From: an uncultured Gammaproteobacteria bacterium
GTDB taxonomy: Bacteria > Patescibacteriota > Microgenomatia > Woykebacterales > RBG-16-39-9b
DNA: 64,000 nucleotides
Assembly: GCA_964349395.1 (NCBI GenBank)
Contig: CAYGGA010000001.1
Span: 811-64,810 of the forward strand
Direction of reading: 5' to 3'
The position numbers were made by a program, and so were the translations under genes. Shown here piece after piece: positions 1 to 64,000 of the stretch (position 1 is the first letter of the stretch; the number at the start of each line of letters is the position of its first letter). Below the pieces are notes generated by a model that ran no database searches, was not told the DNA's origin, and was given only the letters and a program-made list of their open reading frames with translations.

Positions 1-372
1 AAGAAATTTCGAGCACATTTAAAAGAGGCCGTGCTTACAAGGGGGCTAGATAGCTGTCTTTTTCTTTATCCGATCTCTGAATGGAAGAAAATTACCGCCA
101 AGATTGGTACGCTCCCCCTCACCCAAAAAGAAGCCCGCAGCTTTAGCCGCTATTTTTTATCCGGGGCAACCGAAACTGCATTTGATAGTTTGGGCCGGGT
201 GCTTTTACCTCAATTTTTGAAAGATTACGCACAGATTAAAAGCGAAGTAACGATCGTCGGTGTTGGGGAACGGGTGGAGATTTGGGACACAGGATTGTGG
301 TTTGCCTACCGCACCGAGACTGAGAAAAACTCCGAGGAGATTGCTGAGAAACTGAGCAGTGCCGGCATATGA
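1..372 (+). CDS. mraZ: Transcriptional regulator MraZ (5'-truncated at window edge)
   Basis: Frame is open from nt 1. MraZ-like segments LTRGLDSCLFLYP and DSLGRVLLP present. Sits directly upstream of rsmH, as in dcw clusters. Confidence 0.6.
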   Translation, partial: KKFRAHLKEAVLTRGLDSCLFLYPISEWKKITAKIGTLPLTQKEARSFSRYFLSGATETAFDSLGRVLLPQFLKDYAQIKSEVTIVGVGERVEIWDTGLWFAYRTETEKNSEEIAEKLSSAGI

Positions 373-1244
373 GTAACGATTTCCATACTAGTGTACTTTT
401 ACAAGAAGTTTTAGCTTTTTTAGATATTAAACCCAGCCAGAAATACCTTGATGCTACTTTAGGAGGTGGAGGACATACTCGCGAAATCTTAAAGTTGGGG
501 GGAAAGGTTTTGGGGATAGATCAAGATCCAGAAGCCTTAGATTTTGTTAGAGAAAGCTTTACTGATTCCAATTTAACCTTGGTTCAGGGGAGTTTTGAAC
601 ATCTTTTTGACATTGCCACGCAGAACGGTTTTGACGGTTGTGATGGGATCTTGTTTGACCTTGGAGTTTCTAGTCATCAGTTGGAGAGTGGTGGGAGGGG
701 ATTTAGTTTTCGCAAAGACTCTCCTCTAGACATGAGAATGAATCCAGACTTAGGGGTAAGAGCCCAGGATCTGATTGCTGCCTTAACGCAGAAAGAGCTG
801 GAAGAACTTTTTACAAAATATGGGGAAGAGAGCTGGGCCAAAAAAATAGCCCGCAACATAGTTGAGCACCGCCTGCACACCCCAATTGAGACCACCACGC
901 AGTTAGCTCAATTGATTGAACAAACGGTTGGTTTCAATCCCAAGAGCCATATACATCCGGCAACGCGGGTCTTTCAGGCTTTGAGAATTGCGGTCAATGA
1001 TGAGATCAACTCTCTAAAAGCGGCCCTGCCTCAAGCCCTAGAGATTCTAAAAAATGAGGGTACGATAGTGGTAATTAGTTTTCATTCCTTGGAAGACCGA
1101 GTCGTGAAAAATTTCTTTAAGGAAGAGGAAAATATTGGTCGGGTGCAAATCCTAACTGAAAAGCCCTTGGAACCTAGTGAGGAAGAAATTCAGAGAAATC
1201 CAAGAAGTAGAAGTGCCAAATTGAGAGCCGCCAGAAAACTATGA
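369..1244 (+). CDS. rsmH: 16S rRNA (cytosine1402-N4)-methyltransferase RsmH/MraW
   Basis: SAM-binding DATLGGGGHT motif, GVSSHQLE and FHSLEDR motifs typical of RsmH. ATGA overlap with mraZ. Confidence 0.9.
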   Translation: MSNDFHTSVLLQEVLAFLDIKPSQKYLDATLGGGGHTREILKLGGKVLGIDQDPEALDFVRESFTDSNLTLVQGSFEHLFDIATQNGFDGCDGILFDLGVSSHQLESGGRGFSFRKDSPLDMRMNPDLGVRAQDLIAALTQKELEELFTKYGEESWAKKIARNIVEHRLHTPIETTTQLAQLIEQTVGFNPKSHIHPATRVFQALRIAVNDEINSLKAALPQALEILKNEGTIVVISFHSLEDRVVKNFFKEEENIGRVQILTEKPLEPSEEEIQRNPRSRSAKLRAARKL

Positions 1245-1576
1245 CAAACTACAATCACAAACCAAGAAGAGAAGTAAACTTACCAAAAATATTGAAGTTT
1301 AACCATCTGACCTTAAAAGGTGTAGTGGTAATTTTAGTGGTTCTATCGTTAATACAACTTTATATTTCCAACAATTTTGTCACTGATGGCGAGAAAATTA
1401 AGAAAGCTATCACTGAGGCGGAGGTTTTAGAAGAAGAAAACTCCAACCTTATCAATCAAATCCAACAACTCAGCTCTTTTTCTTACATTGAGAAACAAGC
1501 ATACAGCGCTGGTTTCTCCAAAATTGAAAAAATAGAATATTTGGACAAAACCACGATTATTGCTAGTAATGACTAA
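1241..1576 (+). CDS. FtsL-like small cell-division protein (one TM segment plus coiled coil)
   Basis: 111 aa; hydrophobic segment VVVILVVLSLIQLYI followed by heptad-like EAEVLEEENSNLINQIQQL. Canonical ftsL position between rsmH and ftsI. Confidence 0.45.
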   Translation: MTNYNHKPRREVNLPKILKFNHLTLKGVVVILVVLSLIQLYISNNFVTDGEKIKKAITEAEVLEEENSNLINQIQQLSSFSYIEKQAYSAGFSKIEKIEYLDKTTIIASND

Positions 1577-3320
1577 GAACAGATTAAAGTTCTTACAGTT
1601 CTTCTTTATTGTTTTTACCACTGCCTTACTGCTGCGACTCTTTTACTGGCAAGTCCTTCAGTCCGACCAGTTCTCCGCTCAAGCTGAATCCCAACACTTC
1701 AATGTTTATGAAATCCCTGGTGCACGTGGTGAAATCAAAACCAGTGATTCCTATGCTCTGGTAGCCAACCAACCTACCTACACGATTTATGCATCTAGCA
1801 AAGAGTTGGAAAAATCACCTGATGAGATAACCGCTTTGCTCACTCCACTTTTTTTTTCATATGACAAAGAAGAAAAAATCACTTCGTTAGATCCTGTGGA
1901 AGAAGACCTTCTTAAAGAAAAAATAAAAGATGATTTGAAGGCAAATTTAAGCAATGAAAAGCTCATTTGGGTCGCCTTGAAAAAAAGAGTAAAAGGTAAA
2001 CTCATGGAAGAGGTAAAAAAACTAGATTTGAAAGGTATTGGTTTTCAGGCGACACAAGATCGTTATTATCCAGAAGGTAGTCTAGCGGCACAGCTCTTGG
2101 GTTTTGTAGGTAGTGATAGCACCGGAGGTGATCAAGGATACTTTGGATTAGAAGGATTCTACAACGCTGAGCTGCGCGCACGTGCGGGAAGGTTTAAAGA
2201 AGAGGTAGACTCCTTTGGTCGCCCCATACTAGTGGGTAGAAAAGTTGGGGTTGAGAGTGAAAATGGACGTAGTTTACTGACTACAATTGACCGCACGGTC
2301 CAATATATTGTTGAAAAAAAACTTGCGGAGGGAATGAAAAAATATGGCACCAAATCAGCCTCGGCTTTGGTGATGGATCCTAAAACCGGGGCGATTTTAG
2401 CCGCCGCACACTTGCCAGCTTACGATCCAGCTAGATTCAGTCAGTATGAAGATAAACTTTATAAAAATCCCATCGTTGGTGATTTGTATGAACCAGGGTC
2501 AACTTTTAAAGTCATTACGATGGCGGCCGCTCTAAATGAGAGCAAAATAACTCCCGAGACTCGGTGCAGCTGTGAAGGGCCGATCAATATCGGTGGTTAC
2601 TCCATCAAAACTTGGAATAACAAGTATTTCCCCAACACGACGATGACAGAGGTTTTGCAGCACTCCGACAATATTGGGGCAGCCTATGCCGCTTCCCAAA
2701 TTGGGAAGGAGAAGTTTGCCGAATATGTTAAAAACTTCGGTTTTGGCGAAGTCACCGGTATTGATCTGGAGGAGGAAGCTTCTGGTCTGGTTAAAAGCTC
2801 GCAAGATTCTCAACCAATTGATCTTGTTACCAATGCCTTCGGGCAGGGAATTGGGGTCACCATGGTTCAGGTCGTCCAAGCAGTCGGGGCGGTTGCCAAC
2901 GAGGGGAAAATGATGAAGCCGTACATTGTGAGCGAAATTCAGGGAGAGAACTCAAAGGTAGAAATCAAACCCCAAGAAGTTAGGCAAGTTATCAAGAAAG
3001 AAACTGCTCTCAAGCTGACGGAGATGTTAATCAAGGCGGTGGAAGAAGGAGAAGCCAGGCGGATCATTCCCCATGGTTACCGAGTGGCGGGGAAGACTGG
3101 AACCGCATCTGTTCCGATTGATGGTCATTACAGCGCCAGTAAGACGGTCCCTTCTTTTGTGGGATTTGGACCATCCGATGAGCCCAAATTTGTCATGTTG
3201 GTGCGCTATACAGAGCCCTCAGCTCCTTTCCAGTATGGTAGTGAAACTGCCGCCCCGACCTTTTTTGAGATTACTAAAGAACTGTTTAATTATTACGGAA
3301 TTGCTCCTGATACCCAATAG
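1560..3320 (+). CDS. ftsI: Penicillin-binding protein 2B/FtsI (peptidoglycan D,D-transpeptidase)
   Basis: N-terminal TM; SXXK (STFK), SXN (SDN) and KTG (KTGT) transpeptidase motifs. dcw position. Confidence 0.85.
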   Translation: MLVMTKNRLKFLQFFFIVFTTALLLRLFYWQVLQSDQFSAQAESQHFNVYEIPGARGEIKTSDSYALVANQPTYTIYASSKELEKSPDEITALLTPLFFSYDKEEKITSLDPVEEDLLKEKIKDDLKANLSNEKLIWVALKKRVKGKLMEEVKKLDLKGIGFQATQDRYYPEGSLAAQLLGFVGSDSTGGDQGYFGLEGFYNAELRARAGRFKEEVDSFGRPILVGRKVGVESENGRSLLTTIDRTVQYIVEKKLAEGMKKYGTKSASALVMDPKTGAILAAAHLPAYDPARFSQYEDKLYKNPIVGDLYEPGSTFKVITMAAALNESKITPETRCSCEGPINIGGYSIKTWNNKYFPNTTMTEVLQHSDNIGAAYAASQIGKEKFAEYVKNFGFGEVTGIDLEEEASGLVKSSQDSQPIDLVTNAFGQGIGVTMVQVVQAVGAVANEGKMMKPYIVSEIQGENSKVEIKPQEVRQVIKKETALKLTEMLIKAVEEGEARRIIPHGYRVAGKTGTASVPIDGHYSASKTVPSFVGFGPSDEPKFVMLVRYTEPSAPFQYGSETAAPTFFEITKELFNYYGIAPDTQ

Positions 3321-3438
3321 AAACTTCGTCCACTTCGGCGCTACGCTAATGAAGAAAAACGTTGCTTACTTCCGCGGAGCTACGCTCTTTATAGGTTTCT
3401 TGCTTGGTTCCAGGTTCAATTTGTGGTAAAATTCACGC

Positions 3439-4707
3439 ATGCTGACTCCTCTAAAAAGGATCATTCCACGCCCGCTGACAAATAATTATCACCATCTTTT
3501 ATCCACCCTTGCTTCCACTTTGTACTCGCATCCGGAAAGACAACTTAAAATTATTGGGGTGACAGGGACAGATGGCAAAACCACCACGGTTAATTTGGTT
3601 TATCACCTTCTAAAAACCGCGGGTTTTAAAGTGGGTTTAATCTCCACGGTCAAAGCCGTAGTGGGGGAAAAAGAATACGATACTGGTTTTCATGTTACCA
3701 CCCCCAGCCCTTGGGAAGTGAAGAAATATTTAAAAAGAATGGTTGAATCAGGGACAGAGTGGGCAGTAGTGGAAGTAACTTCACATGCGCTGGATCAAAA
3801 TCGCGTATCTGGGATTAAATTTGAGTATGGCATTATCACTAACATTGCTCATGAACATCTTGATTATCACAAGTCATTTCAAAAGTACGTAATGGCAAAG
3901 GCCAAACTGATTAAAAGTGCTAAAGTAGCAATCTTAAACAAAGATGATTCTAATTTTGATTTCCTTAGCTACCAAGTTAAAGGAAGAGTTATTAGTTTTG
4001 GAATCAAAAAACAGGCTGATGTAACTGCTAGCAATATCTCTCTTGCTCCATTTGGGACGAGATTTAATCTGAACAAAGAGAAAACCACTGTCAGGACACC
4101 ACTGATTGGTGCCTTTAATGTCTCCAACTGTCTAGCTGCCATTGCGGTAGCCCAAGATATCGGGATTGAAAACTCAATTATCCTTAAAGGATTAAAAACT
4201 TTCCCACCTTTACAGGGCAGAATGCAGAGAATTGAGCAAGGTCAGAATTTTACTGTTATTGTCGATTTTGCTCACACTCCCCAAGCCCTGGAAGAAGCTC
4301 TAAAAACTCTCCGGCTGTTGACTCGTCATCATTTAATTGCCATTTTTGGTGCCGCTTCACAAAGGGACGTAGAAAAAAGACCCATGATGGGAAAAATCGC
4401 TATTCGGGGTGCTGATTTGGTAGTCTTAACTAGTGAAGATCCGCGTTATGAAGACCCAAACAAAATTATGACTGAAATTGCTTCGGGGATAGTGAAAAAT
4501 GGTGGGGTGCTAAACACCAATTTTTGGATGATTGGGGATAGGGGTAAGGCGATCAGTTTTGCCATTCAGAAATTAGCAAGAACCGGCGATGTCGTTGCTA
4601 TCTTTGGTAAAGGGCATGAAAAGAGCATGAATATCAGGGGCACAGAAATTCCTTGGAGTGACCAAGAAGTAGTAGTCAATAGTATCCGAGGTAGGAAAAC
4701 AATATGA
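3439..4707 (+). CDS. murE: UDP-N-acetylmuramoyl-L-alanyl-D-glutamate--diamino acid ligase (MurE)
   Basis: Mur ligase P-loop GVTGTDGKTTT and the DFAHTP motif. Follows ftsI. Confidence 0.75.
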   Translation: MLTPLKRIIPRPLTNNYHHLLSTLASTLYSHPERQLKIIGVTGTDGKTTTVNLVYHLLKTAGFKVGLISTVKAVVGEKEYDTGFHVTTPSPWEVKKYLKRMVESGTEWAVVEVTSHALDQNRVSGIKFEYGIITNIAHEHLDYHKSFQKYVMAKAKLIKSAKVAILNKDDSNFDFLSYQVKGRVISFGIKKQADVTASNISLAPFGTRFNLNKEKTTVRTPLIGAFNVSNCLAAIAVAQDIGIENSIILKGLKTFPPLQGRMQRIEQGQNFTVIVDFAHTPQALEEALKTLRLLTRHHLIAIFGAASQRDVEKRPMMGKIAIRGADLVVLTSEDPRYEDPNKIMTEIASGIVKNGGVLNTNFWMIGDRGKAISFAIQKLARTGDVVAIFGKGHEKSMNIRGTEIPWSDQEVVVNSIRGRKTI

Positions 4708-5978
4708 AAAAGATTCATTTGATGGGAATTGGTGGTAGTGGTGCCTCCGCAGCAGCAGCGATTGCTCAGGCCCATGGGTACGGTGTATCAGGGTGCGATT
4801 TAGACCCCAAAAGTATTTACTTGGACGAGCTAAAAAATATTAAGATTTTTTATGACCACTCCTCTGCTCATTTGCGGGGTGCAGATTTGCTAATCCTTTC
4901 CCCAGCTATAGAGAGTCTAGATAAAGATAACCCTGAAGTAACAACAGCTCGAGAAAGTGGTATCCCAATCATGACTTGGCAAGAGTTTGTCGGAACACAG
5001 TTAATGAAAAACCAAAAGGTAATTGCGGTAACTGGGACTCATGGGAAAACCACCACTACCACAATGATAAGTTTGATTTTGGAAAAAGCCGGTCTGGATC
5101 CTACGGTCATTGTAGGTGCTCCAGTAAGGGAGTGGCAGAAAAACTACCGGGTGGGTAGTGGGAATATATTTGTAATTGAAGCTGATGAATATGGAGATAA
5201 TTTTCTTAACTATCCCGCTGATATTGCGGTCGTTACCAATATGGAGATGGACCATCCTGAGTATTACCGAGATTTTGATCATCTGAAAGCTAGTTTCCAA
5301 AAGTTTGTTTTGAATATGAAGGAAAAATCCACTTTATTTACTACTGACAGTCTAGATCTAACCAACCATCAAGGGGAAACCATTAAAATCACACCGATGA
5401 AGTTTGAGCTCCAAGTTTTAGGTAATTTTAATCAGGTAAATGCTACTTTTGCGTACCTTGTCACGAAATATTTAGGAGTAGATGAGGATAAGATTCTTGA
5501 GACTCTTCGTAATTTTCCGGGAGCAGGTAGAAGGCTTGAACTGATTGGGCAGAAGGGTAGTATCAAAGTCTATGATGATTATGGTCACCATCCCACCGAG
5601 ATTACCACTACTACCCAAGCAGTGAGGGAAAAATATCCAGAAAGTGAAATTTGGCTCATCTATCAGCCCCACATGTACACCCGGACCAAGTATCTATTCA
5701 AAGATTTTGTCAACGCTCTGAGAAATTGCCCGGTAGATCAAGTAATTTTGACAGAGATTTGGCAGTCGCGTGAGAAAAATGACTATAGCGTAACTAGCCA
5801 GCAATTAGTCGATGCAATTGCTAAATCTAGTGTGCGTAAAATGTCGAAATACGTTGATATAGCAATATATATGCACTCTAGAATGAAAGCCGATAGCATC
5901 GCCTTATTTATGGGTGCTGGGGATATTTACCTAGCAAGCAGAGAATTATTAAAAGAGTTGAAAGGTAAAAGTGACTAA
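4704..5978 (+). CDS. murC: UDP-N-acetylmuramate--L-alanine ligase (MurC)
   Basis: N-terminal HLMGIGGSGASAAA Rossmann motif typical of MurC; P-loop VTGTHGKTTTT; DDYGHHP motif. Confidence 0.85.
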   Translation: MKKIHLMGIGGSGASAAAAIAQAHGYGVSGCDLDPKSIYLDELKNIKIFYDHSSAHLRGADLLILSPAIESLDKDNPEVTTARESGIPIMTWQEFVGTQLMKNQKVIAVTGTHGKTTTTTMISLILEKAGLDPTVIVGAPVREWQKNYRVGSGNIFVIEADEYGDNFLNYPADIAVVTNMEMDHPEYYRDFDHLKASFQKFVLNMKEKSTLFTTDSLDLTNHQGETIKITPMKFELQVLGNFNQVNATFAYLVTKYLGVDEDKILETLRNFPGAGRRLELIGQKGSIKVYDDYGHHPTEITTTTQAVREKYPESEIWLIYQPHMYTRTKYLFKDFVNALRNCPVDQVILTEIWQSREKNDYSVTSQQLVDAIAKSSVRKMSKYVDIAIYMHSRMKADSIALFMGAGDIYLASRELLKELKGKSD

Positions 5979-6876
5979 AGAAGAAAAGTTCGTTAATAAA
6001 TTAGGCCCGGGCAAAGTACTTTTGAATGAAAAGTTGGCCAAATATACTTATATGAAGGTTGGGGGCCCGGCCGATTTATTAGTATTAGCCAGTTCTTCAC
6101 ATGAACTTATTGAAGCTGTTAGTGTGGCTCAGAGTCTTGGAATTGGTGTGACGATTCTGGGCAACAGCGCCAACGTCTTGGTCGCAGACAAAGGGATAAG
6201 AGGACTCACTATTTTGAATAATTCCAAAAATTACAAATTTTTACCCCACGATTATCTCGAAGCAGATAGCGGGGTGAGTGTAGTGGAACTTATCAACCAA
6301 GCCAGCAAACGAAAATTGACCGGGTTTGAAAGAATGATGAAAGTACCGGCGACTGTGGGTGGGGCGATTTTTATGAATGCTGGGGACACAAATAAAGGCG
6401 AGTTTTTTGGTGATTTAGTGCGCAGTGTCCGCGTCTTAACCCCTCTGGGGCAAATAAAGAATATCCCACAAGAAGATTGCGGTTTTAGCTATCGCACTAG
6501 CCGTTTTCAAACTAGTGGAGAGGTGATTCTAAGCGCCGTTCTGCAGCTTAGGAGCGTCGCCAAAGAAGACATTGAGGAAAAAGTTCGCGATATACTGGTG
6601 CGCAAGGTCAACCAACCCGCAGGCCCTTCAGTTGGGTCAACCTTTAGAAATCCAGAAGGACACTTTGCGGGAGAACTTTTGGAGAAGGCTGGGGTAAAAG
6701 GAATTGTCTTGGGTGGGGCTAAAGTGAGCGAGAAACACGCAAACTTTATTCTAAATCTTGGGAATGCCAGCGCCAGTAATATACGTGACCTAATTATGTT
6801 AATGAAAAGAAAAGTTAAAGAAACTAGCCGCGTTGAGTTGGAAGAGGAAGTTCGCTATGTGGGAGAGTGGGACTAG
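5971..6876 (+). CDS. murB: UDP-N-acetylenolpyruvoylglucosamine reductase (MurB)
   Basis: FAD-binding type MurB N-terminus (YTYMKVGGPADLL) and a C-terminal MurB domain. Confidence 0.85.
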   Translation: MTKEEKFVNKLGPGKVLLNEKLAKYTYMKVGGPADLLVLASSSHELIEAVSVAQSLGIGVTILGNSANVLVADKGIRGLTILNNSKNYKFLPHDYLEADSGVSVVELINQASKRKLTGFERMMKVPATVGGAIFMNAGDTNKGEFFGDLVRSVRVLTPLGQIKNIPQEDCGFSYRTSRFQTSGEVILSAVLQLRSVAKEDIEEKVRDILVRKVNQPAGPSVGSTFRNPEGHFAGELLEKAGVKGIVLGGAKVSEKHANFILNLGNASASNIRDLIMLMKRKVKETSRVELEEEVRYVGEWD

Positions 6877-8186
6877 TGAGTCGGCTTAAAATTCAAGGAG
6901 GGCACCCACTTAGGGGGGAAATATCTGTTTTAGGAGCCAAAAATGTTGGTTTTAAACTGATGATTGCGGCTCTTTTAGGTAGTGGAACTTCTGTAATCCA
7001 TAATGTTCCTCAAGTAGCTGATGTTTATTTAGTCAGAGATATTATTGAAGCTTTGGGTGGTGAGGTAACTATCGCGGGGCATACTGTCACGATCAATCCA
7101 ACCGGCATAAAGCACAACTCAATTCCAATGAGACTTGGGGAAAAAGCCAGAGCGAGTAGTATGTTGATTCCGATTTTACTACATTATTTTGGTGAGGGCG
7201 TCGTCCCCTATCCTGGAGGAGACAAAATTGGTAGGCGACCTATTGACCGACACTTAAAAGGTCTCGAAAGATTGGGGGCGGTTTTTCAGCTAGAAGACCA
7301 TCAATTGCGTGCCAAAGGCAAACTCCATGGCAGCACTTTTAAATTCAATAAAATCACTCACACTGGGACTGAAACTTTGATTTTGGGAGCAGTAGTAGCA
7401 ACTGGAGAAACTTTTCTGGAAAACTGTGCTTTAGAACCAGAAGTAGATGATTTAATTCATTTCTTGAGCAAGATGGGGGCAAAAATTGAGAGACAGGGAG
7501 GGGTGATTCATGTTTATGGGGCAGTTGAACTCTACGGTGCGGAATACACGGTTATGCCAGATCGAAATGAAGTAGTGACCTTTGCTTGTATGGCCCTGGC
7601 TACTCGTGGGGATGTGACCATCCAACATATAAACAATGATCACATCGAAGCTTTTTTGGACCGCTTGGATAAAATTGGTGCCTCTTACGATCAGTCTGCG
7701 GATAGTTTGCGAGTTTACTGGGAGAGGCCCCTTTCGGCAACGACAGTCATTACCCGCCCTCATCCTGGCTTTATGACTGATTGGCAACCAATCTGGACAG
7801 CGCTGATGACTCAAGCTGAGGGTCAGAGTGTCATTCATGAGACAGTATTTGAGCATCGGTTCCACTATGTTCCTCTGCTAAATAGTCTTGGAGCTAGAAT
7901 TGAAATTTTTAACCACAGCGTCCCAAATCCAGAAGAATTCTATAATTTCAACTTGTCTGATGACAAAGAGGAATATTTTCATGCGGCTCGTGTTTTTGGA
8001 CCTACCAAATTCAAAGGTGGGGAGGTTTCAGTCCCGGATATTCGTGCTGGTGCTACTTTGACCTTAGCCGCATTGGCGGCTGAGGCAGGTACCATTTTGA
8101 CAGATATTGATCATATTGAAAGAGGGTATGAGAAGCTTGAAGATAGACTAAAAGGTTTAGGAGCTAATATTACCAAGGATGAATAA
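6867..8186 (+). CDS. murA: UDP-N-acetylglucosamine 1-carboxyvinyltransferase (MurA)
   Basis: EPSP-synthase-like fold; N-terminus LKIQGGHPLRGEISVLGAKN typical of MurA. GTG start overlapping the murB stop. Confidence 0.85.
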   Translation: MGLVSRLKIQGGHPLRGEISVLGAKNVGFKLMIAALLGSGTSVIHNVPQVADVYLVRDIIEALGGEVTIAGHTVTINPTGIKHNSIPMRLGEKARASSMLIPILLHYFGEGVVPYPGGDKIGRRPIDRHLKGLERLGAVFQLEDHQLRAKGKLHGSTFKFNKITHTGTETLILGAVVATGETFLENCALEPEVDDLIHFLSKMGAKIERQGGVIHVYGAVELYGAEYTVMPDRNEVVTFACMALATRGDVTIQHINNDHIEAFLDRLDKIGASYDQSADSLRVYWERPLSATTVITRPHPGFMTDWQPIWTALMTQAEGQSVIHETVFEHRFHYVPLLNSLGARIEIFNHSVPNPEEFYNFNLSDDKEEYFHAARVFGPTKFKGGEVSVPDIRAGATLTLAALAAEAGTILTDIDHIERGYEKLEDRLKGLGANITKDE

Positions 8187-9453
8187 TCTTAAGAGATCCT
8201 TGTATTTTCCAGTAGCCTTTTATTTCCGGTTCTTTGCGATGATAATGATGTGGCGCTGGAAGCCCAGAATCATTGTAGTCACTGGGTCAAGTGGTAAGAC
8301 AACGCTTCTGAATCTGATTGCCTCTCAACTGGGTAATGATGCTAAGTATTCCCACCACGCCAATAGCAATTTTGGTATCCCATTCAATATTTTGGGGTTA
8401 GACAGAAAAACTATGCTCCTTTCGGAGTGGCCCCGTCTTTTTCTAAGAGCACCGCTGCACGCTTTTAAAAAACCTCCACAGGAAAAATTGTACATTGTAG
8501 AAGCAGATTGTGATCGTCCAGGTGAAGATAAATTTATTAGCAGTTTAAGTAGTTTTTTGAAACCAGAGGTGACTCTGTGGGTGAGCACTGGTCGGACTCA
8601 TACCATGAATTTCGATCACCTAGTCAGAGAGGGAAAATTCCCGACAGTAGAAGAAGCAATTGCCTATGAATTTGGGCATTTTGTCAAACGTACGACTAAA
8701 CTTGTGATTGTAAATGGTGACTCAGAACTTATTAGAACTCAGTTAAGAAATACCAAGGCTTCCGTAATCCCGATTTATGCAAAAGATCTGACAAGTTACC
8801 AAGTAAGTGAAAATGGTACCCAGTTTAAGTTTGGTAATCGGATTGTGAAATTGAAAGCTTTACTACCGCCAAGTGCTTACTACTCCATTAGAATGACTTT
8901 GGAGCTTTTAAACTACTTAGGAATAGAGGCAAGAAGTTTTGAGAATTTTGCGTCACCCCCGGGTCGAAGTTCGGTTTTCGATGGGATTAAAAATACCACT
9001 TTGATTGATAGTAGTTATAATGCCAATCTTGGATCGATGACTACTATTTTGGAAATGTATACCCTATTTCCCAAAAAACCAAAATGGGCAGTGATCGGTG
9101 ATATGCTGGAGTTAGGAGCAGAAGAGGAAATCGAGCATGAAAAGTTGGCCAAATTAATAGCTGCGGTCGATTTAGAACGCTTAGTTTTAATGGGAACAAG
9201 AGTTGGTCAGTACACATATCCGGTGCTAAAAGAGCTAGTGGGGGACAAATTTCCAATTGTAGCTTTTGACAACCCAACCCAGACTTTAGCCTATCTTAAG
9301 CAAGAAATAAAAGGTGGGGAAACCATTTTGTTTAAAGGAGCCAGATTTTTGGAAGGGGTTATTGAAAATTTATTGAAAGATGCGAGTGAGAAAAAAGATT
9401 TAGCGAGGCGTGAGGAAATTTGGGAGAAAAGGCGTAAACAATGGGGACTGTAA
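8179..9453 (+). CDS. murF: UDP-N-acetylmuramoyl-tripeptide--D-alanyl-D-alanine ligase (MurF, lacking an N-terminal domain)
   Basis: P-loop VVTGSSGKTT; MurF-type IDSSYNAN and GDMLELG motifs. Confidence 0.75.
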   Translation: MNNLKRSLYFPVAFYFRFFAMIMMWRWKPRIIVVTGSSGKTTLLNLIASQLGNDAKYSHHANSNFGIPFNILGLDRKTMLLSEWPRLFLRAPLHAFKKPPQEKLYIVEADCDRPGEDKFISSLSSFLKPEVTLWVSTGRTHTMNFDHLVREGKFPTVEEAIAYEFGHFVKRTTKLVIVNGDSELIRTQLRNTKASVIPIYAKDLTSYQVSENGTQFKFGNRIVKLKALLPPSAYYSIRMTLELLNYLGIEARSFENFASPPGRSSVFDGIKNTTLIDSSYNANLGSMTTILEMYTLFPKKPKWAVIGDMLELGAEEEIEHEKLAKLIAAVDLERLVLMGTRVGQYTYPVLKELVGDKFPIVAFDNPTQTLAYLKQEIKGGETILFKGARFLEGVIENLLKDASEKKDLARREEIWEKRRKQWGL

Positions 9454-10136
9454 ATAAGATTTACTTGCTGCATGGTTGGTCAGACTCCACCCAAAAGTGG
9501 GGGACCTTAGTTAATTTACTAGAAAAAAGAGGGTTTAAAGTGCACTTGCCCAGAATTCCAGGATTAACTGAACCGTTAAAAGAAGAGTGGAAGCTAGAGG
9601 ACTATGTCAGTTGGTTAAAAAACCTCTTAGAAAATGAGAATAAAGTAATTTTAGTGGGACACTCCAATGGGGGAAGAATTAGCTTAGCCTTCAGTTTAAA
9701 ATATCCAGAAAAAGTAGAGCATCTAGTTTTGATTGATAGTGCTGGAGTCTATCATAATCATCGGGGTTTGCGTTTCAAGAGATTTTTGTTTAAAACCTTA
9801 GCTTTTGCTGGGAAAAAAATCACTAGATCAGAAAGATTGAGAAATGTACTTTACAAATTAGCTCGGGAAAAAGATTATCAACAAGCTGATCCAATTTTGA
9901 GAAAAACACTTACCAATTTGATTAAAATTGACTTAGTTCCACACCTTACCAACCTGAAGGTGGCAACTTTAATTATTTGGGGAGAAAATGATAAAGCCAC
10001 TCCATTGCAAGATGGACTTTTGATGCACCAAAAAATAACCAATTCAGTCCTTAAAATTATCCCGGAAGCTAGGCACTCACCCCAATTTACTCATCCAGAT
10101 ACAGTGGCAAAGCTAATTGCGGAAGGAGTAAAATAG
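9441..10136 (+). CDS. Alpha/beta-fold hydrolase
   Basis: GHSNGG nucleophile elbow (GxSxG); size and pattern of the alpha/beta hydrolase family. Embedded in the dcw cluster. Confidence 0.65.
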   Translation: MGTVNKIYLLHGWSDSTQKWGTLVNLLEKRGFKVHLPRIPGLTEPLKEEWKLEDYVSWLKNLLENENKVILVGHSNGGRISLAFSLKYPEKVEHLVLIDSAGVYHNHRGLRFKRFLFKTLAFAGKKITRSERLRNVLYKLAREKDYQQADPILRKTLTNLIKIDLVPHLTNLKVATLIIWGENDKATPLQDGLLMHQKITNSVLKIIPEARHSPQFTHPDTVAKLIAEGVK

Positions 10137-11338
10137 TGGCAGTTTTTAATTCACTTGGGTCAAACTACACTTTCATCTTTGCCTTAAAAGCTCTTTTTGG
10201 ATTGGGTAAAAAAGAAGATCTAGAAATTCTAAAAAAACTATTGGGTGAAAAATATGGTGGTGAAGTAGTCTTAACTTATAAGGGTCGAGAGGGTTTAAAT
10301 TTAGCGTTGCAAACATGCAATCTTAAAGAAAGTAGCCAAGTTGGGATAAATGGGTTTACCTGCTACGTAGTAGAAAAGGCTGTTTCTGATTTAAGCTTAC
10401 AACTAGCCTATATTGATATTGACTCCAAGACCTTAAACTTCACGGCCGAAGGGTTGAGAAAGGAAGTAGACAGAAATCCCAATCTAAAGGTAGTGGTGAT
10501 CCAAAACACACTAGGGTACCCAAGTGAAGGGGAGGAGATTGCCAAGATTTGCCGTGAGAAAAACTTGGTTTTGATTGAGGATTTAGCTCATTGTGTTGGG
10601 ACTACCTATAAAAATGGCCACGAAGCTGGAACTTTAGGAGATCTAGTTATCCTTTCTTTTAGTCAGGACAAGATGGTGGACGGAGGTAGTGGTGGGGCAG
10701 TAGTTATCCGTAACCAAAACTTTAGTTTCCCTCAGAATCTCGACTGGAAAGAAGTAGGGTATTACCAGCAATTACTAGACAGACTTTATCCAATTCTTAC
10801 CTTTATTATCAGAAAAACTTATCCCTGGAAAATTGGCGAGGTTTTGCACTGGTTACTTAAAAAATCAGCAATTTTGACTTCCCCCATTAACCCAAAATCA
10901 CCGATCGTATTACACAGTCTCCCTTCTTGGTGCGCTTCTTTAGTGATTGAGGCATCGAAAAATTTGCCCGCAAATGCAAAACATAGGCAAAAAATCGCTC
11001 AAATTTACAGCCAGACTTTGGATAAAGAGTTGGTTTTTGAAGATCTTACCCCACTTGTGGAAAACAGCACTAATCTACGTTTTCCAATCAATGTCAAAAA
11101 CCGTCTTGACCTCATTCTCTTTTTAAAAAATGCAGGAATATATGTGTCTGATATCTGGTATGATAGCCCGATTGGGCCAAAGAAATACCAAGATTTCAGT
11201 ATTTATCCTGTAGGCACTTGTCCCCAAGCGGAGAGTGTTTCACAGACAATCCTAAACTTGCCTACGCATCAAGATATAACCGAAAATGAGGCAAGAAAAA
11301 TTAGTGGGTTAGTAAACCAATGGTTAAAACAGAACTAA
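10136..11338 (+). CDS. DegT/DnrJ/EryC1/StrS-family PLP-dependent aminotransferase
   Basis: Aminotransferase class V-like fold; SFSQDK motif (PLP lysine) after DLAHCVG. GTG start overlapping the upstream stop. Confidence 0.6.
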   Translation: MAVFNSLGSNYTFIFALKALFGLGKKEDLEILKKLLGEKYGGEVVLTYKGREGLNLALQTCNLKESSQVGINGFTCYVVEKAVSDLSLQLAYIDIDSKTLNFTAEGLRKEVDRNPNLKVVVIQNTLGYPSEGEEIAKICREKNLVLIEDLAHCVGTTYKNGHEAGTLGDLVILSFSQDKMVDGGSGGAVVIRNQNFSFPQNLDWKEVGYYQQLLDRLYPILTFIIRKTYPWKIGEVLHWLLKKSAILTSPINPKSPIVLHSLPSWCASLVIEASKNLPANAKHRQKIAQIYSQTLDKELVFEDLTPLVENSTNLRFPINVKNRLDLILFLKNAGIYVSDIWYDSPIGPKKYQDFSIYPVGTCPQAESVSQTILNLPTHQDITENEARKISGLVNQWLKQN

Positions 11339-12345
11339 AACCAGTAACTAGGAAAAAAGAGTGGGAAGATTTTCTCAAGACCCGCAGCGAAGCGAACTTT
11401 TTGCATTCCTGGAATTGGGGAGAATTTCATCTTCTTTTGGGCCACTCTGTTTATCGAGTAGGTTTTTACCAAGACGAAAAATTAGTTGGTGTCTTGCTGG
11501 CTACAATGGAGACTGCACGCCGCGGTCGGTATCTAACTGTGCCAGGTGGGCCGATTATTGATTTTAAAGACAGAGGTCAAGTCAATTTATTTGCGAGCGA
11601 AATTAAAAGGCTGGCTAAAGCGGAAGGGTGTAGTTTTGTCAGGGTCAGATCCCAACTAATACAATCGGAAGACACACAAAAACTTTTTGCAAATTTAGGT
11701 TTCAGAAAAGCACCGATGCATCTACATGCCGAGCTCACCAACCAACTTGATATCACCAAGAGCGAGGAAGAACTTTTAATGGGGATGCGTAAAACTACTC
11801 GTTATGAAATAAAAAAAGCTCTGAATGAGAATATTAAAATCACCACTAGTTCAAGTAGTGATGAGATAAAGAATTTTTACACCTTGCAGCTAGATACAGC
11901 GCGGAGGCAAAAATTTGTACCCTTCTCCTTTAATTATTTGAAGGAACAATTTGAAGTTTTCTCTCAAGATAATCAGGTACTATTATATAAGGCAGAAAAA
12001 GACGGTATTCTTTTGGCCAATGCTTTTATTATCTTTTACGGACAGGAAGCAGTTTATCATTATGGAGCTTCTACCCCTGAAGGAAGGAATTTCCCCGGTG
12101 CTCATCTAATTCAATGGGAGGCTATCAGGGAAGCTAAGAGACGAGGACTGAAAAGATACAATTTCTGGGGAGTAGCTCCAGAAGACGTGCAAAACCATCG
12201 GTTCGCAGGTCTGTCTATTTTCAAAAAGGGGTTTGGAGGAGAGGACTTTCAGTATTTACCAGCCCAGGATTTAGTAATCAACTCGCCTTTGTATTTAGTT
12301 AATTTTGTGATTGAGACACTGAGGCGGCATCTTCGCCACGTCTAG
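11320..12345 (+). CDS. FemAB-family peptidoglycan aminoacyl (peptide-bridge) transferase
   Basis: FLHSWNWGEF motif and GNAT-like duplicated fold typical of the FemX/FemAB (lipid II aminoacyltransferase) family. Confidence 0.75.
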   Translation: MVKTELKPVTRKKEWEDFLKTRSEANFLHSWNWGEFHLLLGHSVYRVGFYQDEKLVGVLLATMETARRGRYLTVPGGPIIDFKDRGQVNLFASEIKRLAKAEGCSFVRVRSQLIQSEDTQKLFANLGFRKAPMHLHAELTNQLDITKSEEELLMGMRKTTRYEIKKALNENIKITTSSSSDEIKNFYTLQLDTARRQKFVPFSFNYLKEQFEVFSQDNQVLLYKAEKDGILLANAFIIFYGQEAVYHYGASTPEGRNFPGAHLIQWEAIREAKRRGLKRYNFWGVAPEDVQNHRFAGLSIFKKGFGGEDFQYLPAQDLVINSPLYLVNFVIETLRRHLRHV

Positions 12346-12405
12346 GGCTAGGCTCTGCGAACCGCTCCTTTGCGACTAGGAGGGTCTAGTTGTATACTTA
12401 TTATT

Positions 12406-13419
12406 ATGAGTAAGCTCCTTGGCATCCTGCTTTTGTCTTTTCTGACGACTAGTATTTTGGCGGTGCCCTTCATTAACCTTCTTTATAAGTTGAAATTCCA
12501 AAGGCAAAAAGAACTGGGCCAAAAAAATATCTTTGGGGAAGTTACTAGTATTGTGAATAAACTGCATTCCTGGAAAGTTGGGACCCCAAATGCCGGTGGT
12601 ATTCTGATAATCTTAGTCTCCATTGCCTTTAGTGCTATTTTTTATGCCCTAACAAAGTTTGAGATAAATTGGACGGCAAAAATTTTGTACTTTACTATGT
12701 TTAGTTTTGGTCTTTTGGGTCTTTATGATGACGCTAGAAAATTCTTTGGACTTAAAGTTACAGGAGTCTGGGGATTGCGGATTCGCTACAAGTTTAGTCT
12801 GCAATGGCTTTTGGCATTAGTGATTGGGCTAGCCCTAAATATCCAAATGGGTTTACATACCGTAGCTCTGCCCCTGGGTGGAGAAATTGATTTAGGCGCT
12901 TTTTATCCTTTGTTTGCTGCCTTGGTGATTGTCGCGACCGTGAATGCGGTAAACCTAACTGACGGACTAGATGGTTTGGCCAATGGTCTACTTTTGATTG
13001 CCTTATCTGCTTTTTGGTGGTTGTCTTCTCTCGCCGATATGGGTGATATTCAAGTTTTTATCGCTGTTATTCTAGGATCGCTTTTAGCTTTTCATTACTT
13101 TAATATCTATCCGGCTCGCGTTTGGATGGGTGATACCGGAGCCTTGGCTTTAGGGGGCATGCTTGCCGTTATCAGCTTGATGTTAAATTTAGTTTATGTC
13201 TTACCTTTTATTGGGGCGGTTTTTATGATCGAAACTATCTCCACGCTGATTCAATGGACCTCAAAAGCAACCAGAGGGGAAAAAGTTTTCCTAGCTACAC
13301 CCATACACCATCATTTTGAGGCTAAGGGATGGGATGAAACCAAAGTAACCATGAGGTTTTGGTTAGCCGGAGCGGTGTCTGCTTTTGTGGGTCTTTTCAT
13401 CGCTTTGCTTGGGAAATAG
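12406..13419 (+). CDS. mraY: Phospho-N-acetylmuramoyl-pentapeptide transferase (MraY)
   Basis: NLTDGLDGLA and D-D motifs; multi-TM. ATG at 12406 gives an N-terminus aligning with Bacillus-type MraY; the ORF track starts earlier at a TTG (12370). Confidence 0.85.
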   Translation: MSKLLGILLLSFLTTSILAVPFINLLYKLKFQRQKELGQKNIFGEVTSIVNKLHSWKVGTPNAGGILIILVSIAFSAIFYALTKFEINWTAKILYFTMFSFGLLGLYDDARKFFGLKVTGVWGLRIRYKFSLQWLLALVIGLALNIQMGLHTVALPLGGEIDLGAFYPLFAALVIVATVNAVNLTDGLDGLANGLLLIALSAFWWLSSLADMGDIQVFIAVILGSLLAFHYFNIYPARVWMGDTGALALGGMLAVISLMLNLVYVLPFIGAVFMIETISTLIQWTSKATRGEKVFLATPIHHHFEAKGWDETKVTMRFWLAGAVSAFVGLFIALLGK

Positions 13420-14788
13420 CTTCAACTCAGGTATAATAGTGGCTATGAAGCAACCAGTCAGATTCTGTTTTGAGGGTTATAAACTTCAAACTTCAACCAA
13501 TCAAATTAGTTTTCACTACTCAGTCTATTTTTCTGATAACACGCAGACTCTTTTTACTGAGAAATTAACTTTCCCAGAAAATGCTAGTTGGGACAAAATT
13601 CCAAATAATATACTAAAGTCCTCCTTAGAAAGCTTGCATTTGATTTTGGGGATTAGTTATTGGAAAGCTTATTGTCCTAAAGAATTAATACTAAAAAATT
13701 TAGTTTTAAATAAAAAACAAGCTGAGTTTTGGAATACTGTATATACCAAAGGGCTAGGGGAATTTTTCTACCGCAACAGTATTGATTTTCGTGGGTTAGT
13801 TCAGTTTCCACATGCACAGGTTGAAAACAAAGCTGGTTCCTTTTCTCGTCAAAACCGTAGTTTATTACCATTTGGAGGTGGTAAAGATTCAATTGTCGCT
13901 TTAGAGCTACTTAAAAAAGCTGGCAAAGACTTTACTCTCTTTACACTTGGGACCTCACCAGTCCAAGAGGAAGTAAGCCAAAAGATTGGTCAAAAACCAC
14001 TGGTAGTGCAACGAGAACTAGACTCACAACTTTTTGACCTAAATTCGAAGGGTGAGGTCTACAATGGCCATGTCCCTATATCAGCTGTGTATCATTTAGT
14101 AGGATCAGTAGTTGCTTTACTTTTTGACTATAAATACATTGTCTTCCCCAATGAGCTTAGCGCTAGTTATGGAAATGTAAACTATTTAGGAGTTGAGATT
14201 AATCACCAATGGAGTAAATCTTTTGAATTTGAAAAGCTGGTTCAAGATTATATTCACCAGTTTATCACACCTGATATCATGCCTTTTTCTCTGCTGCGAC
14301 CACTTCATGAGATAAAAATTGTGGAACTTTTTAGCCATATGAGTGAGTATTTTTCAACCTTTTCAAGTTGTAACCGTAATTTTACTCAGACCAAAGGTAT
14401 AAGTCAGAAAAGATGGTGCGGGGAGTGTCCGAAGTGTGCTTTTGTTTTTCTGCTTTTGGCTGCCTTTCTACCTAAAGAAAAAGTGCTGAGCATTTTCTCC
14501 AAAAATCTTCTCAGTGATCCAAAATTAACACTGGCTTACAAAGAACTTTTAGGACTAAAAGACGTTAAACCCTGGGATTGTGTGGGCACTCCAGAAGAAG
14601 TGCAGTTAGCTTTTTACCTCGCTCATCAAAAGGGAGAGTTTGAGAAAGACACGGTGATGAAGATGTTTGTTGATGAGGTTTTACCTACTCTTGAAAACCC
14701 AGAAAAGCTGAAAGAAAAACTGTTAATTGTCACTCACGAGGGGTCTGTCCCAGAAGAGTTTAAGATTGTTATTGAGGAGCTAAAATGA
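13385..14788 (+). CDS. PP-loop (adenine-nucleotide alpha-hydrolase) superfamily ATPase of unknown function with a C-terminal CxxCxxC
   Basis: PFGGGKDSIVALE matches the SGGxDS PP-loop; C-terminal CGECPKCAF. Alternative ATG start at 13445. Inserted between mraY and murD, with an ATGA overlap to murD. Confidence 0.4.
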   Translation: MWVFSSLCLGNSFNSGIIVAMKQPVRFCFEGYKLQTSTNQISFHYSVYFSDNTQTLFTEKLTFPENASWDKIPNNILKSSLESLHLILGISYWKAYCPKELILKNLVLNKKQAEFWNTVYTKGLGEFFYRNSIDFRGLVQFPHAQVENKAGSFSRQNRSLLPFGGGKDSIVALELLKKAGKDFTLFTLGTSPVQEEVSQKIGQKPLVVQRELDSQLFDLNSKGEVYNGHVPISAVYHLVGSVVALLFDYKYIVFPNELSASYGNVNYLGVEINHQWSKSFEFEKLVQDYIHQFITPDIMPFSLLRPLHEIKIVELFSHMSEYFSTFSSCNRNFTQTKGISQKRWCGECPKCAFVFLLLAAFLPKEKVLSIFSKNLLSDPKLTLAYKELLGLKDVKPWDCVGTPEEVQLAFYLAHQKGEFEKDTVMKMFVDEVLPTLENPEKLKEKLLIVTHEGSVPEEFKIVIEELK

Positions 14789-15993
14789 CTCTTGAAAAAC
14801 TAAAGGGTAAAAAAATCTTGGTAGTCGGTTTGGGAAGTGAGGGCAAGGCAACTTTTGACTATCTAAAAACAAATTTACCCAATACAGTGGTCGAAACTAC
14901 CGATCAAAAAGATGGGCCAAACTATTTGGACAAACAAAAGGAATTTGACTTGGCGGTTCGTTCTCCGGGGGTCAAGAGGGAGCTACTTACGATTCCATCC
15001 ACCACCGCTACTAATATCTTTTTTGCCAATGTAACCTCTCCTATTATTGGAGTTACGGGGTCCAAAGGAAAAAGCACGACCGCCTCTTTAATTGATCATC
15101 TCCTAAAAACGAGCGGTAAAAAATCTATTCTAGCAGGCAATATTGGCCTCCCGATGTTGGAAGTCGTCGAAAGTGAAACGGACTTTTTTGTCGTGGAGTT
15201 ATCTAGTTTTCAGCTGGAAGATATCAATTACTCACCACACCTCAGTGTTTTCACTAGTATTTTTCCTGAGCATATGGATCATCATGGTAGTTTTGAAACT
15301 TACTTTGACGCGAAGAAAAGAATAGTAAAGTTTAGCACCAGTGAAGATTATTTCGTCTTCAACTCCCGTTATAGGGAATTGGTTAGTTTAAGTAGAGAAA
15401 CCAAAGCACAAGCAGTCCCTTTTGAAGAAACCTTGCCTCCTGGGGTTGAGAAAATACCCCTTATTGGTCAGCATAATTTAGAAAATCTGCTCGGTGCCAT
15501 CACTGTCTCCCATTTACTAAAAATCGAAGATAAGTTTATCAAGAGTGGGATTGAGACTTTTAAACCTTTACCCCACCGATTAGAAAAAGTTGGCACTTTT
15601 CGGGGAATCACATTTTACGATGATGCTATTTCCACCACTCCTCAGTCCGCAATTGCTGCCTTGGATTCTTTGGCGGATGTCAGTACGATTTTGCTAGGCG
15701 GGGAGGATCGCGGTTATGATTTTAGGGCGTTGATAAGCAAATTAGTGGAAAAGAAAGTTGCTAATATTGTGCTTTTCCCCAATAGTGGCAGCAAAATCAA
15801 AAGTTTACTACCCAAAAGCCAGTTTAAAATTTTGGAAACAAGCAGTATGGAGGAGGCAGTGAGATTTGGGTATACCAATTCTCATGTAGGGTCAGTTTGT
15901 CTTCTGTCTACAGCTTCTCCAAGCTACAGTCTGTGGAAGAATTTTGAAGAAAAAGGGGACTTATTTCAAGATAGTATAAAAAAGTTTGCCTAA
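14785..15993 (+). CDS. murD: UDP-N-acetylmuramoylalanine--glutamate ligase (MurD-type)
   Basis: N-terminal Rossmann KKILVVGLGSEGKA; P-loop GVTGSKGKSTT. Short (402 aa). MurD versus MurD2 cannot be distinguished by eye. Confidence 0.8.
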   Translation: MTLEKLKGKKILVVGLGSEGKATFDYLKTNLPNTVVETTDQKDGPNYLDKQKEFDLAVRSPGVKRELLTIPSTTATNIFFANVTSPIIGVTGSKGKSTTASLIDHLLKTSGKKSILAGNIGLPMLEVVESETDFFVVELSSFQLEDINYSPHLSVFTSIFPEHMDHHGSFETYFDAKKRIVKFSTSEDYFVFNSRYRELVSLSRETKAQAVPFEETLPPGVEKIPLIGQHNLENLLGAITVSHLLKIEDKFIKSGIETFKPLPHRLEKVGTFRGITFYDDAISTTPQSAIAALDSLADVSTILLGGEDRGYDFRALISKLVEKKVANIVLFPNSGSKIKSLLPKSQFKILETSSMEEAVRFGYTNSHVGSVCLLSTASPSYSLWKNFEEKGDLFQDSIKKFA

Positions 15994-16007
15994 AATCCCT
16001 ACCTGCC

Positions 16008-17129
16008 ATGAAAACAAAACATCGAAAAATTCCTAATTTCTCTTTTACTTCTTTTAGGTCCATGGACTTGGGTTTAGTTTTAGTCACCCTGGGACTAACT
16101 ATCTTTGGATTGGTGATGGTTTACAACGCCAGTGCTTTTTCTGCTTTTAAAGATTTTAACGATAAATATTACTTTTTAAAGCACCAAGGAGTTGGGGCCT
16201 TAGTAGGATTATTTGCTCTGCTAGTTACCTCTCGTGTTAATTATCACTTTTGGGAAAAACTGGCTTTTCCTGCGATGCTGATCTCCCTGGTTCTACTGGT
16301 GAGTGTTTTTAGTCCTTTAGGTGTAAAGGTTTATGGTGCGCAGCGGTGGGTGGACTTTGGTTTTTTCACTTTGCAGCCAGCCGAGATAGCCAAGCTAAGT
16401 TATATTTTGTATCTATCTGCTTGGCTCTCCAAAAAAGTTAAGGCGCTTCCTTTCCTAGCGATCACGGGAGTAATTTTGGGTATTGTCCTGCTGCAGAGAG
16501 ATTTGGGAACGGCGACTATCATCGGTCTGACGGGAATGAGTATTTTTTTCATTGCCGGGGCACCTTGGTGGCAATTTTTAGGACTTGGTTTTTTAGGAGC
16601 TGTGGCGGGGTCAATTTTGATCTTAACTTCCAACTATCGCAAAGCCAGGCTGTTGAGTTTTCTAAATAGTTCTAATGATCAACTGGGGACGAGCTACCAT
16701 ATCAATCAAGTCTTAATTGCTTTGGGGAGTGGTGGGCTTTTTGGGGTGGGGTTGGGGCAATCTCGGCAAAAATATGGTTATATACCTGAGGTTACCACTG
16801 ATTCTATTTTTGCAGTGGTAGCCAATGAGCTGGGTTTTATTGGTGCTAGTGGTTTAATTTTGGCTTTGGCATACCTAATCTGGCGGGGGATACAGACAGC
16901 CAAGGGAGCAGGCGACCAGTTTGGTTTCTTGCTAGCAGTGGGGATTACTAGCTGGCTTGGTTTTCAGGCCATTATCAATATTGGTTCCATGGTGGCTCTT
17001 TTCCCTCTCACTGGAGTGCCTTTGCCCTTGATTTCCTACGGGGGAAGCTCGTTGGTGATGGTGATGACTGGGATTGGGATCTTGCTGAACATCTCTAGCT
17101 GGCAAGTGGTAAACAAAACCGGCCGATAA
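16008..17129 (+). CDS. ftsW: SEDS-family peptidoglycan glycosyltransferase FtsW
   Basis: Roughly 10-TM FtsW/RodA-family pattern with conserved C-terminal PLPLISYGGSS. Position between murD and murG. Confidence 0.75.
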   Translation: MKTKHRKIPNFSFTSFRSMDLGLVLVTLGLTIFGLVMVYNASAFSAFKDFNDKYYFLKHQGVGALVGLFALLVTSRVNYHFWEKLAFPAMLISLVLLVSVFSPLGVKVYGAQRWVDFGFFTLQPAEIAKLSYILYLSAWLSKKVKALPFLAITGVILGIVLLQRDLGTATIIGLTGMSIFFIAGAPWWQFLGLGFLGAVAGSILILTSNYRKARLLSFLNSSNDQLGTSYHINQVLIALGSGGLFGVGLGQSRQKYGYIPEVTTDSIFAVVANELGFIGASGLILALAYLIWRGIQTAKGAGDQFGFLLAVGITSWLGFQAIINIGSMVALFPLTGVPLPLISYGGSSLVMVMTGIGILLNISSWQVVNKTGR

Positions 17130-17148
17130 TCATGATATACTACGGAGT

Positions 17149-18258
17149 ATGCGTGTTGTAATTACGGGTGGGCATTTAACCCCAGCGCTGGCAGTTATTG
17201 ACGAAATAGTCAAAGATCACCAAGTTATTTTTATTGGTCGCAGAACTGCTAGTGAGGGAGACAAATCCAAAAGTGCAGAAGCAATTGTTATTCCCCAGCT
17301 AAAAATTCCCTTTTTCTCCATTGAGGCGGGGAGATTGCAAAGAAAATTAACTCCTTACACTCTCTTTGCGCTACTAAAAATTCCCCTTGGTTTTTTCCAG
17401 GCTTTTTTGATTCTGATTAAAAATGATCCCGATGTCGTAATCTCTTTTGGTGGTTATGTGGCTTTACCAGTAGTGTTAGCTGCTTGGCTGCAGCGTATTC
17501 CTGTTATCACTCATGAGCAGACAACGGAAACTGGACTGGCAAATAAAATCATTGCCCGTTTTGCTCAAAAAGTCGCGGTTGCTTGGGAGACTTCCGCCGC
17601 TAATTTCCCTAAGAAAAAAGTAATCATCACTGGTAATCCTATCCGGGCGCAAGTTTTAAATATTAAGAGAGAAAAAGTAAGTAAGCCAGTTATATATATA
17701 ACTGGCGGCAACCAAGGGGCCCATGTTATCAATAACGCCGCCGAAGAGATAGTGGAAAATCTCGCTTCCCTAGGCGAAGTTTATCATCAAACTGGAGGAT
17801 CAGAAGTCTATCATGATTTTGAAAGACTTAGTGAGAAGCTTGCTACCTTACCAAAAGCAACTGCCGAAAATTATCATTTAGCCAAGTGGTATTCGACCGA
17901 GGAGTTGGCGGAGATTCTAGCGAAAGCAACTTTAGTGATTGGTCGAAGTGGCGCCAATACTATTACTGAACTAGCATATCTAGGGATTCCTGCTCTATTG
18001 ATTCCGATTCCTTGGGTCACCCATGATGAACAAACCAAAAACGCGCAGATTTTGTCTTCTCGGGGAGCGGGGCTTATCTTAGCTCAAAAAGAGTTAACTG
18101 GCAAAAGATTACTAAGTACCGTGGAAATTATGTTAAAAGATATAACTGCGTTTCAAAAAGGAGCCCAAGAAGTTAAAAAACTTATCAAAACTGATAGCGC
18201 TTCTAAACTCGCCCAAGAAGCTCTAAAACTTGCCCACCATGGAGAAAAAACTCTTTAG
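17149..18258 (+). CDS. murG: Undecaprenyldiphospho-muramoylpentapeptide beta-N-acetylglucosaminyltransferase (MurG)
   Basis: GT28 N-terminus ITGGHLTPALAV and C-terminal GRSGANTITE motif. Confidence 0.85.
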   Translation: MRVVITGGHLTPALAVIDEIVKDHQVIFIGRRTASEGDKSKSAEAIVIPQLKIPFFSIEAGRLQRKLTPYTLFALLKIPLGFFQAFLILIKNDPDVVISFGGYVALPVVLAAWLQRIPVITHEQTTETGLANKIIARFAQKVAVAWETSAANFPKKKVIITGNPIRAQVLNIKREKVSKPVIYITGGNQGAHVINNAAEEIVENLASLGEVYHQTGGSEVYHDFERLSEKLATLPKATAENYHLAKWYSTEELAEILAKATLVIGRSGANTITELAYLGIPALLIPIPWVTHDEQTKNAQILSSRGAGLILAQKELTGKRLLSTVEIMLKDITAFQKGAQEVKKLIKTDSASKLAQEALKLAHHGEKTL

Positions 18259-18706
18259 TCTACAACGAAAAAACCGCACCAAGGATCTGCTCTTCAATCT
18301 AGTAGTCGCAGTTCTTCTGCTTTTTGTTTTGATTAGTACGATCTCTCCCTTGCTTGGTAGCATCGGGGTAAAGATTCTACATGGTCTGGAAAATGTCAAA
18401 AATAATCTAAGCCCCCAAAAGATGGTAGCCGTAAATCCTCTGGCTCCTTCTTTTAAAGATCAAGTTAAAGAAAAAGTTGATCCCGCAATTTTTGAAATTA
18501 AAGATTTTAAAGAGATTGATGCATATTCTCTGGAAGCCACTTCATTTCAGGGGGTAGTAGCGGTTTTTGGAACCCATCAGAGTTTAGATGATCAAGTTTC
18601 CTCTTTACAAACTCTCCTTGCAAAAAGTAGAATAGAAGCTAAACAGGTTAAAAAAATAGATTTAAGATTTAACAAAACTATAGTTGAGTACGGAGATCAA
18701 AAGTAG
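18230..18706 (+). CDS. Small membrane protein in the ftsQ position (possible minimal FtsQ/DivIB-like)
   Basis: 158 aa; one TM (LLFNLVVAVLLLFVLISTI) plus a periplasmic segment. Located between murG and ftsA. Confidence 0.3.
   Translation: MPTMEKKLFSLQRKNRTKDLLFNLVVAVLLLFVLISTISPLLGSIGVKILHGLENVKNNLSPQKMVAVNPLAPSFKDQVKEKVDPAIFEIKDFKEIDAYSLEATSFQGVVAVFGTHQSLDDQVSSLQTLLAKSRIEAKQVKKIDLRFNKTIVEYGDQK
18634..18678 (+). repeat. 45-bp direct repeat (first copy, within the 3' end of the ftsQ-like ORF); second copy at 18735-18779
   Basis: agaagctaaacaggttaaaaaaatagatttaagatttaacaaaac occurs twice, 101 bp apart, with weaker similarity extending about 15 bp further. Confidence 0.75.
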
Positions 18707-18869
18707 GAATTTGATTCGCTTCTGCGCTTTGCTAAGAAGCTAAACAGGTTAAAAAAATAGATTTAAGATTTAACAAAACCGTAGTGGAATAGGAAGCTAA
18801 ATAATAAGTAAGATGAGGCCTGCCTAGTTAAGAAAGAACTAATTCTTTCGAAACAGCAGTGAACTTTTT

Positions 18870-20168
18870 TTGGCAAAAGAACGAACTATTAGTGCTATTG
18901 ATGTTGGAAGTTCCAAAGTTGTTACTTTAATTGCTACTGGTAGCCGGGAAAGCCAGCTCACAGTGGTGGGTGTTTCCACAGTGCCTTCTCGTGGGCTACG
19001 CAAGGGGCAGGTTGTAGATATTGATGAAGCAGTCCAGGCGATTGCCCAAGGAATCGAGGCTGCTGAAAGAATGGCTGGGTACTCGATTACTTCCAGCTTT
19101 GTCAGTGTCGGTGGTAGTCATATTTCCTCAATAAATTCTCGTGGGGTAGTCGCAGTAGCTGGTAATGATAATGAAATTACCAGTGAAGATGTCCGTCGTG
19201 TGACAGAAGCTGCCCGAGCTATATCTATACCTTCCTCCAGGGAGATAATCCATGTTATTCCTCGTGATTTTGTAGTTGATTCTCAAGAAGGTATCAAAGA
19301 TCCAGTCGGGATGACTGGAGTAAGGCTTGAGGTAGAGACTCATATTATCACGGGTGCGGCCACTTCGATGCGAAATTTGGCAAAATGTATTCAGCAGGTT
19401 GGTATTGATGTTGAAGCTTTGGTTTTTTCTGGGCTCGCGGCCTCCGAAGGAACTTTGACAGAAACAGAAAAAGAACTTGGAGTTGCTTTGATTGACATCG
19501 GTGGTGGCACGACAGATGTGAGTTTATTTGTTGACGGTTCTATTGCCCATTCAGTCGTAATTCCGATTGGTGGTAAAAATATTACCAATGATCTGGCGAT
19601 CGGGCTGCGTGGGTCTTTGGAAAGTGCCGAAAAAATCAAATTAGAGCTCTCTCGAGCGGACAAAAAAGAGACTCGTATTGAAGAGGAAAGCTTGGAAGAC
19701 CGCAAGGAAAAAAGAGAAAAAGAGCGAAAAGAAGACATCTTGGATGTTTCCAAATTGGAGTTAGCTGAAGATTTGGGTGTCTTATCTAAAAAAACTTTAG
19801 TGGATGGCATCATCAAGCCTCGTTTGACCGAGATTTTTACGCTCGTTGGGATGGAGATAAAAAGAAGTGGTTACTCTGGGTTACTGCCAGCAGGAATTGT
19901 GGTTACCGGAGGTGCTTCAGAGACAGTAGGTCTAAGCCAAGTAGGTAAAGAAGTCCTAAGGATGCCCGTAAGAGTAGCTACCCCCACTGGAGTAAGCGGG
20001 TTGATTGAAGAAGTTACCACTCCAGCTTATTCGGGAGCTATTGGCTTGCTGCTCTACGGTGATCGCTTTGCTCCATCCAGTAATAGTTCTTTGCCTGGTA
20101 TGCCCTCTCTCAAGTTCAAACCCAATTTTGGTCGTGTGGTCAATTGGTTAAAATCATTCCTGCCTTGA
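18870..20168 (+). CDS. ftsA: Cell division protein FtsA
   Basis: Actin-like ATPase motifs ISAIDVGSSKV and DIGGGTTD. TTG start. Carries a K/E-rich insertion. Confidence 0.85.
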   Translation: MAKERTISAIDVGSSKVVTLIATGSRESQLTVVGVSTVPSRGLRKGQVVDIDEAVQAIAQGIEAAERMAGYSITSSFVSVGGSHISSINSRGVVAVAGNDNEITSEDVRRVTEAARAISIPSSREIIHVIPRDFVVDSQEGIKDPVGMTGVRLEVETHIITGAATSMRNLAKCIQQVGIDVEALVFSGLAASEGTLTETEKELGVALIDIGGGTTDVSLFVDGSIAHSVVIPIGGKNITNDLAIGLRGSLESAEKIKLELSRADKKETRIEEESLEDRKEKREKERKEDILDVSKLELAEDLGVLSKKTLVDGIIKPRLTEIFTLVGMEIKRSGYSGLLPAGIVVTGGASETVGLSQVGKEVLRMPVRVATPTGVSGLIEEVTTPAYSGAIGLLLYGDRFAPSSNSSLPGMPSLKFKPNFGRVVNWLKSFLP

Positions 20169-20238
20169 CACTGCCTTCAGTATTAAGTAAACTGCCCGTA
20201 CAATCTAAAACTGCCCTAAAGTGAGTAATTTATAGTTT

Positions 20239-21303
20239 ATGCTTATTAAACCTGAGATCAATCGATTTGCAAAGATAAAAGTAATTGGTATTGGGGGCGC
20301 TGGTTGTAACGCTCTAAATTCCATGATTTCCCAACAACAAATCCAAGGGGTGGACTTTGTGGCGGTCAATTCTGACGCCCAAGCTCTGCTTACCTGTAAA
20401 GCCGCGACCAAAGTCCAGATTGGTGATCAGCTCACCAAAGGGCTTGGTAGTGGTGGGCAGCCGGAGATAGGCCGTCAAGCTGCCGAAGAGAGTATGGATA
20501 GACTCCAGGAGATGGTAGAGGGAGCGGACATGATTTTTATTACTGCTGGTATGGGTGGTGGTACTGGAACTGGTGCATCTCCAATCATCGCGGAGATTGC
20601 CCGTGATTCTGGCGCCCTCACCGTCGCCGTAGTCACTAAGCCATTCAATTTTGAAGGAGCCAAAAGACGAGTAGCCTCAGAAGAAGGTATTGAAAATCTC
20701 AAAGATAAAGTCGATACCATGATTGTGATCCCCAACCAGAGACTCTTAGATGTCGTTGACAAAAAAATGAGCCTGCTGGAAGCTTTCAAAGTGGCGGATA
20801 ATGTTTTGGGCCAAGGTGTTCAAGGAATATCTGATATCATTGTTCTTCCTGGTTTGATAAATGTCGACTTTGCCGATGTCCGAACGATTATGAATAATGC
20901 TGGTAGTGCATTGATGGGTATTGGTTTTGGAACAGGTGAAAATAGGGCTGCAGCGGCGGCACGAAGTGCGATTGCTTCCCCTCTGCTCGAAGTTTCTATC
21001 GATGGTGCCAAAGGAGTTTTGTTCAATGTTACTGGTGGAAATGATCTGAGTATGTTTGAAGTCGATGAAGCAGCCAAAATCATCTCGTCAGCTGCCGATG
21101 CTGATGCCAATATTATCTTTGGTGCCACTATTGATGAGAGCATGGTCGATCAGGTAAAAATCACCGTCATTGCCACTGGTTTTAATGAAGATGCCCTTCG
21201 TAGTGCTGAAGCTCGAGATGTGGTCCAGTCTTTCCCTGAAGTATCTGACAATTCTGAAGAGTCTGATGAGTTTGACATCCCAGCTTTTATGCGTCAACGC
21301 TAA
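20239..21303 (+). CDS. ftsZ: Cell division GTPase FtsZ
   Basis: GIGGAGCNA motif and tubulin signature GGGTGTG. Confidence 0.9.
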
Positions 21304-21340
21304 TGTCATTGCGAGGAATATAATGACGAAGCAATCTAAA
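21304..21340 (-). repeat. Inverted, degenerate copy of the ~35-bp gattgccacgcttcgctcgcaatgacaatggg motif, bounding the GIY-YIG gene on the left
   Basis: tgtcattgcgag...cgaagcaatc, compared by eye with the reverse complement of the 21676-21709 copy. Confidence 0.5.
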
Positions 21341-21629
21341 GAATGCGTTTGGATAAATCCTCAAACTGGGGATTTTTAGTTTTAATTAGGTTTAACTTCT
21401 TAATTCTTGAGCCCGCTTTAATTTGTTTCTCCCTTTTAATTGCTTCGAGCACATCAACAAAGATCTCAAAATAAACTAATTTATGGACTTTATATTTTGA
21501 TGTAAATCCAGGGATCAATTCTTTTCTATGCTCAAGGGTTCTTCTTGGTAGGTTATTAGTTATACCAGTGTAGAGAACTGAGTTAGTTTTATTGGTTAGG
21601 ATGTATACAAAGTAATGTTTTAAGGCCAC
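21336..21629 (-). CDS. GIY-YIG nuclease family protein
   Basis: YFVYILTNKTNSVLYTGITNNLPRRTLEH matches the GIY-(x10)-YIG catalytic module; 97 aa. Confidence 0.7.
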   Translation of the reverse strand: MALKHYFVYILTNKTNSVLYTGITNNLPRRTLEHRKELIPGFTSKYKVHKLVYFEIFVDVLEAIKREKQIKAGSRIKKLNLIKTKNPQFEDLSKRIL

Positions 21630-21675
21630 ACCTCTATATTAGAGACTGCTTTACTGTCTTCACAATGACAAACGG

Positions 21676-21709
21676 GATTGCCACGCTTCGCTCGCAATGA
21701 CAATGGGGG
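21676..21709 (+). repeat. ~35-bp motif gattgccacgcttcgctcgcaatgacaatggg (right boundary of the GIY-YIG cassette)
   Basis: Direct near-identical copy at 30172-30205; inverted partial copy at 21304-21340. Confidence 0.55.
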
Positions 21710-21738
21710 TTGACACTCTCCTGGTTACTTGGTTAAAT
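21710..21738 (+). promoter_or_regulatory. Sigma70-like promoter TTGACA-17-TTAAAT
   Basis: Consensus -35 hexamer with 17-nt spacer, upstream of the small ORF at 21749. Confidence 0.35.
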
Positions 21739-21748
21739 TTAATATACC

Positions 21749-21937
21749 ATGCCTAAGAAAACTGCCAAAAGAAAATCCCCAGTCTCGAGAAAAACTGATT
21801 CCTACTCTAAAAATTGGGTCAAATGGGTATTGATTTATTTCTTATTGGGGAGTTTAGTATACCTTTCTATCTACGCTCTCTTTTTCCAAAAAGGTTACTC
21901 AGATCTTAAACCAACTACTACCCAAACTAATCCTTAA
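21749..21937 (+). CDS. Small membrane protein (basic N-terminus plus one TM)
   Basis: 62 aa; KRK-rich N-terminus followed by a hydrophobic helix. Promoter-like element upstream. Confidence 0.3.
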   Translation: MPKKTAKRKSPVSRKTDSYSKNWVKWVLIYFLLGSLVYLSIYALFFQKGYSDLKPTTTQTNP

Positions 21938-21996
21938 AAAGAAACTCCCGCCGGAACCTAAGTTCCTTTGGGAGCTGAGGATAGTGCTCACCTTCA

Positions 21997-22377
21997 CTAG
22001 ACAGTAGCCAACTCTCTTTCTTTGACAAGCCACTCTTGAAAAATGGCTGTAAGGGCACCTTCGACTTGGTCAATGGTATTGCCGGACTTAACCTTTTTCC
22101 ACCCCCGCCCAGATTTTAAGCTTCGGTATCCAGCTTCATATGGATGGAGATGGTAGATCTGGATTTCCTTTGGAGCGGTCCATGGGAGGGTTCGAGTGGG
22201 TTTCAGTTGAACGACTACTATTGCGTACGGATCACTTTTAGTAAGCTGAATGGTTACCCGAGGTATCTTATGGTTCGGAAGCTTTCCCACCTTCTGCAGG
22301 AATCTATCTACCCCGTCGGTCAATTCTGAACGATATACCCCTTCGACTAAACCTTGGACGACAATCTTGGTCCTCAT
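21997..22377 (-). CDS. Hypothetical protein
   Basis: 126-aa ORF with no recognisable motif. Confidence 0.3.
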   Translation of the reverse strand: MRTKIVVQGLVEGVYRSELTDGVDRFLQKVGKLPNHKIPRVTIQLTKSDPYAIVVVQLKPTRTLPWTAPKEIQIYHLHPYEAGYRSLKSGRGWKKVKSGNTIDQVEGALTAIFQEWLVKERELATV

Positions 22378-22496
22378 CTCTCTCCTCCATTAATTGTGGT
22401 GAAGTATATACCAAAAGGTCTTGACAAGCAATTTGGTAGCCATTGTATACTAATGGTGGGCCCTAAATTTTCTCCCCCAAGAAAGGGCTTTTTTTA

Positions 22497-24131
22497 TTGG
22501 CTAAAAAGCAAAAATACATTTTTGTAAGTGGTGGTGTAATTTCCGGTATTGGGAAAGGTATCACCACCTCTTCTATTGCTGCTATTTTGCATTCAAAAGG
22601 ATATAAAGTCTCACCGATTAAAATTGACATGTACCTAAATGTCGATGCGGGTACGATCCGTCCACAAGAGCATGGGGAAGTGTTTGTGACTGATGATGGG
22701 ATTGAAACTGACCAAGATCTAGGAAATTACGAAAGATTTTTAGATATTGATCTCACTCGAGCCAATTATCTGACCACGGGCCAGGTCTATCAAGAAGTTA
22801 TTCGTAAAGAAAGAGCTTTTGAGTATGACGGAGAAGATGTGGAGGCAATTCCGCATGTTTCCGATGAAATAATCCGCCGAATTGAAGAAGCCGGAGTGGC
22901 TCTGGAAGCTGATATTGTGATCATCGAATTAGGTGGCACCGTTGGCGAGTACCAAAATGGGCTCTTTTTTGAAGCTTCGCGTATTATGAGACTTAGAAAT
23001 CCACATGATGTCGTTCAAGTACATGTCGCTTACCTACCTGTTCCCGGAAAACTAGGCGAGATGAAGTCCAAACCAGTCCAACAGTCAGTTCGAGTTCTAA
23101 ACTCCATGGGGATCCAACCAGATATTGTGATTGGTAGAAGTGAAACTCCCATGGACCAAAAGCGCAAAGAACGGCTTGCTCTTTTTACCAATGTTCAGAT
23201 GGAAGACGTTATCTCCAATCCAGACGTAGAGTCTATCTACGAGATCCCCCTTGTTTTAAGTGAACAAAATGTTGGCGAAAGAATCCTGCAAAAGCTTGAT
23301 TTAAAACCAGGGCAGAAAGATTTGAAAAAGTGGCGTGAGCTAGTAACAAAAATCAAAACAGTAAATAAAGAGGTAAAAATTGGCGTGGTAGGGAAGTACT
23401 TTGCTACGGGTGACTTTCAACTTGAAGACGTCTACATCTCGGTAATTGAGGCTTTAAAACATGCTAGTTGGGCAAATAACTTACGTCCAAGACTGTTTTG
23501 GTTTGACTCAATCATCTTTGAAAACGATGACAAAAGTTTAGCTCACTTAAAGGATATGGATGGTATTGTTATTCCCGGTGGTTTTGGCGAGCGGGGGACA
23601 GAAGGGCTAATCAATGCTGTCCGTTTTGCCCGTGAAAATAAGATTCCTTGTCTAGGGCTTTGCTACGGACTGCATATGCAGGTAATTGAGTTTGCTCGGA
23701 ATGTTTTGAATTTAAAAAATGCCCAAACTACTGAAATAGACAATGATACTCCTCATCCCGTAATCCACATTATGCCTGATCAGGAAAAGAAAATGCTGAT
23801 TCGGGATTATGGAGCTAGTATGAGACTGGGGGCTTGGGAAGCTCAAATAAAAAAAGGAACCAAAACTTTTGAAGCTTATGGAAAAGAGAAGATCTCGGAA
23901 AGACACCGCCATCGGTATGAGGTTAACAATAATTACCGCACACAGCTCGAGGAAAGTGGCTACATCGTTTCGGCAACCTCACCTGAAGGTCATTTGATTG
24001 AGATAATGGAACAGACCGACCACCCCTTTATGGTTGGATCGCAGTTTCACCCTGAACTAAAATCGCGACCTTTTTCTCCACACCCGCTTTTTAATGCTTT
24101 TATAAAAGCGTCCAGCAAAAAAGCGTCCTAA
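22497..24131 (+). CDS. pyrG: CTP synthase
   Basis: N-terminus YIFVSGGVISGIGKGITTSS (synthetase domain); C-terminal class-I glutamine amidotransferase with GLCYGLHM (Cys nucleophile). Confidence 0.9.
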   Translation: MAKKQKYIFVSGGVISGIGKGITTSSIAAILHSKGYKVSPIKIDMYLNVDAGTIRPQEHGEVFVTDDGIETDQDLGNYERFLDIDLTRANYLTTGQVYQEVIRKERAFEYDGEDVEAIPHVSDEIIRRIEEAGVALEADIVIIELGGTVGEYQNGLFFEASRIMRLRNPHDVVQVHVAYLPVPGKLGEMKSKPVQQSVRVLNSMGIQPDIVIGRSETPMDQKRKERLALFTNVQMEDVISNPDVESIYEIPLVLSEQNVGERILQKLDLKPGQKDLKKWRELVTKIKTVNKEVKIGVVGKYFATGDFQLEDVYISVIEALKHASWANNLRPRLFWFDSIIFENDDKSLAHLKDMDGIVIPGGFGERGTEGLINAVRFARENKIPCLGLCYGLHMQVIEFARNVLNLKNAQTTEIDNDTPHPVIHIMPDQEKKMLIRDYGASMRLGAWEAQIKKGTKTFEAYGKEKISERHRHRYEVNNNYRTQLEESGYIVSATSPEGHLIEIMEQTDHPFMVGSQFHPELKSRPFSPHPLFNAFIKASSKKAS

Positions 24132-24362
24132 GACGCTCTTCTGCTTTGAATCTATCAGTGGAGGGCAACACTGACAGTTCGAGGATAATAGAAGCACTTT
24201 CAGTCTTCTGCGCTTCACTATTGTGGCTCTTTTGTTACTCCATCGACTAATAGAAGATTCCGCTTCGCAGACTCTTCTGCGCTAAAGCTAAAAAGAGTAC
24301 ACCAATACTATCAACTTATATTATAGTGGTCAACACACAAGCATGCTAAGAGGAGTGGGTAG

Positions 24363-24671
24363 TTAAACAATTGGTTTGTGAGGGAAGTCCGGGAAGATCA
24401 TGTCTTGGAGTTTCATACCCTTTTTGTCAGCATCAGCAATCATTTTAATGATGGTTTCTACACCCGCCAGATTGATACCTTTGTTTTGAGTTAAGAAGCG
24501 GATAAATTGCAGCTTGCGGATATCTTTTTGGGAATAGCGCCGACGATTGGTTTTTGTTCTTTGGGGGATCACTAACCCCTCATTTTCATAAATCATGAGA
24601 GTTCGTGGATGGACACCCATAATTTCGGCTGCGACTGACAGTGTAAATAGTGGCTTATCGTCAATACCCAT
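24363..24671 (-). CDS. MerR-family HTH transcriptional regulator
   Basis: N-terminal MerR-type HTH (LFTLSVAAEIMGVHPRTLMIYENEGLV), 102 aa. Divergent from the KGG stress gene. Confidence 0.6.
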   Translation of the reverse strand: MGIDDKPLFTLSVAAEIMGVHPRTLMIYENEGLVIPQRTKTNRRRYSQKDIRKLQFIRFLTQNKGINLAGVETIIKMIADADKKGMKLQDMIFPDFPHKPIV

Positions 24672-24895
24672 GCTAATAAAAGGTTAAACCAAAAGTGACG
24701 CGTTTGCAAGAGCTGGTTGTCTCTCCAAGTGTTGGTTGAGTGTTGTTTTAAGAGAAATTATTGCTAATAATGATTTAGTAGGAGTTGTGTATGAGTCCAC
24801 AGACTCCTTAACTTTTGTGGACTCGAGGGCAATGCGCAACTTCAAACGCAAATTCATTTCTCCGAATTTCTACCTTTAACCAAGAAACTAAGGGG

Positions 24896-24924
24896 TTGAC
24901 AAACCCCAACCCAAACGTTATAGT
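24896..24924 (+). promoter_or_regulatory. Sigma70-like promoter TTGACA-17-TATAGT
   Basis: Near-consensus hexamers with 17-nt spacer, about 55 nt upstream of the KGG gene. Confidence 0.5.
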
Positions 24925-24983
24925 AAGACTGTAACATTTACATTAATAATAAGTGTAACCTAAATTGAGAGGGGGTGATGTAC

Positions 24984-25238
24984 ATGCCCATGACAACTGA
25001 AGAAGCCGGCCGCCGAGGTGGTCTCGCAGTTAAGAAGAAATACGGTCCCTCATTTTACTCTGAGATTGGCAAAAAAGGAGGCCAATCTACCAAAAGTCAC
25101 TATGGACCAGACTTTTACTCCATGATTGGAGAAAAAGGTGGAGAAGCAGTTAAGAGAAAGCACGGTCCCGCCTTTTACTCAGAAATTGGCCGCCGAGGCG
25201 GACAGGCCCAAAGTTCCAGAACTAAAAAAAGCGGTTAA
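24984..25238 (+). CDS. KGG-repeat general stress protein (YciG/GsiB-like)
   Basis: Three tandem ~22-aa repeats of G(R/K)(R/K)GG-AVK(K/R)KYGP-FYSEIG-KGG. The GAGAGGGGG SD favours the ATG at 24984. Confidence 0.6.
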   Translation: MPMTTEEAGRRGGLAVKKKYGPSFYSEIGKKGGQSTKSHYGPDFYSMIGEKGGEAVKRKHGPAFYSEIGRRGGQAQSSRTKKSG

Positions 25239-25431
25239 AGTGAAGATTAAATTGCTATTTGGTAACAGGTTGCTACTGCATATGTAGTAGCTTGTTACTT
25301 TGCAGTAAACCTTTCATTAGGAACGAAGTGACGCAGGAGTTTTCTAAAAGAAAATCTCTTAGCTTTAGGGCAGAAGTCCTTCGAAGAAGGATCTTCTATC
25401 CAAGCAGCCTTCAATCTGATAAAATCTCCGT

Positions 25432-28272
25432 ATGTTTAAACCCGTGGACCCAAAACCTGATTTCCCCAATCTTGAAAAAGACTTGTTGGAACACTGGGAG
25501 AAAACCGGGTTGGTAGAAAAATATTTAAAGAAAAATTCCAATTCTGACAAAAATTTCTCTTTTCTAGATGGACCAATCACTGCCAACAACCCGATGGGGG
25601 TGCACCATGCCTGGGGTCGTACTTATAAAGACTTATGGCAAAGATTTCATAATATGCTGGGGTATAAACAAAGATTCCAAAATGGTTTTGATGAACAGGG
25701 GCTGTGGGTTGAGGTGGAGGTAGAAAAAGAGCTCGGATTAAACTCTAAAAAAGAAATTGAGAATCTAGTGCCCGGAGATAGGGAAGCGAGCATTGCTAAA
25801 TTTATCAATCTTTGCAAGGAGAGAGTAAAGAAATACGCTGCTATTCAAACCTCTCAGAGCCAACGACTAGGTTATTTTATGGACTGGGAGAATTCTTATC
25901 ACACTTCCTCTGACACCAATAACTATGCCATTTGGAATTTTCTTAAAAAAGTGCATACTGATGGGAATTTATATAAGGGTGCAGACAGCGTGCCTTGGTG
26001 CCCCAGATGTGGCACGGCTATCTCTCAACATGAGATTTTGACCGAAGAGTACAAAGAAATCAATCATGATACTATTTTTTTCAAACTACCCATAAAAGGT
26101 AAGGACAAAGAATACTTACTAGTCTGGACGACCACCCCTTGGACCATTCCCGCCAATGTTGCCGTGGCAATTAATCCCAAACTCCAATATGTGAAAGTAA
26201 AAATGGGCCAAGAAACTTATTATTTAGCTCAAGATAGGCTCACTGTTTTAGAGGGGGAGGTTTCCAAGCCAACCCCCGTGGCTGTTAATGAATTATTAAC
26301 CTTTACTTATGAAGGCCCTTTTGACCATTTACCACTGGTGAAAGAAACTCTAAAAGGGTACGAACACCGAGTGATTGATGGAGGGGAGTTAGTCACGGGC
26401 GATGAGGGTACTGGTTTGCTACATGTGGCCCCAGGAGCTGGAGAAGAAGATTACGAGCTAGCCAAACAATATAACTTACCGGTTTTAGGGTTGATTGAGG
26501 AAGACGCTAGTTATATCCCAGGACTGATGGAATTTTCTGGCCAGAATGCTAAGGCTCACCCCGGCATAATTATTGACCACCTTAAAAAAAGTGAGGGTGG
26601 TAAATACTTACTTAAAACACAACAAATTGTCCACCGCTACCCTACCTGCTGGCGGTGTAAAAGTGAGCTAGTCTGGCGAGTGGTAGATGAGTGGTACATC
26701 AGCGTTGACCCGAGGGATGGTAAAGGTAGAGATTTGAGAAGTGAAATGATAAGTGTGGCTAAAAAAATCAGCTGGATTCCCCAGTGGGGTAAAGAGCGGG
26801 AGCTTGATTGGCTGAAAAATATGCATGATTGGTTGATTTCCAAAAAAAGATATTGGGGACTGGCCCTACCGATCTATGAATGCACCAAGTGCGGTCATTT
26901 TGAGGTGATTGGGTCAAAGGAAGAGCTAAAGGCGAAGGCAGTGGCAGGTTGGTCTGAGTTTGAGGGCAATAGTCCACACCGTCCATGGGTAGACCATGTC
27001 AAGATAAAATGTAGTAATTGTGGAGAAGTGGTTAGTAGAATTCCAGATGTGGGGAATCCTTGGCTAGATGCGGGGATCGTACCTTATTCGACTCTGCCAG
27101 AAGAGTGGTTCCCTGCTGACTTAGTGGGAGAGAGTTTTCCGGGTCAGTTTAAAAATTGGTTTTATTCCATGATTGCTATGTCCACAGTTTTACAAAATAC
27201 CAACCCATTTAAAACTTTATTTGGTTACGCTTCTATGAAAGATGAAAAAGGTGAGGAGATGCACAAAAGTAAAGGGAATGCGATTTGGTTTGACGAAGGG
27301 GCTGAAAAAATCGGAGTGGATGTCATGCGCTGGCTTTTTGTTACTCATAATCCTGAAAACAATCTTCACTTTGGCTACAATGTCACCGACTTAGTCAGGA
27401 GACAATTTTTCCTTCTGCTCTGGAATGTGTATAAATTCTTTGTGGATTATGCGAGGGTTGATAATTACGAGAATAAAATCCCCACTCTTCCACAAAGTAA
27501 AAATGTCTTAGATCAGTGGATTCTTAGCCGCCTGTCACAGTTGCATGAAACTATGACAAATTCTTTGCCTAAATATGACATGATGACCAGCTACCGCAGT
27601 AGCGAAGATTTTTTGCAAGATTTATCGGTTTGGTATTTACGCCGCAGTCGTGACCGAGTCGGCCCGACCGTCCCAGACTCAGAAGATAAACAAGCTTTTT
27701 ATAATACCATGCATTTTGTTTTAACCACTTATGTCAAATTACTTGCTCCCGCTATCCCTTTTGTGACTGACATGATTTACACCAATCTAACTTCTGAGGA
27801 GTCAGTTCATTTGACTGATTGGCCCGAGAAAATAGGCGAGATAGATAACCAGTTGCAAGATAATATGAGGGTAGCTCGCGAAATAGTGGAAAAAGGGCAT
27901 AGTGCAAGAAAGGAGAGTAGTCTCAAAGTCAGACAACCTTTGAAAAGTGTGAACTATACCGCGCAGAACCGTTTACCAGAGGAAATTGAAAGTGTCATTG
28001 CGGCGGAATTGAATGTAAAACTGGTAATTTACAGTCTGGATTCAGATTTGAGTGTGAAAGTTGATACTCAATTGACAGAAGAATTAAAGGCTGAAGGAGA
28101 GGCTAGAGAGTTAGTGCGGATGATCCAAGAGAAAAGAAAAGATATGAATGTGAAATTTAATGACCAGGTAAAGGTAACTCTACCGTCATGGCCGAAAGAA
28201 TTTGAAGATTATATCCAAAAGGAAACTCTTTCAAAACTTGAGGTAGGGAATGAGTTATCCGTGTCCTCATGA
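25432..28272 (+). CDS. ileS: Isoleucine--tRNA ligase, type 2 (Thermus/eukaryote-like)
   Basis: N-terminus MFKPVDPKPDFPNLE...HWEK and PITANN...YKDL align with type-2 IleRS. Also carries DWLISKKRYWG, WCPRCGTAISQHE, Cys knuckles and a KMSKS-like MHKSKGN. The HIGH position reads GVHH. Confidence 0.8.
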   Translation: MFKPVDPKPDFPNLEKDLLEHWEKTGLVEKYLKKNSNSDKNFSFLDGPITANNPMGVHHAWGRTYKDLWQRFHNMLGYKQRFQNGFDEQGLWVEVEVEKELGLNSKKEIENLVPGDREASIAKFINLCKERVKKYAAIQTSQSQRLGYFMDWENSYHTSSDTNNYAIWNFLKKVHTDGNLYKGADSVPWCPRCGTAISQHEILTEEYKEINHDTIFFKLPIKGKDKEYLLVWTTTPWTIPANVAVAINPKLQYVKVKMGQETYYLAQDRLTVLEGEVSKPTPVAVNELLTFTYEGPFDHLPLVKETLKGYEHRVIDGGELVTGDEGTGLLHVAPGAGEEDYELAKQYNLPVLGLIEEDASYIPGLMEFSGQNAKAHPGIIIDHLKKSEGGKYLLKTQQIVHRYPTCWRCKSELVWRVVDEWYISVDPRDGKGRDLRSEMISVAKKISWIPQWGKERELDWLKNMHDWLISKKRYWGLALPIYECTKCGHFEVIGSKEELKAKAVAGWSEFEGNSPHRPWVDHVKIKCSNCGEVVSRIPDVGNPWLDAGIVPYSTLPEEWFPADLVGESFPGQFKNWFYSMIAMSTVLQNTNPFKTLFGYASMKDEKGEEMHKSKGNAIWFDEGAEKIGVDVMRWLFVTHNPENNLHFGYNVTDLVRRQFFLLLWNVYKFFVDYARVDNYENKIPTLPQSKNVLDQWILSRLSQLHETMTNSLPKYDMMTSYRSSEDFLQDLSVWYLRRSRDRVGPTVPDSEDKQAFYNTMHFVLTTYVKLLAPAIPFVTDMIYTNLTSEESVHLTDWPEKIGEIDNQLQDNMRVAREIVEKGHSARKESSLKVRQPLKSVNYTAQNRLPEEIESVIAAELNVKLVIYSLDSDLSVKVDTQLTEELKAEGEARELVRMIQEKRKDMNVKFNDQVKVTLPSWPKEFEDYIQKETLSKLEVGNELSVSS

Positions 28273-29402
28273 AAGGACTGAGCCTTAAGAAAATTGAAAC
28301 TGGAAGTGTAACCAATTCTAGCCCATTTGACTGGGTTGTTTTTTTATGTGTTGTGATATTGGTTGCCTTTGGAGTTCTAACCATTTATTCCACCTCCTTT
28401 TCAGAACAACAAATTAGCAGTGGTCTAGTCCAAAAACAGATTATTTTTGCACTGTTGGGACTCGGAGCATTTTTGTTCGTTTCTCGAATGGATTATAAGA
28501 TTTTTGCCCAAACAGCAGTGATTTTATACATTGTGACTCTAACTCTTTTGATTTTAACGATTGTCTGGGGAATTACCACTCGAGGGTCAACTAGGTGGAT
28601 TGACTTTGGGTGGATAAGAGTCCAGCCTAGTGAGATTCTTAAACCAGTTTTAATTGCCCTCTTAGCTTTTTACTACTCCACTAGGGAGAGGTTGCAGTTT
28701 CGACATTTTCTCGTTGGACTTATTTTGGCGGCTATCCCAGCGGTTTTAGTCTTTAGACAGCCGGATTTAGGGAGCGCGATCGTGATCATGGGGATATGGT
28801 TTATTATGACTTTAGTCTCTGGTTTTCCTTACCGCTACCTTTTGGGGCTCACAACAATTGGTGTTCTGGGACTTCCTTTTATCTTCAATTTACTAAAAGA
28901 CTACCAAAAAAGTAGATTAACAACTTTTCTAAATCCAAAACAAGATCCTTTAGGATCTGGGTACAATATTATTCAAGCCATTATTGCCGTTGGTAGTGGC
29001 CAGCTTTTAGGGCAAGGGTTTGGGAGAGGCACCCAGAGCCACTTGAATTTTCTACCAGAGCAGCACACTGATTTTATTTTTGCCACGATGGCGGAAGAGT
29101 TGGGGTTTGTGGGAGTTGTTTTAATGATTGGTGTTTTTCTAGTGCTGATTGTAAAAATGCTAGTGATTGCTAAAAACTCCTCTGATTTGTTTGGTATGCT
29201 ACTGGTGGTGGGGATAATTGGTATGATTACCTTACAACTTTTTATCAATGTTGGCATGAATGTGGGTATTTTGCCAGTTACAGGAATTACTTTGCCATTT
29301 ATCTCGTTCGGGGGCAGCTCGCTAGTGGCAATGATCGTCTCAGTAGGTGTGGTAGAAGCAGTGGCGCGGGCACGCAAACACTCAGTCATGGAAATTAAGT
29401 AG
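28269..29402 (+). CDS. rodA: SEDS-family protein (RodA-like second paralogue)
   Basis: FtsW/RodA-family multi-TM protein with C-terminal LPFISFGGSS. Second SEDS gene in the window. Confidence 0.7.
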   Translation: MKGLSLKKIETGSVTNSSPFDWVVFLCVVILVAFGVLTIYSTSFSEQQISSGLVQKQIIFALLGLGAFLFVSRMDYKIFAQTAVILYIVTLTLLILTIVWGITTRGSTRWIDFGWIRVQPSEILKPVLIALLAFYYSTRERLQFRHFLVGLILAAIPAVLVFRQPDLGSAIVIMGIWFIMTLVSGFPYRYLLGLTTIGVLGLPFIFNLLKDYQKSRLTTFLNPKQDPLGSGYNIIQAIIAVGSGQLLGQGFGRGTQSHLNFLPEQHTDFIFATMAEELGFVGVVLMIGVFLVLIVKMLVIAKNSSDLFGMLLVVGIIGMITLQLFINVGMNVGILPVTGITLPFISFGGSSLVAMIVSVGVVEAVARARKHSVMEIK

Positions 29403-29465
29403 CTTTATTATTGCTAGATCAATCAATAAATTAATGGTATACTTAGTAGGTAAAAAGCCCGTGCG

Positions 29466-29494
29466 TTGACAACAGCCACGCTAGGCTCTAATAT
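29466..29494 (+). promoter_or_regulatory. Sigma70-like promoter TTGACA-17-TAATAT upstream of rplU
   Basis: Consensus -35 hexamer, 17-nt spacer, AT-rich -10. Confidence 0.45.
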
Positions 29495-29535
29495 ATGAAG
29501 CTGATAGGTTTATAACGTCCCAGGATAAACGAATA

Positions 29536-29880
29536 ATGTTAGAAAAATACGCAATTATTAAATCCGGCAACAAGCAATTTATGGTCACTGAAGGCCAGAT
29601 TTTGCTTGTCGACAAACTTACTGCGAGCGAAAATGCACCAGTAAACTTTGATAATATTTTACTTATTAAAGACAAAACCAAACTAGTGATCGGCACCCCC
29701 ATAGTTTCTGGGGTAGTTAGAGGGTCTGTTTTGTCACAAATGAAAGGCAAAAAGATCCATGTCTCGAAATTTAAAGCTAAAACTGGTTACAGGAAAAAAA
29801 TTGGATTTAGACCCCTTTTTACCAGGGTAAAGATTGACGAAATCTCTTTAGGGCACGGGAAGAAAGAAAAGGAAGCTTAA
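29536..29880 (+). CDS. rplU: 50S ribosomal protein L21
   Basis: [17 protein letters not shown] matches the L21 N-terminus. Confidence 0.85.
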
Positions 29881-30128
29881 TGGCTCACAAGAAAGCAACA
29901 GGTTCAAAAGCTAATCAAGGTAGTAATGTAAGTGGCAAGAGACTGGGTCTGAAAGTATTTGGTGACCAGAAAGTCAGTTCCGGTGGTATTATTGTGCGTC
30001 AAGTGGGAAATAAATTTTTCCCAGGTCTAAATGTAGGTCAGGGAAAAGACTTTAGCTTGTTTGCCCTAAAAGAAGGGGTAGTGACTTTCACTACTCGTCT
30101 TGGCAAAAAGTATATTTCGGTAAAGTGA
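29880..30128 (+). CDS. rpmA: 50S ribosomal protein L27
   Basis: MAHKKATGS...GKRLGLK...GGIIVRQ matches the L27 signature. ATGG overlap with rplU. Confidence 0.9.
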
Positions 30129-30171
30129 CCCATCAGGGTCATCCCGAGCCTTAGTCAGCGATCTGAAAACA

Positions 30172-30205
30172 GATTGCCACGTTTCGCTCGCAAAGACAAT
30201 AGGAA
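30172..30205 (+). repeat. Solo copy of the ~35-bp motif gattgccacgtttcgctcgcaaagacaatagg
   Basis: About 3 mismatches relative to the 21676-21709 copy, same orientation. Lies between rpmA and parB, preceded by a gtcatcccgag half-site. Confidence 0.5.
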
Positions 30206-30221
30206 AAAACAAGGAGAATTT

Positions 30222-31025
30222 ATGGAAGGCATGGTTACTGAAACTGTAGTTGAAGTAGATATTGATGCTCTTCAACCCAATCCCTTACAACCTCGTGGTT
30301 TAATACTACCCGATTCTTTAGTTGAATTAGCTGACTCCATCCGTGAACACGGTATTTTAGAACCGCTGGTGATTGCCAAAACTCCGGCTGGTTATCAGAT
30401 TATTGCGGGTGAAAGACGGTGGCGAGCGGCCAAGCTGGCTGGCTTGACACGAGTACCAGTTAGCATTAAAGAGACTTCTCCTCAAGGAATGCTGGAAATG
30501 GCAATTGTGGAGAATGTCCAAAGAGTTGACCTAAATCCACTTGAGCGTGCTCAAGCCTACCAAAGACTAATGGCAGAGTTTGGGTTAGCCGCGACTGAAA
30601 TTGGGCAAAGAGTGGGGAAAAGTGGTCCCTACATTTCTAATACTTTAAGACTTCTGGAAATGCCTGACGCTCTAAAAGACGGACTGCTTTCTGGGGCAGT
30701 GACTGAAGGTCATTGCAAAGCTTTGCTTGGACTTGATGACACTAATCTGATTGTGCAGGCTTACAAAGTGGTTTTAAAAGAGAATCTTGGTGTCCGAGCC
30801 ACGGAAGAGCTGGCACGCAAAATGAAAAGTGAAGTTGGCATCAAACCCAGGACCGCGGTTGAGTACGAGAGAACTGAGGAATTAGATAGGATCGAAAAAG
30901 ATATTAATGCTTACCTAAATATGAAAGCTAAAGTTCTCAAATCGGCGCGGGGTGGGAGAATTACCATCTTCTTTAAAACTGGTGATGATCTCAACTTAAT
31001 ATATACCAAATTAACTAACACCTAA
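30222..31025 (+). CDS. parB: ParB/Spo0J-family partition protein
   Basis: ParB N-terminal domain (LEPLVIAKTPAGYQIIAGERRWRAAKLAGL) plus HTH. AGGAG RBS 6 nt upstream of the ATG at 30222. Confidence 0.8.
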   Translation: MEGMVTETVVEVDIDALQPNPLQPRGLILPDSLVELADSIREHGILEPLVIAKTPAGYQIIAGERRWRAAKLAGLTRVPVSIKETSPQGMLEMAIVENVQRVDLNPLERAQAYQRLMAEFGLAATEIGQRVGKSGPYISNTLRLLEMPDALKDGLLSGAVTEGHCKALLGLDDTNLIVQAYKVVLKENLGVRATEELARKMKSEVGIKPRTAVEYERTEELDRIEKDINAYLNMKAKVLKSARGGRITIFFKTGDDLNLIYTKLTNT

Positions 31026-31028
31026 TTT

Positions 31029-31060
31029 CCGTACTTTAGTCCTGGTACGAATTTAATTTT
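31029..31060. repeat. Duplicated copy of the lepB 3'-terminal coding sequence (~33 bp, ~80% identical to 31094-31126)
   Basis: The reverse complement encodes K-I-K-F-V-P-G-L-K-Y-G, matching the LepB C-terminus. Sits in the parB-lepB convergent spacer. Confidence 0.5.
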
Positions 31061-31087
31061 TAGGAGTGAAACGACGCAAGATTAAGT

Positions 31088-31657
31088 TTATATCCCGTAT
31101 TTTAGCCCAGGTACAAACTTAATCTTATTTAAAGGCCAATACCTGATCCAAGCGCGGCCGACAACCTCATCTCTTTGAATTGGTCCCCAGTCTCGGGAAT
31201 CAGAGCTATGAGGGCGATTATCCCCCATCACAAAGTATTCTGTTTCTCCTAAAGCTACTGGACTACCTTCTTTGGCAAATTCTCGACCCGTGGTAGCAGT
31301 GTCTCCGACATAGGGTTCAGAGAGTTTGATGCCATTGGGATTTTTGGAATTATAGATATAGACATTTCCATTTTGGATTTTTACTTTTTCTCCGGGGAGA
31401 CCAATGATTCTCTTAATATAATCTTGCTCTCTATTTTTAGGAGCCTGGAAGACAATGATATCTCCCCGTTCTGGGGCGCTAAAACGGTAGCTAATTTTAT
31501 CAGTCAAAATATATTCTCGATCATGAAAAGTATTATCCATACTAACCCCTCTTATTTGGTGAGGTTGAATCAGAAATAAATAGACCACCACAAATATGGC
31601 CGCAGCAATAACAATAGTTTCGATGGTATCAGCAAGAAAGGACCAAAGAGATTTCAT
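31088..31657 (-). CDS. lepB: Signal peptidase I (S26 family)
   Basis: N-terminal TM; GVSMDNT (Ser), KRIIGLPGE (Lys box) and GDNRPHSSDSR motifs. Confidence 0.8.
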   Translation of the reverse strand: MKSLWSFLADTIETIVIAAAIFVVVYLFLIQPHQIRGVSMDNTFHDREYILTDKISYRFSAPERGDIIVFQAPKNREQDYIKRIIGLPGEKVKIQNGNVYIYNSKNPNGIKLSEPYVGDTATTGREFAKEGSPVALGETEYFVMGDNRPHSSDSRDWGPIQRDEVVGRAWIRYWPLNKIKFVPGLKYGI

Positions 31658-31742
31658 AGTCTTGATTAGTATACCTAAAAAGCGGGGGTTAGTATAGAGT
31701 TGGGAACTAGTCTTTAGATATGTTAAAATCGCTTTGTCACTA

Positions 31743-31818
31743 GGACCTGTGGCTCAGTGGTTAGAGCGCTCGGTTCACATCCGAGAGGTCAGTGGTTCGA
31801 GTCCACTCAGGTCCACCA
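31743..31818 (+). tRNA. tRNA-Val (anticodon CAC), CCA encoded
   Basis: Cloverleaf folded by hand: acceptor GGACCTG/CAGGTCC, D-arm GCTC-AGTGGTTA-GAGC, anticodon loop TTCACAT, T-arm AGTGG-TTCGAGT-CCACT. Confidence 0.85.
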
Positions 31819-31972
31819 AGAGTTCACCGTTCAACCTAACTATTTTCCTTCACTTTTAATCAATTTACTGTTCTGTTAAGCTTAAAACACTACCTTAGGA
31901 GATGAGAATCGTGAGTGTGCTTTTTATTGGTGGGGGAGCTCGAGAAGATATCGCCGTTCAGAACTAACCCCC

Positions 31973-32003
31973 AGGCGCTTGTAAACTTTCCTTACAAGCG
32001 CCT
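31973..32003 (+). terminator. Perfect 12-bp stem hairpin (aggcgcttgtaa/ttacaagcgcct) followed by a T-rich tract
   Basis: Read directly. Lies between tRNA-Val and the flippase gene, downstream of a 21-codon mini-ORF. Confidence 0.4.
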
Positions 32004-32045
32004 CTTTAATTGCTCCAGTAAGTATTTTCAGGTACAATACCAGGT

Positions 32046-33401
32046 GTGAGGACAATTTCCACACTATTTATAAACACTCTGGCTCAACTAATTGCTAAAG
32101 TAGCGACTACTGGTACTACCTTAGTAGTTACCTACTTAATTAGTAGTAAATTGGGAACAGTGGGTTTGGGTGAATTTATTGCGACCACCTCCTATGTGGC
32201 GCTTTTCTATCTTTTAGCTGATTTTGGCATCAATGCCGTTTTCACCAAAAAAATCCACAAAGAGGAGTCTTTATCAGGTCTTCGACTCCAAGGTCGCTCA
32301 GACCCTGAGCTGCTGTCGAAGGGATCTGAATTTCAAAACTCTTCTTCGGAAAACAAGTTGCTTTTTTACTTTAAAAATTTGCTAAGTATTAGACTAGTAC
32401 TGGGAATAGTAGTTTCTTTCCTCGCAATTGCTATCTTGTCCTTTTTAGATTATCCGGCCAACATAAAAGTTGCCATCATCTTAGGGTCTGTTTTGATTTT
32501 TACCCAAGCCTTGTTTGTCACAGCAAACGGCATTTTTCAAATCAAACTTAGGTACGAACTCTCTGCTCTGTCAGATATTATTGGGAGTTTGCTAACTTTA
32601 TTTTTAGTTTATCTTTTCTTGAGCAGTGGTCTTGGGGTTTGGTTTGTCATTCTCGCTTACGTGGCCGGCAGTATTTTGAAAGTCCTAATCAGTTTGACCC
32701 TAGCTCGTAGAGTAGTAGGAGGGATTGGACTGGGTCAAGATACCTCTTTGTGGGGAAGTTTTTTTCTAGCCTCTCTCCCTTTAGGGTTGATAGCTATTTT
32801 TTCCCAAATCATGGCCAATATTGATAAAGTAATTTTGTCCCTAGCTCCTCTGTCATCAGATCTTGGGTACTCTAATCTTGAAGCAGTCGGTATTTATGGT
32901 CTTGCCTACAAGTTTTTTGATGTCGCCCTAGTGTTGCCAACTTATTTGATGAATGCTGCTTTTCCTATTTTTGTAAGAACTGCTAGGGAAGATACAACCA
33001 AACTCAAACATCTGGCCACCAAGATTGGGGCTGCTTTGTTTGGGGCAGCTTTACTTTTATCCGTCCTTGGTTTCTTTCTTGCACCTGTAGTGTTGAGATT
33101 TTTTAATAGTGGCGAGGATTTATCAGGGTCAGTAGCAGGTTTGAGGGTTTTGCTCTTTGGTTTGCCGTTTTTTTACTTGTCCGCGCTGATGGTTTGGCTT
33201 TCAGTCGCCCTGGATAAGCAAAAACAATTGATTTTGATTTATCTTCTTTCCGCGCTAGCAAATTTGGTTTTAAATCTCTACTTGGTGCCGAAGTTTGGTT
33301 TCATGGCCTCAGCTTATCTAACCATTTTGTCTGAGATCATCATTATTTTGGGAGTGGGTTTCATGCTTTGGAGTTTCTGGAGGACAGATGACCAAGCTTA
33401 A
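32046..33401 (+). CDS. MOP-superfamily lipid-linked oligosaccharide flippase (Wzx/MurJ-like)
   Basis: 451-aa polytopic membrane protein with the polysaccharide-biosynthesis (Wzx) family pattern. Heads a glycosyltransferase operon. Confidence 0.5.
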   Translation: MRTISTLFINTLAQLIAKVATTGTTLVVTYLISSKLGTVGLGEFIATTSYVALFYLLADFGINAVFTKKIHKEESLSGLRLQGRSDPELLSKGSEFQNSSSENKLLFYFKNLLSIRLVLGIVVSFLAIAILSFLDYPANIKVAIILGSVLIFTQALFVTANGIFQIKLRYELSALSDIIGSLLTLFLVYLFLSSGLGVWFVILAYVAGSILKVLISLTLARRVVGGIGLGQDTSLWGSFFLASLPLGLIAIFSQIMANIDKVILSLAPLSSDLGYSNLEAVGIYGLAYKFFDVALVLPTYLMNAAFPIFVRTAREDTTKLKHLATKIGAALFGAALLLSVLGFFLAPVVLRFFNSGEDLSGSVAGLRVLLFGLPFFYLSALMVWLSVALDKQKQLILIYLLSALANLVLNLYLVPKFGFMASAYLTILSEIIIILGVGFMLWSFWRTDDQA

Positions 33402-34272
33402 GGTCGGTATTGTAGTTCTGAACTTCAATGGTCGGGCAGATACAATTGATTGCCTGGCTTCTTTGGAAAAACTTACAGGTAAAGAAGCCGAGGCGCTAAT
33501 CTATGTGGTCGATAATAACTCTCACGATAAATCCGTTGAAGATATAAGGGAAAAATTTCCCAAAATCGAGGTCATTGCCAATAACGAAAATCTTGGTTTT
33601 TCTGGTGGGAATAATGTCGGTATTAAAAAGGCATTGCAGACTGAGGTAGACTGGGTACTGCTTCTCAATAATGATACGATTGTGGAGCCAAACTTTTTAG
33701 ATGAATTAATTAAATTTGGACGCACCCATCCTAAAGCTGGAATTTTGGGACCAACGCTAAAATTCAAAAAAGGATTTGAGGTTTTTTACGACTTGGGTGG
33801 CAGCATCAATCCTTGGTTTGGTAGAACCACTCACAAAACGGTGAGTTTATTAGCAGACCAGCTCCCACAAAAAGTTGATTATCTGTCTGGTGCTTGTATG
33901 CTGATACGCAAAGAAGTGGTTACTAAAATTGGCATGTTGGAGGAAGAATACTTTTTTGGTTTTGAAGATGTGGAGTTTTGTCTAGAAGCTAAAAAAGCCG
34001 GTTTTGAGATTTATAATGTCCCCACTGCTTTAGTTGAACATAAAATCTCTTCCTCGGTGGGGCAAACATCTCCACTGAAAATTTACTATCTACTAAGAAA
34101 TAACCTGCGCTTTTTTTACCGTAATCTCCTCTTGCCTAAAAATTTGTTTGGTTATGTCTACCTTGCGGTCTTATCAGTAAAAATGGTCATCAACTCACCA
34201 CATTACATTGTGCCCGTTTCACAAGCTTGGGCTGATTTTGTCCGCGGGAGGTTTGGCAAAAAAAGAGAATGA
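33388..34272 (+). CDS. Family 2 glycosyltransferase
   Basis: GT-A N-terminus VVLNFNGRADT...VVDNNSHD with DxD-like and GGNNVGI motifs. Confidence 0.7.
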   Translation: MTKLKVGIVVLNFNGRADTIDCLASLEKLTGKEAEALIYVVDNNSHDKSVEDIREKFPKIEVIANNENLGFSGGNNVGIKKALQTEVDWVLLLNNDTIVEPNFLDELIKFGRTHPKAGILGPTLKFKKGFEVFYDLGGSINPWFGRTTHKTVSLLADQLPQKVDYLSGACMLIRKEVVTKIGMLEEEYFFGFEDVEFCLEAKKAGFEIYNVPTALVEHKISSSVGQTSPLKIYYLLRNNLRFFYRNLLLPKNLFGYVYLAVLSVKMVINSPHYIVPVSQAWADFVRGRFGKKRE

Positions 34273-35024
34273 AACTGAGTGCTGTAGTTTTAACTTTAAA
34301 TGAGGAGAAAGACATTGGGGAGTGTTTAAGAAGTTTAAAGTTTTGTGATGAGGTGCTGGTGATTGACAGTGGATCTATAGATCAGACAGTAAAAATTGCA
34401 ACGAGTTTGGGGGCAGATGTTTATAACCATGTTTTCCAAGATTTTTCTGAAACCCGCAATTTTGGTTTGAAAAAAAGTAAAGGGGACTGGGTCCTTTTTG
34501 TGGACAGCGACGAGAGAGTCCCTGATCCTTTAAAAAAAGAGATTATTCAGACCTTGGCGAGGCAAAATAATTATAGTGGTTATTATTTCAAAAGAGATGA
34601 CTTTATGTTTGGTAAATGGTTGAAACATGGAGAGACGGCTTATGTGCGTCTTCTTAGGTTGGCAAAGAAAGATAGCGGACTATGGGAAAGAAGTGTCCAC
34701 GAGACCTGGCAGGTAGAGGGAAAGACGGGGGAGTTTAAAAATGCACTCCAGCATTACTCTCACCCTACAATCGAAGAGTTTGTCAAAAAAATCAACTATT
34801 ACTCTAGTTTTGATGCCAAGGAGCATTTTAAGGGTGGCAAGAAATCTAAATGGTGGCATCTCGCCACTTACCCAATAGCTAAATTCGTTCAAAATTACAT
34901 TTTTAGGTTAGGTTTTCTAGATGGGAAAGTAGGTCTAGTTTTTGCTACCCTGATGAGTTTTAATTCTTTTCTAATCAGGGCCAAACTCTGGCAATTGGGG
35001 AGGACCCATGCAGATTGGCATTGA
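34269..35024 (+). CDS. Family 2 glycosyltransferase
   Basis: LSAVVLTLNEE...VIDSGSID...FVDSDE (DxD) GT2 pattern. ATGA overlap with the upstream GT2. Confidence 0.7.
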   Translation: MKLSAVVLTLNEEKDIGECLRSLKFCDEVLVIDSGSIDQTVKIATSLGADVYNHVFQDFSETRNFGLKKSKGDWVLFVDSDERVPDPLKKEIIQTLARQNNYSGYYFKRDDFMFGKWLKHGETAYVRLLRLAKKDSGLWERSVHETWQVEGKTGEFKNALQHYSHPTIEEFVKKINYYSSFDAKEHFKGGKKSKWWHLATYPIAKFVQNYIFRLGFLDGKVGLVFATLMSFNSFLIRAKLWQLGRTHADWH

Positions 35025-36087
35025 CAGCCGGCCACTAGAAGGTGAACGGGCTGGAATTGGGAATTATGTATCAGGGTTACTTGCTGGTTTGTCTCAGATT
35101 GATAAAGAAAACCACTATTTACTTTTTACAAGAAAACCAATTAACTTAGATTTAGCTCCAAATTTTCAGATAAAAGTAATTCCTTCGACCCCGCTTTGGC
35201 ATTTGCAGGTCAGTGACTATGTACGAACCCACCAATTAATTTTCCACGCCACCCACTCTTTAATAGATGCAAATTTAGTAGGAATTAGGGGAGTTCTAAC
35301 TGTTCATGATCTTACTAGCCTGACTGAGCAAGACAAACATACTTTGAAAGTAAAAGCTATTAGCCACCTTCTTTTTAAAAGAGCACTAAGAAAAATCCAG
35401 CAGCTTATTACTCCCACGCAGGTTGTCCGGAATGATTTATTGGCCTATTTACCAGAGGTAAAAGATAAAGTGACGGTGATTCATGAAGCGGTAGAAGAGA
35501 ATTTTGGTGAAGTTGTCAGCAAAGATGTTTTAAAGCTTTATGATTTAGAATCAGGGTATATCTTCTTTAATGCGACTTTAGAGCCTAGAAAAAATGTTCC
35601 TAGGCTGCTGCTCGCCTACTCTCAACTGGAGAAGAAACCACCCTTAGTTTTGGCTGGAAAAAAAGGGTGGGGCTTTGGTGAGGTGGAAAAAGAAATTAGC
35701 CGACTCAATTTAAAGAAAGATGTCCGCGTCTTGGGTTGGGTGAAAGATGAGGACTTGGCCAGTCTTTACCAATTTGCCTCTGTTTTAGTTTACCCTTCGC
35801 TAAATGAAGGTTTTGGTCTTTCTCCTTTGAAAGCTTTTAAAGTCGGGGTGCCAGCAGTGGTCTCTGACCTACCAGTTTTTAGCGAGGTGGTGGGTGAAGC
35901 TGCTCTCAAAGTCGATCCTTACAATGTCTCTGCACTAAAACAGGCGCTCGAGAAAGTGCTAAATGACCAGGTTCTGCGGAAAATGCTAATTCAAAAAGGA
36001 TTTGACCAGGTAGCAAAATATACTTGGAAAGAGACAGCTAGAAAAACCTTGGAAATTTATCAGAAAGTTCAAGATGCGATTAGTTAA
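35008..36087 (+). CDS. Family 1 (GT4-type) glycosyltransferase
   Basis: GT-B C-terminal motif EPRKN...YPSLNEGFGLSPLKAF (the E-x7-E region). Confidence 0.7.
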   Translation: MQIGIDSRPLEGERAGIGNYVSGLLAGLSQIDKENHYLLFTRKPINLDLAPNFQIKVIPSTPLWHLQVSDYVRTHQLIFHATHSLIDANLVGIRGVLTVHDLTSLTEQDKHTLKVKAISHLLFKRALRKIQQLITPTQVVRNDLLAYLPEVKDKVTVIHEAVEENFGEVVSKDVLKLYDLESGYIFFNATLEPRKNVPRLLLAYSQLEKKPPLVLAGKKGWGFGEVEKEISRLNLKKDVRVLGWVKDEDLASLYQFASVLVYPSLNEGFGLSPLKAFKVGVPAVVSDLPVFSEVVGEAALKVDPYNVSALKQALEKVLNDQVLRKMLIQKGFDQVAKYTWKETARKTLEIYQKVQDAIS

Positions 36088-37276
36088 AAGCCTTTTTTTA
36101 CTTGTTTTGCTTACTTTACCTCTAGGTCAACTGAGCCGCTTGGAGGTGGCCCCAAATGTGGTGGTTTATCTAAATGATATCCTGATTCCTATTTTAATTC
36201 TGGTTTGGTTAACTCACAGCTTACTAATTTTAAAAAAGGTGTATTTACCTCCTTTTAGTCTGAGAATCTTAATCTTCCTGTTGATTGCCATCTTGTCTTT
36301 GCTAGTAGGGAGTTTAAAACTCACCGGACAAGAAACTCTAGTTAGCAGTCTCTTTCTAATCCGTTTAGTAGAGTACGTATCTCTTTATCTGATTGGTTAT
36401 AATTTGTTCTCAGTCCCCTCTTTCGCTAATTTGGTGGGGAAAATCATTATTTTTACTGGTTTTATAGTCGCCTTATTGGGTTTTGGGCAAGTACTCCTCA
36501 TTCCTGATTTTTCCCATTTAGCTGCCTCTGGTGGTTGGGACCCTCACCAATACCGGCTGCTTTCCACATTTTTTGATCCAAATTTTGTCGGTGGCTTTTT
36601 AGTAATGGTAACTTCAGTTGCAGTGGCTTTTCTTTTTTTCCATCCAGGGTTGAGAGAAAAAGCGGGTCTGATTTTATTTGGGAGCAGCTTAGTTTTGGCG
36701 ATTATTTTAACTTTATCACGGAGTACTTACTTAGCTTTTTTTACGATGCTGGGAGTTTTAGCCACCATCAGATCCAGAAAAATTTTCTTAGCTTTACTTC
36801 TCGCATTATTGGTCTTTAGTACCATTCCTGCTGTCCAGGATCGGATTTTGCAAGCCTTAAATCTAGATGACAGTGCCTCTGCCCGGGTAGTCTCCTGGCA
36901 AAATGCCCTGATCATCTCTAAAGACCACCCCTTGCTTGGGGTGGGTTTCAATAGCTACCGTTTTGCTCAAGAAGATTATGGCTTTTTTGCAGACCTAGAT
37001 GATGGTGGTCACTCAGGCAGTGGAGTAGACAGCTCTCTATTACTGGTGCTCGCAACTACTGGGGTGGCGGGTTTAGTGAGTTTTCTTTCTATCTTGGCTG
37101 GTTTTTTAGTGCGTGCTTTTAGACAAAGAAGAAAAAAGTTTAGCCTGGCCTTTCTTGGTGGTTTGGTCGCCCTGATGGTGCATAGTCAATTTGTAAATTC
37201 TTTATTTTATCCCCAAATTATGGCTTTACTTTGGATTGGAGCAGCACTCATGGCACAGGAGGAAAGGGAGCTGTAA
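36074..37276 (+). CDS. O-antigen ligase/polymerase-like membrane protein (Wzy_C domain)
   Basis: About 10 TM; LSRSTYLAF segment and a large periplasmic loop resembling O-antigen ligase-family proteins. Confidence 0.45.
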   Translation: MRLVKSLFLLVLLTLPLGQLSRLEVAPNVVVYLNDILIPILILVWLTHSLLILKKVYLPPFSLRILIFLLIAILSLLVGSLKLTGQETLVSSLFLIRLVEYVSLYLIGYNLFSVPSFANLVGKIIIFTGFIVALLGFGQVLLIPDFSHLAASGGWDPHQYRLLSTFFDPNFVGGFLVMVTSVAVAFLFFHPGLREKAGLILFGSSLVLAIILTLSRSTYLAFFTMLGVLATIRSRKIFLALLLALLVFSTIPAVQDRILQALNLDDSASARVVSWQNALIISKDHPLLGVGFNSYRFAQEDYGFFADLDDGGHSGSGVDSSLLLVLATTGVAGLVSFLSILAGFLVRAFRQRRKKFSLAFLGGLVALMVHSQFVNSLFYPQIMALLWIGAALMAQEEREL

Positions 37277-37299
37277 ACAGCTCGTTTTAAAGTAGTAAA

Positions 37300-38535
37300 A
37301 TGACTGAAAAAATTGTTTTTCTGACTATTTGCCTTCTGCCCCTGTATGTTTTAAGAGGAAAAATTGGGGTAATTCCCACTACCTTGCTGGAGGTTTTGGT
37401 TGCTCTCTCAACCTTTTTCTGGGTGTATGACTACTTTAGACAAAAAGTTGGCCTTGGAGCCCTTTTAAAAGCCTTTAAAACACCTTTATTTTTGTCGTCA
37501 GTAATATTTTTAGTAGTAAGTCTCACTAGTCTCCTTTTTAGCCCGGATCTTTTTGCAGGCTTTGGCCTTTATCGAGCTTACATTCTGGAGCCGTGGCTGC
37601 TTTTTGTTATCAGTGTCGATGTTTTTAAGGGTAAGCCCGAACGCCTCGTTCAAGCCTTGATTTTTTCAGCTCTCTTGCTTAGTAGTGTTGCCCTGCTGCA
37701 AGCTTTCACTCGCCAGCCATTTTTTGAGGCGAGTAGGCACGAATTATTACAAGGTAGAGTATCTGGTTTTTACAACACAGCTAATGCTTTGGCTTTATAC
37801 ATCGGCCCCTTGCTTTCTCTACTGCTCTTAAGTCTATTTAAAACTACTTTTTGGATAAAGAAATCTTGGGCTATACTTATAATCTTTGTTTTTCTGGTAG
37901 TTTTGTCATTAACAAATTCATTGGGGGCAATTTTAGGATTGGCATTGGTCTCAGTTTTATATTCAATATTTTTTTTAATCAGGAAAAACTCTACCAGTCA
38001 GAAACTCTTTTTTAAGGGTGTTTTAGCGTTAGTAGTTTTGATTTGTGTCCTATATTTTACTTTCCTTGCCAGTATTTCACATTTTGCTCCCAAGGGTGGT
38101 TTGACTTACCCCAGACCTTATGGGAGTACTGAAATAGTCAGAGTATGTTTGTGGGAAGGAGCTAGGGACTTTTTACTCTCTCACCCCCAAGGTGGAGGTC
38201 TAAGCGGATTCCCCAATGGATATGAAAAGTACCGTACTTGTGATACAGAGCTTTTTCAGTACCCACATAATTTATTCTTAAATTTTTGGACAGAGGTAGG
38301 TTTATTGGGTTTGTTGGCCTTTCTCTACCTAATTTTTAGTTTCATTAGAATGGTTATGAAATCAGCTGCCGACAATTTAGTAAAGCTCGGTCTTTTAAGT
38401 TACTTAATTTACTTGTTTGTCCATGGGATGGTAGATGTACCTTATTTTAAGAATGACTTAAGCGCTCAATTTTGGGTGTATTTAGCCTTTGGAATATTGT
38501 TGGTGAAGAATAAAGAAGTACTTACTGAGAAGTGA
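37300..38535 (+). CDS. O-antigen ligase-like membrane protein (second paralogue)
   Basis: Polytopic membrane protein with the same family pattern as the upstream gene. Confidence 0.45.
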   Translation: MTEKIVFLTICLLPLYVLRGKIGVIPTTLLEVLVALSTFFWVYDYFRQKVGLGALLKAFKTPLFLSSVIFLVVSLTSLLFSPDLFAGFGLYRAYILEPWLLFVISVDVFKGKPERLVQALIFSALLLSSVALLQAFTRQPFFEASRHELLQGRVSGFYNTANALALYIGPLLSLLLLSLFKTTFWIKKSWAILIIFVFLVVLSLTNSLGAILGLALVSVLYSIFFLIRKNSTSQKLFFKGVLALVVLICVLYFTFLASISHFAPKGGLTYPRPYGSTEIVRVCLWEGARDFLLSHPQGGGLSGFPNGYEKYRTCDTELFQYPHNLFLNFWTEVGLLGLLAFLYLIFSFIRMVMKSAADNLVKLGLLSYLIYLFVHGMVDVPYFKNDLSAQFWVYLAFGILLVKNKEVLTEK

Positions 38536-39253
38536 CATTTCTCTCAACTGTAGTTTGGTTGCCAGCACTGTCGATCGCCTGAATTTTGATTTTATTTTCT
38601 CCTGGTGCTATCACTGCTGTGGTATCAAAGGAGTAATTACTGTCCATAATCACTTGGGTTCCATTTACCAGTACGAGCGTATCGCGCTCTGTCTTGCCTT
38701 TCACCCGCACGGTCGTGATTGAGCTGCCCACGATAAGATTTTGAACTGGTTCAGTTACTTCAAGTTTGGGTGGAGTTTTGTCATAAATTATGGTTGCAGT
38801 AGCAGCTTGGGAACTTTGTCCTTCCTTGCCAATAATAACGGCCTTGATTTGGTTTGAAGTTTCTCTCAAGCGGACAGACTCAAAATTAAAGGTCCCATCA
38901 TCTTTAGTAGGAAGTTTACCCACCAAAACATCATTGACTGTTAGCTCAATTTCCTGTTTAGGTTGGGAATACCCTTTGATATCCAAAAGGGCGGAATTGG
39001 TTGCAATCGGTATGATTTCTAAATGAGGCCCAGCCACAAAATCGTCGCTGTCGCGAGCGGTGTCAGAAACTGGATCGCGGTTGCTCAAAAAGGTCCCCAC
39101 GGAGTTTATAAAGCTTGGCCCCCAGAAAAAGAGGAGGAGGATAATCAAGAAGGTAGTGACTACCACCACACCAATGCGGCGGTAAATCAGTTGCTCTTCT
39201 TTTTTAGCACTTGACCTGTAATTGTATTCAGGTAGCCTGCCCCTGGTTGCCAT
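38522..39253 (-). CDS. Membrane-anchored protein with an Ig-like (Big) extracellular domain
   Basis: N-terminal TM (IGVVVVTTFLIILLLFFW) followed by a beta-rich, T/V/N-rich region typical of bacterial Ig-like domains. Confidence 0.4.
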   Translation of the reverse strand: MATRGRLPEYNYRSSAKKEEQLIYRRIGVVVVTTFLIILLLFFWGPSFINSVGTFLSNRDPVSDTARDSDDFVAGPHLEIIPIATNSALLDIKGYSQPKQEIELTVNDVLVGKLPTKDDGTFNFESVRLRETSNQIKAVIIGKEGQSSQAATATIIYDKTPPKLEVTEPVQNLIVGSSITTVRVKGKTERDTLVLVNGTQVIMDSNYSFDTTAVIAPGENKIKIQAIDSAGNQTTVERNVTSQ

Positions 39254-39286
39254 AATTAGTGAAAGTATACCATAGAAAGGCCAATT

Positions 39287-39361
39287 TGGAGCCGCCTCTC
39301 GGAATCGGACCGAGGACCTACTGTTTACGAAACAGTCGCTCTACCACTGAGCCAAGGCGGC
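39287..39361 (-). tRNA. tRNA-Thr (anticodon CGT), CCA encoded
   Basis: The reverse complement folds as GCCGCCT-TG-GCTC-AGTGGTA-GAGC-G-ACTGT-TTCGTAA-ACAGT-AGGTC-CTCGG-TCCGATT-CCGAG-AGGCGGC-T-CCA. T-loop is TCCGATT (C at position 55). Confidence 0.8.
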
Positions 39362-39628
39362 GTAAGAAAAACAGCGAATTTATTTGCTAGCACAACAACT
39401 ACTCTACCACTGAGTTATCTCGGCAATTCAAAACGGCGAGCTTTGCTTGCCAGCACAACAGTCTCTCTTCCGGGGAATTTTTTAACGCTACGGATGGAGC
39501 CTCGCTAAAATTCCCATCCAGGCAAAGCAGTTTGCCTGTCACCACTGAGCCAAGGCGGTTTGGAGCGGGTGAAGGGAACTGCCTTCGCGAGTTTTTGCTT
39601 GCGCAAAAAGCGAACCCTCGACTCTACC
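39362..39628 (-). other. tRNA-like fragments (tRNA pseudogenes or unconventional tRNA genes)
   Basis: Minus strand contains 5'-half-like GCCGAGATAACTCAGTGGTAGAGT and CCGCCTTGGCTCAGTGGT, and two ...GCTCCA 3'-end-like pieces. None gives a complete cloverleaf by hand. Confidence 0.3.
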
Positions 39629-39702
39629 TGGAGCGGGATACCAGAATCGGACTGGCGCCTCCGCCTTGGGAAGGCGGCATACTACCACTGTACTAATCCC
39701 GC
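39629..39702 (-). tRNA. tRNA-Gly (anticodon CCC), CCA encoded
   Basis: The reverse complement folds as GCGGGAT-TA-GTAC-AGTGGTA-GTAT-G-CCGCC-TTCCCAA-GGCGG-AGGC-GCCAG-TCCGATT-CTGGT-ATCCCGC-T-CCA. Confidence 0.8.
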
Positions 39703-39756
39703 ACGAGAATAACTCCGTACTACCGGATTTTATATCATCTTAAATGGGGTAGCAAC

Positions 39757-40440
39757 TTAAGGTATGATTAGGTGTTGTCCAGGACTGATTCCGGGGCGCC
39801 CGTTGGGGAGCGTGCGAATTTTATCTAGGTTAGCATCTCTGATTTTGTACCAATCAAAGCCTGAACCATAAAAATCGACCGCTATCTGCCAAAGAGTATC
39901 ACCGCTCGTGACAACATACTCCACATTTCCACTACTGGCCCTTGGTGCTGGACTGACAGTCGTGCTTGAAGACACTCCTGTTTCTGATTTTGGAATAATC
40001 AGTTTGTTTCCAGCATGGATAATACTGGGGTTAGTTAGCTTACTAGCCTCGGCAACCAGAGTCCATTTTTTAGGGTCATTGTAGAATTTCTGCGCGATTT
40101 TGCCCAAAGTGTCACCTTTCACTACAGTGTATTCTTGATTTTGAGTTACACTAGCTGCCCCACCCGGACTTACTTGAGCCGTAGTTTTTTCTGGAGTTGG
40201 GGTAGGTGTAGAAGTAACAGTAACTAGCGGAGTCTCTGTTGGGCTCAGTTCTGCAGATTCAGTGGCTTCCTCAAAAGTGGTTTCTTGGGGCACAGTATCT
40301 TTATTTACATTCAAAAAGAAGTTAAAGATTAAAAATCCAACCACAATAATCAATAGGGCGGCTAACCCACTGGCGAGTGCTGTTTGTCTTTCTTGGACGA
40401 ACCTAACAATTTGTTGCCAACCTTGTTCAAAACTTGGCAT
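39757..40440 (-). CDS. LysM-domain peptidoglycan-binding protein (two LysM repeats, N-terminal TM)
   Basis: YTVVKGDTLGKIAQKFY and YVVTSGDTLWQIAVDFY LysM signatures. Thr/Pro-rich linker. Confidence 0.7.
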   Translation of the reverse strand: MPSFEQGWQQIVRFVQERQTALASGLAALLIIVVGFLIFNFFLNVNKDTVPQETTFEEATESAELSPTETPLVTVTSTPTPTPEKTTAQVSPGGAASVTQNQEYTVVKGDTLGKIAQKFYNDPKKWTLVAEASKLTNPSIIHAGNKLIIPKSETGVSSSTTVSPAPRASSGNVEYVVTSGDTLWQIAVDFYGSGFDWYKIRDANLDKIRTLPNGRPGISPGQHLIIP

Positions 40441-40769
40441 AAATATTTTAGCTTCCTTTTCTTAGCCTGTCTTGCCTAGGCGCAGGAGTTTTCTGCAAGA
40501 AAAGCTTCTATTTTTAGTAGCAGGTGTTGAGGTAATCTCTCAATATTTTGTGGGGAGGTTGCTTCTCTCTTTAGCTTTTAATATTGGCAGGCTTCCTAGC
40601 AGATGTGAAAGCTGAGGCTTTGGCTCACTTTCATTCTGCTTAGAAGGCAAGGAATATATTTTTGACAAAAGCCAAAAACATATTCCTGGCGCCCTCGAGC
40701 GGATGCCGGAGCTGCGCTCCTGGCTTGCTTCGCAAGCGCGAACCGAATCAGTTCGACCGTTAAGGGTGC

Positions 40770-40804
40770 AAAACTAAAGTAGGTCTACGAACCACTTTAG
40801 TTTT
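40770..40804 (-). terminator. Hairpin immediately 3' of tRNA-Asp, with an 11-bp stem
   Basis: On the minus strand: AAAACTAAAGT-GGTTCGTAGACCT-ACTTTAGTTTT followed by G. Confidence 0.45.
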
Positions 40805-40880
40805 GGCGCCCTCGACCAGATTCGAACTGGCGATCTTCTGCTTGACAAGCAGACATGTTGGGCCACTACACCACGAGGGC
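40804..40880 (-). tRNA. tRNA-Asp (anticodon GTC), CCA encoded
   Basis: The reverse complement folds as GCCCTCG-TG-GTGT-AGTGGCCCA-ACAT-G-TCTGC-TTGTCAA-GCAGA-AGATC-GCCAG-TTCGAAT-CTGGT-CGAGGGC-G-CCA. Confidence 0.85.
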
Positions 40881-41001
40881 ACGCTTAAGGTGGACAGAGT
40901 TTAGCAAATTGGAGTAGGGGAGTCAACCTGGTTTGTTTGACTCAATGTTTAGTGAAGAATATAATTCCCCCAGCACTTTACAAATAAGAGGAGAAACGGC
41001 C

Positions 41002-41727
41002 ATGCAGGCAAAGGACCGGTTGATCGTCGCCTTGGATGTAAACGAGGTGGGACAAGGGTATGACATCATCGAGGACTTGGAGGGTCTAACCGGACCGTTC
41101 AAAATCGGATTGGAGGCGATCAGCGCCAACATCGGGCACACCCTCGCCGATAGTATCATTGGCGGTGGTGAGGAGGTATTCTGGGATGGTAAGTGGTTGG
41201 ACATACCCAATACCGTGGCGGGAGCTGCCAAAGGGTTGCTGACCGATCAACCTGACGGAATCTGGGGCTTCAATGTCCATGCTTCGGGAGGATTAAAGAT
41301 GATGGAAGCAGCGGTCGCCAATCGAGGTGAATCCTTGGTCCTGGCAGTGACCGTCCTGACCTCCTTGAATGAAGATGATGCCCTTCGACTTTATCACCGG
41401 ACAGTTTGGGAAGTGGTAAAAGAATGGGCAACCGAGGCAGAACATTCTGGAGTCCAAGGATTAATCTGTTCACCACAGGAAGCTCGTAGGCTCAAAATCC
41501 TCTTTCCAAAGATGTTCCTGGTAATTCCAGGCATCCGACCCGACTGGGCGGTTCCTCAGGATCAGGCCCGACCAACCACACCCAAGCAAGCGATCCTGAA
41601 TGGATCAGACTTTATCGTCGTGGGTCGACCCATTACCAACCCTCCTGAGGGGTGGACGCGCCGGTCTGCAGCCGAGGCTATCCTTGAGGAGATCGAAGAT
41701 GGTGTACAAGAGAGGGAAAGAGCGTGA
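41002..41727 (+). CDS. pyrF: Orotidine 5'-phosphate decarboxylase
   Basis: KDRLIVALDV, FKIGLE (catalytic Lys) and KWLDIPNTV motifs. AGGAGA RBS before the ATG at 41002. Visibly G+C-richer than its surroundings. Confidence 0.8.
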   Translation: MQAKDRLIVALDVNEVGQGYDIIEDLEGLTGPFKIGLEAISANIGHTLADSIIGGGEEVFWDGKWLDIPNTVAGAAKGLLTDQPDGIWGFNVHASGGLKMMEAAVANRGESLVLAVTVLTSLNEDDALRLYHRTVWEVVKEWATEAEHSGVQGLICSPQEARRLKILFPKMFLVIPGIRPDWAVPQDQARPTTPKQAILNGSDFIVVGRPITNPPEGWTRRSAAEAILEEIEDGVQERERA

Positions 41728-42368
41728 AAACACAGGATGAGATCATCGCAGAGCTGGAAAAAATTGGAGTTGTCCGGTCCGGGCACTTCGTTTTAGCCTC
41801 AGGTTTACATAGTGACACCTTTGTTAGCAAGGACATCATCACCAGCCATCCTGATCTTCTCGATGACCTGGTTTTAGCTCTCATAGAACGCTTGAACTTG
41901 GATACCACTATCTCACCCCAAATCGTTGTTGCACCGGCAGTCGGCGCGATCCTGTGGGGTGGGTTGCTGGCTATGGAACTTGGAGCTCGTTTTGCCTATG
42001 CTGAGAAGGTCGAGGGAAGACTCACTATGCAGCGGGGGTTTGATCAACTTATTGCTCCTGGAACATCGGTTTTGGTAGCAGAGGATATCATCACTACGGG
42101 TGAGTCCGTGAGTCAGGTCATTGGTGCGGTTGAAGCCTTGGGAGGTGAAATCGTAGGAGTGGGATTGATTTGGCTTCGAGGGCAGATTGATCTTCGCTAT
42201 CCAGTCACAGCTTTGGTGGAACAGAATCTTGTAACTTGGAGCCCCTCAGAGTGTGTGGACTGTCAGCGAGGCGTGCCAATTACTGTTGAGTACAACAAGC
42301 ATGGCCGAGAGTTTCTGGAAGAGTACGGTACTGACCCTGCACATTGGCCTGCCAACCAAACTAGCTAG
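41724..42368 (+). CDS. pyrE: Orotate phosphoribosyltransferase (type I PRTase) with a C-terminal CxxC
   Basis: PRPP-binding motif VLVAEDIITTGESV. Translationally coupled to pyrF (GTGA overlap). C-terminal SECVDCQ. Confidence 0.7.
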   Translation: MKTQDEIIAELEKIGVVRSGHFVLASGLHSDTFVSKDIITSHPDLLDDLVLALIERLNLDTTISPQIVVAPAVGAILWGGLLAMELGARFAYAEKVEGRLTMQRGFDQLIAPGTSVLVAEDIITTGESVSQVIGAVEALGGEIVGVGLIWLRGQIDLRYPVTALVEQNLVTWSPSECVDCQRGVPITVEYNKHGREFLEEYGTDPAHWPANQTS

Positions 42369-42435
42369 GATCAGCCCCGCATTATGCATTGCAGAAGCGG
42401 GGTTTAATTTTGCCTGGAAATGGTATTATTTATTC

Positions 42436-44142
42436 ATGGCACATACTTTTACCAACCAAGAAATCGCTGATCTACTCTCCTCCGTCGCTGCCGCATATAC
42501 CCTCAAAGGTTTTAATAGATTTCAAGTCATTGCTTATGAAAACGCTGCTTCAGGAGTGGAACATGCTACTTCTGACCTGAAAGATTTGTGGCAAGATGGC
42601 AAAATTGGCGAAATCCCAGGAGTTGGGGAGCATTTGGAGAAATACTTAAACGAGCTTTTTACTGAAGGTGAAGTTAAACACTTCGCTGAGGTCATGAAAG
42701 GTATTCCAAAGGCTGTTTTTCCACTTCTGAAAGTACCTGGAGTGGGGCCTAAAACAGCTCTAAAGATGGCTGAAGCTGGAGTAGGTAGTGTTGAAGATTT
42801 GAAAGCTAAGATTGAGTCCGGGGAACTATCTAAAAAAGGGTTCAGTGAGAAAAATCTTATTAATATTTTACGTGGAGTGGAGGAGTATTCCAGGAGAAGT
42901 AAAAGATTACTTTTGCCGATTGCGGCCGAAATAGCCGCCACTGTCCAGGAGTATTTAGAGAAAAGTCCTGACCTGCTCCGAATTGAGCCTTTAGGGAGTA
43001 TGAGGCGAAAACTAGCAACGATTGGTGATATTGACTTTGCGGTGGCTACCAAAAAACCAAAAGAAGTTATCGAGTACTTCACCCACTTCCCCGGAGCGCG
43101 AAGTGTGGTGGAAGCTGGAGAATTTTCCTCAACTATTCATCTAAAAAATGGCATCAATGTCGATATTTTGGTTCAGCCACCCGAGCATTACGGCTCACTT
43201 TTGCAGCATTTTACTGGTTCCAAGCATCACAATATCCACCTGCGGAATTACGCTTTAAAAAATGGCTACTCTGTCTCTGAACAAGGAGTAAAAGAGGTTA
43301 AAAGTGGTAAATTGATTGAGATGAAAAACGAGTCTGATGTTTACAAACTGTTGAATATGCAGACTCCCATTCCTGAAATCAGAGAGGACACAGGTGAGAT
43401 TGAGGCTGCTCTCAAGCACACTTTGCCCACTTTTATTGACGAAGGTGACTTGAGAGGAGATCTTCACACTCATACCAGCTGGAGTGATGGTCAAAACACA
43501 ATCAAGGAAATGGCTGATACCGCTTTAAAACTTGGTCGAGAATACATTGCCATTACTGATCACAGCTACCCCAGTCTACGTTTCAAGGACCGAATCAAGG
43601 CTATTGAACAATATAATGACTCACAGAGCGACCTCCGAGTAATATTTGGACTCGAAGTAAACATCAATGCTGATGCAACCTTGCAGGTACCAGATGAAGT
43701 ACTTAAAATGCACCAGTGGAATACGGCTTCCATCCACACTGCTTTTAGGCAGCCAAGAGAAGAAATGACAAGCAGGATTATAAAAGCTCTAGAACACCCT
43801 TATATTGATGCTCTTTCGCACCCGACTGGTCGGCTACTACTTGATAGAGAGGGGATTGATGCGGATTGGGAGAAAATCTTTACAGCGGCAGTAAAGCTAG
43901 GTAAAGTCATTGAAATCAATTCCTTCCCTAACCGTCTTGATTTACCGGACTCTTTAGTCAGAGAAGCAGTGAAATCCAAAGTCAAATTTGTCATTAATTC
44001 TGACTCTCACCAACCTTTTCACTTAGAATTGCTCCCGTTTGGAGTGTCAGTGGCCAGGCGAGGATGGGTAGAAAAAGACATGGTGCTAAACACCTTGCCT
44101 TGGAGTAAATTCAAGAGTATAATAAGGAAAGTTGAAAGTTGA
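42436..44142 (+). CDS. polX: DNA polymerase X-family protein with C-terminal PHP (polymerase/histidinol phosphatase) domain
   Basis: N-terminal PolX lyase/HhH (QEIADLLSSVAAAYTLKG...); Pol beta-like nucleotidyltransferase GDIDFAV; PHP HTHTSWSDG. Start taken as the ATG at 42436, after the pyrE stop. Confidence 0.8.
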   Translation: MAHTFTNQEIADLLSSVAAAYTLKGFNRFQVIAYENAASGVEHATSDLKDLWQDGKIGEIPGVGEHLEKYLNELFTEGEVKHFAEVMKGIPKAVFPLLKVPGVGPKTALKMAEAGVGSVEDLKAKIESGELSKKGFSEKNLINILRGVEEYSRRSKRLLLPIAAEIAATVQEYLEKSPDLLRIEPLGSMRRKLATIGDIDFAVATKKPKEVIEYFTHFPGARSVVEAGEFSSTIHLKNGINVDILVQPPEHYGSLLQHFTGSKHHNIHLRNYALKNGYSVSEQGVKEVKSGKLIEMKNESDVYKLLNMQTPIPEIREDTGEIEAALKHTLPTFIDEGDLRGDLHTHTSWSDGQNTIKEMADTALKLGREYIAITDHSYPSLRFKDRIKAIEQYNDSQSDLRVIFGLEVNINADATLQVPDEVLKMHQWNTASIHTAFRQPREEMTSRIIKALEHPYIDALSHPTGRLLLDREGIDADWEKIFTAAVKLGKVIEINSFPNRLDLPDSLVREAVKSKVKFVINSDSHQPFHLELLPFGVSVARRGWVEKDMVLNTLPWSKFKSIIRKVES

Positions 44143-44168
44143 AAGTTGAAAGTTGAAAGTTGAAAGTT
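44127..44168 (+). repeat. Heptanucleotide tandem array (GAAAGTT)x6 overlapping the polX stop codon
   Basis: Six perfect units counted by hand. The unit contains TGA, so stops occur in all three frames. Confidence 0.8.
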
Positions 44169-44216
44169 GGTACTTAGTGATTTTCAATTTTGAATTTTCA
44201 AGGGGGTGATAGTTTT

Positions 44217-44765
44217 ATGGAAATATGGGTTATTCTAATAGTTTTAGTAGTTCTAGCTCTCTTTGTCTTTGGGCTGTATAACACTTTAGTTACTGCACGC
44301 ATGCGCGTGAAAGAGGCCTGGAGTGGTATCGACGTCCAGCTCAAAAGACGGTCTTCCTTGATCCCAAATTTGGTGGAAGCTGTCAAAGGATATGCTAAAC
44401 ACGAGAAAGAAGTCTTCGAAAATGTTACTAAAGCTCGCAGTGCCATGATGGGTGCAAAAGGACCTGAAGATGCCGCGCAAGCCAACAATATGCTGACTGG
44501 GGCCTTAAAGACTCTGTTTGCAGTCGCTGAGGCCTATCCTGACCTCAAAGCCAGTGAAAACTTCAAAGATCTCCAAGGAGAACTTTCCGACACTGAAAGC
44601 AAAATTGCCTATTCTAGGCAGTTCTACAATTCCAATGTTCTAGATTACAACACCAAAATTCAAGTCTTCCCAAATGTTTTGTTAGCGGGAATGTTTGGTT
44701 TTAAACCAGAGGAATTCTTTGCCGCCACGGAAGAAGAGAAAAAGGATGTTGAAGTTAAGTTCTAA
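44217..44765 (+). CDS. LemA-family membrane protein
   Basis: N-terminal TM plus LemA-family conserved segments ([24 protein letters not shown]...[10 protein letters not shown]). AGGGGGTGA RBS before the ATG at 44217. Confidence 0.75.
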
Positions 44766-44836
44766 TCTGCCCACTTCCAAGGTAGGATCGCCATTGTTAC
44801 AAGGATAAGGAGCCTGCGTCACTTCGTTACTAAAGG

Positions 44837-44866
44837 AAAACCGTTGCCACTGTGTGCAACGGTTTA
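44837..44866. terminator. Bidirectional terminator-like hairpin (ccgttgc/gcaacgg, 7-bp stem) flanked by A- and T-runs
   Basis: Lies between convergent lemA (+) and the PRTase gene (-). Confidence 0.45.
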
Positions 44867-44881
44867 CCCTCTCCATGAAAA

Positions 44882-45517
44882 TTAATTCCCCCCACCAATG
44901 TGCGGTACAAATGGTGGGTCAGGGCAAAGTGGGCACTTACTTGGATCCCAGATTTGCCAACTCACTTTCACTAGGCTTAGAACCTCAAGTCCCCCAAGAT
45001 CAGCATTGGCAACACTGCGGTCACAGACTGACAAAATCACGACAGGGAATCCCCCTGCTTCTTGAACCGCTCGAAGAATTGGACCCACACTGGCACCAGT
45101 ACTGATAACGTCATTCATGATCACGACTTGGTTACCCTTTACGTAATCGCCGTCTTGGTGCGCAGTCTCTAGATCAACCGCGAATACTTGATCTCCCCTA
45201 GATGGGCGAGTCAGGACTGACCGAAACTCCCTTCTAGGATCAACTCGAATGAGGTATGAGCGAACCGGACTACCCCAGAGACCACCTTCGTTCAATGGTC
45301 CGACAATCGCTTTGGTTTTGATCCCCACCCTATTTTCAAACTCAAGTAGACGCACTACCAAGGAGGAGGCGATTACTTCTTGATACATCCTGGATGTGAT
45401 CAAATTCCGCTGATCAAAGTAGCCGTTGGTGTGGGCTCCGGATGGTAGACTCACATGTGTGTTTTCTACTAGAGCACCACATTTGCGCATTAGATTTGCA
45501 AGCTCGGGCTGGTCCAT
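44882..45517 (-). CDS. PyrE-like type I phosphoribosyltransferase paralogue with a C-terminal CxxC
   Basis: PRPP motif VVIMNDVISTGASV. Same architecture as the pyrE at 41724, including C-terminal SKCPLCPD. G+C-richer by eye. Confidence 0.6.
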   Translation of the reverse strand: MDQPELANLMRKCGALVENTHVSLPSGAHTNGYFDQRNLITSRMYQEVIASSLVVRLLEFENRVGIKTKAIVGPLNEGGLWGSPVRSYLIRVDPRREFRSVLTRPSRGDQVFAVDLETAHQDGDYVKGNQVVIMNDVISTGASVGPILRAVQEAGGFPVVILSVCDRSVANADLGGLEVLSLVKVSWQIWDPSKCPLCPDPPFVPHIGGGN

Positions 45518-45628
45518 CTCTTTTCCTCCAGTTTATTCATGAATATATTGCTCCTTCAGTTTTAAGTCAATGTGGCAGTTGTAATTCCGAATTGAAAAAA
45601 GAGGCTCAGAAAGGTACAATGACAAGAT

Positions 45629-46537
45629 ATGGCCGTACCCACAATATACAATCAAATAGCTGGTAACAAAACCAAGACATGGATCATCATGATTCTTTTT
45701 ACTATATTTATCACAGGAGTGGTTTATATCTTTGCTTTAGCATCTGGTTTCGAAGGTGTAGGGGCACTAAGTTATGTGGGAATCGCTCTGATTATCACTG
45801 GTGTAATCAACTTATTTTCTTATTACAACTCCGACAAAATGGTGATGGCTATCTCTGGTGCCAAGCAAATCACTCGTGAAAACAGTGAGTATTTGTTTGA
45901 AATTGTGGAAAATCTGGCCATTGGTAGTGGCCAACCAATGCCTAAAATCTACATCATTGAGGATACGGCTACTAATGCTTTTGCTACGGGCAGGGATCCA
46001 CAACATGCTTCCATCGCCTTCACCACTGGAATCATTGAGAAGTTAAATAAACTTGAGCTCGAAGGGGTAGCCGCCCACGAACTTTCTCATGTTAAAAATT
46101 ACGACACTAGACTGATGACAATTGTTTCAATTTTGGTGGGGACCATAGCTTTACTGGCTGATTTTTTCCTCAGGATGACATTCCATGGTCGGAGTCGGGA
46201 CAATAATAAAGGGGGTGCTATCTTTATGGTGCTTGCTTTGATCGCGGCTATCTTGGCGCCATTGGTAGCTCAGTTGATTCAACTCTCAATCTCCCGAAGA
46301 AGGGAGTATCTAGCCGATGCCTCCTCAGCCTTGTTGACTCGCTATCCGGATGCACTCGCTGACGCCCTGCTTAAAATATCTAGGGACCCTGAACCCCTAG
46401 AAGCCGCCAATAGAGGTACTGCTCATTTGTATATTGTGAACCCTTTGAAAGGCCAAGGAGCAGGCAAATGGCTAGCTTCTTTTTTTAATACTCACCCACC
46501 TATTGAAGATAGAGTCAAAGCCTTGAGGGACATGTAG
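45629..46537 (+). CDS. htpX: Zinc metalloprotease HtpX (M48 family)
   Basis: HELSH (HExxH) motif and TM segments; alternative ATG at 45689. Confidence 0.8.
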   Translation: MAVPTIYNQIAGNKTKTWIIMILFTIFITGVVYIFALASGFEGVGALSYVGIALIITGVINLFSYYNSDKMVMAISGAKQITRENSEYLFEIVENLAIGSGQPMPKIYIIEDTATNAFATGRDPQHASIAFTTGIIEKLNKLELEGVAAHELSHVKNYDTRLMTIVSILVGTIALLADFFLRMTFHGRSRDNNKGGAIFMVLALIAAILAPLVAQLIQLSISRRREYLADASSALLTRYPDALADALLKISRDPEPLEAANRGTAHLYIVNPLKGQGAGKWLASFFNTHPPIEDRVKALRDM

Positions 46538-46540
46538 AAT

Positions 46541-46577
46541 AAGTTAAAAGTTAAAAGTTAAAAGTTAAAAGTGTAAA
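46541..46577 (+). repeat. Heptanucleotide tandem array (GTTAAAA)x4 plus one degenerate unit, 5 nt after the htpX stop
   Basis: Units counted by hand. The unit contains TAA, so stops occur in all three frames. Confidence 0.75.
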
Positions 46578-46580
46578 GCT

Positions 46581-46883
46581 ATGAACATCAAAAAATTATC
46601 AGTTGAAGAAGTAAGGCATGTGGCAAAACTGGCCAACTTGGATTTGACAGATTCTGAAATTGAGAAATTCACTAAAGAGCTTGGTGAGGTAATTGATTAC
46701 AATGTAAGCCTGTTAAATTTGGTGGACACCTCAAAGGTGGAGCCTTTATATCAAGTAAATCCAGAAACCAATCGTGAAAGAGACGATGAAACCTCCCTTT
46801 CATTGACTCAGGATCAAGCCCTAAAAAATGCAGGGTCTGTGCACAATTTTTTTTTCAAAGTAAAGGCAGTTATTGATGAATGA
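46581..46883 (+). CDS. gatC: Asp/Glu-tRNA(Asn/Gln) amidotransferase subunit C
   Basis: 100 aa; GatC-like LSVEEVRHVAKLANLDLTDSE. Confidence 0.8.
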   Translation: MNIKKLSVEEVRHVAKLANLDLTDSEIEKFTKELGEVIDYNVSLLNLVDTSKVEPLYQVNPETNRERDDETSLSLTQDQALKNAGSVHNFFFKVKAVIDE

Positions 46884-48285
46884 GCTAACTGACCTATCCT
46901 TGAAGGAAACCTATGAAAAACTAAAGGGTAGGGAAGTCACCTCCGTGGAGGTGACCACCAGTTATCTGCAAAACATTGAAAAGCTGGATAAAAAGATTGA
47001 TTCTACTTTGCTCGTTACTTCTGACAGTGCAGTAGAAACTGCTAAAAAAGCAGACCTTTTAATTGCAGATAGTAGTCCTGTTTGTTGGCTCACCGGTACC
47101 CCCTTTCTAGCCAAAGATAATCTCTCTACTGAAGGTATTGTGACCACCGCAGCCTCAAAAATATTAGAAAATTATACCCCAGTTTATGACAGTACCGTAA
47201 TCGCCAACTTGAAGAAAGTAGTAGCCCCGATGCTAGGTAAAACCAATATGGACGAATTTGCCATGGGCGGGTCCACGGAGAAATCAGCTTTTAAAATAAC
47301 TAAAAATCCTTACGATTTAGACCGAGTTCCCGGCGGCTCATCCGGTGGCTCAGCTGCGGCGATCGCTTCTGACTTAGCTACTTTTGCTTTGGGAAGCGAT
47401 ACCGGGGGAAGTATCCGTCAACCAGCTTCTTTCTGCAGCGTGGTTGGCTTGAAACCAACCTATGGTCGTACTTCCCGCTTTGGGTTGATTGCCATGGGCA
47501 GTTCACTTGACCAGGTAGGGCCCATTACCAAGACTGTGGAAGATAGTGCTTTGGTTTTAAATATTATTGGTGGTTATGACGAAAAAGATGGGACTACTGT
47601 CAAAAAGGAGTTGCCTGATTATTCTAAAAATATTCACCATGGAGTGAAGGGTAAAAAAATCGGTGTTCCCAAAGAGTATTTTGGTGAGGGAATAGCTAGC
47701 GAAGTAAAAGAAGTCACCAAGAAGGCTCTGGAGCGATTGGAAGACTCAGGAGCAGAGCTGGTGGAAATTAGTTTGCCCAATACCAAAGAAAGCATTCCTG
47801 TTTACTATGTCATTATGGCAGCTGAAGTCTCCTCCAATTTAGCTAGATTTGACGGAGTGAGATTTGGAAAAGACCGTAGTCATTTTGGCGATGAGACAAA
47901 GAGAAGAATTATGCTTGGGACCTACGCCCTATCAAGCGGTTATTATGATGCTTATTATCTGAAGGCGGCAAAAGTCCGGCGACTGGTAAGAGAAGATTTT
48001 GATAAAGCGTTTGAAAACGTGGATCTCATTGCCGGACCAGTGGCCCCGACCACTGCCTTTAAAATTGGGGAAAAGACTTCGAGCCCCTTGCAAATGTATT
48101 TGGAAGACCTACTAACTGTCCCTATCTCCCTTGCCGGCTTGCCTGCTATCTCCGTCCCTGCTGGTTACGCTGACGATTTACCAGTAGGACTGCAGATAAT
48201 TGGGAAAATGTGGGGCGAAGAAGAGATTCTGCAAGCAGCTTACGTGGTGGAGAAGACCACCCACCGGATCAGGCCAAAATTATGA
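46873..48285 (+). CDS. gatA: Asp/Glu-tRNA(Asn/Gln) amidotransferase subunit A (amidase signature)
   Basis: Amidase signature GGSSGGSAAAIAS with the Ser-cisSer-Lys triad context. Confidence 0.85.
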   Translation: MMNELTDLSLKETYEKLKGREVTSVEVTTSYLQNIEKLDKKIDSTLLVTSDSAVETAKKADLLIADSSPVCWLTGTPFLAKDNLSTEGIVTTAASKILENYTPVYDSTVIANLKKVVAPMLGKTNMDEFAMGGSTEKSAFKITKNPYDLDRVPGGSSGGSAAAIASDLATFALGSDTGGSIRQPASFCSVVGLKPTYGRTSRFGLIAMGSSLDQVGPITKTVEDSALVLNIIGGYDEKDGTTVKKELPDYSKNIHHGVKGKKIGVPKEYFGEGIASEVKEVTKKALERLEDSGAELVEISLPNTKESIPVYYVIMAAEVSSNLARFDGVRFGKDRSHFGDETKRRIMLGTYALSSGYYDAYYLKAAKVRRLVREDFDKAFENVDLIAGPVAPTTAFKIGEKTSSPLQMYLEDLLTVPISLAGLPAISVPAGYADDLPVGLQIIGKMWGEEEILQAAYVVEKTTHRIRPKL

Positions 48286-48680
48286 ACTTACTCGAAATTC
48301 TATTGGGTAGAAAACTAATAAAGCGCGGTCGTTTAAATTACGAAACCTTAAAACTAGTGGAAGATAAATGGCCCCAGATTGACCAAGCTTTGCTATCTAA
48401 AAATCCAAGTAGTTTAAAACAAGCTGTGATTGAGGCTGACAAAATCGTTGATTTTGTTTTGAAACAGTTGTATCCAGATACGGAAACCATGGGTGAAAGA
48501 TTAAAATTGGCCAAAGAAAAATTTTTAAATAATAAAATTAGCTATGATGATTTGTGGTATGCCCATAAAATCAGGAATGAGTTGGTGCATAATACCAACT
48601 TCAACTTGCCATCGTTTGAAGTAGAGTCAATCATTGCCAAATTTGCCAAGGGGCTAGAGTTACTAGGAGCAAAACGATGA
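48282..48680 (+). CDS. Hypothetical alpha-helical protein with an Rx4H (HEPN-like) motif, inserted between gatA and gatB
   Basis: ATGA start/stop overlap with gatA and TGA/ATG overlap with gatB. YAHKIRNELVHN matches the Rx4-6H HEPN signature. Confidence 0.3.
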   Translation: MNLLEILLGRKLIKRGRLNYETLKLVEDKWPQIDQALLSKNPSSLKQAVIEADKIVDFVLKQLYPDTETMGERLKLAKEKFLNNKISYDDLWYAHKIRNELVHNTNFNLPSFEVESIIAKFAKGLELLGAKR

Positions 48681-50146
48681 TTGAGTTTGATTTAATCATA
48701 GGGTTAGAAGTTCATGTCCAACTGAACACTAAGTCAAAAATGTTTTGCTCGTGCTCAGCGTCCTACTTTGGTAAAGAGCCAAATACGCACACTTGTCCAG
48801 TTTGTCTCGGGCTGCCGGGAGCCTTACCGGTCGCCAATCGGGAGGCTATCAAGAAAGCCTTGACGACTGGTATAGCGTTGAGCTGCAGTCAGCCTGAGAT
48901 CTCGAAGTTTGATCGAAAAAATTACTTTTACCCAGATTTAGCCAAAGGATTTCAGATCTCCCAATTTGACCAACCCTTCTCCGTCAATGGGCATCTTCTG
49001 GTCGGGGATAGGAAAATTAGGATTAATCGTGCCCATTTGGAAGAAGATACTGGAAAGCTCATTCACGCAGACGTGGATGGCAGTAGAGTCTCGCTAGTAG
49101 ACTTTAATCGAAGTGGAGTACCGCTTCTAGAGATAGTCTCCGAGCCAGATATTACCAGTCCCGAAGAAGCGAGGGAATACGCGCAAAAACTAAATCTCAT
49201 CTTGAGAACCATCGGGGTAGCAGAAGGAGATATGGAAAAAGCTGGTATGAGGTTTGATGCCAATCTATCTTTAAAGCCCAAGGGTCAAAAAGAGTTGGGG
49301 ACTAAAGTGGAGATAAAAAATATTAACTCTTTCAGGTTTTTGGAAAAGGCAATTTATTATGAATTCTCCCGCCAGTCAGAATTACTGCAAAAGGGTGAAA
49401 AAATTGTTCAAGAAACCAGAGGATGGGTAGAGAGTAAAGGAGTTACTCAAACTCAGCGCTCCAAAGAGCAAGCCCATGATTATAGATATTTCCCGGAACC
49501 TGATATACCAACCTTTATTATGGACAATGAACACAAAAAAGATTATGGAATTGTTTTGCTCAAGTTACCTGACGCCCGTGTGGCCGATATTGTGAGACTT
49601 GGACTAGAAGAGAGGTTTGCCAAAACATTGGTTGATAAAGATTCTGATTCTTGGTTCATGACGCTGCTTCATGCGTATGAACAAACTGAGAGTAAGGCAC
49701 TTGGGTCTTCCCATTTCGACAACTCCAAAGCCCAAATCTTGGCACGCTGGATGATGGAGGTCTTTAGGATTTTAAAGGAAAAGAATCTCTTGCTAGCGGA
49801 GCTTAAAGGTGAAGCCTCTGGTGTTGCCAATATTCAATACCGAATTGATAAAGGTGAGCTAACTGCTGCCAATGCCAAGCAAGTTTTAGAGGAATATTTA
49901 TTAACTGGAGATTCAATCGATAGTTTAATTAAGAAATATGGTATAGGGGCCCCGAAAGATTTAAATTTGGATGAGATTGTTAGTCAAGTAATCCAAGTAA
50001 ATCAGAAAGCAGTAAATGATTATCAAAGTGGTAAAGACCAAGCTTTATTTTTTCTCGTCGGCCAAGTCGTCAAGGAGAGTCGAGGGGCAGCGAACGCGGA
50101 AGATGCTAAAAGAACTTTACTGGAGAAATTAAAAGATGCCCACTGA
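48677..50146 (+). CDS. gatB: Asp/Glu-tRNA(Asn/Gln) amidotransferase subunit B
   Basis: GatB N-terminus GLEVHVQLNTKSKMFC and CPVCLGLPGALP; C-terminal YqeY-like domain. Confidence 0.85.
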   Translation: MIEFDLIIGLEVHVQLNTKSKMFCSCSASYFGKEPNTHTCPVCLGLPGALPVANREAIKKALTTGIALSCSQPEISKFDRKNYFYPDLAKGFQISQFDQPFSVNGHLLVGDRKIRINRAHLEEDTGKLIHADVDGSRVSLVDFNRSGVPLLEIVSEPDITSPEEAREYAQKLNLILRTIGVAEGDMEKAGMRFDANLSLKPKGQKELGTKVEIKNINSFRFLEKAIYYEFSRQSELLQKGEKIVQETRGWVESKGVTQTQRSKEQAHDYRYFPEPDIPTFIMDNEHKKDYGIVLLKLPDARVADIVRLGLEERFAKTLVDKDSDSWFMTLLHAYEQTESKALGSSHFDNSKAQILARWMMEVFRILKEKNLLLAELKGEASGVANIQYRIDKGELTAANAKQVLEEYLLTGDSIDSLIKKYGIGAPKDLNLDEIVSQVIQVNQKAVNDYQSGKDQALFFLVGQVVKESRGAANAEDAKRTLLEKLKDAH

Positions 50147-51935
50147 GACTGAAACTAAAATCCAGTACCTTTTAATAGAAGACACCGAGTCTTTAAAAAA
50201 AATTATTCCGGAGATAGAAATCGCTAAAACTATTGGAATTGATACTGAAGGAACTTCCCTTGATCCTTACCAAGGGAAACTCCTCCTTTTGCAAATTGCT
50301 ACAGAAGATAAATCTTGGGTGATTGATTGTCTAAAGGTGGATCTAGAGGTTCTTAAACCAGTTCTAGAAGCTGATCGACCTCTCAAAATTGTCCAGAATG
50401 CTAAACATGACTACAAGCTTTTAAAGGTCCAAGCTGGTATCACGTTGGGAAGTATTTTTGATACTATGTTGGCCGAACGTTTGATCACCTGTGGGATTTC
50501 TCGCGAAATCTCCTTAAAAACCTTAGCAGAGAAATATTTGGGGCTAAACCTAGACAAAGAAGTGCGTAAAAGTTTTATTGAGTTTTATACTCCAGGAAGG
50601 AAATTGGTTTATTCAGAGGAACAATTGCGTTACGCGGCGCAGGATGCGGAAATTTTACTTCCAATTTTCAAAAAACAATTTGCTCAATTGCGGATTGACG
50701 ACTTGGTAGAGACGGCCAAATTAGAGTTCAATCTTGTGCCAGTTGTCAGTGAGATGGAAATAAGAGGGTCACTGCTTGATCAAAAAAGATGGCGAGCTCA
50801 TACGCAGGAGCTTAAAAAAATTCGCGACACGATCAACACCGATATGCAAAATGACTTACGACACCTAACCACTTATGCCAAAGTAGATCTATTTGGTAAT
50901 GTTGTTGACTCTATCAATCTAGATAGCCCGCTGCAGTTGTTGGAGGCTTTTAAAAAACTGGGGGTCGAAATACCCAATACCTCTGAAGCCACGCTGCAAA
51001 AAGTAGATCATCCCCTAGCTAAAAAACTACTCGAATACCGTGGTTATGAAAAAATGATTACTGCTTTTGGTGAGTCGATTTTAGACAAAGTAAACCCAGT
51101 TACCGGTCGGCTGCATCCGGATTTTATGCAGTTAGGGGCTGATACAGGAAGGTTTGCCTGTAATAATCCCAATCTGCAGCAAATACCCGCGGAGTCAGAA
51201 TTTAGAAGCTGCTTTATTGCTTCTCCTGGTTATAAAATGATTACTGCGGACTATTCTCAGATAGAGCTGCGCATTATGGCAGAGGTGAGCGAAGATCCCG
51301 CTTTCTTGGAAGCTTTTAATTCTGATGTGGATTTGCATACACTCACTGCTTCTCAGATGTTTAGGATTCCAGTCGAAGAGGTCAGCAAGGAACGCCGTTT
51401 TCAAGCTAAGTCGATTAATTTCGGCTTGATGTACGGCCGTGGACCCGCTTCCTTGGGGATGCAGATTGGTTTGAGTGTGGATGAATCACGCAAACTACTA
51501 GACGTGTATTTTAAGACCTATCGGCGGGTCAAGAAGTGGTTAGACGATATTGGACGGCTAGCGGTCAAACAAGGGTATATCCGTACTCTTGGAGGCCGTA
51601 AACGAATCTTTCAGTTGCCAGATCGGGACCACCCCGATTATGATAAACTTATAGCATCAATTGATCGGCAGGGCAAAAACACTCCTATTCAGGGTACGAG
51701 TGCGGATATTACCAAATATGCCTTGATCTACATTGCCAGGGAATTAAAGAAGCGCAACTTGGATGCCTTTTTGATTCATACTGTGCATGATGAGATTGTC
51801 TCGGAAGCACGGGAAGATATTGCCGATAGCGTTGCCAAAGTGGTCGAAGAACAAATGATTGAAGCTGGGAAAAAGCTTTTGAAACTAGTACCAGTGAAAG
51901 TGGATGTCCACGTCGCTGATATTTGGACTAAGTGA
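50136..51935 (+). CDS. polA: DNA polymerase I, Klenow-like (3'-5' exonuclease plus polymerase domains, no 5'-nuclease domain)
   Basis: Exo I DTEG and Exo II YAAQDAEIL; Pol A motif A (DYSQIELR), motif B (RRFQAKSINFGLMYG) and motif C (HTVHDE). Confidence 0.8.
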   Translation: MPTETETKIQYLLIEDTESLKKIIPEIEIAKTIGIDTEGTSLDPYQGKLLLLQIATEDKSWVIDCLKVDLEVLKPVLEADRPLKIVQNAKHDYKLLKVQAGITLGSIFDTMLAERLITCGISREISLKTLAEKYLGLNLDKEVRKSFIEFYTPGRKLVYSEEQLRYAAQDAEILLPIFKKQFAQLRIDDLVETAKLEFNLVPVVSEMEIRGSLLDQKRWRAHTQELKKIRDTINTDMQNDLRHLTTYAKVDLFGNVVDSINLDSPLQLLEAFKKLGVEIPNTSEATLQKVDHPLAKKLLEYRGYEKMITAFGESILDKVNPVTGRLHPDFMQLGADTGRFACNNPNLQQIPAESEFRSCFIASPGYKMITADYSQIELRIMAEVSEDPAFLEAFNSDVDLHTLTASQMFRIPVEEVSKERRFQAKSINFGLMYGRGPASLGMQIGLSVDESRKLLDVYFKTYRRVKKWLDDIGRLAVKQGYIRTLGGRKRIFQLPDRDHPDYDKLIASIDRQGKNTPIQGTSADITKYALIYIARELKKRNLDAFLIHTVHDEIVSEAREDIADSVAKVVEEQMIEAGKKLLKLVPVKVDVHVADIWTK

Positions 51936-51941
51936 TCTGAC

Positions 51942-52910
51942 ATGTTAACTGCCTTAACTGACAAAATTGGTGATGTTTTAAGCCTCTGGCTGATTCCACA
52001 CCATCGCAACAATCACCACCCTCATGCCACCCGGTATACTGGTCTCAGTATTTTTTTGGTCGGGATTTTGCTTTCTCAAATAGTGACCAATGTAGCCACT
52101 GGTAAAGATCCGATGACTTTAGGGTTTGCTACCAATGTGGTGAAAGACCAACTTATTACCCTCACCAACCAACAGCGTAGTAGTCATGGTGCCCAAGCGG
52201 TAGTGGAGAGCCCTGCTCTATCCCAGGCTGCTCTTCTGAAAGCTCAAGACATGTTTGCCAAAAACTATTGGGCTCATGTTGGGCCTGATGGCACTAGTCC
52301 CTGGCATTTTTTTGAAATTGTTGGCTATAAGTACATTTATGCCGGAGAAAATCTCGCGCGCGGCTTTGATACCTCTTCTGGGGTGGTAGACGGGTGGATG
52401 AACTCTCCGTCGCATCGTGATAATTTGCTCAACCCCAATTACCAACATATTGGTATGGCGGTCTTAAATGGCCAGATGGGTGGAGAATCTACGACTTTAG
52501 TCGTACAGTTGTTTGGTACTAGTTCAGTTTCCCCAGCTGCGCTAGCCCCCTCGAGTCCAAAACCAGCTACTAGTATTGCTTCGACTCCGACTCCCAAACC
52601 GACAATTGTCGCCATTGGAACTAGCGCTGCTTCCGAAGTTTTGCCCATTACCCCAACTGGGATCTTTAAGTCCCCAACTAACAATGTGGTTCAGGTCTTA
52701 ACCTCTTTCCGACCGCTTGGGGCTTTGAATGCCAATCAGCAAGTCTTGCTTTTAAGTCTGGGGATTTTAGCAGCGATCTTCCTAGTTGATGCATTAATTT
52801 TAATAAGAAAGAGATTGTTCCATACTCGTCCACATGTTATATTACATGGCTTAGTAGTTTTGACTCTCATCAGTTTTATACTCCTAAGTGGCAAGGGATT
52901 GATATTGTGA
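51942..52910 (+). CDS. CAP/SCP (PR-1-like, YkwD-type) domain protein with TM anchors
   Basis: CAP-domain motifs HRDNLLNPNYQHIGMAV and YWAHVGPDG. Ser/Pro/Thr-rich linker and a C-terminal TM. Confidence 0.65.
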   Translation: MLTALTDKIGDVLSLWLIPHHRNNHHPHATRYTGLSIFLVGILLSQIVTNVATGKDPMTLGFATNVVKDQLITLTNQQRSSHGAQAVVESPALSQAALLKAQDMFAKNYWAHVGPDGTSPWHFFEIVGYKYIYAGENLARGFDTSSGVVDGWMNSPSHRDNLLNPNYQHIGMAVLNGQMGGESTTLVVQLFGTSSVSPAALAPSSPKPATSIASTPTPKPTIVAIGTSAASEVLPITPTGIFKSPTNNVVQVLTSFRPLGALNANQQVLLLSLGILAAIFLVDALILIRKRLFHTRPHVILHGLVVLTLISFILLSGKGLIL

Positions 52911-52912
52911 TT

Positions 52913-53167
52913 ATGTCAAAGAAAATCTTAATCGAACATTTATTGGAATACTTACTATTACTTGTGGTTTTAACCTTGGGTTATCTGATCATAAGATTTG
53001 CTCCGGGCGCAGCTTGGAAAGTGATTCTTACCTTTACGGTGGCCTCTTTTTATCTCGGATACGGCTCTTACCATCATTTTAATGAAGAGAATTTTAAAAT
53101 AACTACGGTTTTGGAGTACAGCTTGGTGGCCACTATTATCGCGGTAACTCTACTGCTAGTTTTTTAG
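52913..53167 (+). CDS. Small two-TM membrane protein
   Basis: About 84 aa with two hydrophobic helices; overlaps the stop of the upstream gene. Confidence 0.3.
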   Translation: MSKKILIEHLLEYLLLLVVLTLGYLIIRFAPGAAWKVILTFTVASFYLGYGSYHHFNEENFKITTVLEYSLVATIIAVTLLLVF

Positions 53168-53212
53168 TTAATTTCTTGTCAACAGTTATTTTTTCTGGTA
53201 CAATGCGCACTC

Positions 53213-53515
53213 ATGGAAAAAGACACTCTTACTATAAAACCTGGCGCCACACTGAGGGTGACCACTAAAGTTAAAGAAGGTACTAAAGAAAGACTGCAAA
53301 ATTTTGACGGCATCGTGATTTCGGTGCGCGGTCGAGGTGACAGTCAGACTTTTACGGTACGCAAAATTGGGGCCACTGGTGTTGGCGTGGAGCGAATCTG
53401 GCCGACAAATTCTCCCAATATTGCTAAAATTGAAGTCAAAAGTGAACCTCGGGTTAGACGAGCCAAACTCTACTATCTCCGTGATCGTTTGGGTAAAGCC
53501 GCCACTAAAATCTAG
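53213..53515 (+). CDS. rplS: 50S ribosomal protein L19
   Basis: FDGIVISVRGRGDSQTFTVRKI...GVGVERIWP matches the L19 signature region. Confidence 0.85.
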   Translation: MEKDTLTIKPGATLRVTTKVKEGTKERLQNFDGIVISVRGRGDSQTFTVRKIGATGVGVERIWPTNSPNIAKIEVKSEPRVRRAKLYYLRDRLGKAATKI

Positions 53516-53575
53516 TTGTTAGTTGTTAGTTGTTAGTTGTTAGTTGTTAGTTGTTAGTTGTTAGTTGTTAGTTTG
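53513..53575 (+). repeat. Heptanucleotide tandem array (TAGTTGT)x8 plus one degenerate unit, starting at the rplS stop codon
   Basis: Units counted by hand. The unit contains TAG, so stops occur in all three frames. Confidence 0.8.
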
Positions 53576-53618
53576 TGGTAATTTGTGTCTACCAACTACG
53601 AACTATATACTACTAACT

Positions 53619-54236
53619 ATGAAGGCTGCTAATTGGCTTTTTGAACAAAGCTTATGGAACCAAGGTTACCGATATGTCTGTGGGGTCGATGAAGTTGGCC
53701 GTGGTGCTTGGGCAGGACCGGTCGTATCTGCAGCCGTAGTTTTCCCACCAAAAATAAAATTCCCACAGTCACTTTTTGACTCAAAATTACTTCTGCCTCA
53801 AAAAAGAGAAGAACTGTCCTCCATTATTCAGCACTTAGCTGCTTACATTGGCATCGGAGTTATAGGCGTTTCCGATATTAATCGGCGGGGAATTGGAGTC
53901 GCCTCACAAATGTCGTACCTACAAGCGATTAAAAAACTTCCCCAAGTTCCGGATTATTTTTTAGTGGATGCTTTTTATGTAAAGTATCTGCCCAAATTAA
54001 AGCAGTTACCGATCGTCAAGGGGGATCAGATTTCAGCCAGTATCGCCGCGGCCTCCATCGTCGCCAAGGTCTTCCGTGACCAAATAATGCGAGAACTGCA
54101 CGTGTCTTTACCAAGGTATCGATTTGACTTACATAAAGGGTATGGGACCAAACAACATCAAAAGCTAATTACCAAACATGGCTTTTCAGAGATCCATAGA
54201 AGAAGTTTTAATCTGGATTATTTGGTAAACAGTTAA
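53619..54236 (+). CDS. rnhB: Ribonuclease HII
   Basis: CGVDEVGRGAWAGPVVSAAVVF (the DEVGRG active site). ATG at 53619 chosen downstream of the heptamer array. Confidence 0.8.
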   Translation: MKAANWLFEQSLWNQGYRYVCGVDEVGRGAWAGPVVSAAVVFPPKIKFPQSLFDSKLLLPQKREELSSIIQHLAAYIGIGVIGVSDINRRGIGVASQMSYLQAIKKLPQVPDYFLVDAFYVKYLPKLKQLPIVKGDQISASIAAASIVAKVFRDQIMRELHVSLPRYRFDLHKGYGTKQHQKLITKHGFSEIHRRSFNLDYLVNS

Positions 54237-54251
54237 TATCAGCGACCCATT

Positions 54252-54617
54252 ATGACATTCCAACGAAAGAAGTTAGGACAATTAGGAGAAGATTTGGCAG
54301 CCAAATTTCTTCAGGCCAATGGCTACAAGATAATAGAGAGAAATTTTAGGAGCAAAGTAGGCGAGATAGATATTGTGGCCGAAGAAGATGGGTGGTTGGT
54401 ACTGGTTGAGGTAAAATGCCGTTTCCCCGGGCAGTTCTCACTACCTGAAGAAGCTATTACTCAGAATAAAATTAGACATATTGCTCGAGCAGGTGAGTAC
54501 TACCAGATGGTCAAAAACTCCCCACTTGCTGGGCCGAGAATTGATGTAGTTGCCATTGAATTTGGAGAAGATGGCAAACTAACACGAGAAGAGATTATTA
54601 AAAACGTCACGTCATGA
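54252..54617 (+). CDS. yraN: YraN-family (UPF0102) endonuclease
   Basis: LGQLGEDLAAKFLQANGYKIIERNFR...GEIDIV...LVLVEVKCR pattern of YraN; frequent rnhB neighbour. Confidence 0.7.
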   Translation: MTFQRKKLGQLGEDLAAKFLQANGYKIIERNFRSKVGEIDIVAEEDGWLVLVEVKCRFPGQFSLPEEAITQNKIRHIARAGEYYQMVKNSPLAGPRIDVVAIEFGEDGKLTREEIIKNVTS

Positions 54618-54851
54618 ATGTTTTTTCTCACTAAAGATCAAGTATGTGATAGTTGCAGTCAATGTTGTTCCCAACGAAACTGAAAGTACTGCATAAAGTA
54701 TTTTAGTGAAAGGCTCTGCTGTTAGAGAATTTAAATTAAGTGGGTCTAACCACTCAAGTAGTAAATAAGAAAAGATATTCAGAATTATCCAACTAAGAGT
54801 TATAAAAATCGCTTTTGTTAAAAGAAATAATATATCATATCTGCGTTTCAT
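54612..54851 (-). CDS. Small membrane protein
   Basis: 79 aa with two hydrophobic helices, immediately upstream of (co-oriented with) the glycoside hydrolase gene. Confidence 0.3.
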   Translation of the reverse strand: MKRRYDILFLLTKAIFITLSWIILNIFSYLLLEWLDPLNLNSLTAEPFTKILYAVLSVSLGTTLTATITYLIFSEKKHS

Positions 54852-56084
54852 TTAGTTTGGTGACCCTTTTACTTTAGGAATGTTTTTGACCACATCGTAC
54901 TGGGGGTAGAAAGTACCATCTGGTTTTACCCATTCAAAATTACTAGCAATTTCCATTTTCCAGATAAAAGGGGCAATGGCCACAATTTGGGGGTGGGGTA
55001 GCCAGTGATTGCGGTAAGCGTCATCAAAATATTTGGCAGTGGTAGCGGCGGGTTTGTACTCCTTTTTAGGTTGATTCCCTTCTTTATGAGCCCAACCGGT
55101 TTCCGTGATGAAAATTGGCAAACCAGAAACACCATAGTTCCTTAGCAGGGACATTTCCCACTCATAATTTCTGATTTGATCTCGAGTTTGATAATGTGAG
55201 GGTGGATTGTAGTAATCACCACTAAACTCTGGTTGAGGATAAGGGTGAGTAGCCCAACCATCCAATCTCTTGAAAATTCCGGGAGCAGCATTATTCATCC
55301 TTTGCATGTAGACGTCTTGGGATAGGTATTGACTACCACTGCGGGCTGAACTATTAAAAGCTCCATTCATGATAAAAAATTGGGGGGAAGCAGCTTTAAA
55401 AGCGGTGATCGCATCACTTAGCGCCACTCCATATTCTTCGGGAGCAATCTTGTGTCCCCAGTATTTTTCGTCATTAGTTTCATTAAAAATGGTGATGTAT
55501 CTAGAATTGGCAGGCCACTCCAGAGTGCCTAGGAAATTGGCAATCCCTGGCCAATCAAAAGATCCGGGTGCAAAATTGTGGGCACTGAGTTGGATAATTG
55601 GGATTAAATGATGTTCTTTCAAAGTGGTAAAGAAAGGCTGGAGCTGCTCGGGGCTGCGATCAGTTATAAAAACTGGAATCAAGACATAACCCCAGTCACC
55701 GCCATTGGAATTTATTAGTTTAGCTACTTCTGGTACCTGGCCCACATTGGGTAGCATATACATTCCAAATTTGTTATTAGCTCGACCAGTTCCTGGGAAA
55801 GTACCAGTATTGGTGACTTTGGCAGCGGGGGGCGGGGCTACTTTTTTGGGGCCTGCGGGCGCAGCTGGTCCCACCACTTTACTAGTTGGGGTAGCTTCTT
55901 CACCTACCAATGCTGCTGATGCACTAGCTCCTTCAGACTCCGATGCTAGTAGAAATCCAAAACTTTGATGCGGAAGGGGAGAGACAAAACTCGGCCCACC
56001 AAACACTTGGAAATAAGTCATCAGGAAGAGAAAAGTAAAAGTCAAAAAAGGTACCAACAAAGTTGGCCTGGGCAGTTTTTTCAT
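54852..56084 (-). CDS. Secreted/anchored glycoside hydrolase (TIM-barrel, clan GH-A-like)
   Basis: N-terminal TM/signal; Pro/Ala-rich linker (PAAPAGPKKVAPPPAAKV). NETN (acid/base-like) and ITETGW (nucleophile-like) motifs typical of GH5/GH26/GH39-type enzymes. Confidence 0.45.
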   Translation of the reverse strand: MKKLPRPTLLVPFLTFTFLFLMTYFQVFGGPSFVSPLPHQSFGFLLASESEGASASAALVGEEATPTSKVVGPAAPAGPKKVAPPPAAKVTNTGTFPGTGRANNKFGMYMLPNVGQVPEVAKLINSNGGDWGYVLIPVFITDRSPEQLQPFFTTLKEHHLIPIIQLSAHNFAPGSFDWPGIANFLGTLEWPANSRYITIFNETNDEKYWGHKIAPEEYGVALSDAITAFKAASPQFFIMNGAFNSSARSGSQYLSQDVYMQRMNNAAPGIFKRLDGWATHPYPQPEFSGDYYNPPSHYQTRDQIRNYEWEMSLLRNYGVSGLPIFITETGWAHKEGNQPKKEYKPAATTAKYFDDAYRNHWLPHPQIVAIAPFIWKMEIASNFEWVKPDGTFYPQYDVVKNIPKVKGSPN

Positions 56085-56174
56085 CTAAGTTTAGTATAGT
56101 TTATGGCTAAAAATTAGGCAAGAAAAAGGACGGCCAAAGATATTGGTCGTCCGGTTGATCTCTCGGATCGTGTC

Positions 56175-56363
56175 TCAGTCAGCTGATGGCAGCACTTGTG
56201 GGGTGATGATTTGCATGGTTTCTCCGTTATAGACAGGGATGCAGTTCCCAGGCTTGATCACCAGTACCTCGACTCGTGGTGTCATGATTGGTTCCCCGGC
56301 TGCATTTTTGGTACCTGTGTCCATGTAATCAGCTCCGTATCTCTTACCCAATTGCACAGCCAT
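56175..56363 (-). CDS. Hypothetical small protein
   Basis: 62-aa ORF with no recognisable motif. Confidence 0.25.
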   Translation of the reverse strand: MAVQLGKRYGADYMDTGTKNAAGEPIMTPRVEVLVIKPGNCIPVYNGETMQIITPQVLPSAD

Positions 56364-56473
56364 GACCTTACTCCTACTTCGAATTATCCCAAGAATAGTC
56401 TAAATTTTATAAAAACACAAGTGTAGTTGGGTAAAATGACCGTTAAAGTTGTCTTGAAGGCCGCCCATCTTCC

Positions 56474-56502
56474 TTGACAAGTAGTCCTATAATTGTTACA
56501 AT
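56474..56502 (+). promoter_or_regulatory. Sigma70-like promoter TTGACA-17-TACAAT
   Basis: Consensus -35 hexamer, 17-nt spacer, good -10; about 30 nt upstream of the ORF at 56532. Confidence 0.5.
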
Positions 56503-56531
56503 TCGCTTAGAAATTCTGGGAAGGAAGAGAC

Positions 56532-57101
56532 ATGGGAAAATTCATTTGCGAAGAAGGCGAATTCAAGTGCTCTATTTGTGGCACTATCTATCCTTTTTCG
56601 GACTTGAGAGATGTCTGCGAAGGACGTGCTTGGTACCTTGATGGCCCTTCAAAAAGCTTGGTTTTGGATAACCTGAAGGCCGAGGTTGGTGAAAGGGTCA
56701 TCCGGACTCAGTATCACGGTGATGACTACGCTCAAGCACCCCAAAAAGCCGGTATTTTCCTTACCTGGGAATGGGTGGTGGTACGGAAAAAGCGTGTGGT
56801 TCCTGCTTTGTTTGGTGCCGGCGAGTTTTTGCAAAAAGGGCACCATTACCATCATGAAGCCCAATATTGGATTGGTGAACCTGATGCTGTTGCTCATATC
56901 GTTGGAGATACGTGGGAAGAGCCCGCCTCAGGAGCCATCATCGGAGGAGCAATCGGACCTTATCACTTTTGGTCACAAAGATTTGTAGAGGACAATCTTC
57001 AGGAGCAGTGGCCAGACTATGTCTTTGGGATGTGTGTAGGGGAGAGGACAGAGGAACTGCTTCAGGCCAAGAAGGCAGAAGGTTACGCAGTCTTTGTTTG
57101 A
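56532..57101 (+). CDS. Hypothetical protein with an N-terminal Cys cluster (CxxC...CxxC-like) and a His-rich segment
   Basis: 189 aa; CEEGEFKCSICG and GHHYHHE segments. Visibly G+C-richer than flanks, with long overlapping ORFs in other frames consistent with that composition. Confidence 0.35.
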   Translation: MGKFICEEGEFKCSICGTIYPFSDLRDVCEGRAWYLDGPSKSLVLDNLKAEVGERVIRTQYHGDDYAQAPQKAGIFLTWEWVVVRKKRVVPALFGAGEFLQKGHHYHHEAQYWIGEPDAVAHIVGDTWEEPASGAIIGGAIGPYHFWSQRFVEDNLQEQWPDYVFGMCVGERTEELLQAKKAEGYAVFV

Positions 57102-57202
57102 GAAGATTCAAGGTAAAGCCCCAGCTTTGCAGAAATGCACTGTCTGGGGCTATATTTTTTGGTTAGGTTGTCTTGGAGGCGATTTTTTGATAAAATGCTT
57201 GC

Positions 57203-57277
57203 GGGCGCGTAGCTCAACGGCAGAGTAGGGGCCTTTTAAGCCTTTGGTTGTGGGTTCGAATCCCACCGCGCTCACCA
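57203..57277 (+). tRNA. tRNA-Lys (anticodon TTT), CCA encoded
   Basis: Cloverleaf by hand: GGGCGCG-TA-GCTC-AACGGCA-GAGT-A-GGGGC-CTTTTAA-GCCTT-TGGTT-GTGGG-TTCGAAT-CCCAC-CGCGCTC-A-CCA. Confidence 0.8.
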
Positions 57278-57314
57278 GAAATACACCTTTTTAAAACAAT
57301 CAGCCCCTTGCTGG

Positions 57315-57758
57315 TTGACTGATCAATCAATTAAACTATACAATGGTACTATCATGATGATTGAAATTGAGAGAAGCGGCTGGGAGAATTTGTTAAACAT
57401 CGTCAATTACCTTTGCGCCGGGAAGCAAGTGAGATTGAGTTTGGTAGATCATGGCCAAGAAACCACTTTAGCTCAAGCAGACTATTTTCATGGAATTGAA
57501 CCCTATTTACAAAGTACTTTTAACCCACTTTTAGCAGTAGTACTAGCAAAAGAAAATCAAGTTAGTCTAGGGTATTTTCTCAAACAGCCAAGCAAGATTA
57601 CTATTGAGGAAGAGGACTCTCGAGAGATAAAAAAAATCTTTATTGATGCCGGGGAAAATAAACGAGCTGTGATTGATTTTCTCCAAGTGGGCCAGACAAG
57701 TAAACCTAAAGAAGTGGTCTACCACCACACTATAAGTAGAAAAAAATCCACTCCTTAA
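57315..57758 (+). CDS. Hypothetical protein
   Basis: 147-aa ORF directly downstream of tRNA-Lys; no recognisable motif. Confidence 0.3.
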   Translation: MTDQSIKLYNGTIMMIEIERSGWENLLNIVNYLCAGKQVRLSLVDHGQETTLAQADYFHGIEPYLQSTFNPLLAVVLAKENQVSLGYFLKQPSKITIEEEDSREIKKIFIDAGENKRAVIDFLQVGQTSKPKEVVYHHTISRKKSTP

Positions 57759-57837
57759 CTCCTCCTTGACACCAGGAGTCAGTCCTGGTAGATTAAGTAT
57801 GTTCTCTGTCTAATCCTAGCGCAAGGAGGTGATAATC

Positions 57838-58038
57838 ATGGCATTCACTTACGATAGTAAGAAATCTGGACGAACATACATTCTTCACTCACAAGACGTA
57901 ACTTTGAAAAACGGTCGTAAACAGACCATCTACTTCTTTGCTCCTGATCAAAGATCTGGTGCATTGGACGCAGTTCCAAGTGGTTTTATCGTTAACGAAA
58001 ACCCAAGAACTGGTCTCCCTTTCTTGAAAAGGGGTTAA
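57838..58038 (+). CDS. Hypothetical small protein
   Basis: AGGAGGT RBS 7 nt upstream of the ATG at 57838; 66 aa. Confidence 0.3.
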   Translation: MAFTYDSKKSGRTYILHSQDVTLKNGRKQTIYFFAPDQRSGALDAVPSGFIVNENPRTGLPFLKRG

Positions 58039-58071
58039 CTTTGTTCCAACCTGCCCACTACTTTCTAAAAC

Positions 58072-60363
58072 TTACCTCTTTTTAACCAGTGCAGCCTCTG
58101 CTTTGGCAATCATCTCCCTTGTAGAATCGATGACGTCCGGAGAGACTGAAATTGATGTGACTCCCCATTCTACTAACAGGTGAGTAAGCTGCGGATAAAG
58201 TGAAGGGGCCTGGCCACAAATCGAGGCCATGAGACCTCTTTTTCGAGTCGCGGTTATCAAAATCTCCAAAGCTTTCAATACCGCCGGATTGAGCTCGGAA
58301 AACTCACTGGCCACAGTTTGGTTGTCCCTGTCTACTCCCAAAGTCAACATGGTTAAATCATTGGATCCGATCGAGATGCCATCAATGCCTACATCCAGAA
58401 ACTCGTCAATAAGAAAGACATTGGCGGGAATCTCCGCCATCATAAAAAGTTTAAACGTATTGCTACGATGTAACCCTGCAGTCGTGACCAATTTTTTCAC
58501 TTGCTTGAGTTCGTCCACATTGCGGACAAAAGGGATCATCAACCAGAGATTAGTGTGACCATATTTATTTCTGACTCTTTTGATGGCCTCAAGTTCCATT
58601 TCAAACACCTGGGGGTCGGAGACGTAGCGGTACGCTCCTCTGAAGCCAAGCATTGGGTTACTTTCTTCCGGCTCAAATCTGGCTCCGCCAATCAAATTGC
58701 GGTACTCATTGGTTTTAAAATCAGTTGCCCGATAAATAACTGGTCTGTCTCCAAAGGCTTCACCAAAAGTTTTCAGTCCAGTGGCCAATTTATCAATAAA
58801 GAATGCTTGTTTTTTCTCCTGGATGAGTTTTCGGGGATGAATACCAATCTCCGCGATCATAAATTCTGCCCTCAAAAGACCAACCCCATCTACGTGTCTG
58901 GCAGCGACCTGCATCGCTAATTCTGGTTCGCCCAGATTGACATAGACTTTGGTTGCGGTTTTGATCTCTACCCCTGTTTGAGGCTGCTCCTCTTTGTTCA
59001 GAAGCTGCAAATTCAAACTAGTGGACAAGCCACCTTGGTAGATTTTACCATTGGCACCGTCCACAGTAATTACTTGGCCAGTTTTTAAGTGTTTGGTGGC
59101 ACTGAGTGTCCCCACGACAGCTGGAATCCCTAGTTCACGTGAGACAATAGCGGCATGGGAGGTCTTGCCTCCTTTATCAGTCACGATCGCGGAGGCTTTT
59201 TTCATCGCGGGGACAAAGTCCGGATTGGTCATTTCCGTGACCAAAATCTCTCCTGGCACTAATTTATCAATCTCAGTTGCATTTTTTAAGATCCGAACAC
59301 TCCCAGTCCCAATACCTGGAGAAGCCGATGCTCCGGAGAGAATCAACTTAAGATTTTTCAAAGAGGAAGAGCCATCTTTTATTTGGTTACCAGATTTGGG
59401 GATTGTAGTAACTGGCCTTGTTTGGACGATATAGAGCTTGCCTGAATTCTCCGCCCACTCTAAATCTTGGGGAAAAAGATAATGGTTTTCAATTCTTTTG
59501 CCAATGCCAGCTAGTTCTTCAATCAACTTATCACTTAATTTTTGCTTGGATTGATAGGCGGGGGCGACTCTAACTTCGTGAGTATCGTCTTTAGTTTTGA
59601 TCAGCTGTAGCATCTGTTTACCAATCTCTTTTTTCTCAATTTTCAAATCTTTCTTGGAAACTTCATAATGATCAGGGGTTACTTTTCCTTGGACGATCAT
59701 TTCGCCCAGTCCCCAGACTGATTCTATAATCACCTTACTTTTATCATTGGTGATGGGGTCAATCGTAAACATCACACCGGAAACTTCGGACTCAACCATC
59801 TCCTGGACTACGACGGCGATACCGACGCGGAAATGATCAAATTTTTTCTCAGCCCGGTAAAAAATTGCCCGAGCCTCAAAAAGTGATGCCCAACATTCCT
59901 GAACTGATCTAATTAACTCTTTATCTCCAGCAATATTTAAAAAAGTTGCCTGCTGGCCAGCAAAAGAAGCTCCAGGTAAATCTTCAGCCGTGGCCGAGGA
60001 ACGCACCGCGACTAGGAGTTTATTGGTAGGGGAGAGTTTGAGGTAAGAAGTTCTGATCTCTTCTTCAAGACTTTTACTCATTTTCTCTTTCAAAATTACA
60101 TGCTTGATCATCTTGCTAGTTTGCTCTAGCTGGGCATGGTTGCCAGTATCAACATGGCGCAAGAAATTATTTATCTTTGTTCGCAAATTTGCTTCCTCAA
60201 TAAATTGGAAATACGCTTGAGAGGTAACTACAAACCCATCTGGTACTGGAGCCTTAATCTTAAAAAGTTCCCCTAAGTTGGCACCTTTGCCCCCGACAAT
60301 ATCAATGTCGTTTTTATCAATACTGCTAAACGGGAGAATTCTTTTTGCCATTTTTACCTCCAA
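58072..60363 (-). CDS. ppsA: Phosphoenolpyruvate synthase (pyruvate, water dikinase)
   Basis: N-terminal ATP-grasp (VGGKGANLGEL); phosphohistidine mobile domain GGKTSHAAIVSRELGIPAVVG; C-terminal PEP-utilising TIM barrel. Confidence 0.8.
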   Translation of the reverse strand: MEVKMAKRILPFSSIDKNDIDIVGGKGANLGELFKIKAPVPDGFVVTSQAYFQFIEEANLRTKINNFLRHVDTGNHAQLEQTSKMIKHVILKEKMSKSLEEEIRTSYLKLSPTNKLLVAVRSSATAEDLPGASFAGQQATFLNIAGDKELIRSVQECWASLFEARAIFYRAEKKFDHFRVGIAVVVQEMVESEVSGVMFTIDPITNDKSKVIIESVWGLGEMIVQGKVTPDHYEVSKKDLKIEKKEIGKQMLQLIKTKDDTHEVRVAPAYQSKQKLSDKLIEELAGIGKRIENHYLFPQDLEWAENSGKLYIVQTRPVTTIPKSGNQIKDGSSSLKNLKLILSGASASPGIGTGSVRILKNATEIDKLVPGEILVTEMTNPDFVPAMKKASAIVTDKGGKTSHAAIVSRELGIPAVVGTLSATKHLKTGQVITVDGANGKIYQGGLSTSLNLQLLNKEEQPQTGVEIKTATKVYVNLGEPELAMQVAARHVDGVGLLRAEFMIAEIGIHPRKLIQEKKQAFFIDKLATGLKTFGEAFGDRPVIYRATDFKTNEYRNLIGGARFEPEESNPMLGFRGAYRYVSDPQVFEMELEAIKRVRNKYGHTNLWLMIPFVRNVDELKQVKKLVTTAGLHRSNTFKLFMMAEIPANVFLIDEFLDVGIDGISIGSNDLTMLTLGVDRDNQTVASEFSELNPAVLKALEILITATRKRGLMASICGQAPSLYPQLTHLLVEWGVTSISVSPDVIDSTREMIAKAEAALVKKR

Positions 60364-60715
60364 TTACCATTGCCCAAAAAACTAAACCCCAGCCGGTAAT
60401 ATATAGTCCGATTGGGATCAATACGGACAGAAAGATATCTAAGTATTTTTGGGTTCGGACGTGCACGTTTGGATCTGGGGCTACTGCTTGCAAAGTCTGC
60501 TCACGCAGAGGGGCAATAATATGTTTTTCGTACTCATAGGTAAAAGCAAGAATAGCGAAACCAAATAAAAGTAAGACGTGAAAACGGGAAGGCCTTTTAA
60601 AAACTAAAAAGGCCGCCAAAATCGCTGCAAGGGCATAGGCAATGACGATTTTGTTATGGTCAAAAGTGGAGTAAATAGTGGCTAGTAGACTACCAGTAAG
60701 TTCGGGTGAAGGCAT
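60326..60715 (-). CDS. Small membrane protein (about 4 TM)
   Basis: 129 aa, mostly hydrophobic helices. Confidence 0.3.
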   Translation of the reverse strand: MPSPELTGSLLATIYSTFDHNKIVIAYALAAILAAFLVFKRPSRFHVLLLFGFAILAFTYEYEKHIIAPLREQTLQAVAPDPNVHVRTQKYLDIFLSVLIPIGLYITGWGLVFWAMVIGGKNGKKNSPV

Positions 60716-60793
60716 TAGTTCAATCTTACTAAGAATTTAACCAGAAGAAAAGCCCCGAGTGCTTTGGGGCTTTTCTTGTTTCTTAGTTGTTGC

Positions 60794-61477
60794 TTATCTT
60801 TTGCGTGAAACCTCTTCCTGAACTTTTTTGATTGCCGTAGCGGCGCTGTCACGTCCACCAAGTCCGAAGGCTAAACCTCCAGCCAAGGCAACCATGGCGA
60901 CAACACCGGTAAAGAGAATCTGAATAAGGCCTGGAGCAATACCAAGTTGGGTGAGAGCCGCTAGAAGGGCGAAGATAAGAATTGCCCATCTTGCAATTTG
61001 TGCGACGACACTAGCTGCGGAAGTACCTAAGCTAATTGACGCGGCGAGAACAAAATCGTGCGCAAAATTAGCAAACAGCACTCCAATCGTAACGACAATT
61101 ACGGCTACAACCACATTTGGCAAGTACATCAGCAGAGAAGAGATCAGACCACTCACTTGGCGTAACCCTAGCGTATCGACGGCGGGAACTAGGAAAACTA
61201 AAATTACAAACCACTTGAGAAGTTCACCAAGTACTTGGGAGAAGGTCAAAGTCGGGTCGGCGCGCTTCAGTGCGGTAGAGACGGCAGTTCCCTGAATAGC
61301 ACGTTCTACGCCAAGAGCTTGAAGAGCACGAACAAGAGCATTCTTCAAAATCACAGCGATGACTACACCAATGACAAAAACCACAATCGCTGCGATCAAG
61401 TTAGGTAAAAACAAAGCGGTTTCTCTTAGAGCTTCAGAGACTGCGCTGACAACTGCGTTTGAGACATCCTGTACCAT
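60794..61477 (-). CDS. Membrane protein with conserved TM-helix repeats (MscS-associated type)
   Basis: Repeated Ala/Val/Leu/Gly-rich helices; visibly G+C-richer than neighbours. Confidence 0.35.
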   Translation of the reverse strand: MVQDVSNAVVSAVSEALRETALFLPNLIAAIVVFVIGVVIAVILKNALVRALQALGVERAIQGTAVSTALKRADPTLTFSQVLGELLKWFVILVFLVPAVDTLGLRQVSGLISSLLMYLPNVVVAVIVVTIGVLFANFAHDFVLAASISLGTSAASVVAQIARWAILIFALLAALTQLGIAPGLIQILFTGVVAMVALAGGLAFGLGGRDSAATAIKKVQEEVSRKR

Positions 61478-61573
61478 ATATTAGTTCACCCCCCTTCAAT
61501 GATGTAACCTAACTGTAGTATGGGTCCACCCCGTTGTCAAGGAAGATAGGAGAAAATTGATTGTTAGATCAAT

Positions 61574-62749
61574 CTACAGCGTCTCAACACCAGAAGTGAG
61601 GGGTGAAACCACCGCTTTCTTAGTTGCTGCAGGGCTAGTTTGCTCCCATGGAAAATCGCCTCTTCCAAAATGTCCGTAGCGGGCGGTTTCTTGATAGATT
61701 GGCCGACGCAGATTTAGACCATCAATGATGCCCTTGACTGACAGATCCAGCAAAGAGAAAGTAAAGTCGTTTAGCTCTTTCTCCGTGGCAACTGATGTTC
61801 CAAAGGTGTCGATAGAGACAGCGATGGGTTCTTTTACTCCGATGACGTAAGCTACCTGCACTTCGGCTCGTTTCGCTAAACCAGAAGCGACGATATTTTT
61901 AGCCAAATACCTTGTCGCGTAAGCACCTGACCTGTCCACTTTAGTTGGATCCTTGCCTGAAAAAGCTCCGCCTCCGACTCGTCCCATACCACCATAACCA
62001 TCAACGATAATTTTTCTACCCGTGACCCCTGTGTCCGCGGCTGGTCCACCAATGTGCCACACTCCTGTGCCGTTTACAATGAGCGCCTCTTTTGGGTAAG
62101 AAAATTGTGCTTCTTCCAAAATTGGGGAAACAACGTACTCGTAAATATCATTTTTTACTTCTCTTTCAGAAATATTCTCGTGGTGAGGTACGGCGATGAT
62201 GACGCGCTCCACCTCTTTAGGAACGCCATTCTCATATCTGATCGTCACTTCAGTCTTACCGTCTGGGCGCAAATAAGGGACGATTTTTTGTTCGCGGACT
62301 TGGTCGATCTTTTCCGCCAGGCGGTGGGAGAGAATCATGGGTAAAGGCATAAATTCTGGTGTCTCATCCGTCGCATAGCCAAACATCATTCCTTGATCAC
62401 CAGCTCCACCCGTGTCTACTCCTTGAGCGATTTCGGGGGATTGCTCATGAATCAAAAGGGTTACCTTACTACCACTGTGAAATCCCCACGCTGGTTCGGT
62501 GTAACCCAACTCGGCAATTTTTTCGCGCGCAATTTTTTCAAAATCTAATTTAGCTTTGGTGGTAAGTTCCCCAGCCAAGATAATATTGTTTGTCGTTACC
62601 AGTGTTTCCACTGCCACGCGGCTATATGGATCTTGCGCTAAGGCGTGGTCGACGACGCTGTCTGAGACTTGATCACAGACTTTGTCCGGATGGCCAGCAC
62701 ATACTGATTCTGAGGTAAACAGATTGTAGTTCATATTGCTCCTTTTCAA
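61574..62749 (-). CDS. metK: S-adenosylmethionine synthetase
   Basis: GHPDKVCDQVSD, GAGDQG and GGGAFSGKD motifs. Confidence 0.9.
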   Translation of the reverse strand: MKRSNMNYNLFTSESVCAGHPDKVCDQVSDSVVDHALAQDPYSRVAVETLVTTNNIILAGELTTKAKLDFEKIAREKIAELGYTEPAWGFHSGSKVTLLIHEQSPEIAQGVDTGGAGDQGMMFGYATDETPEFMPLPMILSHRLAEKIDQVREQKIVPYLRPDGKTEVTIRYENGVPKEVERVIIAVPHHENISEREVKNDIYEYVVSPILEEAQFSYPKEALIVNGTGVWHIGGPAADTGVTGRKIIVDGYGGMGRVGGGAFSGKDPTKVDRSGAYATRYLAKNIVASGLAKRAEVQVAYVIGVKEPIAVSIDTFGTSVATEKELNDFTFSLLDLSVKGIIDGLNLRRPIYQETARYGHFGRGDFPWEQTSPAATKKAVVSPLTSGVETL

Positions 62750-62755
62750 ATAGTT

Positions 62756-62786
62756 ATTAAAAAACCCTCCAGTTAGAGGGTTTGAG
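62756..62786 (-). promoter_or_regulatory. Stable hairpin (aaccctc/gagggtt) plus T-run on the minus strand just upstream of the metK start
   Basis: Terminator-like structure within the 5' leader of metK; possible attenuator or riboswitch expression platform. Confidence 0.35.
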
Positions 62787-63040
62787 ACTTTGCCACTATG
62801 GCCTAATCAGCACCCTAAAAGAGTGTCTAGTTTTCCACCCGACGGTCTCGGGTTGGCATGGATCAACAGGTCTAGGGCCTTCACCAACTCAGGATTGGAT
62901 ATTTAATTAATTAATATCAAACCAAACTATTGGGGAGTTGTCAACTAACCTTACAAACAAGCAAAATTGGCTGTTAGGATAAGAAATATGACCAAAGTAG
63001 CCTCTTGCCTAACTCGGAAAGATTAGTTAAAATCATCAGT

Positions 63041-64000
63041 ATGAATCTTAATGAAGGGACAATTTTAAATCTTGTTCTGGGTGTCAGCGCCGTCTCTATT
63101 GCCTATGGTTTATTTTTAGCGAGATGGGTCATGAACCTTCCTGCCGGGTCTGGAAAAATGCAAGAAGTAGCCAGTGCCATCCAAGAAGGCGCCCAAGCTT
63201 ATTTAAAGAAACAGTACACTGTCATCGGCGTTGTAGCTGTAGTACTCGCATTGATTTTAGGTTATTTTATTAACTTACCCACTGCCTTGGGATTCATTAT
63301 TGGAGCCTTGGCTTCAGCAGTAGCAGGGGCCTTGGGGATGTTGATCTCCACTCGGGCCAATGTCCGCGTCGCCGAAAGTGCTAAAAAAGGATTAAAAGCC
63401 GCTTTTGATACTTCTTTCAAAGGTGGGGCTGTCACCGGCCTATTAGTAGTCGGTTTGGGCCTCTTCTCGGTAGCTGGCTACTATGCTTTTTTACGTAACT
63501 TTCTCCAAGCAGATACCCAAGAAGCTTTGACTGCCCTCATCGGTCTTGGTTTTGGTGGTAGTTTGATCTCTGTTTTTGCCCGTTTGGGCGGTGGAATTTT
63601 TACTAAAGCGGCGGACGTAGGAACAGATATGGTTGGTAAGATCGAGGCTGGGATTCCGGAAGATGATCCTCGTAACCCCGGAGTAATTGCGGACAATGTG
63701 GGAGATAATGTGGGAGATTGTGCCGGGATGGCGGCGGATTTGTTTGAGACTTATGCGGTCACGACTTTAGCGGCCATGATTTTAGGATCACTGACTTTTC
63801 CCAATTTCCCCAATGCCGTGGTCTTTCCTTTAGTCATTGGCGCCGTGGCCATCATTGCCTCCATTTTGGGTACTTTCTTTGTTAGGTTAAGTGGCAAAAG
63901 CATTATGGGAGCACTATACAAAGGTTTGGGAGCTGCTTCGCTTCTCAGTATAATTGGATTTTGGTTTGTTATTCCGGCTCTTATGAGTGGCAACGGGCAA
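63041..64000 (+). CDS. hppA: Membrane-bound proton-translocating pyrophosphatase (V-PPase), 3'-truncated at window edge
   Basis: GGGIFTKAADVGTDMVGKIE and DNVGDNVGD V-PPase signatures. ORF runs off the window end. Confidence 0.85.
   Translation, partial: MNLNEGTILNLVLGVSAVSIAYGLFLARWVMNLPAGSGKMQEVASAIQEGAQAYLKKQYTVIGVVAVVLALILGYFINLPTALGFIIGALASAVAGALGMLISTRANVRVAESAKKGLKAAFDTSFKGGAVTGLLVVGLGLFSVAGYYAFLRNFLQADTQEALTALIGLGFGGSLISVFARLGGGIFTKAADVGTDMVGKIEAGIPEDDPRNPGVIADNVGDNVGDCAGMAADLFETYAVTTLAAMILGSLTFPNFPNAVVFPLVIGAVAIIASILGTFFVRLSGKSIMGALYKGLGAASLLSIIGFWFVIPALMSGNGQ

Follow-up and report, generated by a model that had tools for sequence, protein, structure and literature searches.

The window, i.e., the whole stretch of 64,000 nucleotides that was analysed, contains a dcw cluster in which the following genes are found:

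6867 to 8186, + strand: murA, flanking the cassette upstream, identified by its translation and BLAST labelling
8179 to 9453, + strand: LIG, a predicted divergent MurF-family ATP-dependent ligase, identified by Pfam, TIGR01143, and PDB matches
9441 to 10136, + strand: ABH, a small α/β-hydrolase of 231 aa (Abhydrolase_1, E=1.3e-21)
10136 to 11338, + strand: DegT, a DegT-fold PLP-dependent enzyme of 400 aa with a GTG start (DegT_DnrJ_EryC1, PF01041, E=5.6e-35)
11320 to 12345, + strand: Fem, a FemX-like, predicted aminoacyl-tRNA-dependent transferase of 341 aa without coiled-coil insert
12370 to 13419, + strand: mraY, flanking the cassette downstream (TIGR00445, 204 bits, above the cut-off of 192)
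13385 to 14788, + strand: MurL-like epimerase, matched over its full length (NF041275, E=5.9e-119; 397 bits, below the cut-off of 700)
14785 to 15993, + strand: short MurD (TIGR01087, 277 bits)

LIG, ABH, DegT, and Fem form a four-gene cassette (8179-12345), in which neighbouring reading frames overlap by 13, 1, and 19 nt, respectively, and which is conserved in tiny, uncultured bacteria of the CPR. An earlier note on this DNA had described three genes in 9441-12345, and these are indeed intact, tightly overlapping, and matched by profiles far beyond chance. The families proposed there (α/β-hydrolase, DegT, and FemAB) hold in profile searches, and both motifs it quoted are present (LSFSQDK with K179, and FLHSWNWGEF). 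That note took the trio for an insertion between murF and mraY, a view that had to be revised because the supposed murF is the cassette ligase LIG; the trio constitutes the last three genes of the cassette, and LIG is the first. The catalytic motifs are intact in all four proteins. A literature search found no publication describing the LIG-ABH-DegT-Fem cassette.

Typically, murF is located between murE and mraY in the dcw cluster, and in the window as well as in eight other loci LIG stands directly upstream of mraY. It is not an ordinary murF product, as it reaches 130.5 bits with the murF profile TIGR01143 (cut-off 288.6), on which a canonical CPR MurF (from locus L001) scores 268.7 bits. 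In Pfam, Mur_ligase_C is matched with E=3.6e-12 and Mur_ligase_M weakly, and the PDB matches are MurF in every case. LIG retains the GSSGKTT P-loop as well as DSSYNAN and GDMLELG..E..H, motifs of the MurF type, as an alignment to E. coli MurF (1gg4) revealed, and these P-loop and C-terminal-domain motifs are conserved across 77 homologues. The protein shares 55% identity with the cassette ligases of L001 and L002, compared with about 24%, in the C-terminal domain only, with a canonical CPR MurF. It is a MurF-derived, highly divergent ligase. No canonical MurF was found near LIG in the window or in the eight other dcw-embedded copies.

ABH carries the nucleophile elbow of the α/β-hydrolases (PF00561; G-x-S-x-G, here GHSNG) together with the Asp and His of an intact catalytic triad, and 81 homologues share HGW, GHSNGG (Ser75), D184, and H212. 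Among solved structures, it comes closest to small carboxylesterases and lipase-like proteins. ABH obtained no NCBIfam equivalog assignment, the best match being BioH with 69 bits against a cut-off of 207.

The DegT protein scores 121.7 bits with PF01041 (cut-off 19.8). All of 23 homologues have the PLP-binding lysine (K179 in SFSQDK) and the cofactor-binding aspartate (D149 in EDLAH). In a Foldseek search with the AF2 model (pLDDT 91.3), the top 50 matches were all nucleotide-sugar aminotransferases, with TM scores of 0.65-0.73 and 15-21% identity (best match about 0.7 and about 19%). None of the characterized subfamilies compared (PseC, LegC, WecE, ArnB, and others) was reached, PseC coming closest with 82.6 bits against 423.5. 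More than 1100 full-length homologues share about 50% identity, and the protein carries family-specific invariant segments; it represents a cassette-specific subfamily of PF01041.

Fem matches the FemAB profile PF02388 with E=1.1e-43 and 150.1 bits (cut-off 24), and its AF2 model (pLDDT 86) shows the two GNAT-like lobes of the FemX enzymes, with Foldseek TM scores of 0.84 to Staphylococcus aureus FemX (6snr) and 0.80 to Weissella viridescens FemX (FemX_Wv). F301-K302 aligns with the catalytic Phe304-Lys305 of FemX_Wv and is invariant in 22 homologues. Since both the fold and the Phe-Lys pair are those of peptidoglycan Fem enzymes, Fem groups with these and not with generic, non-peptidoglycan GNAT enzymes, the grouping by which the earlier note's reading would have been refuted. 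It is the most conserved protein of the cassette, with 60-64% identity and a fixed length of 341 aa. From FemX_Wv and S. aureus FemX/FemA, to which it is only 17-20% identical, it differs in its strict linkage and occasional fusion to a DegT-fold PLP enzyme and in its occurrence in genomes with a MurE that looks DAP-type.

The distribution of the cassette was surveyed in 84 related loci, anchored on the DegT homologue and viewed over ±10 kb each. The complete LIG-ABH-DegT-Fem set is found in 76 of them in the same order, with mostly overlapping reading frames, and most of the incomplete cassettes are interrupted by contig ends. The DegT marker is present in 237 species genomes, essentially all of them Patescibacteria. 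The association with dcw genes, on which the earlier note had built and for which it had suggested a synteny comparison, applies to the window, but elsewhere it is the exception: only 17/84 copies adjoin dcw genes, and in the other 67 LIG and the trio lie together away from them, for example after dnaB, with the MurF-like ligase retained every time. The cassette moves between genomic sites as one unit. Two fusions of the Rosetta-stone type occur. DegT and Fem are joined in a single ORF of 718-803 aa in nine loci, with DegT N-terminal to Fem, and LIG is fused to ABH in proteins of 672, 686, and 765 aa (P0377, P0382, and P0385).

One lineage allows the cassette to be compared with what close relatives carry at the same place. 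In seven collinear dcw clusters (L086, L087, and L089-L093), the order is MurA-(MetK)-Ddl-(Alr or an ORF of 195-198 aa)-MurF-MraY, so that murA is followed by ddl, or by metK and then ddl, instead of LIG. The only cassette-bearing member of this lineage (L001/L085) shows MurA-LIG-ABH-DegT-Fem-MurF-MraY. Here, the cassette fills exactly the Ddl(+Alr) slot in otherwise collinear dcw clusters, an in-situ exchange seen in this single lineage, where one genome with the cassette is compared with seven that have Ddl. Probes of CPR-type Ddl and Alr gave no match in any cassette locus (±10 kb) or in the window, and conversely the cassette probes gave no match in 7/7 Ddl loci; over this DNA, the two gene sets exclude one another. 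Moreover, none of the best 120 CPR Ddl homologues lay on a contig equal in length to a cassette contig, the 1.08 and 1.15 Mb contigs of L001/L085 included, in what is an indirect comparison. Positional replacement alone is not proof because the unrelated metK also occupies the slot after murA in L087 and L090. Important to note is that L001/L085 still has its canonical MurF, intact and next to the cassette, so that LIG may have a function that MurF lacks, or the product may differ from plain D-Ala-D-Ala. That the cassette occupies the Ddl(+Alr) slot is not proof, but it is more in keeping with a role in making the end of the stem peptide than with a bridge or with decoration by an amino sugar.

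A racemase-dependent step is replaced in the window itself. No murI was found in its dcw cluster, and the MurL-like epimerase and the short MurD stand in for it, which corresponds to a known alternative D-Glu route that avoids free D-Glu. This replacement fits an organism that avoids pools of free D-amino acids.

Our preferred, though tentative, interpretation, to which we assign a little less than an even chance, is that the cassette replaces Alr, Ddl, and usually MurF by non-orthologous enzymes and builds and attaches positions 4 and 5 of the stem peptide. For its substrates, the order of its steps, and its product, we propose the following scheme. The PLP enzyme and the aminoacyl-tRNA-dependent transferase would together produce a terminal dipeptide, which the ligase/hydrolase pair would install. 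The DegT-fold enzyme would supply the D-configured centre, either by epimerizing an alanyl residue with a free α-amine (tRNA-bound or N-terminal in a dipeptide) or by transaminating pyruvate. The FemX-like enzyme would form the peptide bond using aminoacyl-tRNA as activated donor, in place of the ATP-grasp chemistry of Ddl. The α/β-hydrolase might release or proof-read an ester or peptide intermediate, and the MurF-derived ligase would finally couple the product to UDP-MurNAc-tripeptide at the expense of ATP. Since the amino acids carried by tRNA are L-configured and the groups acylated by Fem enzymes are amines, placing a D-residue at position 4 would require an epimerization, for which we know of no precedent in the DegT family.

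Like Alr, Ddl, and MurF, whose genes take its position in collinear dcw clusters, the cassette combines a PLP enzyme, a peptide-bond former, and a MurF-type ligase. However, the PLP enzyme has a DegT fold (type I) instead of the alanine-racemase fold, the bond former is a predicted tRNA-dependent Fem-fold transferase and not an ATP-grasp ligase, LIG lies far below the MurF family threshold, and an α/β-hydrolase is added. A similar principle is known from Xanthomonas, where the alternative D-Glu route through MurD2 and MurL has been biochemically demonstrated (PMC8788868, PMC5808125). There, as is proposed for the cassette, a divergent Mur ligase and an accessory enzyme supplant a racemase-dependent step, so that no free D-amino acid is necessary, and a MurL homologue sits in the same window as the cassette; the MurD2/MurL route concerns another stem-peptide position and other enzyme families. 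A logic analogous to the proposed one, without homology, is seen in VanH-VanA-VanX, which reprogram the stem-peptide terminus in vancomycin resistance: the first enzyme forms an unusual C-terminal block from a keto acid, the next couples it, and a hydrolase serves as editor, yielding D-Ala-D-Lac. Unlike the cassette, these are inducible resistance genes that use the host MurF. The DegT-Fem fusion has a precedent in DhpH of dehydrophos biosynthesis, in which a PLP domain is fused to a Fem-like domain. TRNA-dependent amide synthases of the Sba18/Sbb17/Orf11 type also have the Fem fold and acylate amines of small molecules, not of peptidoglycan precursors. In contrast to the cassette, all these enzymes belong to actinomycete secondary metabolism and have no MurF-like ligase, hydrolase partner, or dcw link.

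The earlier note's suggestion of a non-canonical stem, a bridge, or an amino-sugar modification stands as far as the link of the trio to peptidoglycan-precursor synthesis is concerned. Its bridge version, which we regard as unlikely but worth serious consideration, would make LIG simply the MurF of this clade: Fem would transfer an amino acid from aminoacyl-tRNA to the side-chain amine of residue 3 in UDP-MurNAc-pentapeptide, like FemX_Wv, DegT would modify the new α-amine by epimerization or transamination, and ABH would trim the product to a branched or modified stem. LIG is MurF-derived, and Fem, with 341 aa and no coiled coil, is similar in length and build to FemX_Wv, a UDP-MurNAc-pentapeptide:L-Ala transferase. 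The substrate of FemX_Wv is the soluble precursor linked to UDP, nucleotide-linked substrates are also bound by enzymes of the DegT family, and the DegT-Fem fusion would suit two successive steps on one UDP-MurNAc-peptide. Known FemX-type branching takes place on L-Lys, whereas MurE in the cassette genomes carries EDPR, in which the Arg of the DAP-type motif DNPR is retained. Furthermore, Fem has Phe at the position of Arg211 of FemX_Wv, in a part where the alignment is uncertain. Branching at residue 3 would also leave unexplained why the ligase is constantly linked to the trio and so divergent, and why ddl/alr are exchanged in collinear clusters and ddl is lacking near every cassette.

The amino-sugar version, in which DegT would aminate a nucleotide-linked keto-sugar and Fem would aminoacylate the resulting amine, so that the wall glycan or a different envelope polymer would contain an aminoacylated sugar, appears improbable. 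The best structural matches of DegT would agree with it, Fem-fold aminoacylators of amino sugars are known (Sba18/Sbb17 with streptothrisamine, TM 0.69), and among NCBIfam families Fem scores best with the PEP-CTERM FemAB family, which is exopolysaccharide-associated (62.6 bits, cut-off 260). However, no dehydratase or oxidoreductase that would form a keto-sugar was found within the cassette or next to it in the inspected loci, which include the 76 complete copies, DegT is distant from the sugar aminotransferases and has invariant segments of its own, and neither the MurF-derived ligase nor its fusion to the hydrolase would have a role. Least probable, and only slightly behind, is a salvage function comparable to Mpl and LdcA recycling: ABH would trim wall fragments imported by CPR cells that live on other bacteria, LIG would re-attach the peptide to a UDP-MurNAc intermediate, and DegT and Fem would repair the peptide. 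Salvage would suit the small genomes and limited metabolism of CPR bacteria, and also the ligase-hydrolase fusion and the location of most cassettes outside the dcw cluster. Against this, the motifs of LIG are of the MurF and not of the Mpl/MurC type, LIG stands in nine loci where murF would be in a dcw cluster that is otherwise complete, neither a transporter nor an amidase accompanies the cassette, and salvage does not predict the ddl/alr exchange.

Because the slot of the cassette holds the classical D-Ala-D-Ala genes in close relatives, the cassette may finish the cell-wall peptide in a way that has not been described. If this is true, the bacteria that carry it would complete their cell-wall peptide without alanine racemase, without D-Ala-D-Ala ligase, and mostly also without a canonical MurF.

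The dcw cluster of the window is co-directional from rsmH through ftsZ, and the genes relevant here are arranged as follows (window coordinates):

369-1244, rsmH, the first gene of the series, then ftsI
3439-4707, murE, after ftsI, then murC and murB
6867-8186, murA, directly before the Mur-ligase gene
8179-9453, divergent MurF-family ligase (LIG), between murA and the three genes that follow
9441-10136, α/β-hydrolase (ABH), 231 aa, family match with E=1.3e-21
10136-11338, DegT-fold PLP enzyme (DegT), 400 aa, DegT/DnrJ/EryC1 family with 121.7 bits, SFSQDK lysine present
11320-12345, FemX-like transferase (Fem), 341 aa, FemAB family with 150 bits, FLHSWNWGEF present
12370-13419, mraY
13385-14788, MurL-like gene, between mraY and murD
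14785-15993, murD, then ftsW, murG, ftsQ, ftsA, and ftsZ

The reading frames of LIG, ABH, DegT, and Fem overlap by 13, 1, and 19 nt, respectively. Together with the family matches and both motifs, this bears out the hydrolase, DegT, and FemAB genes that the earlier note had described as inserted between murF and mraY. Their placement as an insertion after murF, however, does not stand, as the upstream ligase is itself part of a four-gene unit, which is called the cassette here. Promoter and terminator scans of window 6500-16500 gave counts not above those of shuffled sequence and were uninformative on internal transcription units. Elsewhere in the window, a second FtsW/RodA-family gene (28269-29402) lies directly 3' of ileS and is followed by a polysaccharide cluster (32046-38535) with genes for a flippase, three glycosyltransferases, and, one after the other, two Wzy_C/O-antigen-ligase-like proteins.

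In profile searches, LIG scores 130.5 bits against the MurF model (cut-off 288.6), with a barely detectable central domain. It is 55% identical to the cassette ligases of L001 and L002, whereas its identity to the canonical MurF of L001 (a related locus that carries both a cassette and a canonical murF) is ~24% and covers the C-terminal domain only. By sequence, it matches only MurF proteins in the PDB, and the P-loop as well as the MurF-type DSSYNAN and GDMxELG motifs are retained; no second MurF was found in the 64 kb window. LIG is strictly linked to the cassette and strongly divergent, and in L001 it occurs together with an intact canonical MurF, which suggests either that ordinary MurF does not handle the product or that LIG works in a complex with ABH. 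The neighbours of P0420, a distant relative of LIG (32% identity) that stands as a lone Mur ligase, were uninformative.

The cassette is widespread. A search with DegT returned >1100 full-length homologues at ~50% identity, and the first loci viewed had the identical order of ligase, hydrolase, DegT, and Fem. Relatives of DegT occur in 237 genomes in a scan with one genome per species, and the conservation of the three genes with the ligase across species rules out a recent, unrelated insertion. The best 80 loci of that scan belong to the Patescibacteria or Candidate Phyla Radiation (CPR), mostly Microgenomates (Levy-, Davies-, Roizman-, Gottesman-, and Woesebacteria), while some records carry the labels Parcubacteria, Saccharimonadia, or Berkelbacteria. 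Many CPR-type cassette records are titled 'uncultured Gammaproteobacteria', 'Pseudomonadales', or 'Alphaproteobacteria' (L005, L008, L016, L026, L031, L066, and others); because their genes are CPR-like, these titles probably reflect taxonomic mislabelling by automated binning pipelines. The database names of the cassette members are generic ('perosamine synthetase', 'FemA/FemB family protein', 'hypothetical protein').

When ORFs were called in 84 loci and labelled by BLAST, the complete LIG-ABH-DegT-Fem order was present in 76, and seven of the eight incomplete loci lay at or near a contig end. The genuine exception is L064, where a DegT-like homologue (9917-11203, 43% identity) stands alone, flanked by unrelated ORFs (710 and 289 aa), with no LIG, ABH, or Fem. 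Neighbouring genes within the cassettes mostly overlap, the gaps having medians of -34, -4, and -19 nt. A dcw gene was found within 3 kb of only 17 of the 84 cassettes; the L001 copy sits inside the dcw cluster with a second, far more canonical MurF (268.7 bits), and the copies of L002-L004 adjoin dnaB, far from any mur gene. As the gene order is conserved despite this, the cassette is an operon in its own right, located in the dcw cluster in some genomes. Where it is embedded there (the window, L017, L042, L047, L048, L052, L053, L066, and L070), LIG occupies the usual place of murF before mraY, and no canonical MurF lies near any of these nine copies.

Fusions add to this picture. DegT and Fem form a single ORF of 718-803 aa in nine loci, and among 158 representatives that an exhaustive search with LIG gave at E≤1e-30, three are LIG-hydrolase fusions according to Pfam (672, 686, and 765 aa). 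By these fusions, DegT is physically coupled to Fem and LIG to ABH, so that the four proteins fall into two pairs.

The surroundings of Levybacteria-type cassettes show some local features. A Cof/HAD-type phosphatase lies 3' of the cassette (L002 10240-11815; L003/L004 12618-13951), preceded in L003/L004 by a Maf-like gene, and in three such loci a class-IV aminotransferase (D-amino-acid or branched-chain type) follows the phosphatase on the opposite strand. A tRNA-Leu in Levybacteria-type loci was considered as a hint to the amino acid used and was rejected as mere local synteny; the window has no dedicated tRNA gene beside the cassette, and across 42 loci no tRNA gene is linked to it consistently. 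On a Levyibacteriota contig (L014), ARAGORN called a tRNA-SeC (17483-17562, anticodon TCA), which may be miscalled or may read UGA.

All four cassette proteins look catalytically competent. ABH retains the HG and GHSNG motifs as well as the Asp and His, although it matches no particular subfamily model; the structures closest to it are small esterases. The DegT model (pLDDT 91) superposes on nucleotide-sugar aminotransferases with a TM of about 0.7 at only ~19% identity, and K179 and D149 are invariant, as are family-specific segments such as the N-terminal FNSLGSNY. Fem is the most conserved of the four (60-64% identity, constant length of 341 aa). Its model (pLDDT 86) best matches Staphylococcus aureus FemX (TM 0.84), FemA, and Weissella viridescens FemX (FemX_Wv, 0.80), a coiled-coil insert is lacking, and the catalytic F304-K305 of FemX_Wv aligns to F301-K302, which is invariant in Fem. 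Since both structure and catalytic motif match Fem enzymes, a generic GNAT assignment was rejected, and Fem stands apart from the non-peptidoglycan GNATs with which the earlier note had allowed that it might group. The Fem of L001 (9173-10192) is oddly divergent, with 39-43% identity to other cassette Fem proteins, which share about 60% with one another; the LIG, ABH, and DegT of L001 and L085 (loci of the same organism) are not unusually divergent, and this is the only genome found with a canonical MurF beside the cassette.

A direct exchange could be followed when the canonical MurF of L001 was searched against metagenome contigs, which returned L085 and the relatives L086 and L087, whose MurF proteins are 68% and 62% identical. 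The dcw clusters of L086 and L087 are collinear with that of L001, including a GlmU-MurC fusion, and differ only between murA and murF: this interval holds LIG-ABH-DegT-Fem in L001/L085, ddl and alr in L086, and metK and ddl in L087. Five further members of the lineage (L089, L090, L091, L092, and L093), inspected with the Ddl of L086 as query, all have the order murA-(metK)-ddl-(alr or a 195-198-aa ORF)-murF-mraY; L092 is labelled Curtissbacteria, and L089 comes from the same sample as L001. Probes made from genuine CPR Ddl and Alr gave no match in any cassette locus (±10 kb) or in the window, with all Ddl loci recovered as positive controls, and cassette probes matched none of the seven Ddl loci. 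In length, none of the contigs bearing the best 120 Ddl homologues equals a known cassette contig. The 1.08 and 1.15 Mb contigs of L001/L085 have no recorded Ddl, whereas the relatives' Ddl proteins (52-68% identity) are recorded. The comparison of Ddl contigs agrees, indirectly, with ddl having been lost from cassette genomes. The position after murA can also hold the unrelated metK between murA and ddl (L087 7794-8924, L090 8892-10004), so positional exchange alone is not proof, and the direct exchange was seen in one lineage only.

Two features of this lineage deserve separate mention. The fusion of an N-terminal GlmU uridylyltransferase to MurC (662-680 aa) lies in the dcw clusters of L001 (1785-3797), L086, L087, and L089-L093. 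The 195-198-aa ORF between ddl and murF (L090 10985-11581, L093 11052-11639) is conserved, has no Pfam match, and takes the place that alr holds in L086 and L089.

A side observation concerns the supply of D-Glu. The MurL-like gene encodes a full-length homologue of the UDP-MurNAc-L-Ala-L-Glu epimerase (E=5.9e-119, below the equivalog cut-off) and lies directly upstream of a short MurD (402 aa; the pair spans window 13385-15993), and no murI was found in the window cluster. MurD2/MurL is a known alternative route to D-Glu (PMC8788868, PMC5808125), and the window pair represents it in a CPR genome. The pair recurs in L066, whereas murI is present in most other cassette loci. As MurL and a short MurD stand in place of murI alongside the cassette, the window cluster looks built to avoid free D-amino acids.

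The best-supported proposal, at somewhat less than an even chance, is that the cassette has taken over from Alr, Ddl, and, in most genomes, MurF as a non-orthologous replacement and makes and attaches residues 4-5 of the stem peptide. Its enzyme classes plausibly map onto this synthesis: the DegT-fold PLP enzyme would stand in for the racemase, Fem as an aminoacyl-tRNA-dependent transferase would replace the ATP-grasp ligase, the MurF-derived LIG would perform the attachment, and ABH would free or edit an ester or peptide intermediate. Because of the two fusion pairs, an order from DegT to Fem and a mutual coupling of ABH and LIG are suggested. tRNA carries L-amino acids, and the D-residue at position 4 would therefore need inversion of a residue with a free α-amine, which could be on the tRNA or at the N-terminus of the dipeptide. 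Such a PLP-dependent inversion would be chemically reasonable, although to our knowledge α-carbon inversion is without precedent in the DegT family; we infer this step together with the amino-acid identities and the role of the hydrolase. The cassette may thus be likened to MurD2/MurL as an alternative branch of peptidoglycan-precursor synthesis. A fuller version, in which much of the CPR builds the D-Ala-D-Ala (or equivalent) precursor end from L-aminoacyl-tRNA, is doubtful. Here, DegT would invert the α-carbon of an alanyl ester or dipeptide N-terminus, the FemX-like enzyme would form the bond, the esterase would release or edit, and the MurF-derived ligase would install the product, which with MurD2/MurL would give a normal wall made with no free D-amino acid and neither alanine racemase nor D-Ala-D-Ala ligase, the targets of D-cycloserine.

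The earlier note had suggested a modified bridge or stem. In a branch model of this kind, UDP-MurNAc-pentapeptide would be the substrate of the FemX enzyme, and DegT would modify the amine so gained. This fits the FemX_Wv-like architecture of Fem and the DegT-Fem fusion, but it leaves the travelling, divergent ligase, the LIG-ABH fusion, and the ddl/alr exchange unexplained, and MurE in cassette genomes has EDPR, retaining the Arg of the DAP-type DNPR motif; we consider it unlikely. The note's other suggestion was an amino-sugar modification. A route where DegT would aminate a keto-sugar that Fem acylates has structural precedents in the sugar aminotransferases and in Sba18/Sbb17, which acylate an amino sugar, yet a keto-sugar-forming partner is missing from the inspected loci and the ligase is left without a role, which makes it improbable. 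More improbable still is muropeptide salvage, which is contradicted by the MurF-type motifs of LIG and its murF position.

The Alr-Ddl pathway to the D-Ala-D-Ala terminus is held to be near-universal in wall-bearing bacteria. The pathway is an antibiotic target, hit directly by D-cycloserine, and vancomycin and β-lactams act on its product. No description of the cassette was found in searches of the literature on CPR/Patescibacteria walls, FemX, ddl/murF, DegT with Mur ligases, or tRNA-dependent dipeptide synthesis, and the CPR was explicitly excluded from the dcw analysis of PMC8871954. Interest in the cassette is high because it is widespread and sharply defined and lends itself to direct tests by complementation and reconstitution. 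Should a branched stem be the right reading, the cassette and its two fusions would still define a conserved, testable wall-modification system. If the replacement of Alr and Ddl is true, a tRNA-dependent route would be widespread across a major radiation that is uncultured and would rank second, after MurD2/MurL, among the alternative routes in stem-peptide synthesis. It would carry Fem-family chemistry beyond side branches into the main chain, would add a new reaction type to the DegT fold, and would help to explain how metabolically minimal CPR cells supply their D-amino-acid residues.

Follow-up and report, generated by a model that had tools for sequence, protein, structure and literature searches.

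What does a PP-loop protein do between mraY and murD? The E. coli gene order is murF-mraY-murD-ftsW with no gene inserted, which agrees with the premise of the original prediction that mraY is followed directly by murD in canonical dcw clusters. The stretch of DNA analyzed here (64,000 nucleotides, referred to as the window), whose source is an ultra-small CPR/Patescibacteria bacterium, does carry an additional ORF at this position (Table 1). The ORF had been predicted to modify a carboxylate of a peptidoglycan precursor, either as a MurL-like epimerase or as an amidating enzyme. Our analyses make it very likely that the ORF is a murL gene, followed by a gene for a MurD2-type ligase, and that the two together supply peptidoglycan with D-glutamate by an alternative route.

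The ORF had been placed 26 nt downstream of the mraY stop codon, or in a 35-nt overlap with mraY if an upstream start was used. Since the mraY TAG occupies positions 13417 to 13419 and the murL ATG begins at 13445, the spacer is 25 nt; the 35-nt overlap is correct for the TTG at 13385, from which a longer version of the ORF (13385 to 14788, + strand; 467 aa) would be read. The ATG at 13445 was favored by the N termini of homologues and by two independent gene calls, and the TTG is unlikely to be the start. Gene callers start mraY at ~12406, which results in a 337-aa protein. The predicted ATGA overlap between the ORF and the murD start was present. The dcw cluster of the window encodes one MurC, one MurD, one MurE, and one MurF, and it includes FemAB, DegT-like, and hydrolase genes as extras. 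When positions 1 to 20000 were scanned for promoters and terminators, the counts were at or below shuffled expectation.

Table 1. Features of the mraY-murL-murD region, in coordinates of the window; residue numbers are those of the 447-aa MurL
Feature	Position	Strand	Remarks
mraY (phospho-MurNAc-pentapeptide transferase)	12370..13419	+	TIGR00445, 204 bits (cutoff 192); PF00953
murL	13445..14788	+	ATG start, 447 aa; NF041275, E = 6e-119; MurL_N + MurL_epimerase_C
MurL N-terminal domain, ~residues 1-125	13445..13819	+	Three long beta-strands plus helices
QueC-like PP-loop ATP-pyrophosphatase core, ~residues 136-332	13850..14440	+	Includes SC309N and WC325xxC328xKC331
PP-loop motif PFGGGKDSIVALE, residues 142-154	13868..13906	+	Predicted ATP/pyrophosphate-binding loop
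CGECPKC cysteine cluster, residues 325-331	14417..14437	+	
Cys379 in KPxxCxG motif, C-terminal helical region	14579..14581	+	Candidate catalytic acid/base
ATGA, murL stop/murD start overlap	14785..14788	+	Read from sequence; translational coupling
MurD-type ligase with MurD2 (L-Glu-adding) signature	14785..15993	+	402 aa; TIGR01087, 277 bits (cutoff 212)

A profile search against MurL, which had been proposed as a check, gave a full-length match, with residues 6 to 442 of the window protein aligning to positions 9 to 442 of the 447 in NCBIfam model NF041275 (E = 6.1e-119, 397 bits). Because this score lies below the equivalog cutoff of 700 bits, which is tuned to Xanthomonadales (the X. sacchari MurL control scored 836 bits), NF041275 does not certify the orthology of the window protein. 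Precomputed matches for the identical protein identified both Pfam MurL domains, PF26299 (MurL_N) and PF26298 (MurL_epimerase_C); our own Pfam-A scan of the ORF was empty because the Pfam copy scanned lacked these two families. The window protein is 37% identical (273 bits) to the PGAP-annotated MurL of X. sacchari, and ~30 positions are invariant across 83 MurL sequences that include the latter. All of the core motifs (GGGKDS, GHxP, NHQxxK, SCN, WCxxCxKC, and KPxxCxG) are common to the window protein and Xanthomonas MurL. Compared to the known MurL of Xanthomonas oryzae (UDP-N-acetyl-alpha-D-muramoyl-L-alanyl-L-glutamate epimerase, XOO_1319; EC 5.1.1.23), the window protein has a similar length (447 versus 451 aa) and is built of the same two domains. 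These features, along with the PP-loop fold described below, bear out the MurL-like reading of the ORF.

The PP-loop and the CGECPKC cluster had both been read correctly from the ORF, and their core residues are conserved in the 83 sequences: Gly145, Gly146, Ser149, Cys309, Cys325, Cys328, and Cys331 were invariant (83/83), and Lys147 and Asp148 were present in 82. Cys379 was likewise found in 82 of 83 sequences, X. sacchari MurL among them, with an alignment gap in the remaining one. The loop itself reads GGGKDS, with Gly in place of the first Ser of SGGxDS; this Ser is retained in 6 of the 83 sequences. When the MurL family profile was compared to PDB sequences, only PP-loop enzymes were recovered, and they aligned on the GGGKDS loop, which lines up with the SGGxDS loops of TtuA, MnmA, and TilS. 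When the window protein alone was searched against PDB sequences, nothing but noise was returned (Zmp1 at an E value of 0.4).

MurL has been described as lacking known domains (PMC8788868; PMC5808125). The AlphaFold2 (AF2) model of the window MurL (pLDDT of 95.5) adopts the Rossmann-like alpha/beta fold of the PP-loop ATP pyrophosphatase superfamily, and fold searches retrieved PP-loop ATP pyrophosphatases, with QueC as the best match and Cap9 and QatC also among the top matches. Given that hhalign of the MurL profile against E. coli QueC gave a probability of only 3% and aligned the PP-loop alone, the kinship between MurL and QueC rests on structure rather than on sequence. In contrast with QueC, Cap9, QatC, and the nitrile synthetase ArtA, MurL adds an N-terminal domain of ~125 aa, which possibly binds UDP-MurNAc-peptide, and a C-terminal helical region of ~115 aa that carries Cys379. 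The outcome of the reaction differs as well, since MurL couples epimerization to hydrolysis, whereas QueC-like enzymes (QueC and the ArtA nitrile synthetase) form amides or nitriles. An ATP-to-AMP stoichiometry and a proposed carboxylate adenylation have been published for MurL (PMC8788868; PMC5808125), and both fit the PP-loop fold. The QueC-like fold grounds the conversion of ATP to AMP by MurL in a concrete structure.

Directly 3' of murL lies a three-domain MurD-type ligase, and in this it resembles MurD2 (EC 6.3.2.53). Double mutation of Glu197 and Arg358 in X. oryzae MurD2 conferred D-Glu specificity, and an E. coli MurD K319T variant gained the use of L-Glu (PMC8788868). At the sites of E. 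coli Asp182, Lys319, Lys348, Ala414, and Leu416, the window ligase has Glu, Ile, Arg, Pro, and Tyr, and X. sacchari MurD2 has Glu, Ile, Arg, Pro, and Phe; in X. oryzae numbering, the window ligase thus carries the Glu, Arg, and Pro of Glu197, Arg358, and Pro433, with Tyr at Phe435. Canonical MurDs, namely, four PDB proteins (five aligned entries, one protein being represented twice) and E. coli MurD, have Asp or Thr, Lys, Lys or Arg, Ala, and Leu, Phe, or Trp at these sites; all of them keep Lys319 and Ala414, and none has Glu at position 182. The MurD2 call is one of mutagenesis-defined signature residues, with X. sacchari MurD2 as the bona fide MurD2 and E. coli MurD as the full-length canonical reference. 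Overall, the window ligase is 26% identical to X. sacchari MurD2 (130 bits) and thus no closer to it than to E. coli MurD (28%, 134 bits); in pairwise scores only, its best match was Streptococcus agalactiae MurD (199 bits), and TIGR01087 does not separate MurD from MurD2. These residues agree with the suggestion that a MurD2-type L-Glu ligase lies next door, although the shortness of the protein, which had been taken as a hint, does not characterize MurD2: the X. sacchari enzyme has 478 aa, compared to 402 aa here. They also suggest that, as judged from the sequence, the description of the window "MurD" as a D-glutamate ligase may be wrong.

We surveyed the 13-kb loci of 80 relatives, which yielded 77 testable species genomes, all of them CPR by similarity. 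A MurD-type gene followed murL in every one of the 77; in 30 genomes, the two formed a single fused ORF, and 17 had the 4-nt overlap seen in the window. Fusions of MurL to MurD were also found in 17 of the best 150 cluster representatives. By comparison, mraY was directly upstream of murL in only ~4 of the 80 relatives, so the fixed mraY-ORF-murD position on which the original prediction had relied gives way to the murL-murD pair as the conserved unit. In Xanthomonas, murL is likewise directly upstream of, and overlaps, a MurD-type gene, although the Xanthomonas murL adjoins lysC/lysA-type genes rather than lying within a dcw cluster, and the Xanthomonas pair is not fused as it is in many CPR genomes. 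The murL-murD pair is therefore very widespread in CPR and often fused.

The family extends much further: clustering at 50% identity gave 2,752 clusters at E ≤ 1e-3 and 1,235 at E ≤ 1e-30, an occurrence far beyond chance, and MurL homologues are present in at least 583 species genomes, the best 80 of which are all CPR by similarity. The published distribution covers Gamma- and Alphaproteobacteria and rare actinobacteria, with CPR absent (PMC8788868; PMC5808125), and our search of the literature for MurL, MurD2, or glutamate racemase with CPR/Patescibacteria found no paper on the pathway in CPR. NCBI records label the CPR homologues "hypothetical protein," and JGI annotation already names such CPR proteins. 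Taken together, these results identify the murL/murD2 pair as a new CPR member of the known two-enzyme MurD2/MurL pathway.

The more usual supply of D-Glu involves MurI, a cofactor-independent enzyme that racemizes free Glu before ligation. In contrast to MurI with a canonical MurD, the window pair is predicted to invert Glu after ligation, at the cost of one ATP. With respect to MurI and Dat, no Asp_Glu_race or Aminotran_4 protein was found among ORFs of at least 150 aa in the 64-kb window. At least one CPR organism, a Saccharimonas, reportedly has an active MurI (Penalver et al., 2024).

Could the PP-loop protein instead amidate a precursor carboxylate, producing iso-glutamine or amidated DAP as AsnB1/LtsA or MurT/GatD do? 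This is very improbable. The ORF had been noted to lack an N-terminal glutamine-amidotransferase Cys, and indeed no GATase or Asn_synthase domain was detected in it (Pfam, E ≤ 0.1), nor was a glutaminase partner found in the cluster; the AsnB/LtsA-type alternative raised earlier thus finds no support. Its full-length similarity is to MurL and not to amidotransferases. MurT is a Mur-ligase-type rather than a PP-loop protein, and the adjoining MurD reached no more than 19.8 bits against the model for MurT. Moreover, the L-Glu signature of the partner MurD makes sense only with an epimerase following. We consider it even less credible that the ORF encodes a QueC-like tRNA-modifying or defense-type enzyme that lies in the dcw cluster by chance, despite the structural matches to QueC, Cap9, and QatC and the JGI assignment of two homologues as "7-cyano-7-deazaguanine synthase." Neither a Pfam match to QueC or tRNA-modification families nor a THUMP, TilS, or other RNA-binding domain was found in the ORF, the hhalign comparison argues against this reading, and so do the strict linkage and fusion to MurD. 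Since a PADLOC scan for defense systems gave no match, a defense-type role was dropped. Identity with TilS, MnmA, ThiI, or TtuA was considered and rejected, as only ~40 residues around the PP-loop aligned (E ≥ 0.002). The earlier view that tRNA modification is disfavored therefore holds, with no full-length match to tRNA-modifying PP-loop enzymes.

It is also unlikely, if less so, that the ORF encodes a true MurL-family enzyme that acts on another substrate or step in CPR (for example, a stem peptide whose first or second residue differs, an intermediate linked to lipid, or a salvage step) while MurD still uses host-derived D-Glu. CPR are episymbionts with unusual walls, and the FemAB, DegT-like, and hydrolase genes of the cluster would be in keeping with such a role, as would the 15 of 76 CPR partner MurDs in which Asp takes the place of Glu at the first specificity site and the plasmid-borne MurL paralogues of Pseudonocardia, which are not linked to murD. 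The partner MurDs of relatives, however, never have Lys at the Lys319 site and have Arg at the Lys348 site in all 73 that aligned there. The motif residues are all shared with Xanthomonas MurL, and the fusion of MurL to MurD argues for consecutive steps.

Work on the Xanthomonas and Micromonospora enzymes has described the reaction of the MurD2/MurL pathway, which depends on ATP, forms AMP, and runs only from L to D (PMC8788868; PMC5808125); MurL proteins have been characterized biochemically solely from Xanthomonas, Micromonospora, and Salinispora (PMC8788868). By analogy, we infer that the CPR MurL and MurD proteins have the corresponding epimerase and ligase activities. The QueC-like PP-loop domain of MurL would adenylate the terminal L-Glu (ATP to AMP and PPi), probably at its alpha-carboxylate, and the activated C-alpha proton would then be exchanged by an enzyme base, for which Cys379, His209, His254, and Lys258 are candidates. 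Cys309, Cys325, Cys328, and Cys331 may form a putative Zn site. The 4-nt overlap in the window and the full fusion in many relatives could keep the MurL and MurD activities stoichiometric.

These analyses assign a function to a gene labeled "hypothetical protein" in CPR genomes and carry a pathway once regarded as narrow into a vast radiation of uncultured bacteria (the 583 or more species genomes and 1,235 clusters noted above). The natural MurL-MurD fusions offer a handy bifunctional protein for structure determination and enzymology, and the published proposal of MurD2/MurL as a target for narrow-spectrum antibiotics would need to be reconsidered if the pathway is so common. We give roughly even odds to a broader proposal, in which MurD2/MurL, often as one bifunctional fusion, is the main and possibly ancestral D-Glu route of CPR and MurL is an adenylating PP-loop enzyme that derives from QueC, has a zinc site, and uses a cysteine as its base. 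If MurD2/MurL is the main CPR route, this would explain how many reduced genomes manage without glutamate racemase, and a pathway described as restricted to a few genera of proteobacteria and actinobacteria would rank with the most widespread ones across the diversity of bacteria.

A local Pfam scan of the ORF between mraY and the murD-type gene returned no match. The protein matched the NCBIfam model NF041275 ("MurL_Xanthmoales," UDP-N-acetyl-alpha-D-muramoyl-L-alanyl-L-glutamate epimerase) over its full length (residues 6-442 against model positions 9-442 of 447; E = 6.1e-119), with a score of 397 bits that lies below the equivalog cutoff of 700, and an identical protein in public assemblies carries the precomputed Pfam domains PF26299 (MurL_N) and PF26298 (MurL_epimerase_C). 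These matches support the MurL-like epimerase proposed in the original prediction. A tblastn search of a plasmid collection recovered a 508-kb Xanthomonas sacchari replicon (NZ_CP010410.1) on which a PGAP-annotated murL lies directly upstream of, and overlaps, murD; its MurL scores 836 bits on NF041275, and the window protein is 37% identical to it over residues 65-440. Although deposited as a plasmid, this replicon bears core genes (murL, murD, a bifunctional aspartate kinase/DAP decarboxylase gene, and ssb) and is probably a chromosome piece or chromid; PGAP labels its MurD2-type gene a D-glutamate ligase.

When 83 sequences were aligned (the window protein, 80 from species genomes, X. sacchari MurL, and a Pseudonocardia paralogue), the motifs [G/S]GGKDS, G208-H209-x-P211, N253-H254-Q255-x-x-K258, S308-C309-N310, W324-C325-x-x-C328-x-K330-C331, and K375-P376-x-x-C379-x-G381 were essentially invariant. 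Three Pseudonocardia plasmids (pLS1-1 and those of hits H3 and H4) encode a MurL-like "hypothetical protein" with 28 to 30% identity to the window protein. The pLS1-1 copy (L092 4959-6368), the one scored and aligned, reaches 300 bits on the MurL model and keeps all core motifs but has no adjoining murD; it may represent a paralogue that acts on another substrate.

At the start of the window lies a long division/cell-wall (dcw) cluster (369-21303), with all genes in one direction, that holds the additional ORF of ~450 aa as originally described, whereas in E. coli murD directly follows mraY, the arrangement that had been taken as canonical. The mechanical ORF start, TTG 13385, gives the predicted 35-nt overlap with mraY; the N termini of homologues, together with two independent gene calls, point to ATG 13445 as the start, yielding 447 aa and a spacer of 25 nt rather than the 26 nt first reported. 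The murL stop and murD start share the predicted ATGA (14785-14788), and both motifs read from the sequence are present, the PP-loop PFGGGKDSIVALE at residues 142-154 and CGECPKC at residues 325-331.

Genes of the dcw cluster at the start of the window
Gene	Coordinates	Strand	Remark
rsmH	369-1244	+	
PBP/ftsI	1560-3320	+	
murE	3439-4707	+	DAP-type (NF001126, 432 bits)
murC	4704-5978	+	
murB	5971-6876	+	
murA	6867-8186	+	
murF-like	8179-9453	+	TIGR01143, 130 bits (cutoff 289)
alpha/beta hydrolase	9441-10136	+	
DegT-like protein	10136-11338	+	
FemAB-family protein	11320-12345	+	
mraY	12370-13419	+	
murL (ORF in question)	13445-14788	+	
murD-type ligase	14785-15993	+	
ftsW	16008-17129	+	
murG	17149-18258	+	
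ftsQ-like ORF	18230-18706	+	by position only, no family match
ftsA	18870-20168	+	
ftsZ	20239-21303	+	

The murF-like ligase scores below its model cutoff, the murE match begins at model position 64, so that most of the usual N-terminal domain is missing, and the window MurD is short relative to E. coli MurD. Three genes between the murF-like gene and mraY (9441-12345) are absent from the E. coli cluster and from a Roizmanbacteria locus (L003); they encode an alpha/beta hydrolase, a DegT/DnrJ/EryC1-type PLP protein whose family match is limited to residues 44-195, and a FemAB-family transferase, and a role in modifying the stem peptide or a precursor is possible. Outside the cluster lie a second FtsW/RodA-family gene (28269-29402) and, downstream of it, a surface-polysaccharide cluster (32046-38535) encoding a flippase, three glycosyltransferases, and two Wzy_C/O-antigen-ligase-like proteins. 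Neither Asp_Glu_race nor class-IV aminotransferase proteins were found among ORFs of ≥150 aa within the 64-kb window.

Among species-representative genomes, one scan recovered at least 583 that encode a relative. The best 80 were all CPR/Patescibacteria by similarity and included Roizman-, Levy-, Woese-, Falkow-, Uhr-, Kerfeld-, Moran-, Taylor-, and Staskawiczbacteria, Peri-/Peregrinibacteria, Gracilibacteria, and Saccharibacteria, a few labels being implausible. In every locus with downstream sequence (77/77), murL was followed on the same strand by a MurD-type gene, whereas mraY lay directly upstream in only ~4 of 80 and within ~1 kb in ~7 of 80. What is conserved is therefore the murL-murD pair, and the fixed position within the dcw operon that had been proposed does not hold in relatives: ftsW-murG follows the pair in roughly a quarter of genomes, and in others the pair stands alone, apart from dcw genes. 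Ten MAG records titled "uncultured Gammaproteobacteria," "Weeksellaceae," "Bacillota," or "Pseudomonadales" (L014, L018-L021, L026, L027, L031, L064, and L090) carry a CPR-like murL-murD with 43 to 49% identity to the window protein and are probably taxonomic mislabels.

By mutagenesis, the L-Glu specificity of X. oryzae MurD2 has been traced to two switch residues, Glu197 and Arg358, which correspond to Asp182 and Lys348 of E. coli MurD; Pro433 and Phe435 replace Ala414 and Leu416, and a K319T mutation allows E. coli MurD to use L-Glu (PMC8788868). We aligned E. coli MurD, X. sacchari MurD2, the window MurD, and the 77 MurD-type proteins encoded next to murL; the X. sacchari residues equal those published for X. 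oryzae, which validates the register.

Residues at the MurD specificity positions (E. coli numbering)
Protein	D182	K319	K348	A414	L416
E. coli MurD	D	K	K	A	L
X. sacchari MurD2	E	I	R	P	F
Window MurD	E	I	R	P	Y

Among the CPR partners, position 182 is Glu in 61 and Asp in 15; where the other positions align, Lys319 occurs in 0/73, Arg348 in 73/73, Pro414 in 71/73, and an aromatic residue or His at 416 in 73/73. In canonical MurDs of solved structure, the five positions read D or T, K, K or R, A, and L, F, or W, in that order. The TIGR01087 murD model has no power to separate MurD from MurD2 (X. sacchari MurD2 scores 298 bits). In overall sequence, the similarity of the window MurD to X. sacchari MurD2 (26%, 130 bits) does not exceed that to E. 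coli MurD (28%, 134 bits), and its closest match is Streptococcus agalactiae MurD (199 bits). The suggested MurD2 identity therefore stands only for the active site, which on these residues appears MurD2-like; we do not claim membership in a MurD2 clade.

The murL reading frame runs continuously through murD in 30 of the 77 genomes (among L011-L090), and 17 of 77 have a 4-nt overlap. Single MurL-MurD ORFs of 816 aa (L044 5980-8430) and 840 aa (L071 5980-8502) were confirmed, and lineages with fusions include Saccharibacteria, Moranbacteria, Uhrbacteria, and Staskawiczbacteria. HMMER, run exhaustively against 1.84 billion cluster representatives, returned 2,752 clusters at E ≤ 1e-3 and 1,235 at E ≤ 1e-30; fusions of 795 to 893 aa with the same MurD signature made up 17 of the 150 best representatives. 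This recurrent fusion is strong evidence that MurL and MurD act consecutively.

A highly confident AlphaFold2 model of the window MurL built with 60 homologues (pLDDT 95.5, pTM 0.93) was compared with the PDB by Foldseek, which ranked QueC first (3bl5 and 2pg3; E ~2e-5, target-normalised TM 0.62), followed by QatC, TtuA, ThiI, and Cap9. The family profile matched only PP-loop enzymes among PDB sequences (TtuA, MnmA, TilS, and MJ0690), weakly (best E, 0.002) and aligned on the GGGKDS loop. Together, these comparisons indicate that the core (residues ~136-332) is a predicted QueC-like PP-loop ATP pyrophosphatase, in agreement with the PP-loop enzyme originally proposed. Towards the C-terminal end of this core lie four invariant cysteines (C-x15-C-x2-C-x2-C), at roughly the place of the zinc-binding cysteines of QueC; by this resemblance they would form a putative zinc site. 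The fold fits published MurL chemistry, in which one ATP is consumed, AMP is released, and conversion runs only from L to D; adenylation of the alpha-carboxylate was put forward by authors who state that "MurL lacks known conserved domains" (PMC8788868; PMC5808125). The window MurL would take up the MurD product, adenylate its terminal alpha-carboxylate on the PP-loop domain, and invert C-alpha.

The alternative that the ORF is an amidotransferase, also offered originally, is unsupported, given that the protein has neither a glutaminase nor an Asn-synthase domain and its homology is to MurL. Some family members (P0041 and P0062) are named "7-cyano-7-deazaguanine synthase" (QueC) by JGI, a mis-annotation reflecting distant PP-loop/QueC-like similarity. 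Nor is there support for a role like that of QueC, in tRNA modification, or in defence: the protein shows no sequence membership in such families, no RNA-binding domain, and no PADLOC match, and its linkage to murD is strict. The MurD2/MurL reaction is established only for proteobacterial and actinobacterial enzymes (PMC8788868). Less probably, the protein may belong to the MurL family but act on a different substrate. The epimerase reading inferred from raw sequence was essentially correct.

We found no report in the accessible literature of the breadth of the murL-murD pair across CPR, of frequent MurL-MurD fusions, or of an explicit QueC-like PP-loop assignment for MurL. The MurD2/MurL pathway was described in 2017, and the family already has NCBIfam and Pfam models; many CPR homologues are already named as epimerase by JGI, and CPR MurL proteins are labelled "hypothetical" in NCBI records. 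The window MurL adds one more member to a known pathway and family. Since an active MurI has reportedly been described in Candidatus Saccharimonas aalborgensis, reliance on MurL need not hold for all CPR.

Follow-up and report, generated by a model that had tools for sequence, protein, structure and literature searches.

The small GIY-YIG nuclease gene that directly follows ftsZ in this 64-kb stretch of DNA (the window, meaning the whole of the sequence analysed) very probably forms an Ssn/SRM module with the repeats around it, the repeats being its cognate SRMs and members of the CGTC/TGTC-tagged REP superfamily. Ssn proteins are tiny GIY-YIG enzymes that cut single-stranded DNA (ssDNA) beside their own hairpin repeats; the cleavage is specific for strand and sequence, and neither dsDNA nor RNA is a substrate (PMC11893778). 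The window module is a typical member of this family, sited in a candidate-phyla bacterium, and is largely explained already. Its protein is homologous to SsnA with the catalytic residues conserved, the gene–repeat layout recurs across phyla and the module is present in some relatives and absent from others. The finding itself is an ordinary example of a family first reported in 2025; its wider interest lies in a repeat class that the published search pattern misses and in sites that can be compared filled and empty.

The gene, here called ssn (21336–21629, minus strand, GTG start, TAG stop), encodes a single-domain protein of 97 residues and is the sole GIY-YIG ORF in the 64-kb window. The preliminary description had placed a GIY-YIG ORF of this size on the minus strand after ftsZ, bracketed by inverted repeats, and this identification holds: Pfam PF01541 matches residues 6–78 (E = 2.2e-15), and a Pfam search of the product found no second domain. 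The start context is poor, with AGAGG ending 1 nt ahead of the GTG. As SsnA reference we used the Neisseria gonorrhoeae orthologue, from a chromosome listed among the plasmids of PLSDB; a length of 94 codons, Y6, Y17 and E64 at the expected positions and flanking NTS repeats, which fit the published SRM pattern, identify it. Aligned pairwise, the two proteins share 45% identity over 85 residues without a gap (E = 2e-25), and in a 7.3-Gb database tblastn with the ssn product picks up the N. gonorrhoeae locus at E = 1e-15; the SsnA homology criterion of Chenal et al. 2025 is E < 1e-10 (PMC11893778). Y9, Y20 and E67 align gaplessly with Y6/Y17/E64 of SsnA, the residues mutated by Chenal et al. 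2025 (PMC11893778). All three are invariant in 25 homologues, and the window protein preserves every one of the 22 columns invariant in that set.

Neither NCBIfam, PADLOC nor PHROGs offers a specific model for the 97-residue protein. The PDB contains no Ssn structure, only distant UPF0213 entries, the closest by profile search being 1zg2 (BH0048, E = 2.2e-7) and 1ywl (EF2693, E = 4.8e-4). These UPF0213/YhbQ-like small GIY-YIG proteins have the same size and belong to the same fold family, but are far more distant from the window protein than SsnA is. The two catalytic tyrosines are spaced by 11 residues in both the window protein and SsnA; in Escherichia coli YhbQ the spacing is 10 residues.

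Inverted copies of GTCATTGCGAG...GCAATC stand on both sides of the ORF, and in all the window holds three strict and two degenerate copies of the repeat, at two loci. Copy 1, a long form (TGTCATTGCGAGGAATATAATGACGAAGCAATC; 21304–21336, plus strand, 32 nt plus the T of a TGTC tag), is found 3′ of ssn in antisense orientation. It begins right at the end of the ftsZ stop codon (21301–21303), occupies the entire ftsZ–ssn spacer and ends on the G of the ssn TAG stop (21336–21338), an overlap of 1 nt. Copy 2, a short form (GTCATTGCGAGCGAAGCGTGGCAATC; 21676–21701, or to 21702 with the tag T; minus strand, 26 nt plus T), is upstream of ssn in sense orientation. Copy 3 (GTCTTTGCGAGCGAAACGTGGCAATC; 30172–30197, or to 30198 with the tag T; minus strand) has two mismatches to copy 2 and occupies the rpmA–parB spacer, between the end of the L27 gene (rpmA) at 30128 and the start of parB at about 30222. 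TGTC precedes ATT in all three. Dinucleotide-preserving shuffles give a chance expectation per window of 0.00 for the 26-mer and 0.03 for the gapped pattern, so the three copies, already reported at these places, are not a product of chance.

That earlier tally of three overlooked the two degenerate copies. They come from a relaxed pattern with about 2 chance matches per window, and are credible because they lie beside strict copies and in the expected orientation. One (GTCATTGTGAAGACAGTAAAGCAGTC; 21644–21669, minus strand) is sense to ssn and separates copy 2 from the start codon; its counterpart at the closest homologue locus, GTCATTGCGAACAAAGTGAAGCAAAC, is likewise found just upstream of the start. 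The other (GTCATCCCGAGCCTTAGTCAGCGATC; 30138–30163, plus strand) is the inverted partner of copy 3, separated from it by 8 nt with the AATC ends facing each other. Copy 3 is gene-less, as first described, but not solo, and in place of a ‘MITE-like solo terminal repeat’ the rpmA–parB element is better seen as a REP/REPIN-like inverted pair of predicted nuclease target sites.

The window repeats share the frame GTCAT...AATC with Neisseria NTS (CGTCATT-stem-loop-stem-AATC). Their stem starts with ATT and is continuous for just 5 bp, followed by an internal loop and a variable inner hairpin; the predicted fold of copy 2 combines an outer ATTGC/GCAAT stem with a GCGAAGC mini-hairpin (−3.5 kcal/mol). 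The same organization, constant arms around a hypervariable inner hairpin, runs through the class, with the ATTGC/GCAAT outer stem present in the minimum-energy fold of 94 out of 122 distinct repeats. The window hairpins have low predicted stability (−2.8 to −3.5 kcal/mol), with z-scores that are not significant. Conservation is highest in the two unpaired tags, GTCAT and AATC, and in the way they are oriented with respect to ssn, a pattern that fits a protein reading one DNA strand and not a symmetric terminator.

The degenerate pattern published for SRMs, HGTCWYN(0-2)YYVSBRHN(0-5)WNVSBRGN(0-2)RNCYNB (PMC11893778), has no match in the 64-kb window and a match near only one of 80 homologue loci. 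Our regular expression of it was verified on the NTS consensus and on Neisseria, Aeromonas and Azospirillum repeats, all of which it matches; it misses the window class because it demands two pyrimidines where the class has GC. The pattern was derived from 29 genomes as a search tool and does not define the family. The class that it misses travels with ssn homologues in many phyla, so surveys that use the pattern undercount Ssn–repeat pairs. Constant arms combined with a freely varying inner hairpin also point to the parts read by the enzyme, which would matter if Ssn enzymes were developed as programmable ssDNA cutters.

In a survey of 80 homologue loci in genomes from many phyla, 51 have the motif within 300 bp of the gene, and 38 have it on both sides. 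We found 167 motifs where, by our estimate, about 0.02 would be expected by chance in the 260 kb of homologue loci. The motif is a companion of ssn homologues across phyla rather than a ubiquitous promoter or terminator element. The dominant layout (26 loci) has a plus copy upstream and a minus copy downstream of the gene, as in the window, and at 17 of 37 loci the downstream repeat lies −1 to +4 nt from the stop codon, like copy 1. Other repeat classes, in Aeromonas (canonical NTS type), Novosphingobium and Shinella, show the same layout of plus copy, gene and minus copy. At N. gonorrhoeae ssnA the nearest NTS copies are oppositely oriented (minus upstream, plus downstream), so the layout is not universal.

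Gene-less pairs with a gap of up to 40 nt occur both as plus–minus (17) and as minus–plus (14), which rules out that such pairs are always convergent like a deleted cassette; given these mixed orientations, we do not claim the rpmA–parB pair as an internally deleted cassette. In viral contigs the pattern occurs at 120 or more loci, with chance matches estimated to be of the same order, and a single locus has an ssn-like ORF, so these matches say little about phage carriage.

Both window loci look like insertions into tight housekeeping spacers, in line with the preliminary description. Comparison of the ftsZ junction in relatives identified an empty site in one (L001), whose FtsZ is 95% identical and whose neighbouring genes are the same, but which has no cassette. 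The spacer of L001 was considered as a cassette remnant and rejected (local alignment score 9, against a shuffle mean of 9.9). The rpmA–parB gap is about 94 nt in the window versus 3 nt and 8 nt in two relatives (L103 and L104, respectively) with ParB 87–88% identical to that of the window; the degenerate copy at 30138–30163 falls within a stretch of ~85 nt missing from both. A parallel case comes from cultured Azospirillum, where A. lipoferum 4B has a cassette between sufB and sufC and the site is empty in A. ramasamyi, A. oryzae and B510, with flanks 95–97% identical. In Shinella PSBB067 the sufB–sufC spacer is occupied too, by a different ssn cassette, and further ssn homologues occur in unrelated housekeeping contexts (ftsK, rpmG and priA).

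Between filled and empty alleles the spacer sequence is replaced, with no clean insertion, and the junctions examined in the window (cassette and rpmA–parB pair), Azospirillum and Shinella showed no target-site duplication. No transposase or integrase is present; the window cassette is identical in three independent assemblies, and homologues occupy one fixed locus each in their populations. The window-specific segment, 21304 to about 21707, would end within a few nucleotides of the predicted Ssn cut sites. The mobile cassette first proposed is partly supported, by presence and absence among relatives; active mobility, with neither target-site duplication nor transposase and with one gene copy, is no more than possible. 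The ftsZ, rpmA–parB and sufB–sufC sites provide concrete cases for asking whether, and how, Ssn modules move.

The mechanism we propose for the window module draws on homology to the four Ssn enzymes assayed in vitro (PMC11893778). The protein would recognize the repeat as ssDNA only, and only on the strand reading GTCATTGCGAG...GCAATC, binding the hairpin together with its unpaired tags and cutting some nucleotides 5′ of GTCAT. Given the order sense SRM, gene, antisense SRM, each strand would be cut once, immediately outside the cassette, and the rpmA–parB pair would act as an extra, gene-less target site. We infer both ssDNA cleavage by the window protein and its biological role. The likeliest role is processing of repeat-bearing ssDNA, for instance incoming transforming DNA as in Neisseria, and it probably also includes the spread or maintenance of repeats, as RAYT transposases provide for REPINs. 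The RAYT/REPIN system (REPtron) similarly has a single-copy gene between short hairpin repeats that its product reads as ssDNA, with gene-less inverted pairs scattered in spacers. The likeness is a works-like analogy only, already made by Chenal et al. (PMC11893778): RAYTs are HUH/Y1 tyrosine transposases with a GTAG tag, unlike the GIY-YIG nuclease, for which no strand-transfer chemistry is known, and the GTC tag here.

The presence/absence data also suit a different account, possible but rather unlikely, in which SRM–ssn–SRM is an autonomous selfish cassette that moves as a unit with the nuclease as its mobility enzyme, a parasite rather than a host function; SRM pairs without the gene would be its non-autonomous offshoots, similar to MITEs or REPINs. 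The cassette-free ftsZ junction of L001, the missing rpmA–parB pair, the filled and empty sufB–sufC sites with their different Shinella occupant, the unrelated contexts of homologues and the inferred proximity of segment ends to predicted cuts are all consistent with it. Against it stand spacer replacement in place of clean insertion, junctions without target-site duplication, a single ssn in the window, one fixed locus per population for homologues and identity in three assemblies. A nuclease alone is also unable to rejoin DNA. IS200/IS605 elements and MITEs share with the module a gene flanked by repeat ends, the reading of ssDNA hairpins (predicted here) and miniature forms that lack the gene, but the window unit has no transposase or target-site duplication and a copy number of one. 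Its ends are inverted and hence would be recognized on opposite strands, whereas IS200/IS605 elements move a single strand. For Ssn/SRM, the likeness of the layout to an IS was already pointed out by Chenal et al. (Nat Commun 2025; PMC11893778), who suggested that the system has been domesticated. More doubtful still is a bolder version, by which SRM–ssn–SRM and derived gene-less pairs would be a still-active mobile element whose GIY-YIG ssDNA nuclease is the mobility enzyme and the ‘missing transposase’ of CGTC/TGTC-tagged REPs, inserting just after housekeeping stop codons (ftsZ, rpmA and sufB) and crossing phyla, minimal Patescibacteria genomes included.

It is improbable that the repeats are mainly RNA or transcription elements (terminators, mRNA stabilizers or an insulator between convergent ftsZ and ssn) with a secondary link to the nuclease, a role proposed for classical REPs. 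Their placement would suit it, right after stop codons (ftsZ, ssn and L27) and between same-direction or convergent genes, as Di Nocera 2013 described for REPs (PMC3733652). A promoter-like site upstream of the SRMs (TTGGCA-16-TATATT with TG; 21741–21768, minus strand), if used, would place both copy 2 and its degenerate neighbour within the 5′ UTR of ssn; it is a consensus match only, and with three such sites found versus 2.1 expected in shuffles the evidence for it is weak. The hairpins, however, lack a T-run and are weak, a separate hairpin (21355–21375) provides the sole terminator-like site of the ftsZ strand, and the conserved, oriented tags fit recognition of one strand by a protein. 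SsnA does not bind RNA (PMC11893778), and Rfam gave no relevant RNA family, at gathering thresholds over the whole window or in E-value mode over 21200–21800. A further alternative is effectively refuted, namely that the gene encodes a free-standing homing endonuclease of the GIY-YIG kind, like phage Seg or I-TevI, and has inverted repeats around it by chance. In its favour are a faint resemblance to the catalytic domain of I-TevI (1mk0, E = 0.4) and a match to TIGR01453, a model for group I intron endonucleases, at E = 0.0014, which falls far short of the model's cut-off, but the 97 residues amount to a catalytic domain only, with no DNA-binding domain, no PHROGs or PADLOC match and no intron or phage context. 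Shuffles and the 80-locus survey exclude chance for the repeats, and these, with the SsnA alignment, decide the matter.

Set beside the described Ssn/SsnA systems with NTS/SRM repeats (PMC11893778), the window module has the same single-domain GIY-YIG protein of ~95 residues with conserved catalytic Tyr/Tyr/Glu, oriented GTCAT...AATC hairpin repeats on both sides and extra gene-less intergenic copies. It differs in the repeat core, ATTGC/GCAAT with a variable inner hairpin versus the 8-bp TTCCCGCG stem of NTS, in escaping the published SRM pattern and in an orientation around the gene opposite to that of the N. gonorrhoeae locus. Its host is also different (Patescibacteria, Woykebacteria-like), with few copies in 64 kb as against hundreds clustered around surface-protein genes.

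The CGTC-tagged REP superfamily, which includes Neisseria dRS3 and Rickettsia RPE-4/6, was described by Di Nocera et al. (BMC Genomics 2013; PMC3733652) in five phyla, Patescibacteria not among them, and with no dedicated enzyme found. Shared features are an unpaired tag at one end (CGTC there, TGTC in the window, a common variant in REPs), a stem beginning with A–T pairs, a short unpaired tail and frequent occurrence as inverted dimers in the intergenic spacers that follow coding regions (PMC3733652). Those REPs have a continuous stem of 8–9 bp with a loop of 4–5 nt (PMC3733652), whereas the window class places a 5-bp outer stem around an internal loop and variable inner hairpin, for a total length of 26–59 nt.

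ftsA (18870–20168) is followed in the window by ftsZ (20239–21303) and then by ssn, a 97-aa ORF on the minus strand (21336–21629); beyond ssn lie a small membrane-protein gene, a 126-aa minus-strand ORF and pyrG. The ssn product is a GIY-YIG domain alone (Pfam E=2.2e-15), the one such ORF in the window. Three strict copies of its hairpin repeat, the Ssn-related motif (SRM), are present. Copy 1 (21304–21336, TGTCATTGCGAGGAATATAATGACGAAGCAATC) makes up the whole 33-base interval from the ftsZ stop to the ssn stop, copy 2 (21701–21676, GTCATTGCGAGCGAAGCGTGGCAATC on the ssn strand) lies upstream of ssn, and copy 3 (30197–30172), two mismatches from copy 2, occupies the spacer between the L27 gene (rpmA) and parB. 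Two strict search patterns gave 0.00 and 0.03 matches in the shuffled window, which excludes chance; the preliminary description of a nuclease ORF bracketed by inverted repeats is borne out. A relaxed pattern, which by itself yields ~2 chance hits per window, added two degenerate copies, credible because they sit beside strict ones: 21669–21644, between copy 2 and the ssn start codon, and 30138–30163, 8 nt from copy 3 in the opposite orientation. Copy 3 is therefore half of an inverted pair; it had been placed correctly between rpmA and parB, but it is not the solo repeat first described.

Repeats of this class can generate spurious N- or C-terminal extensions in annotations. A mechanical ORF list lengthens parB to an upstream TTG, so that the repeat is read as the peptide MPRFARKDNRKKQGEF (window 30174–30221), and some Ssn homologues in databases have a C-terminus that derives from the repeat (...IASSR in P0084, for instance).

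SsnA of Neisseria meningitidis is a 94-aa single-domain GIY-YIG protein that binds the repeat CGTCATTCCCGCGMAVGCGGGAATCYRG (NTS) only as single-stranded DNA and in only one orientation, cleaving a few nucleotides upstream of it; the activity is lost when Y6, Y17 or E64 is mutated (Chenal et al. 2025, PMC11893778). Three more homologues behave likewise, each with its own flanking repeat, and SRMs occur at 71% of SsnA-homologue loci, on both sides at 42% (PMC11893778). As an alignment reference we used the N. gonorrhoeae protein, found by tblastn of a plasmid collection, where the match (E=1e-15) fell in two chromosomes filed as plasmids. The reading frame at this locus spans 94 codons, has Tyr 6, Tyr 17 and Glu 64, and is ringed by NTS copies fitting the published SRM pattern. 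The window protein shares 45% identity with it over 85 gap-free residues (E=2e-25), aligning Y9, Y20 and E67 to Tyr 6, Tyr 17 and Glu 64. That E-value is below the E<1e-10 that Chenal et al. 2025 (PMC11893778) require of homologues. The closest solved structures, the UPF0213 proteins 1zg2 and 1ywl, are more distant. Judged by sequence, the locus combines a gene of the Ssn nuclease family with the cognate repeats and is a new member, from a candidate-phyla genome, of an already known system (Ssn described in 2025, the repeats catalogued in 2013). In one of the gonococcal entries (NZ_CP119142.1 1880719–1882973), a 2.17-Mb chromosome that PLSDB lists as a plasmid, ssnA lacks a canonical start codon in frame: it opens ATT ATA TGC ACG GTT TAT, with a nearby ATG out of frame, which may reflect a rare start codon or a frameshift in this species.

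The window repeat and NTS share a common frame of GTCATT tag, stem, loop, complementary stem and AATC. The published degenerate SRM pattern gave no match to the window repeats; it requires two pyrimidines at the stem start, where this class has GC. The motif GTCATTGCGAG...GCAATC lies on both sides of close ssn homologues in other Patescibacteria (L004, L005 and L009–L016). Among 80 genome loci of homologues, gathered with a family alignment, 51 have it within 300 bp and 38 have it on both sides; the published pattern matches near one. Hosts include Woesebacteria, cyanobacteria, Bacteroidota, Ignavibacteria, Planctomycetota, Chloroflexota, Omnitrophota, spirochaetes and several proteobacterial classes. 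The 260 kb of these loci hold 167 motifs, against ~0.02 expected by chance on our estimate. The commonest layout (26 loci) has the upstream copy sense and the downstream copy antisense, the latter beginning −1 to +4 nt from the stop codon in 17/37 loci; the window has exactly this arrangement, with its downstream copy at the stop codon. The repeat is modular: constant arms, GTCATTGCGAG and CGAAGCAATC (or GTGGCAATC), enclose a centre of 4 to >30 nt that is often a GC-rich hairpin, with sequences unrelated between repeats. Of 122 distinct repeats, 94 have an outer ATTGC/GCAAT stem in their minimum-energy fold. This repeat class is tied to the ssn gene; it is widespread, yet was passed over by the published search pattern.

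That the repeats are primarily terminators or RNA elements is unlikely. The window copies do fold, but weakly (−2.8 to −3.5 kcal/mol predicted) and without T-runs; conservation lies in the unpaired, oriented tags, and on the ftsZ strand just one site resembles a terminator, a separate hairpin at 21355–21375. This hairpin with its T-run (AAATCCTCAAACTGGGGATTT TTAGTTTTAA, plus strand) lies within the ssn 3′ coding region (codons for KNPQFEDL) and could serve as an ftsZ terminator. A homing endonuclease was rejected, the protein having no DNA-binding domain and no phage or intron context; searches of anti-phage defence and phage families with it gave no match.

FtsZ and ParB hits place the source organism, in our judgement, with Woykebacteria-like Patescibacteria. 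In its relative L001 (FtsZ 95% identical), the order ftsZ, small membrane-protein gene, minus-strand gene, pyrG is kept, and neither ssn nor repeat was found at the ftsZ locus; the comparison proposed for this junction thus yielded a site without the cassette. The two sequences align again from the TTGACA of the neighbouring promoter, which limits the segment specific to the window to 21304 through ~21707: the SRM–ssn–SRM cassette and almost nothing more. In L003 (90%) the place is taken by a HAD hydrolase gene, and more distant relatives have other neighbours after ftsZ. L103 and L104, whose ParB is 87–88% identical and which come from the samples that also yielded L001 and L002, have 3 and 8 nt between the L27 gene and parB, against ~94 nt in the window. 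With these relatives lacking them, both repeat loci are lineage-specific additions to tight housekeeping junctions. L001 (1630–1692) and L002 (5066–5171; FtsZ 91%) carry a small different insert directly after ftsZ, comprising a motif, GGTTAGCGAAGCGCTC, absent from the window, and after it a repetition of the final ~20 nt of ftsZ, displaced from the gene (ccgcctttatgcgtcaacgctaa in L001, its last 17 nt identical to the ftsZ end in the window). This suggests an element that entered the ftsZ 3′ end and supplied a replacement end.

The proposal of a mobile cassette in housekeeping spacers is partly supported by such presence and absence, of the cassette in L001 and of the rpmA–parB pair in L103 and L104. 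Cultured Azospirillum offers an independent case: in A. lipoferum 4B, ssn occupies the sufB–sufC spacer, flanked at either end by a pair of repeats (NC_016623.1 254912–256390), whereas this spacer is just ~90 nt in A. ramasamyi, A. oryzae and strain B510, with flanks 95–97% identical. Shinella sp. PSBB067 carries a different ssn cassette in the same spacer, starting 6 nt past the sufB stop. The two cassettes have differing repeat variants, and close relatives have the spacer empty; either the same site was used repeatedly, or an old insertion was lost many times. Other observations speak against active mobility. No target-site duplication was found at the junctions examined (window, Azospirillum, Shinella), between filled and empty alleles the spacer has been replaced, with no clean insertion, each homologue has one fixed locus per population, and the window cassette is base-for-base identical across three independent assemblies. 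Repeat pairs with a short gap are found in either relative orientation, which does not fit a simple origin as cassettes that lost their gene. By analogy with SsnA, the nuclease would cut the tagged strand just 5′ of the tag; given the window layout, cuts are predicted at both outer cassette edges, one on each strand, within a few nucleotides of the L001-defined boundaries.

On plasmids and chromids, ssn homologues accompany a continuum of repeat classes: canonical NTS-type repeats in Aeromonas and Azospirillum, GTCATTCTGAG...AGAATC in Planktothrix, CCTCAT-tagged units in Sinorhizobium and CGTCGCCCCGTG... in Novosphingobium, several with the sense/antisense layout. Such repeats were earlier grouped as the CGTC-tagged REP superfamily, with TGTC and CCTC tag variants and Neisseria dRS3 as family CGTC-1, in a study that stressed the apparent absence of a dedicated transposase (Di Nocera et al. 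2013, PMC3733652). The motif GTCATTGCGAG...GCAATC is present at a minimum of 120 viral contig loci in IMG/VR, a number of the order that we estimate for chance in a database of that size. Single contigs can hold many copies (15 in L186, 8 in L190); among the 120 loci listed (L114–L233), just one has an ssn-like ORF nearby. On a Planktothrix agardhii plasmid (NZ_LR882964.1 18247–19716), an ssn homologue (58% identical), flanked by arrays of the GTCATTCTGAG...AGAATC variant, has an MmeI-type restriction-modification gene on one side and the DISARM gene drmA on the other, a defence-island location that hints at a possible role against foreign DNA.
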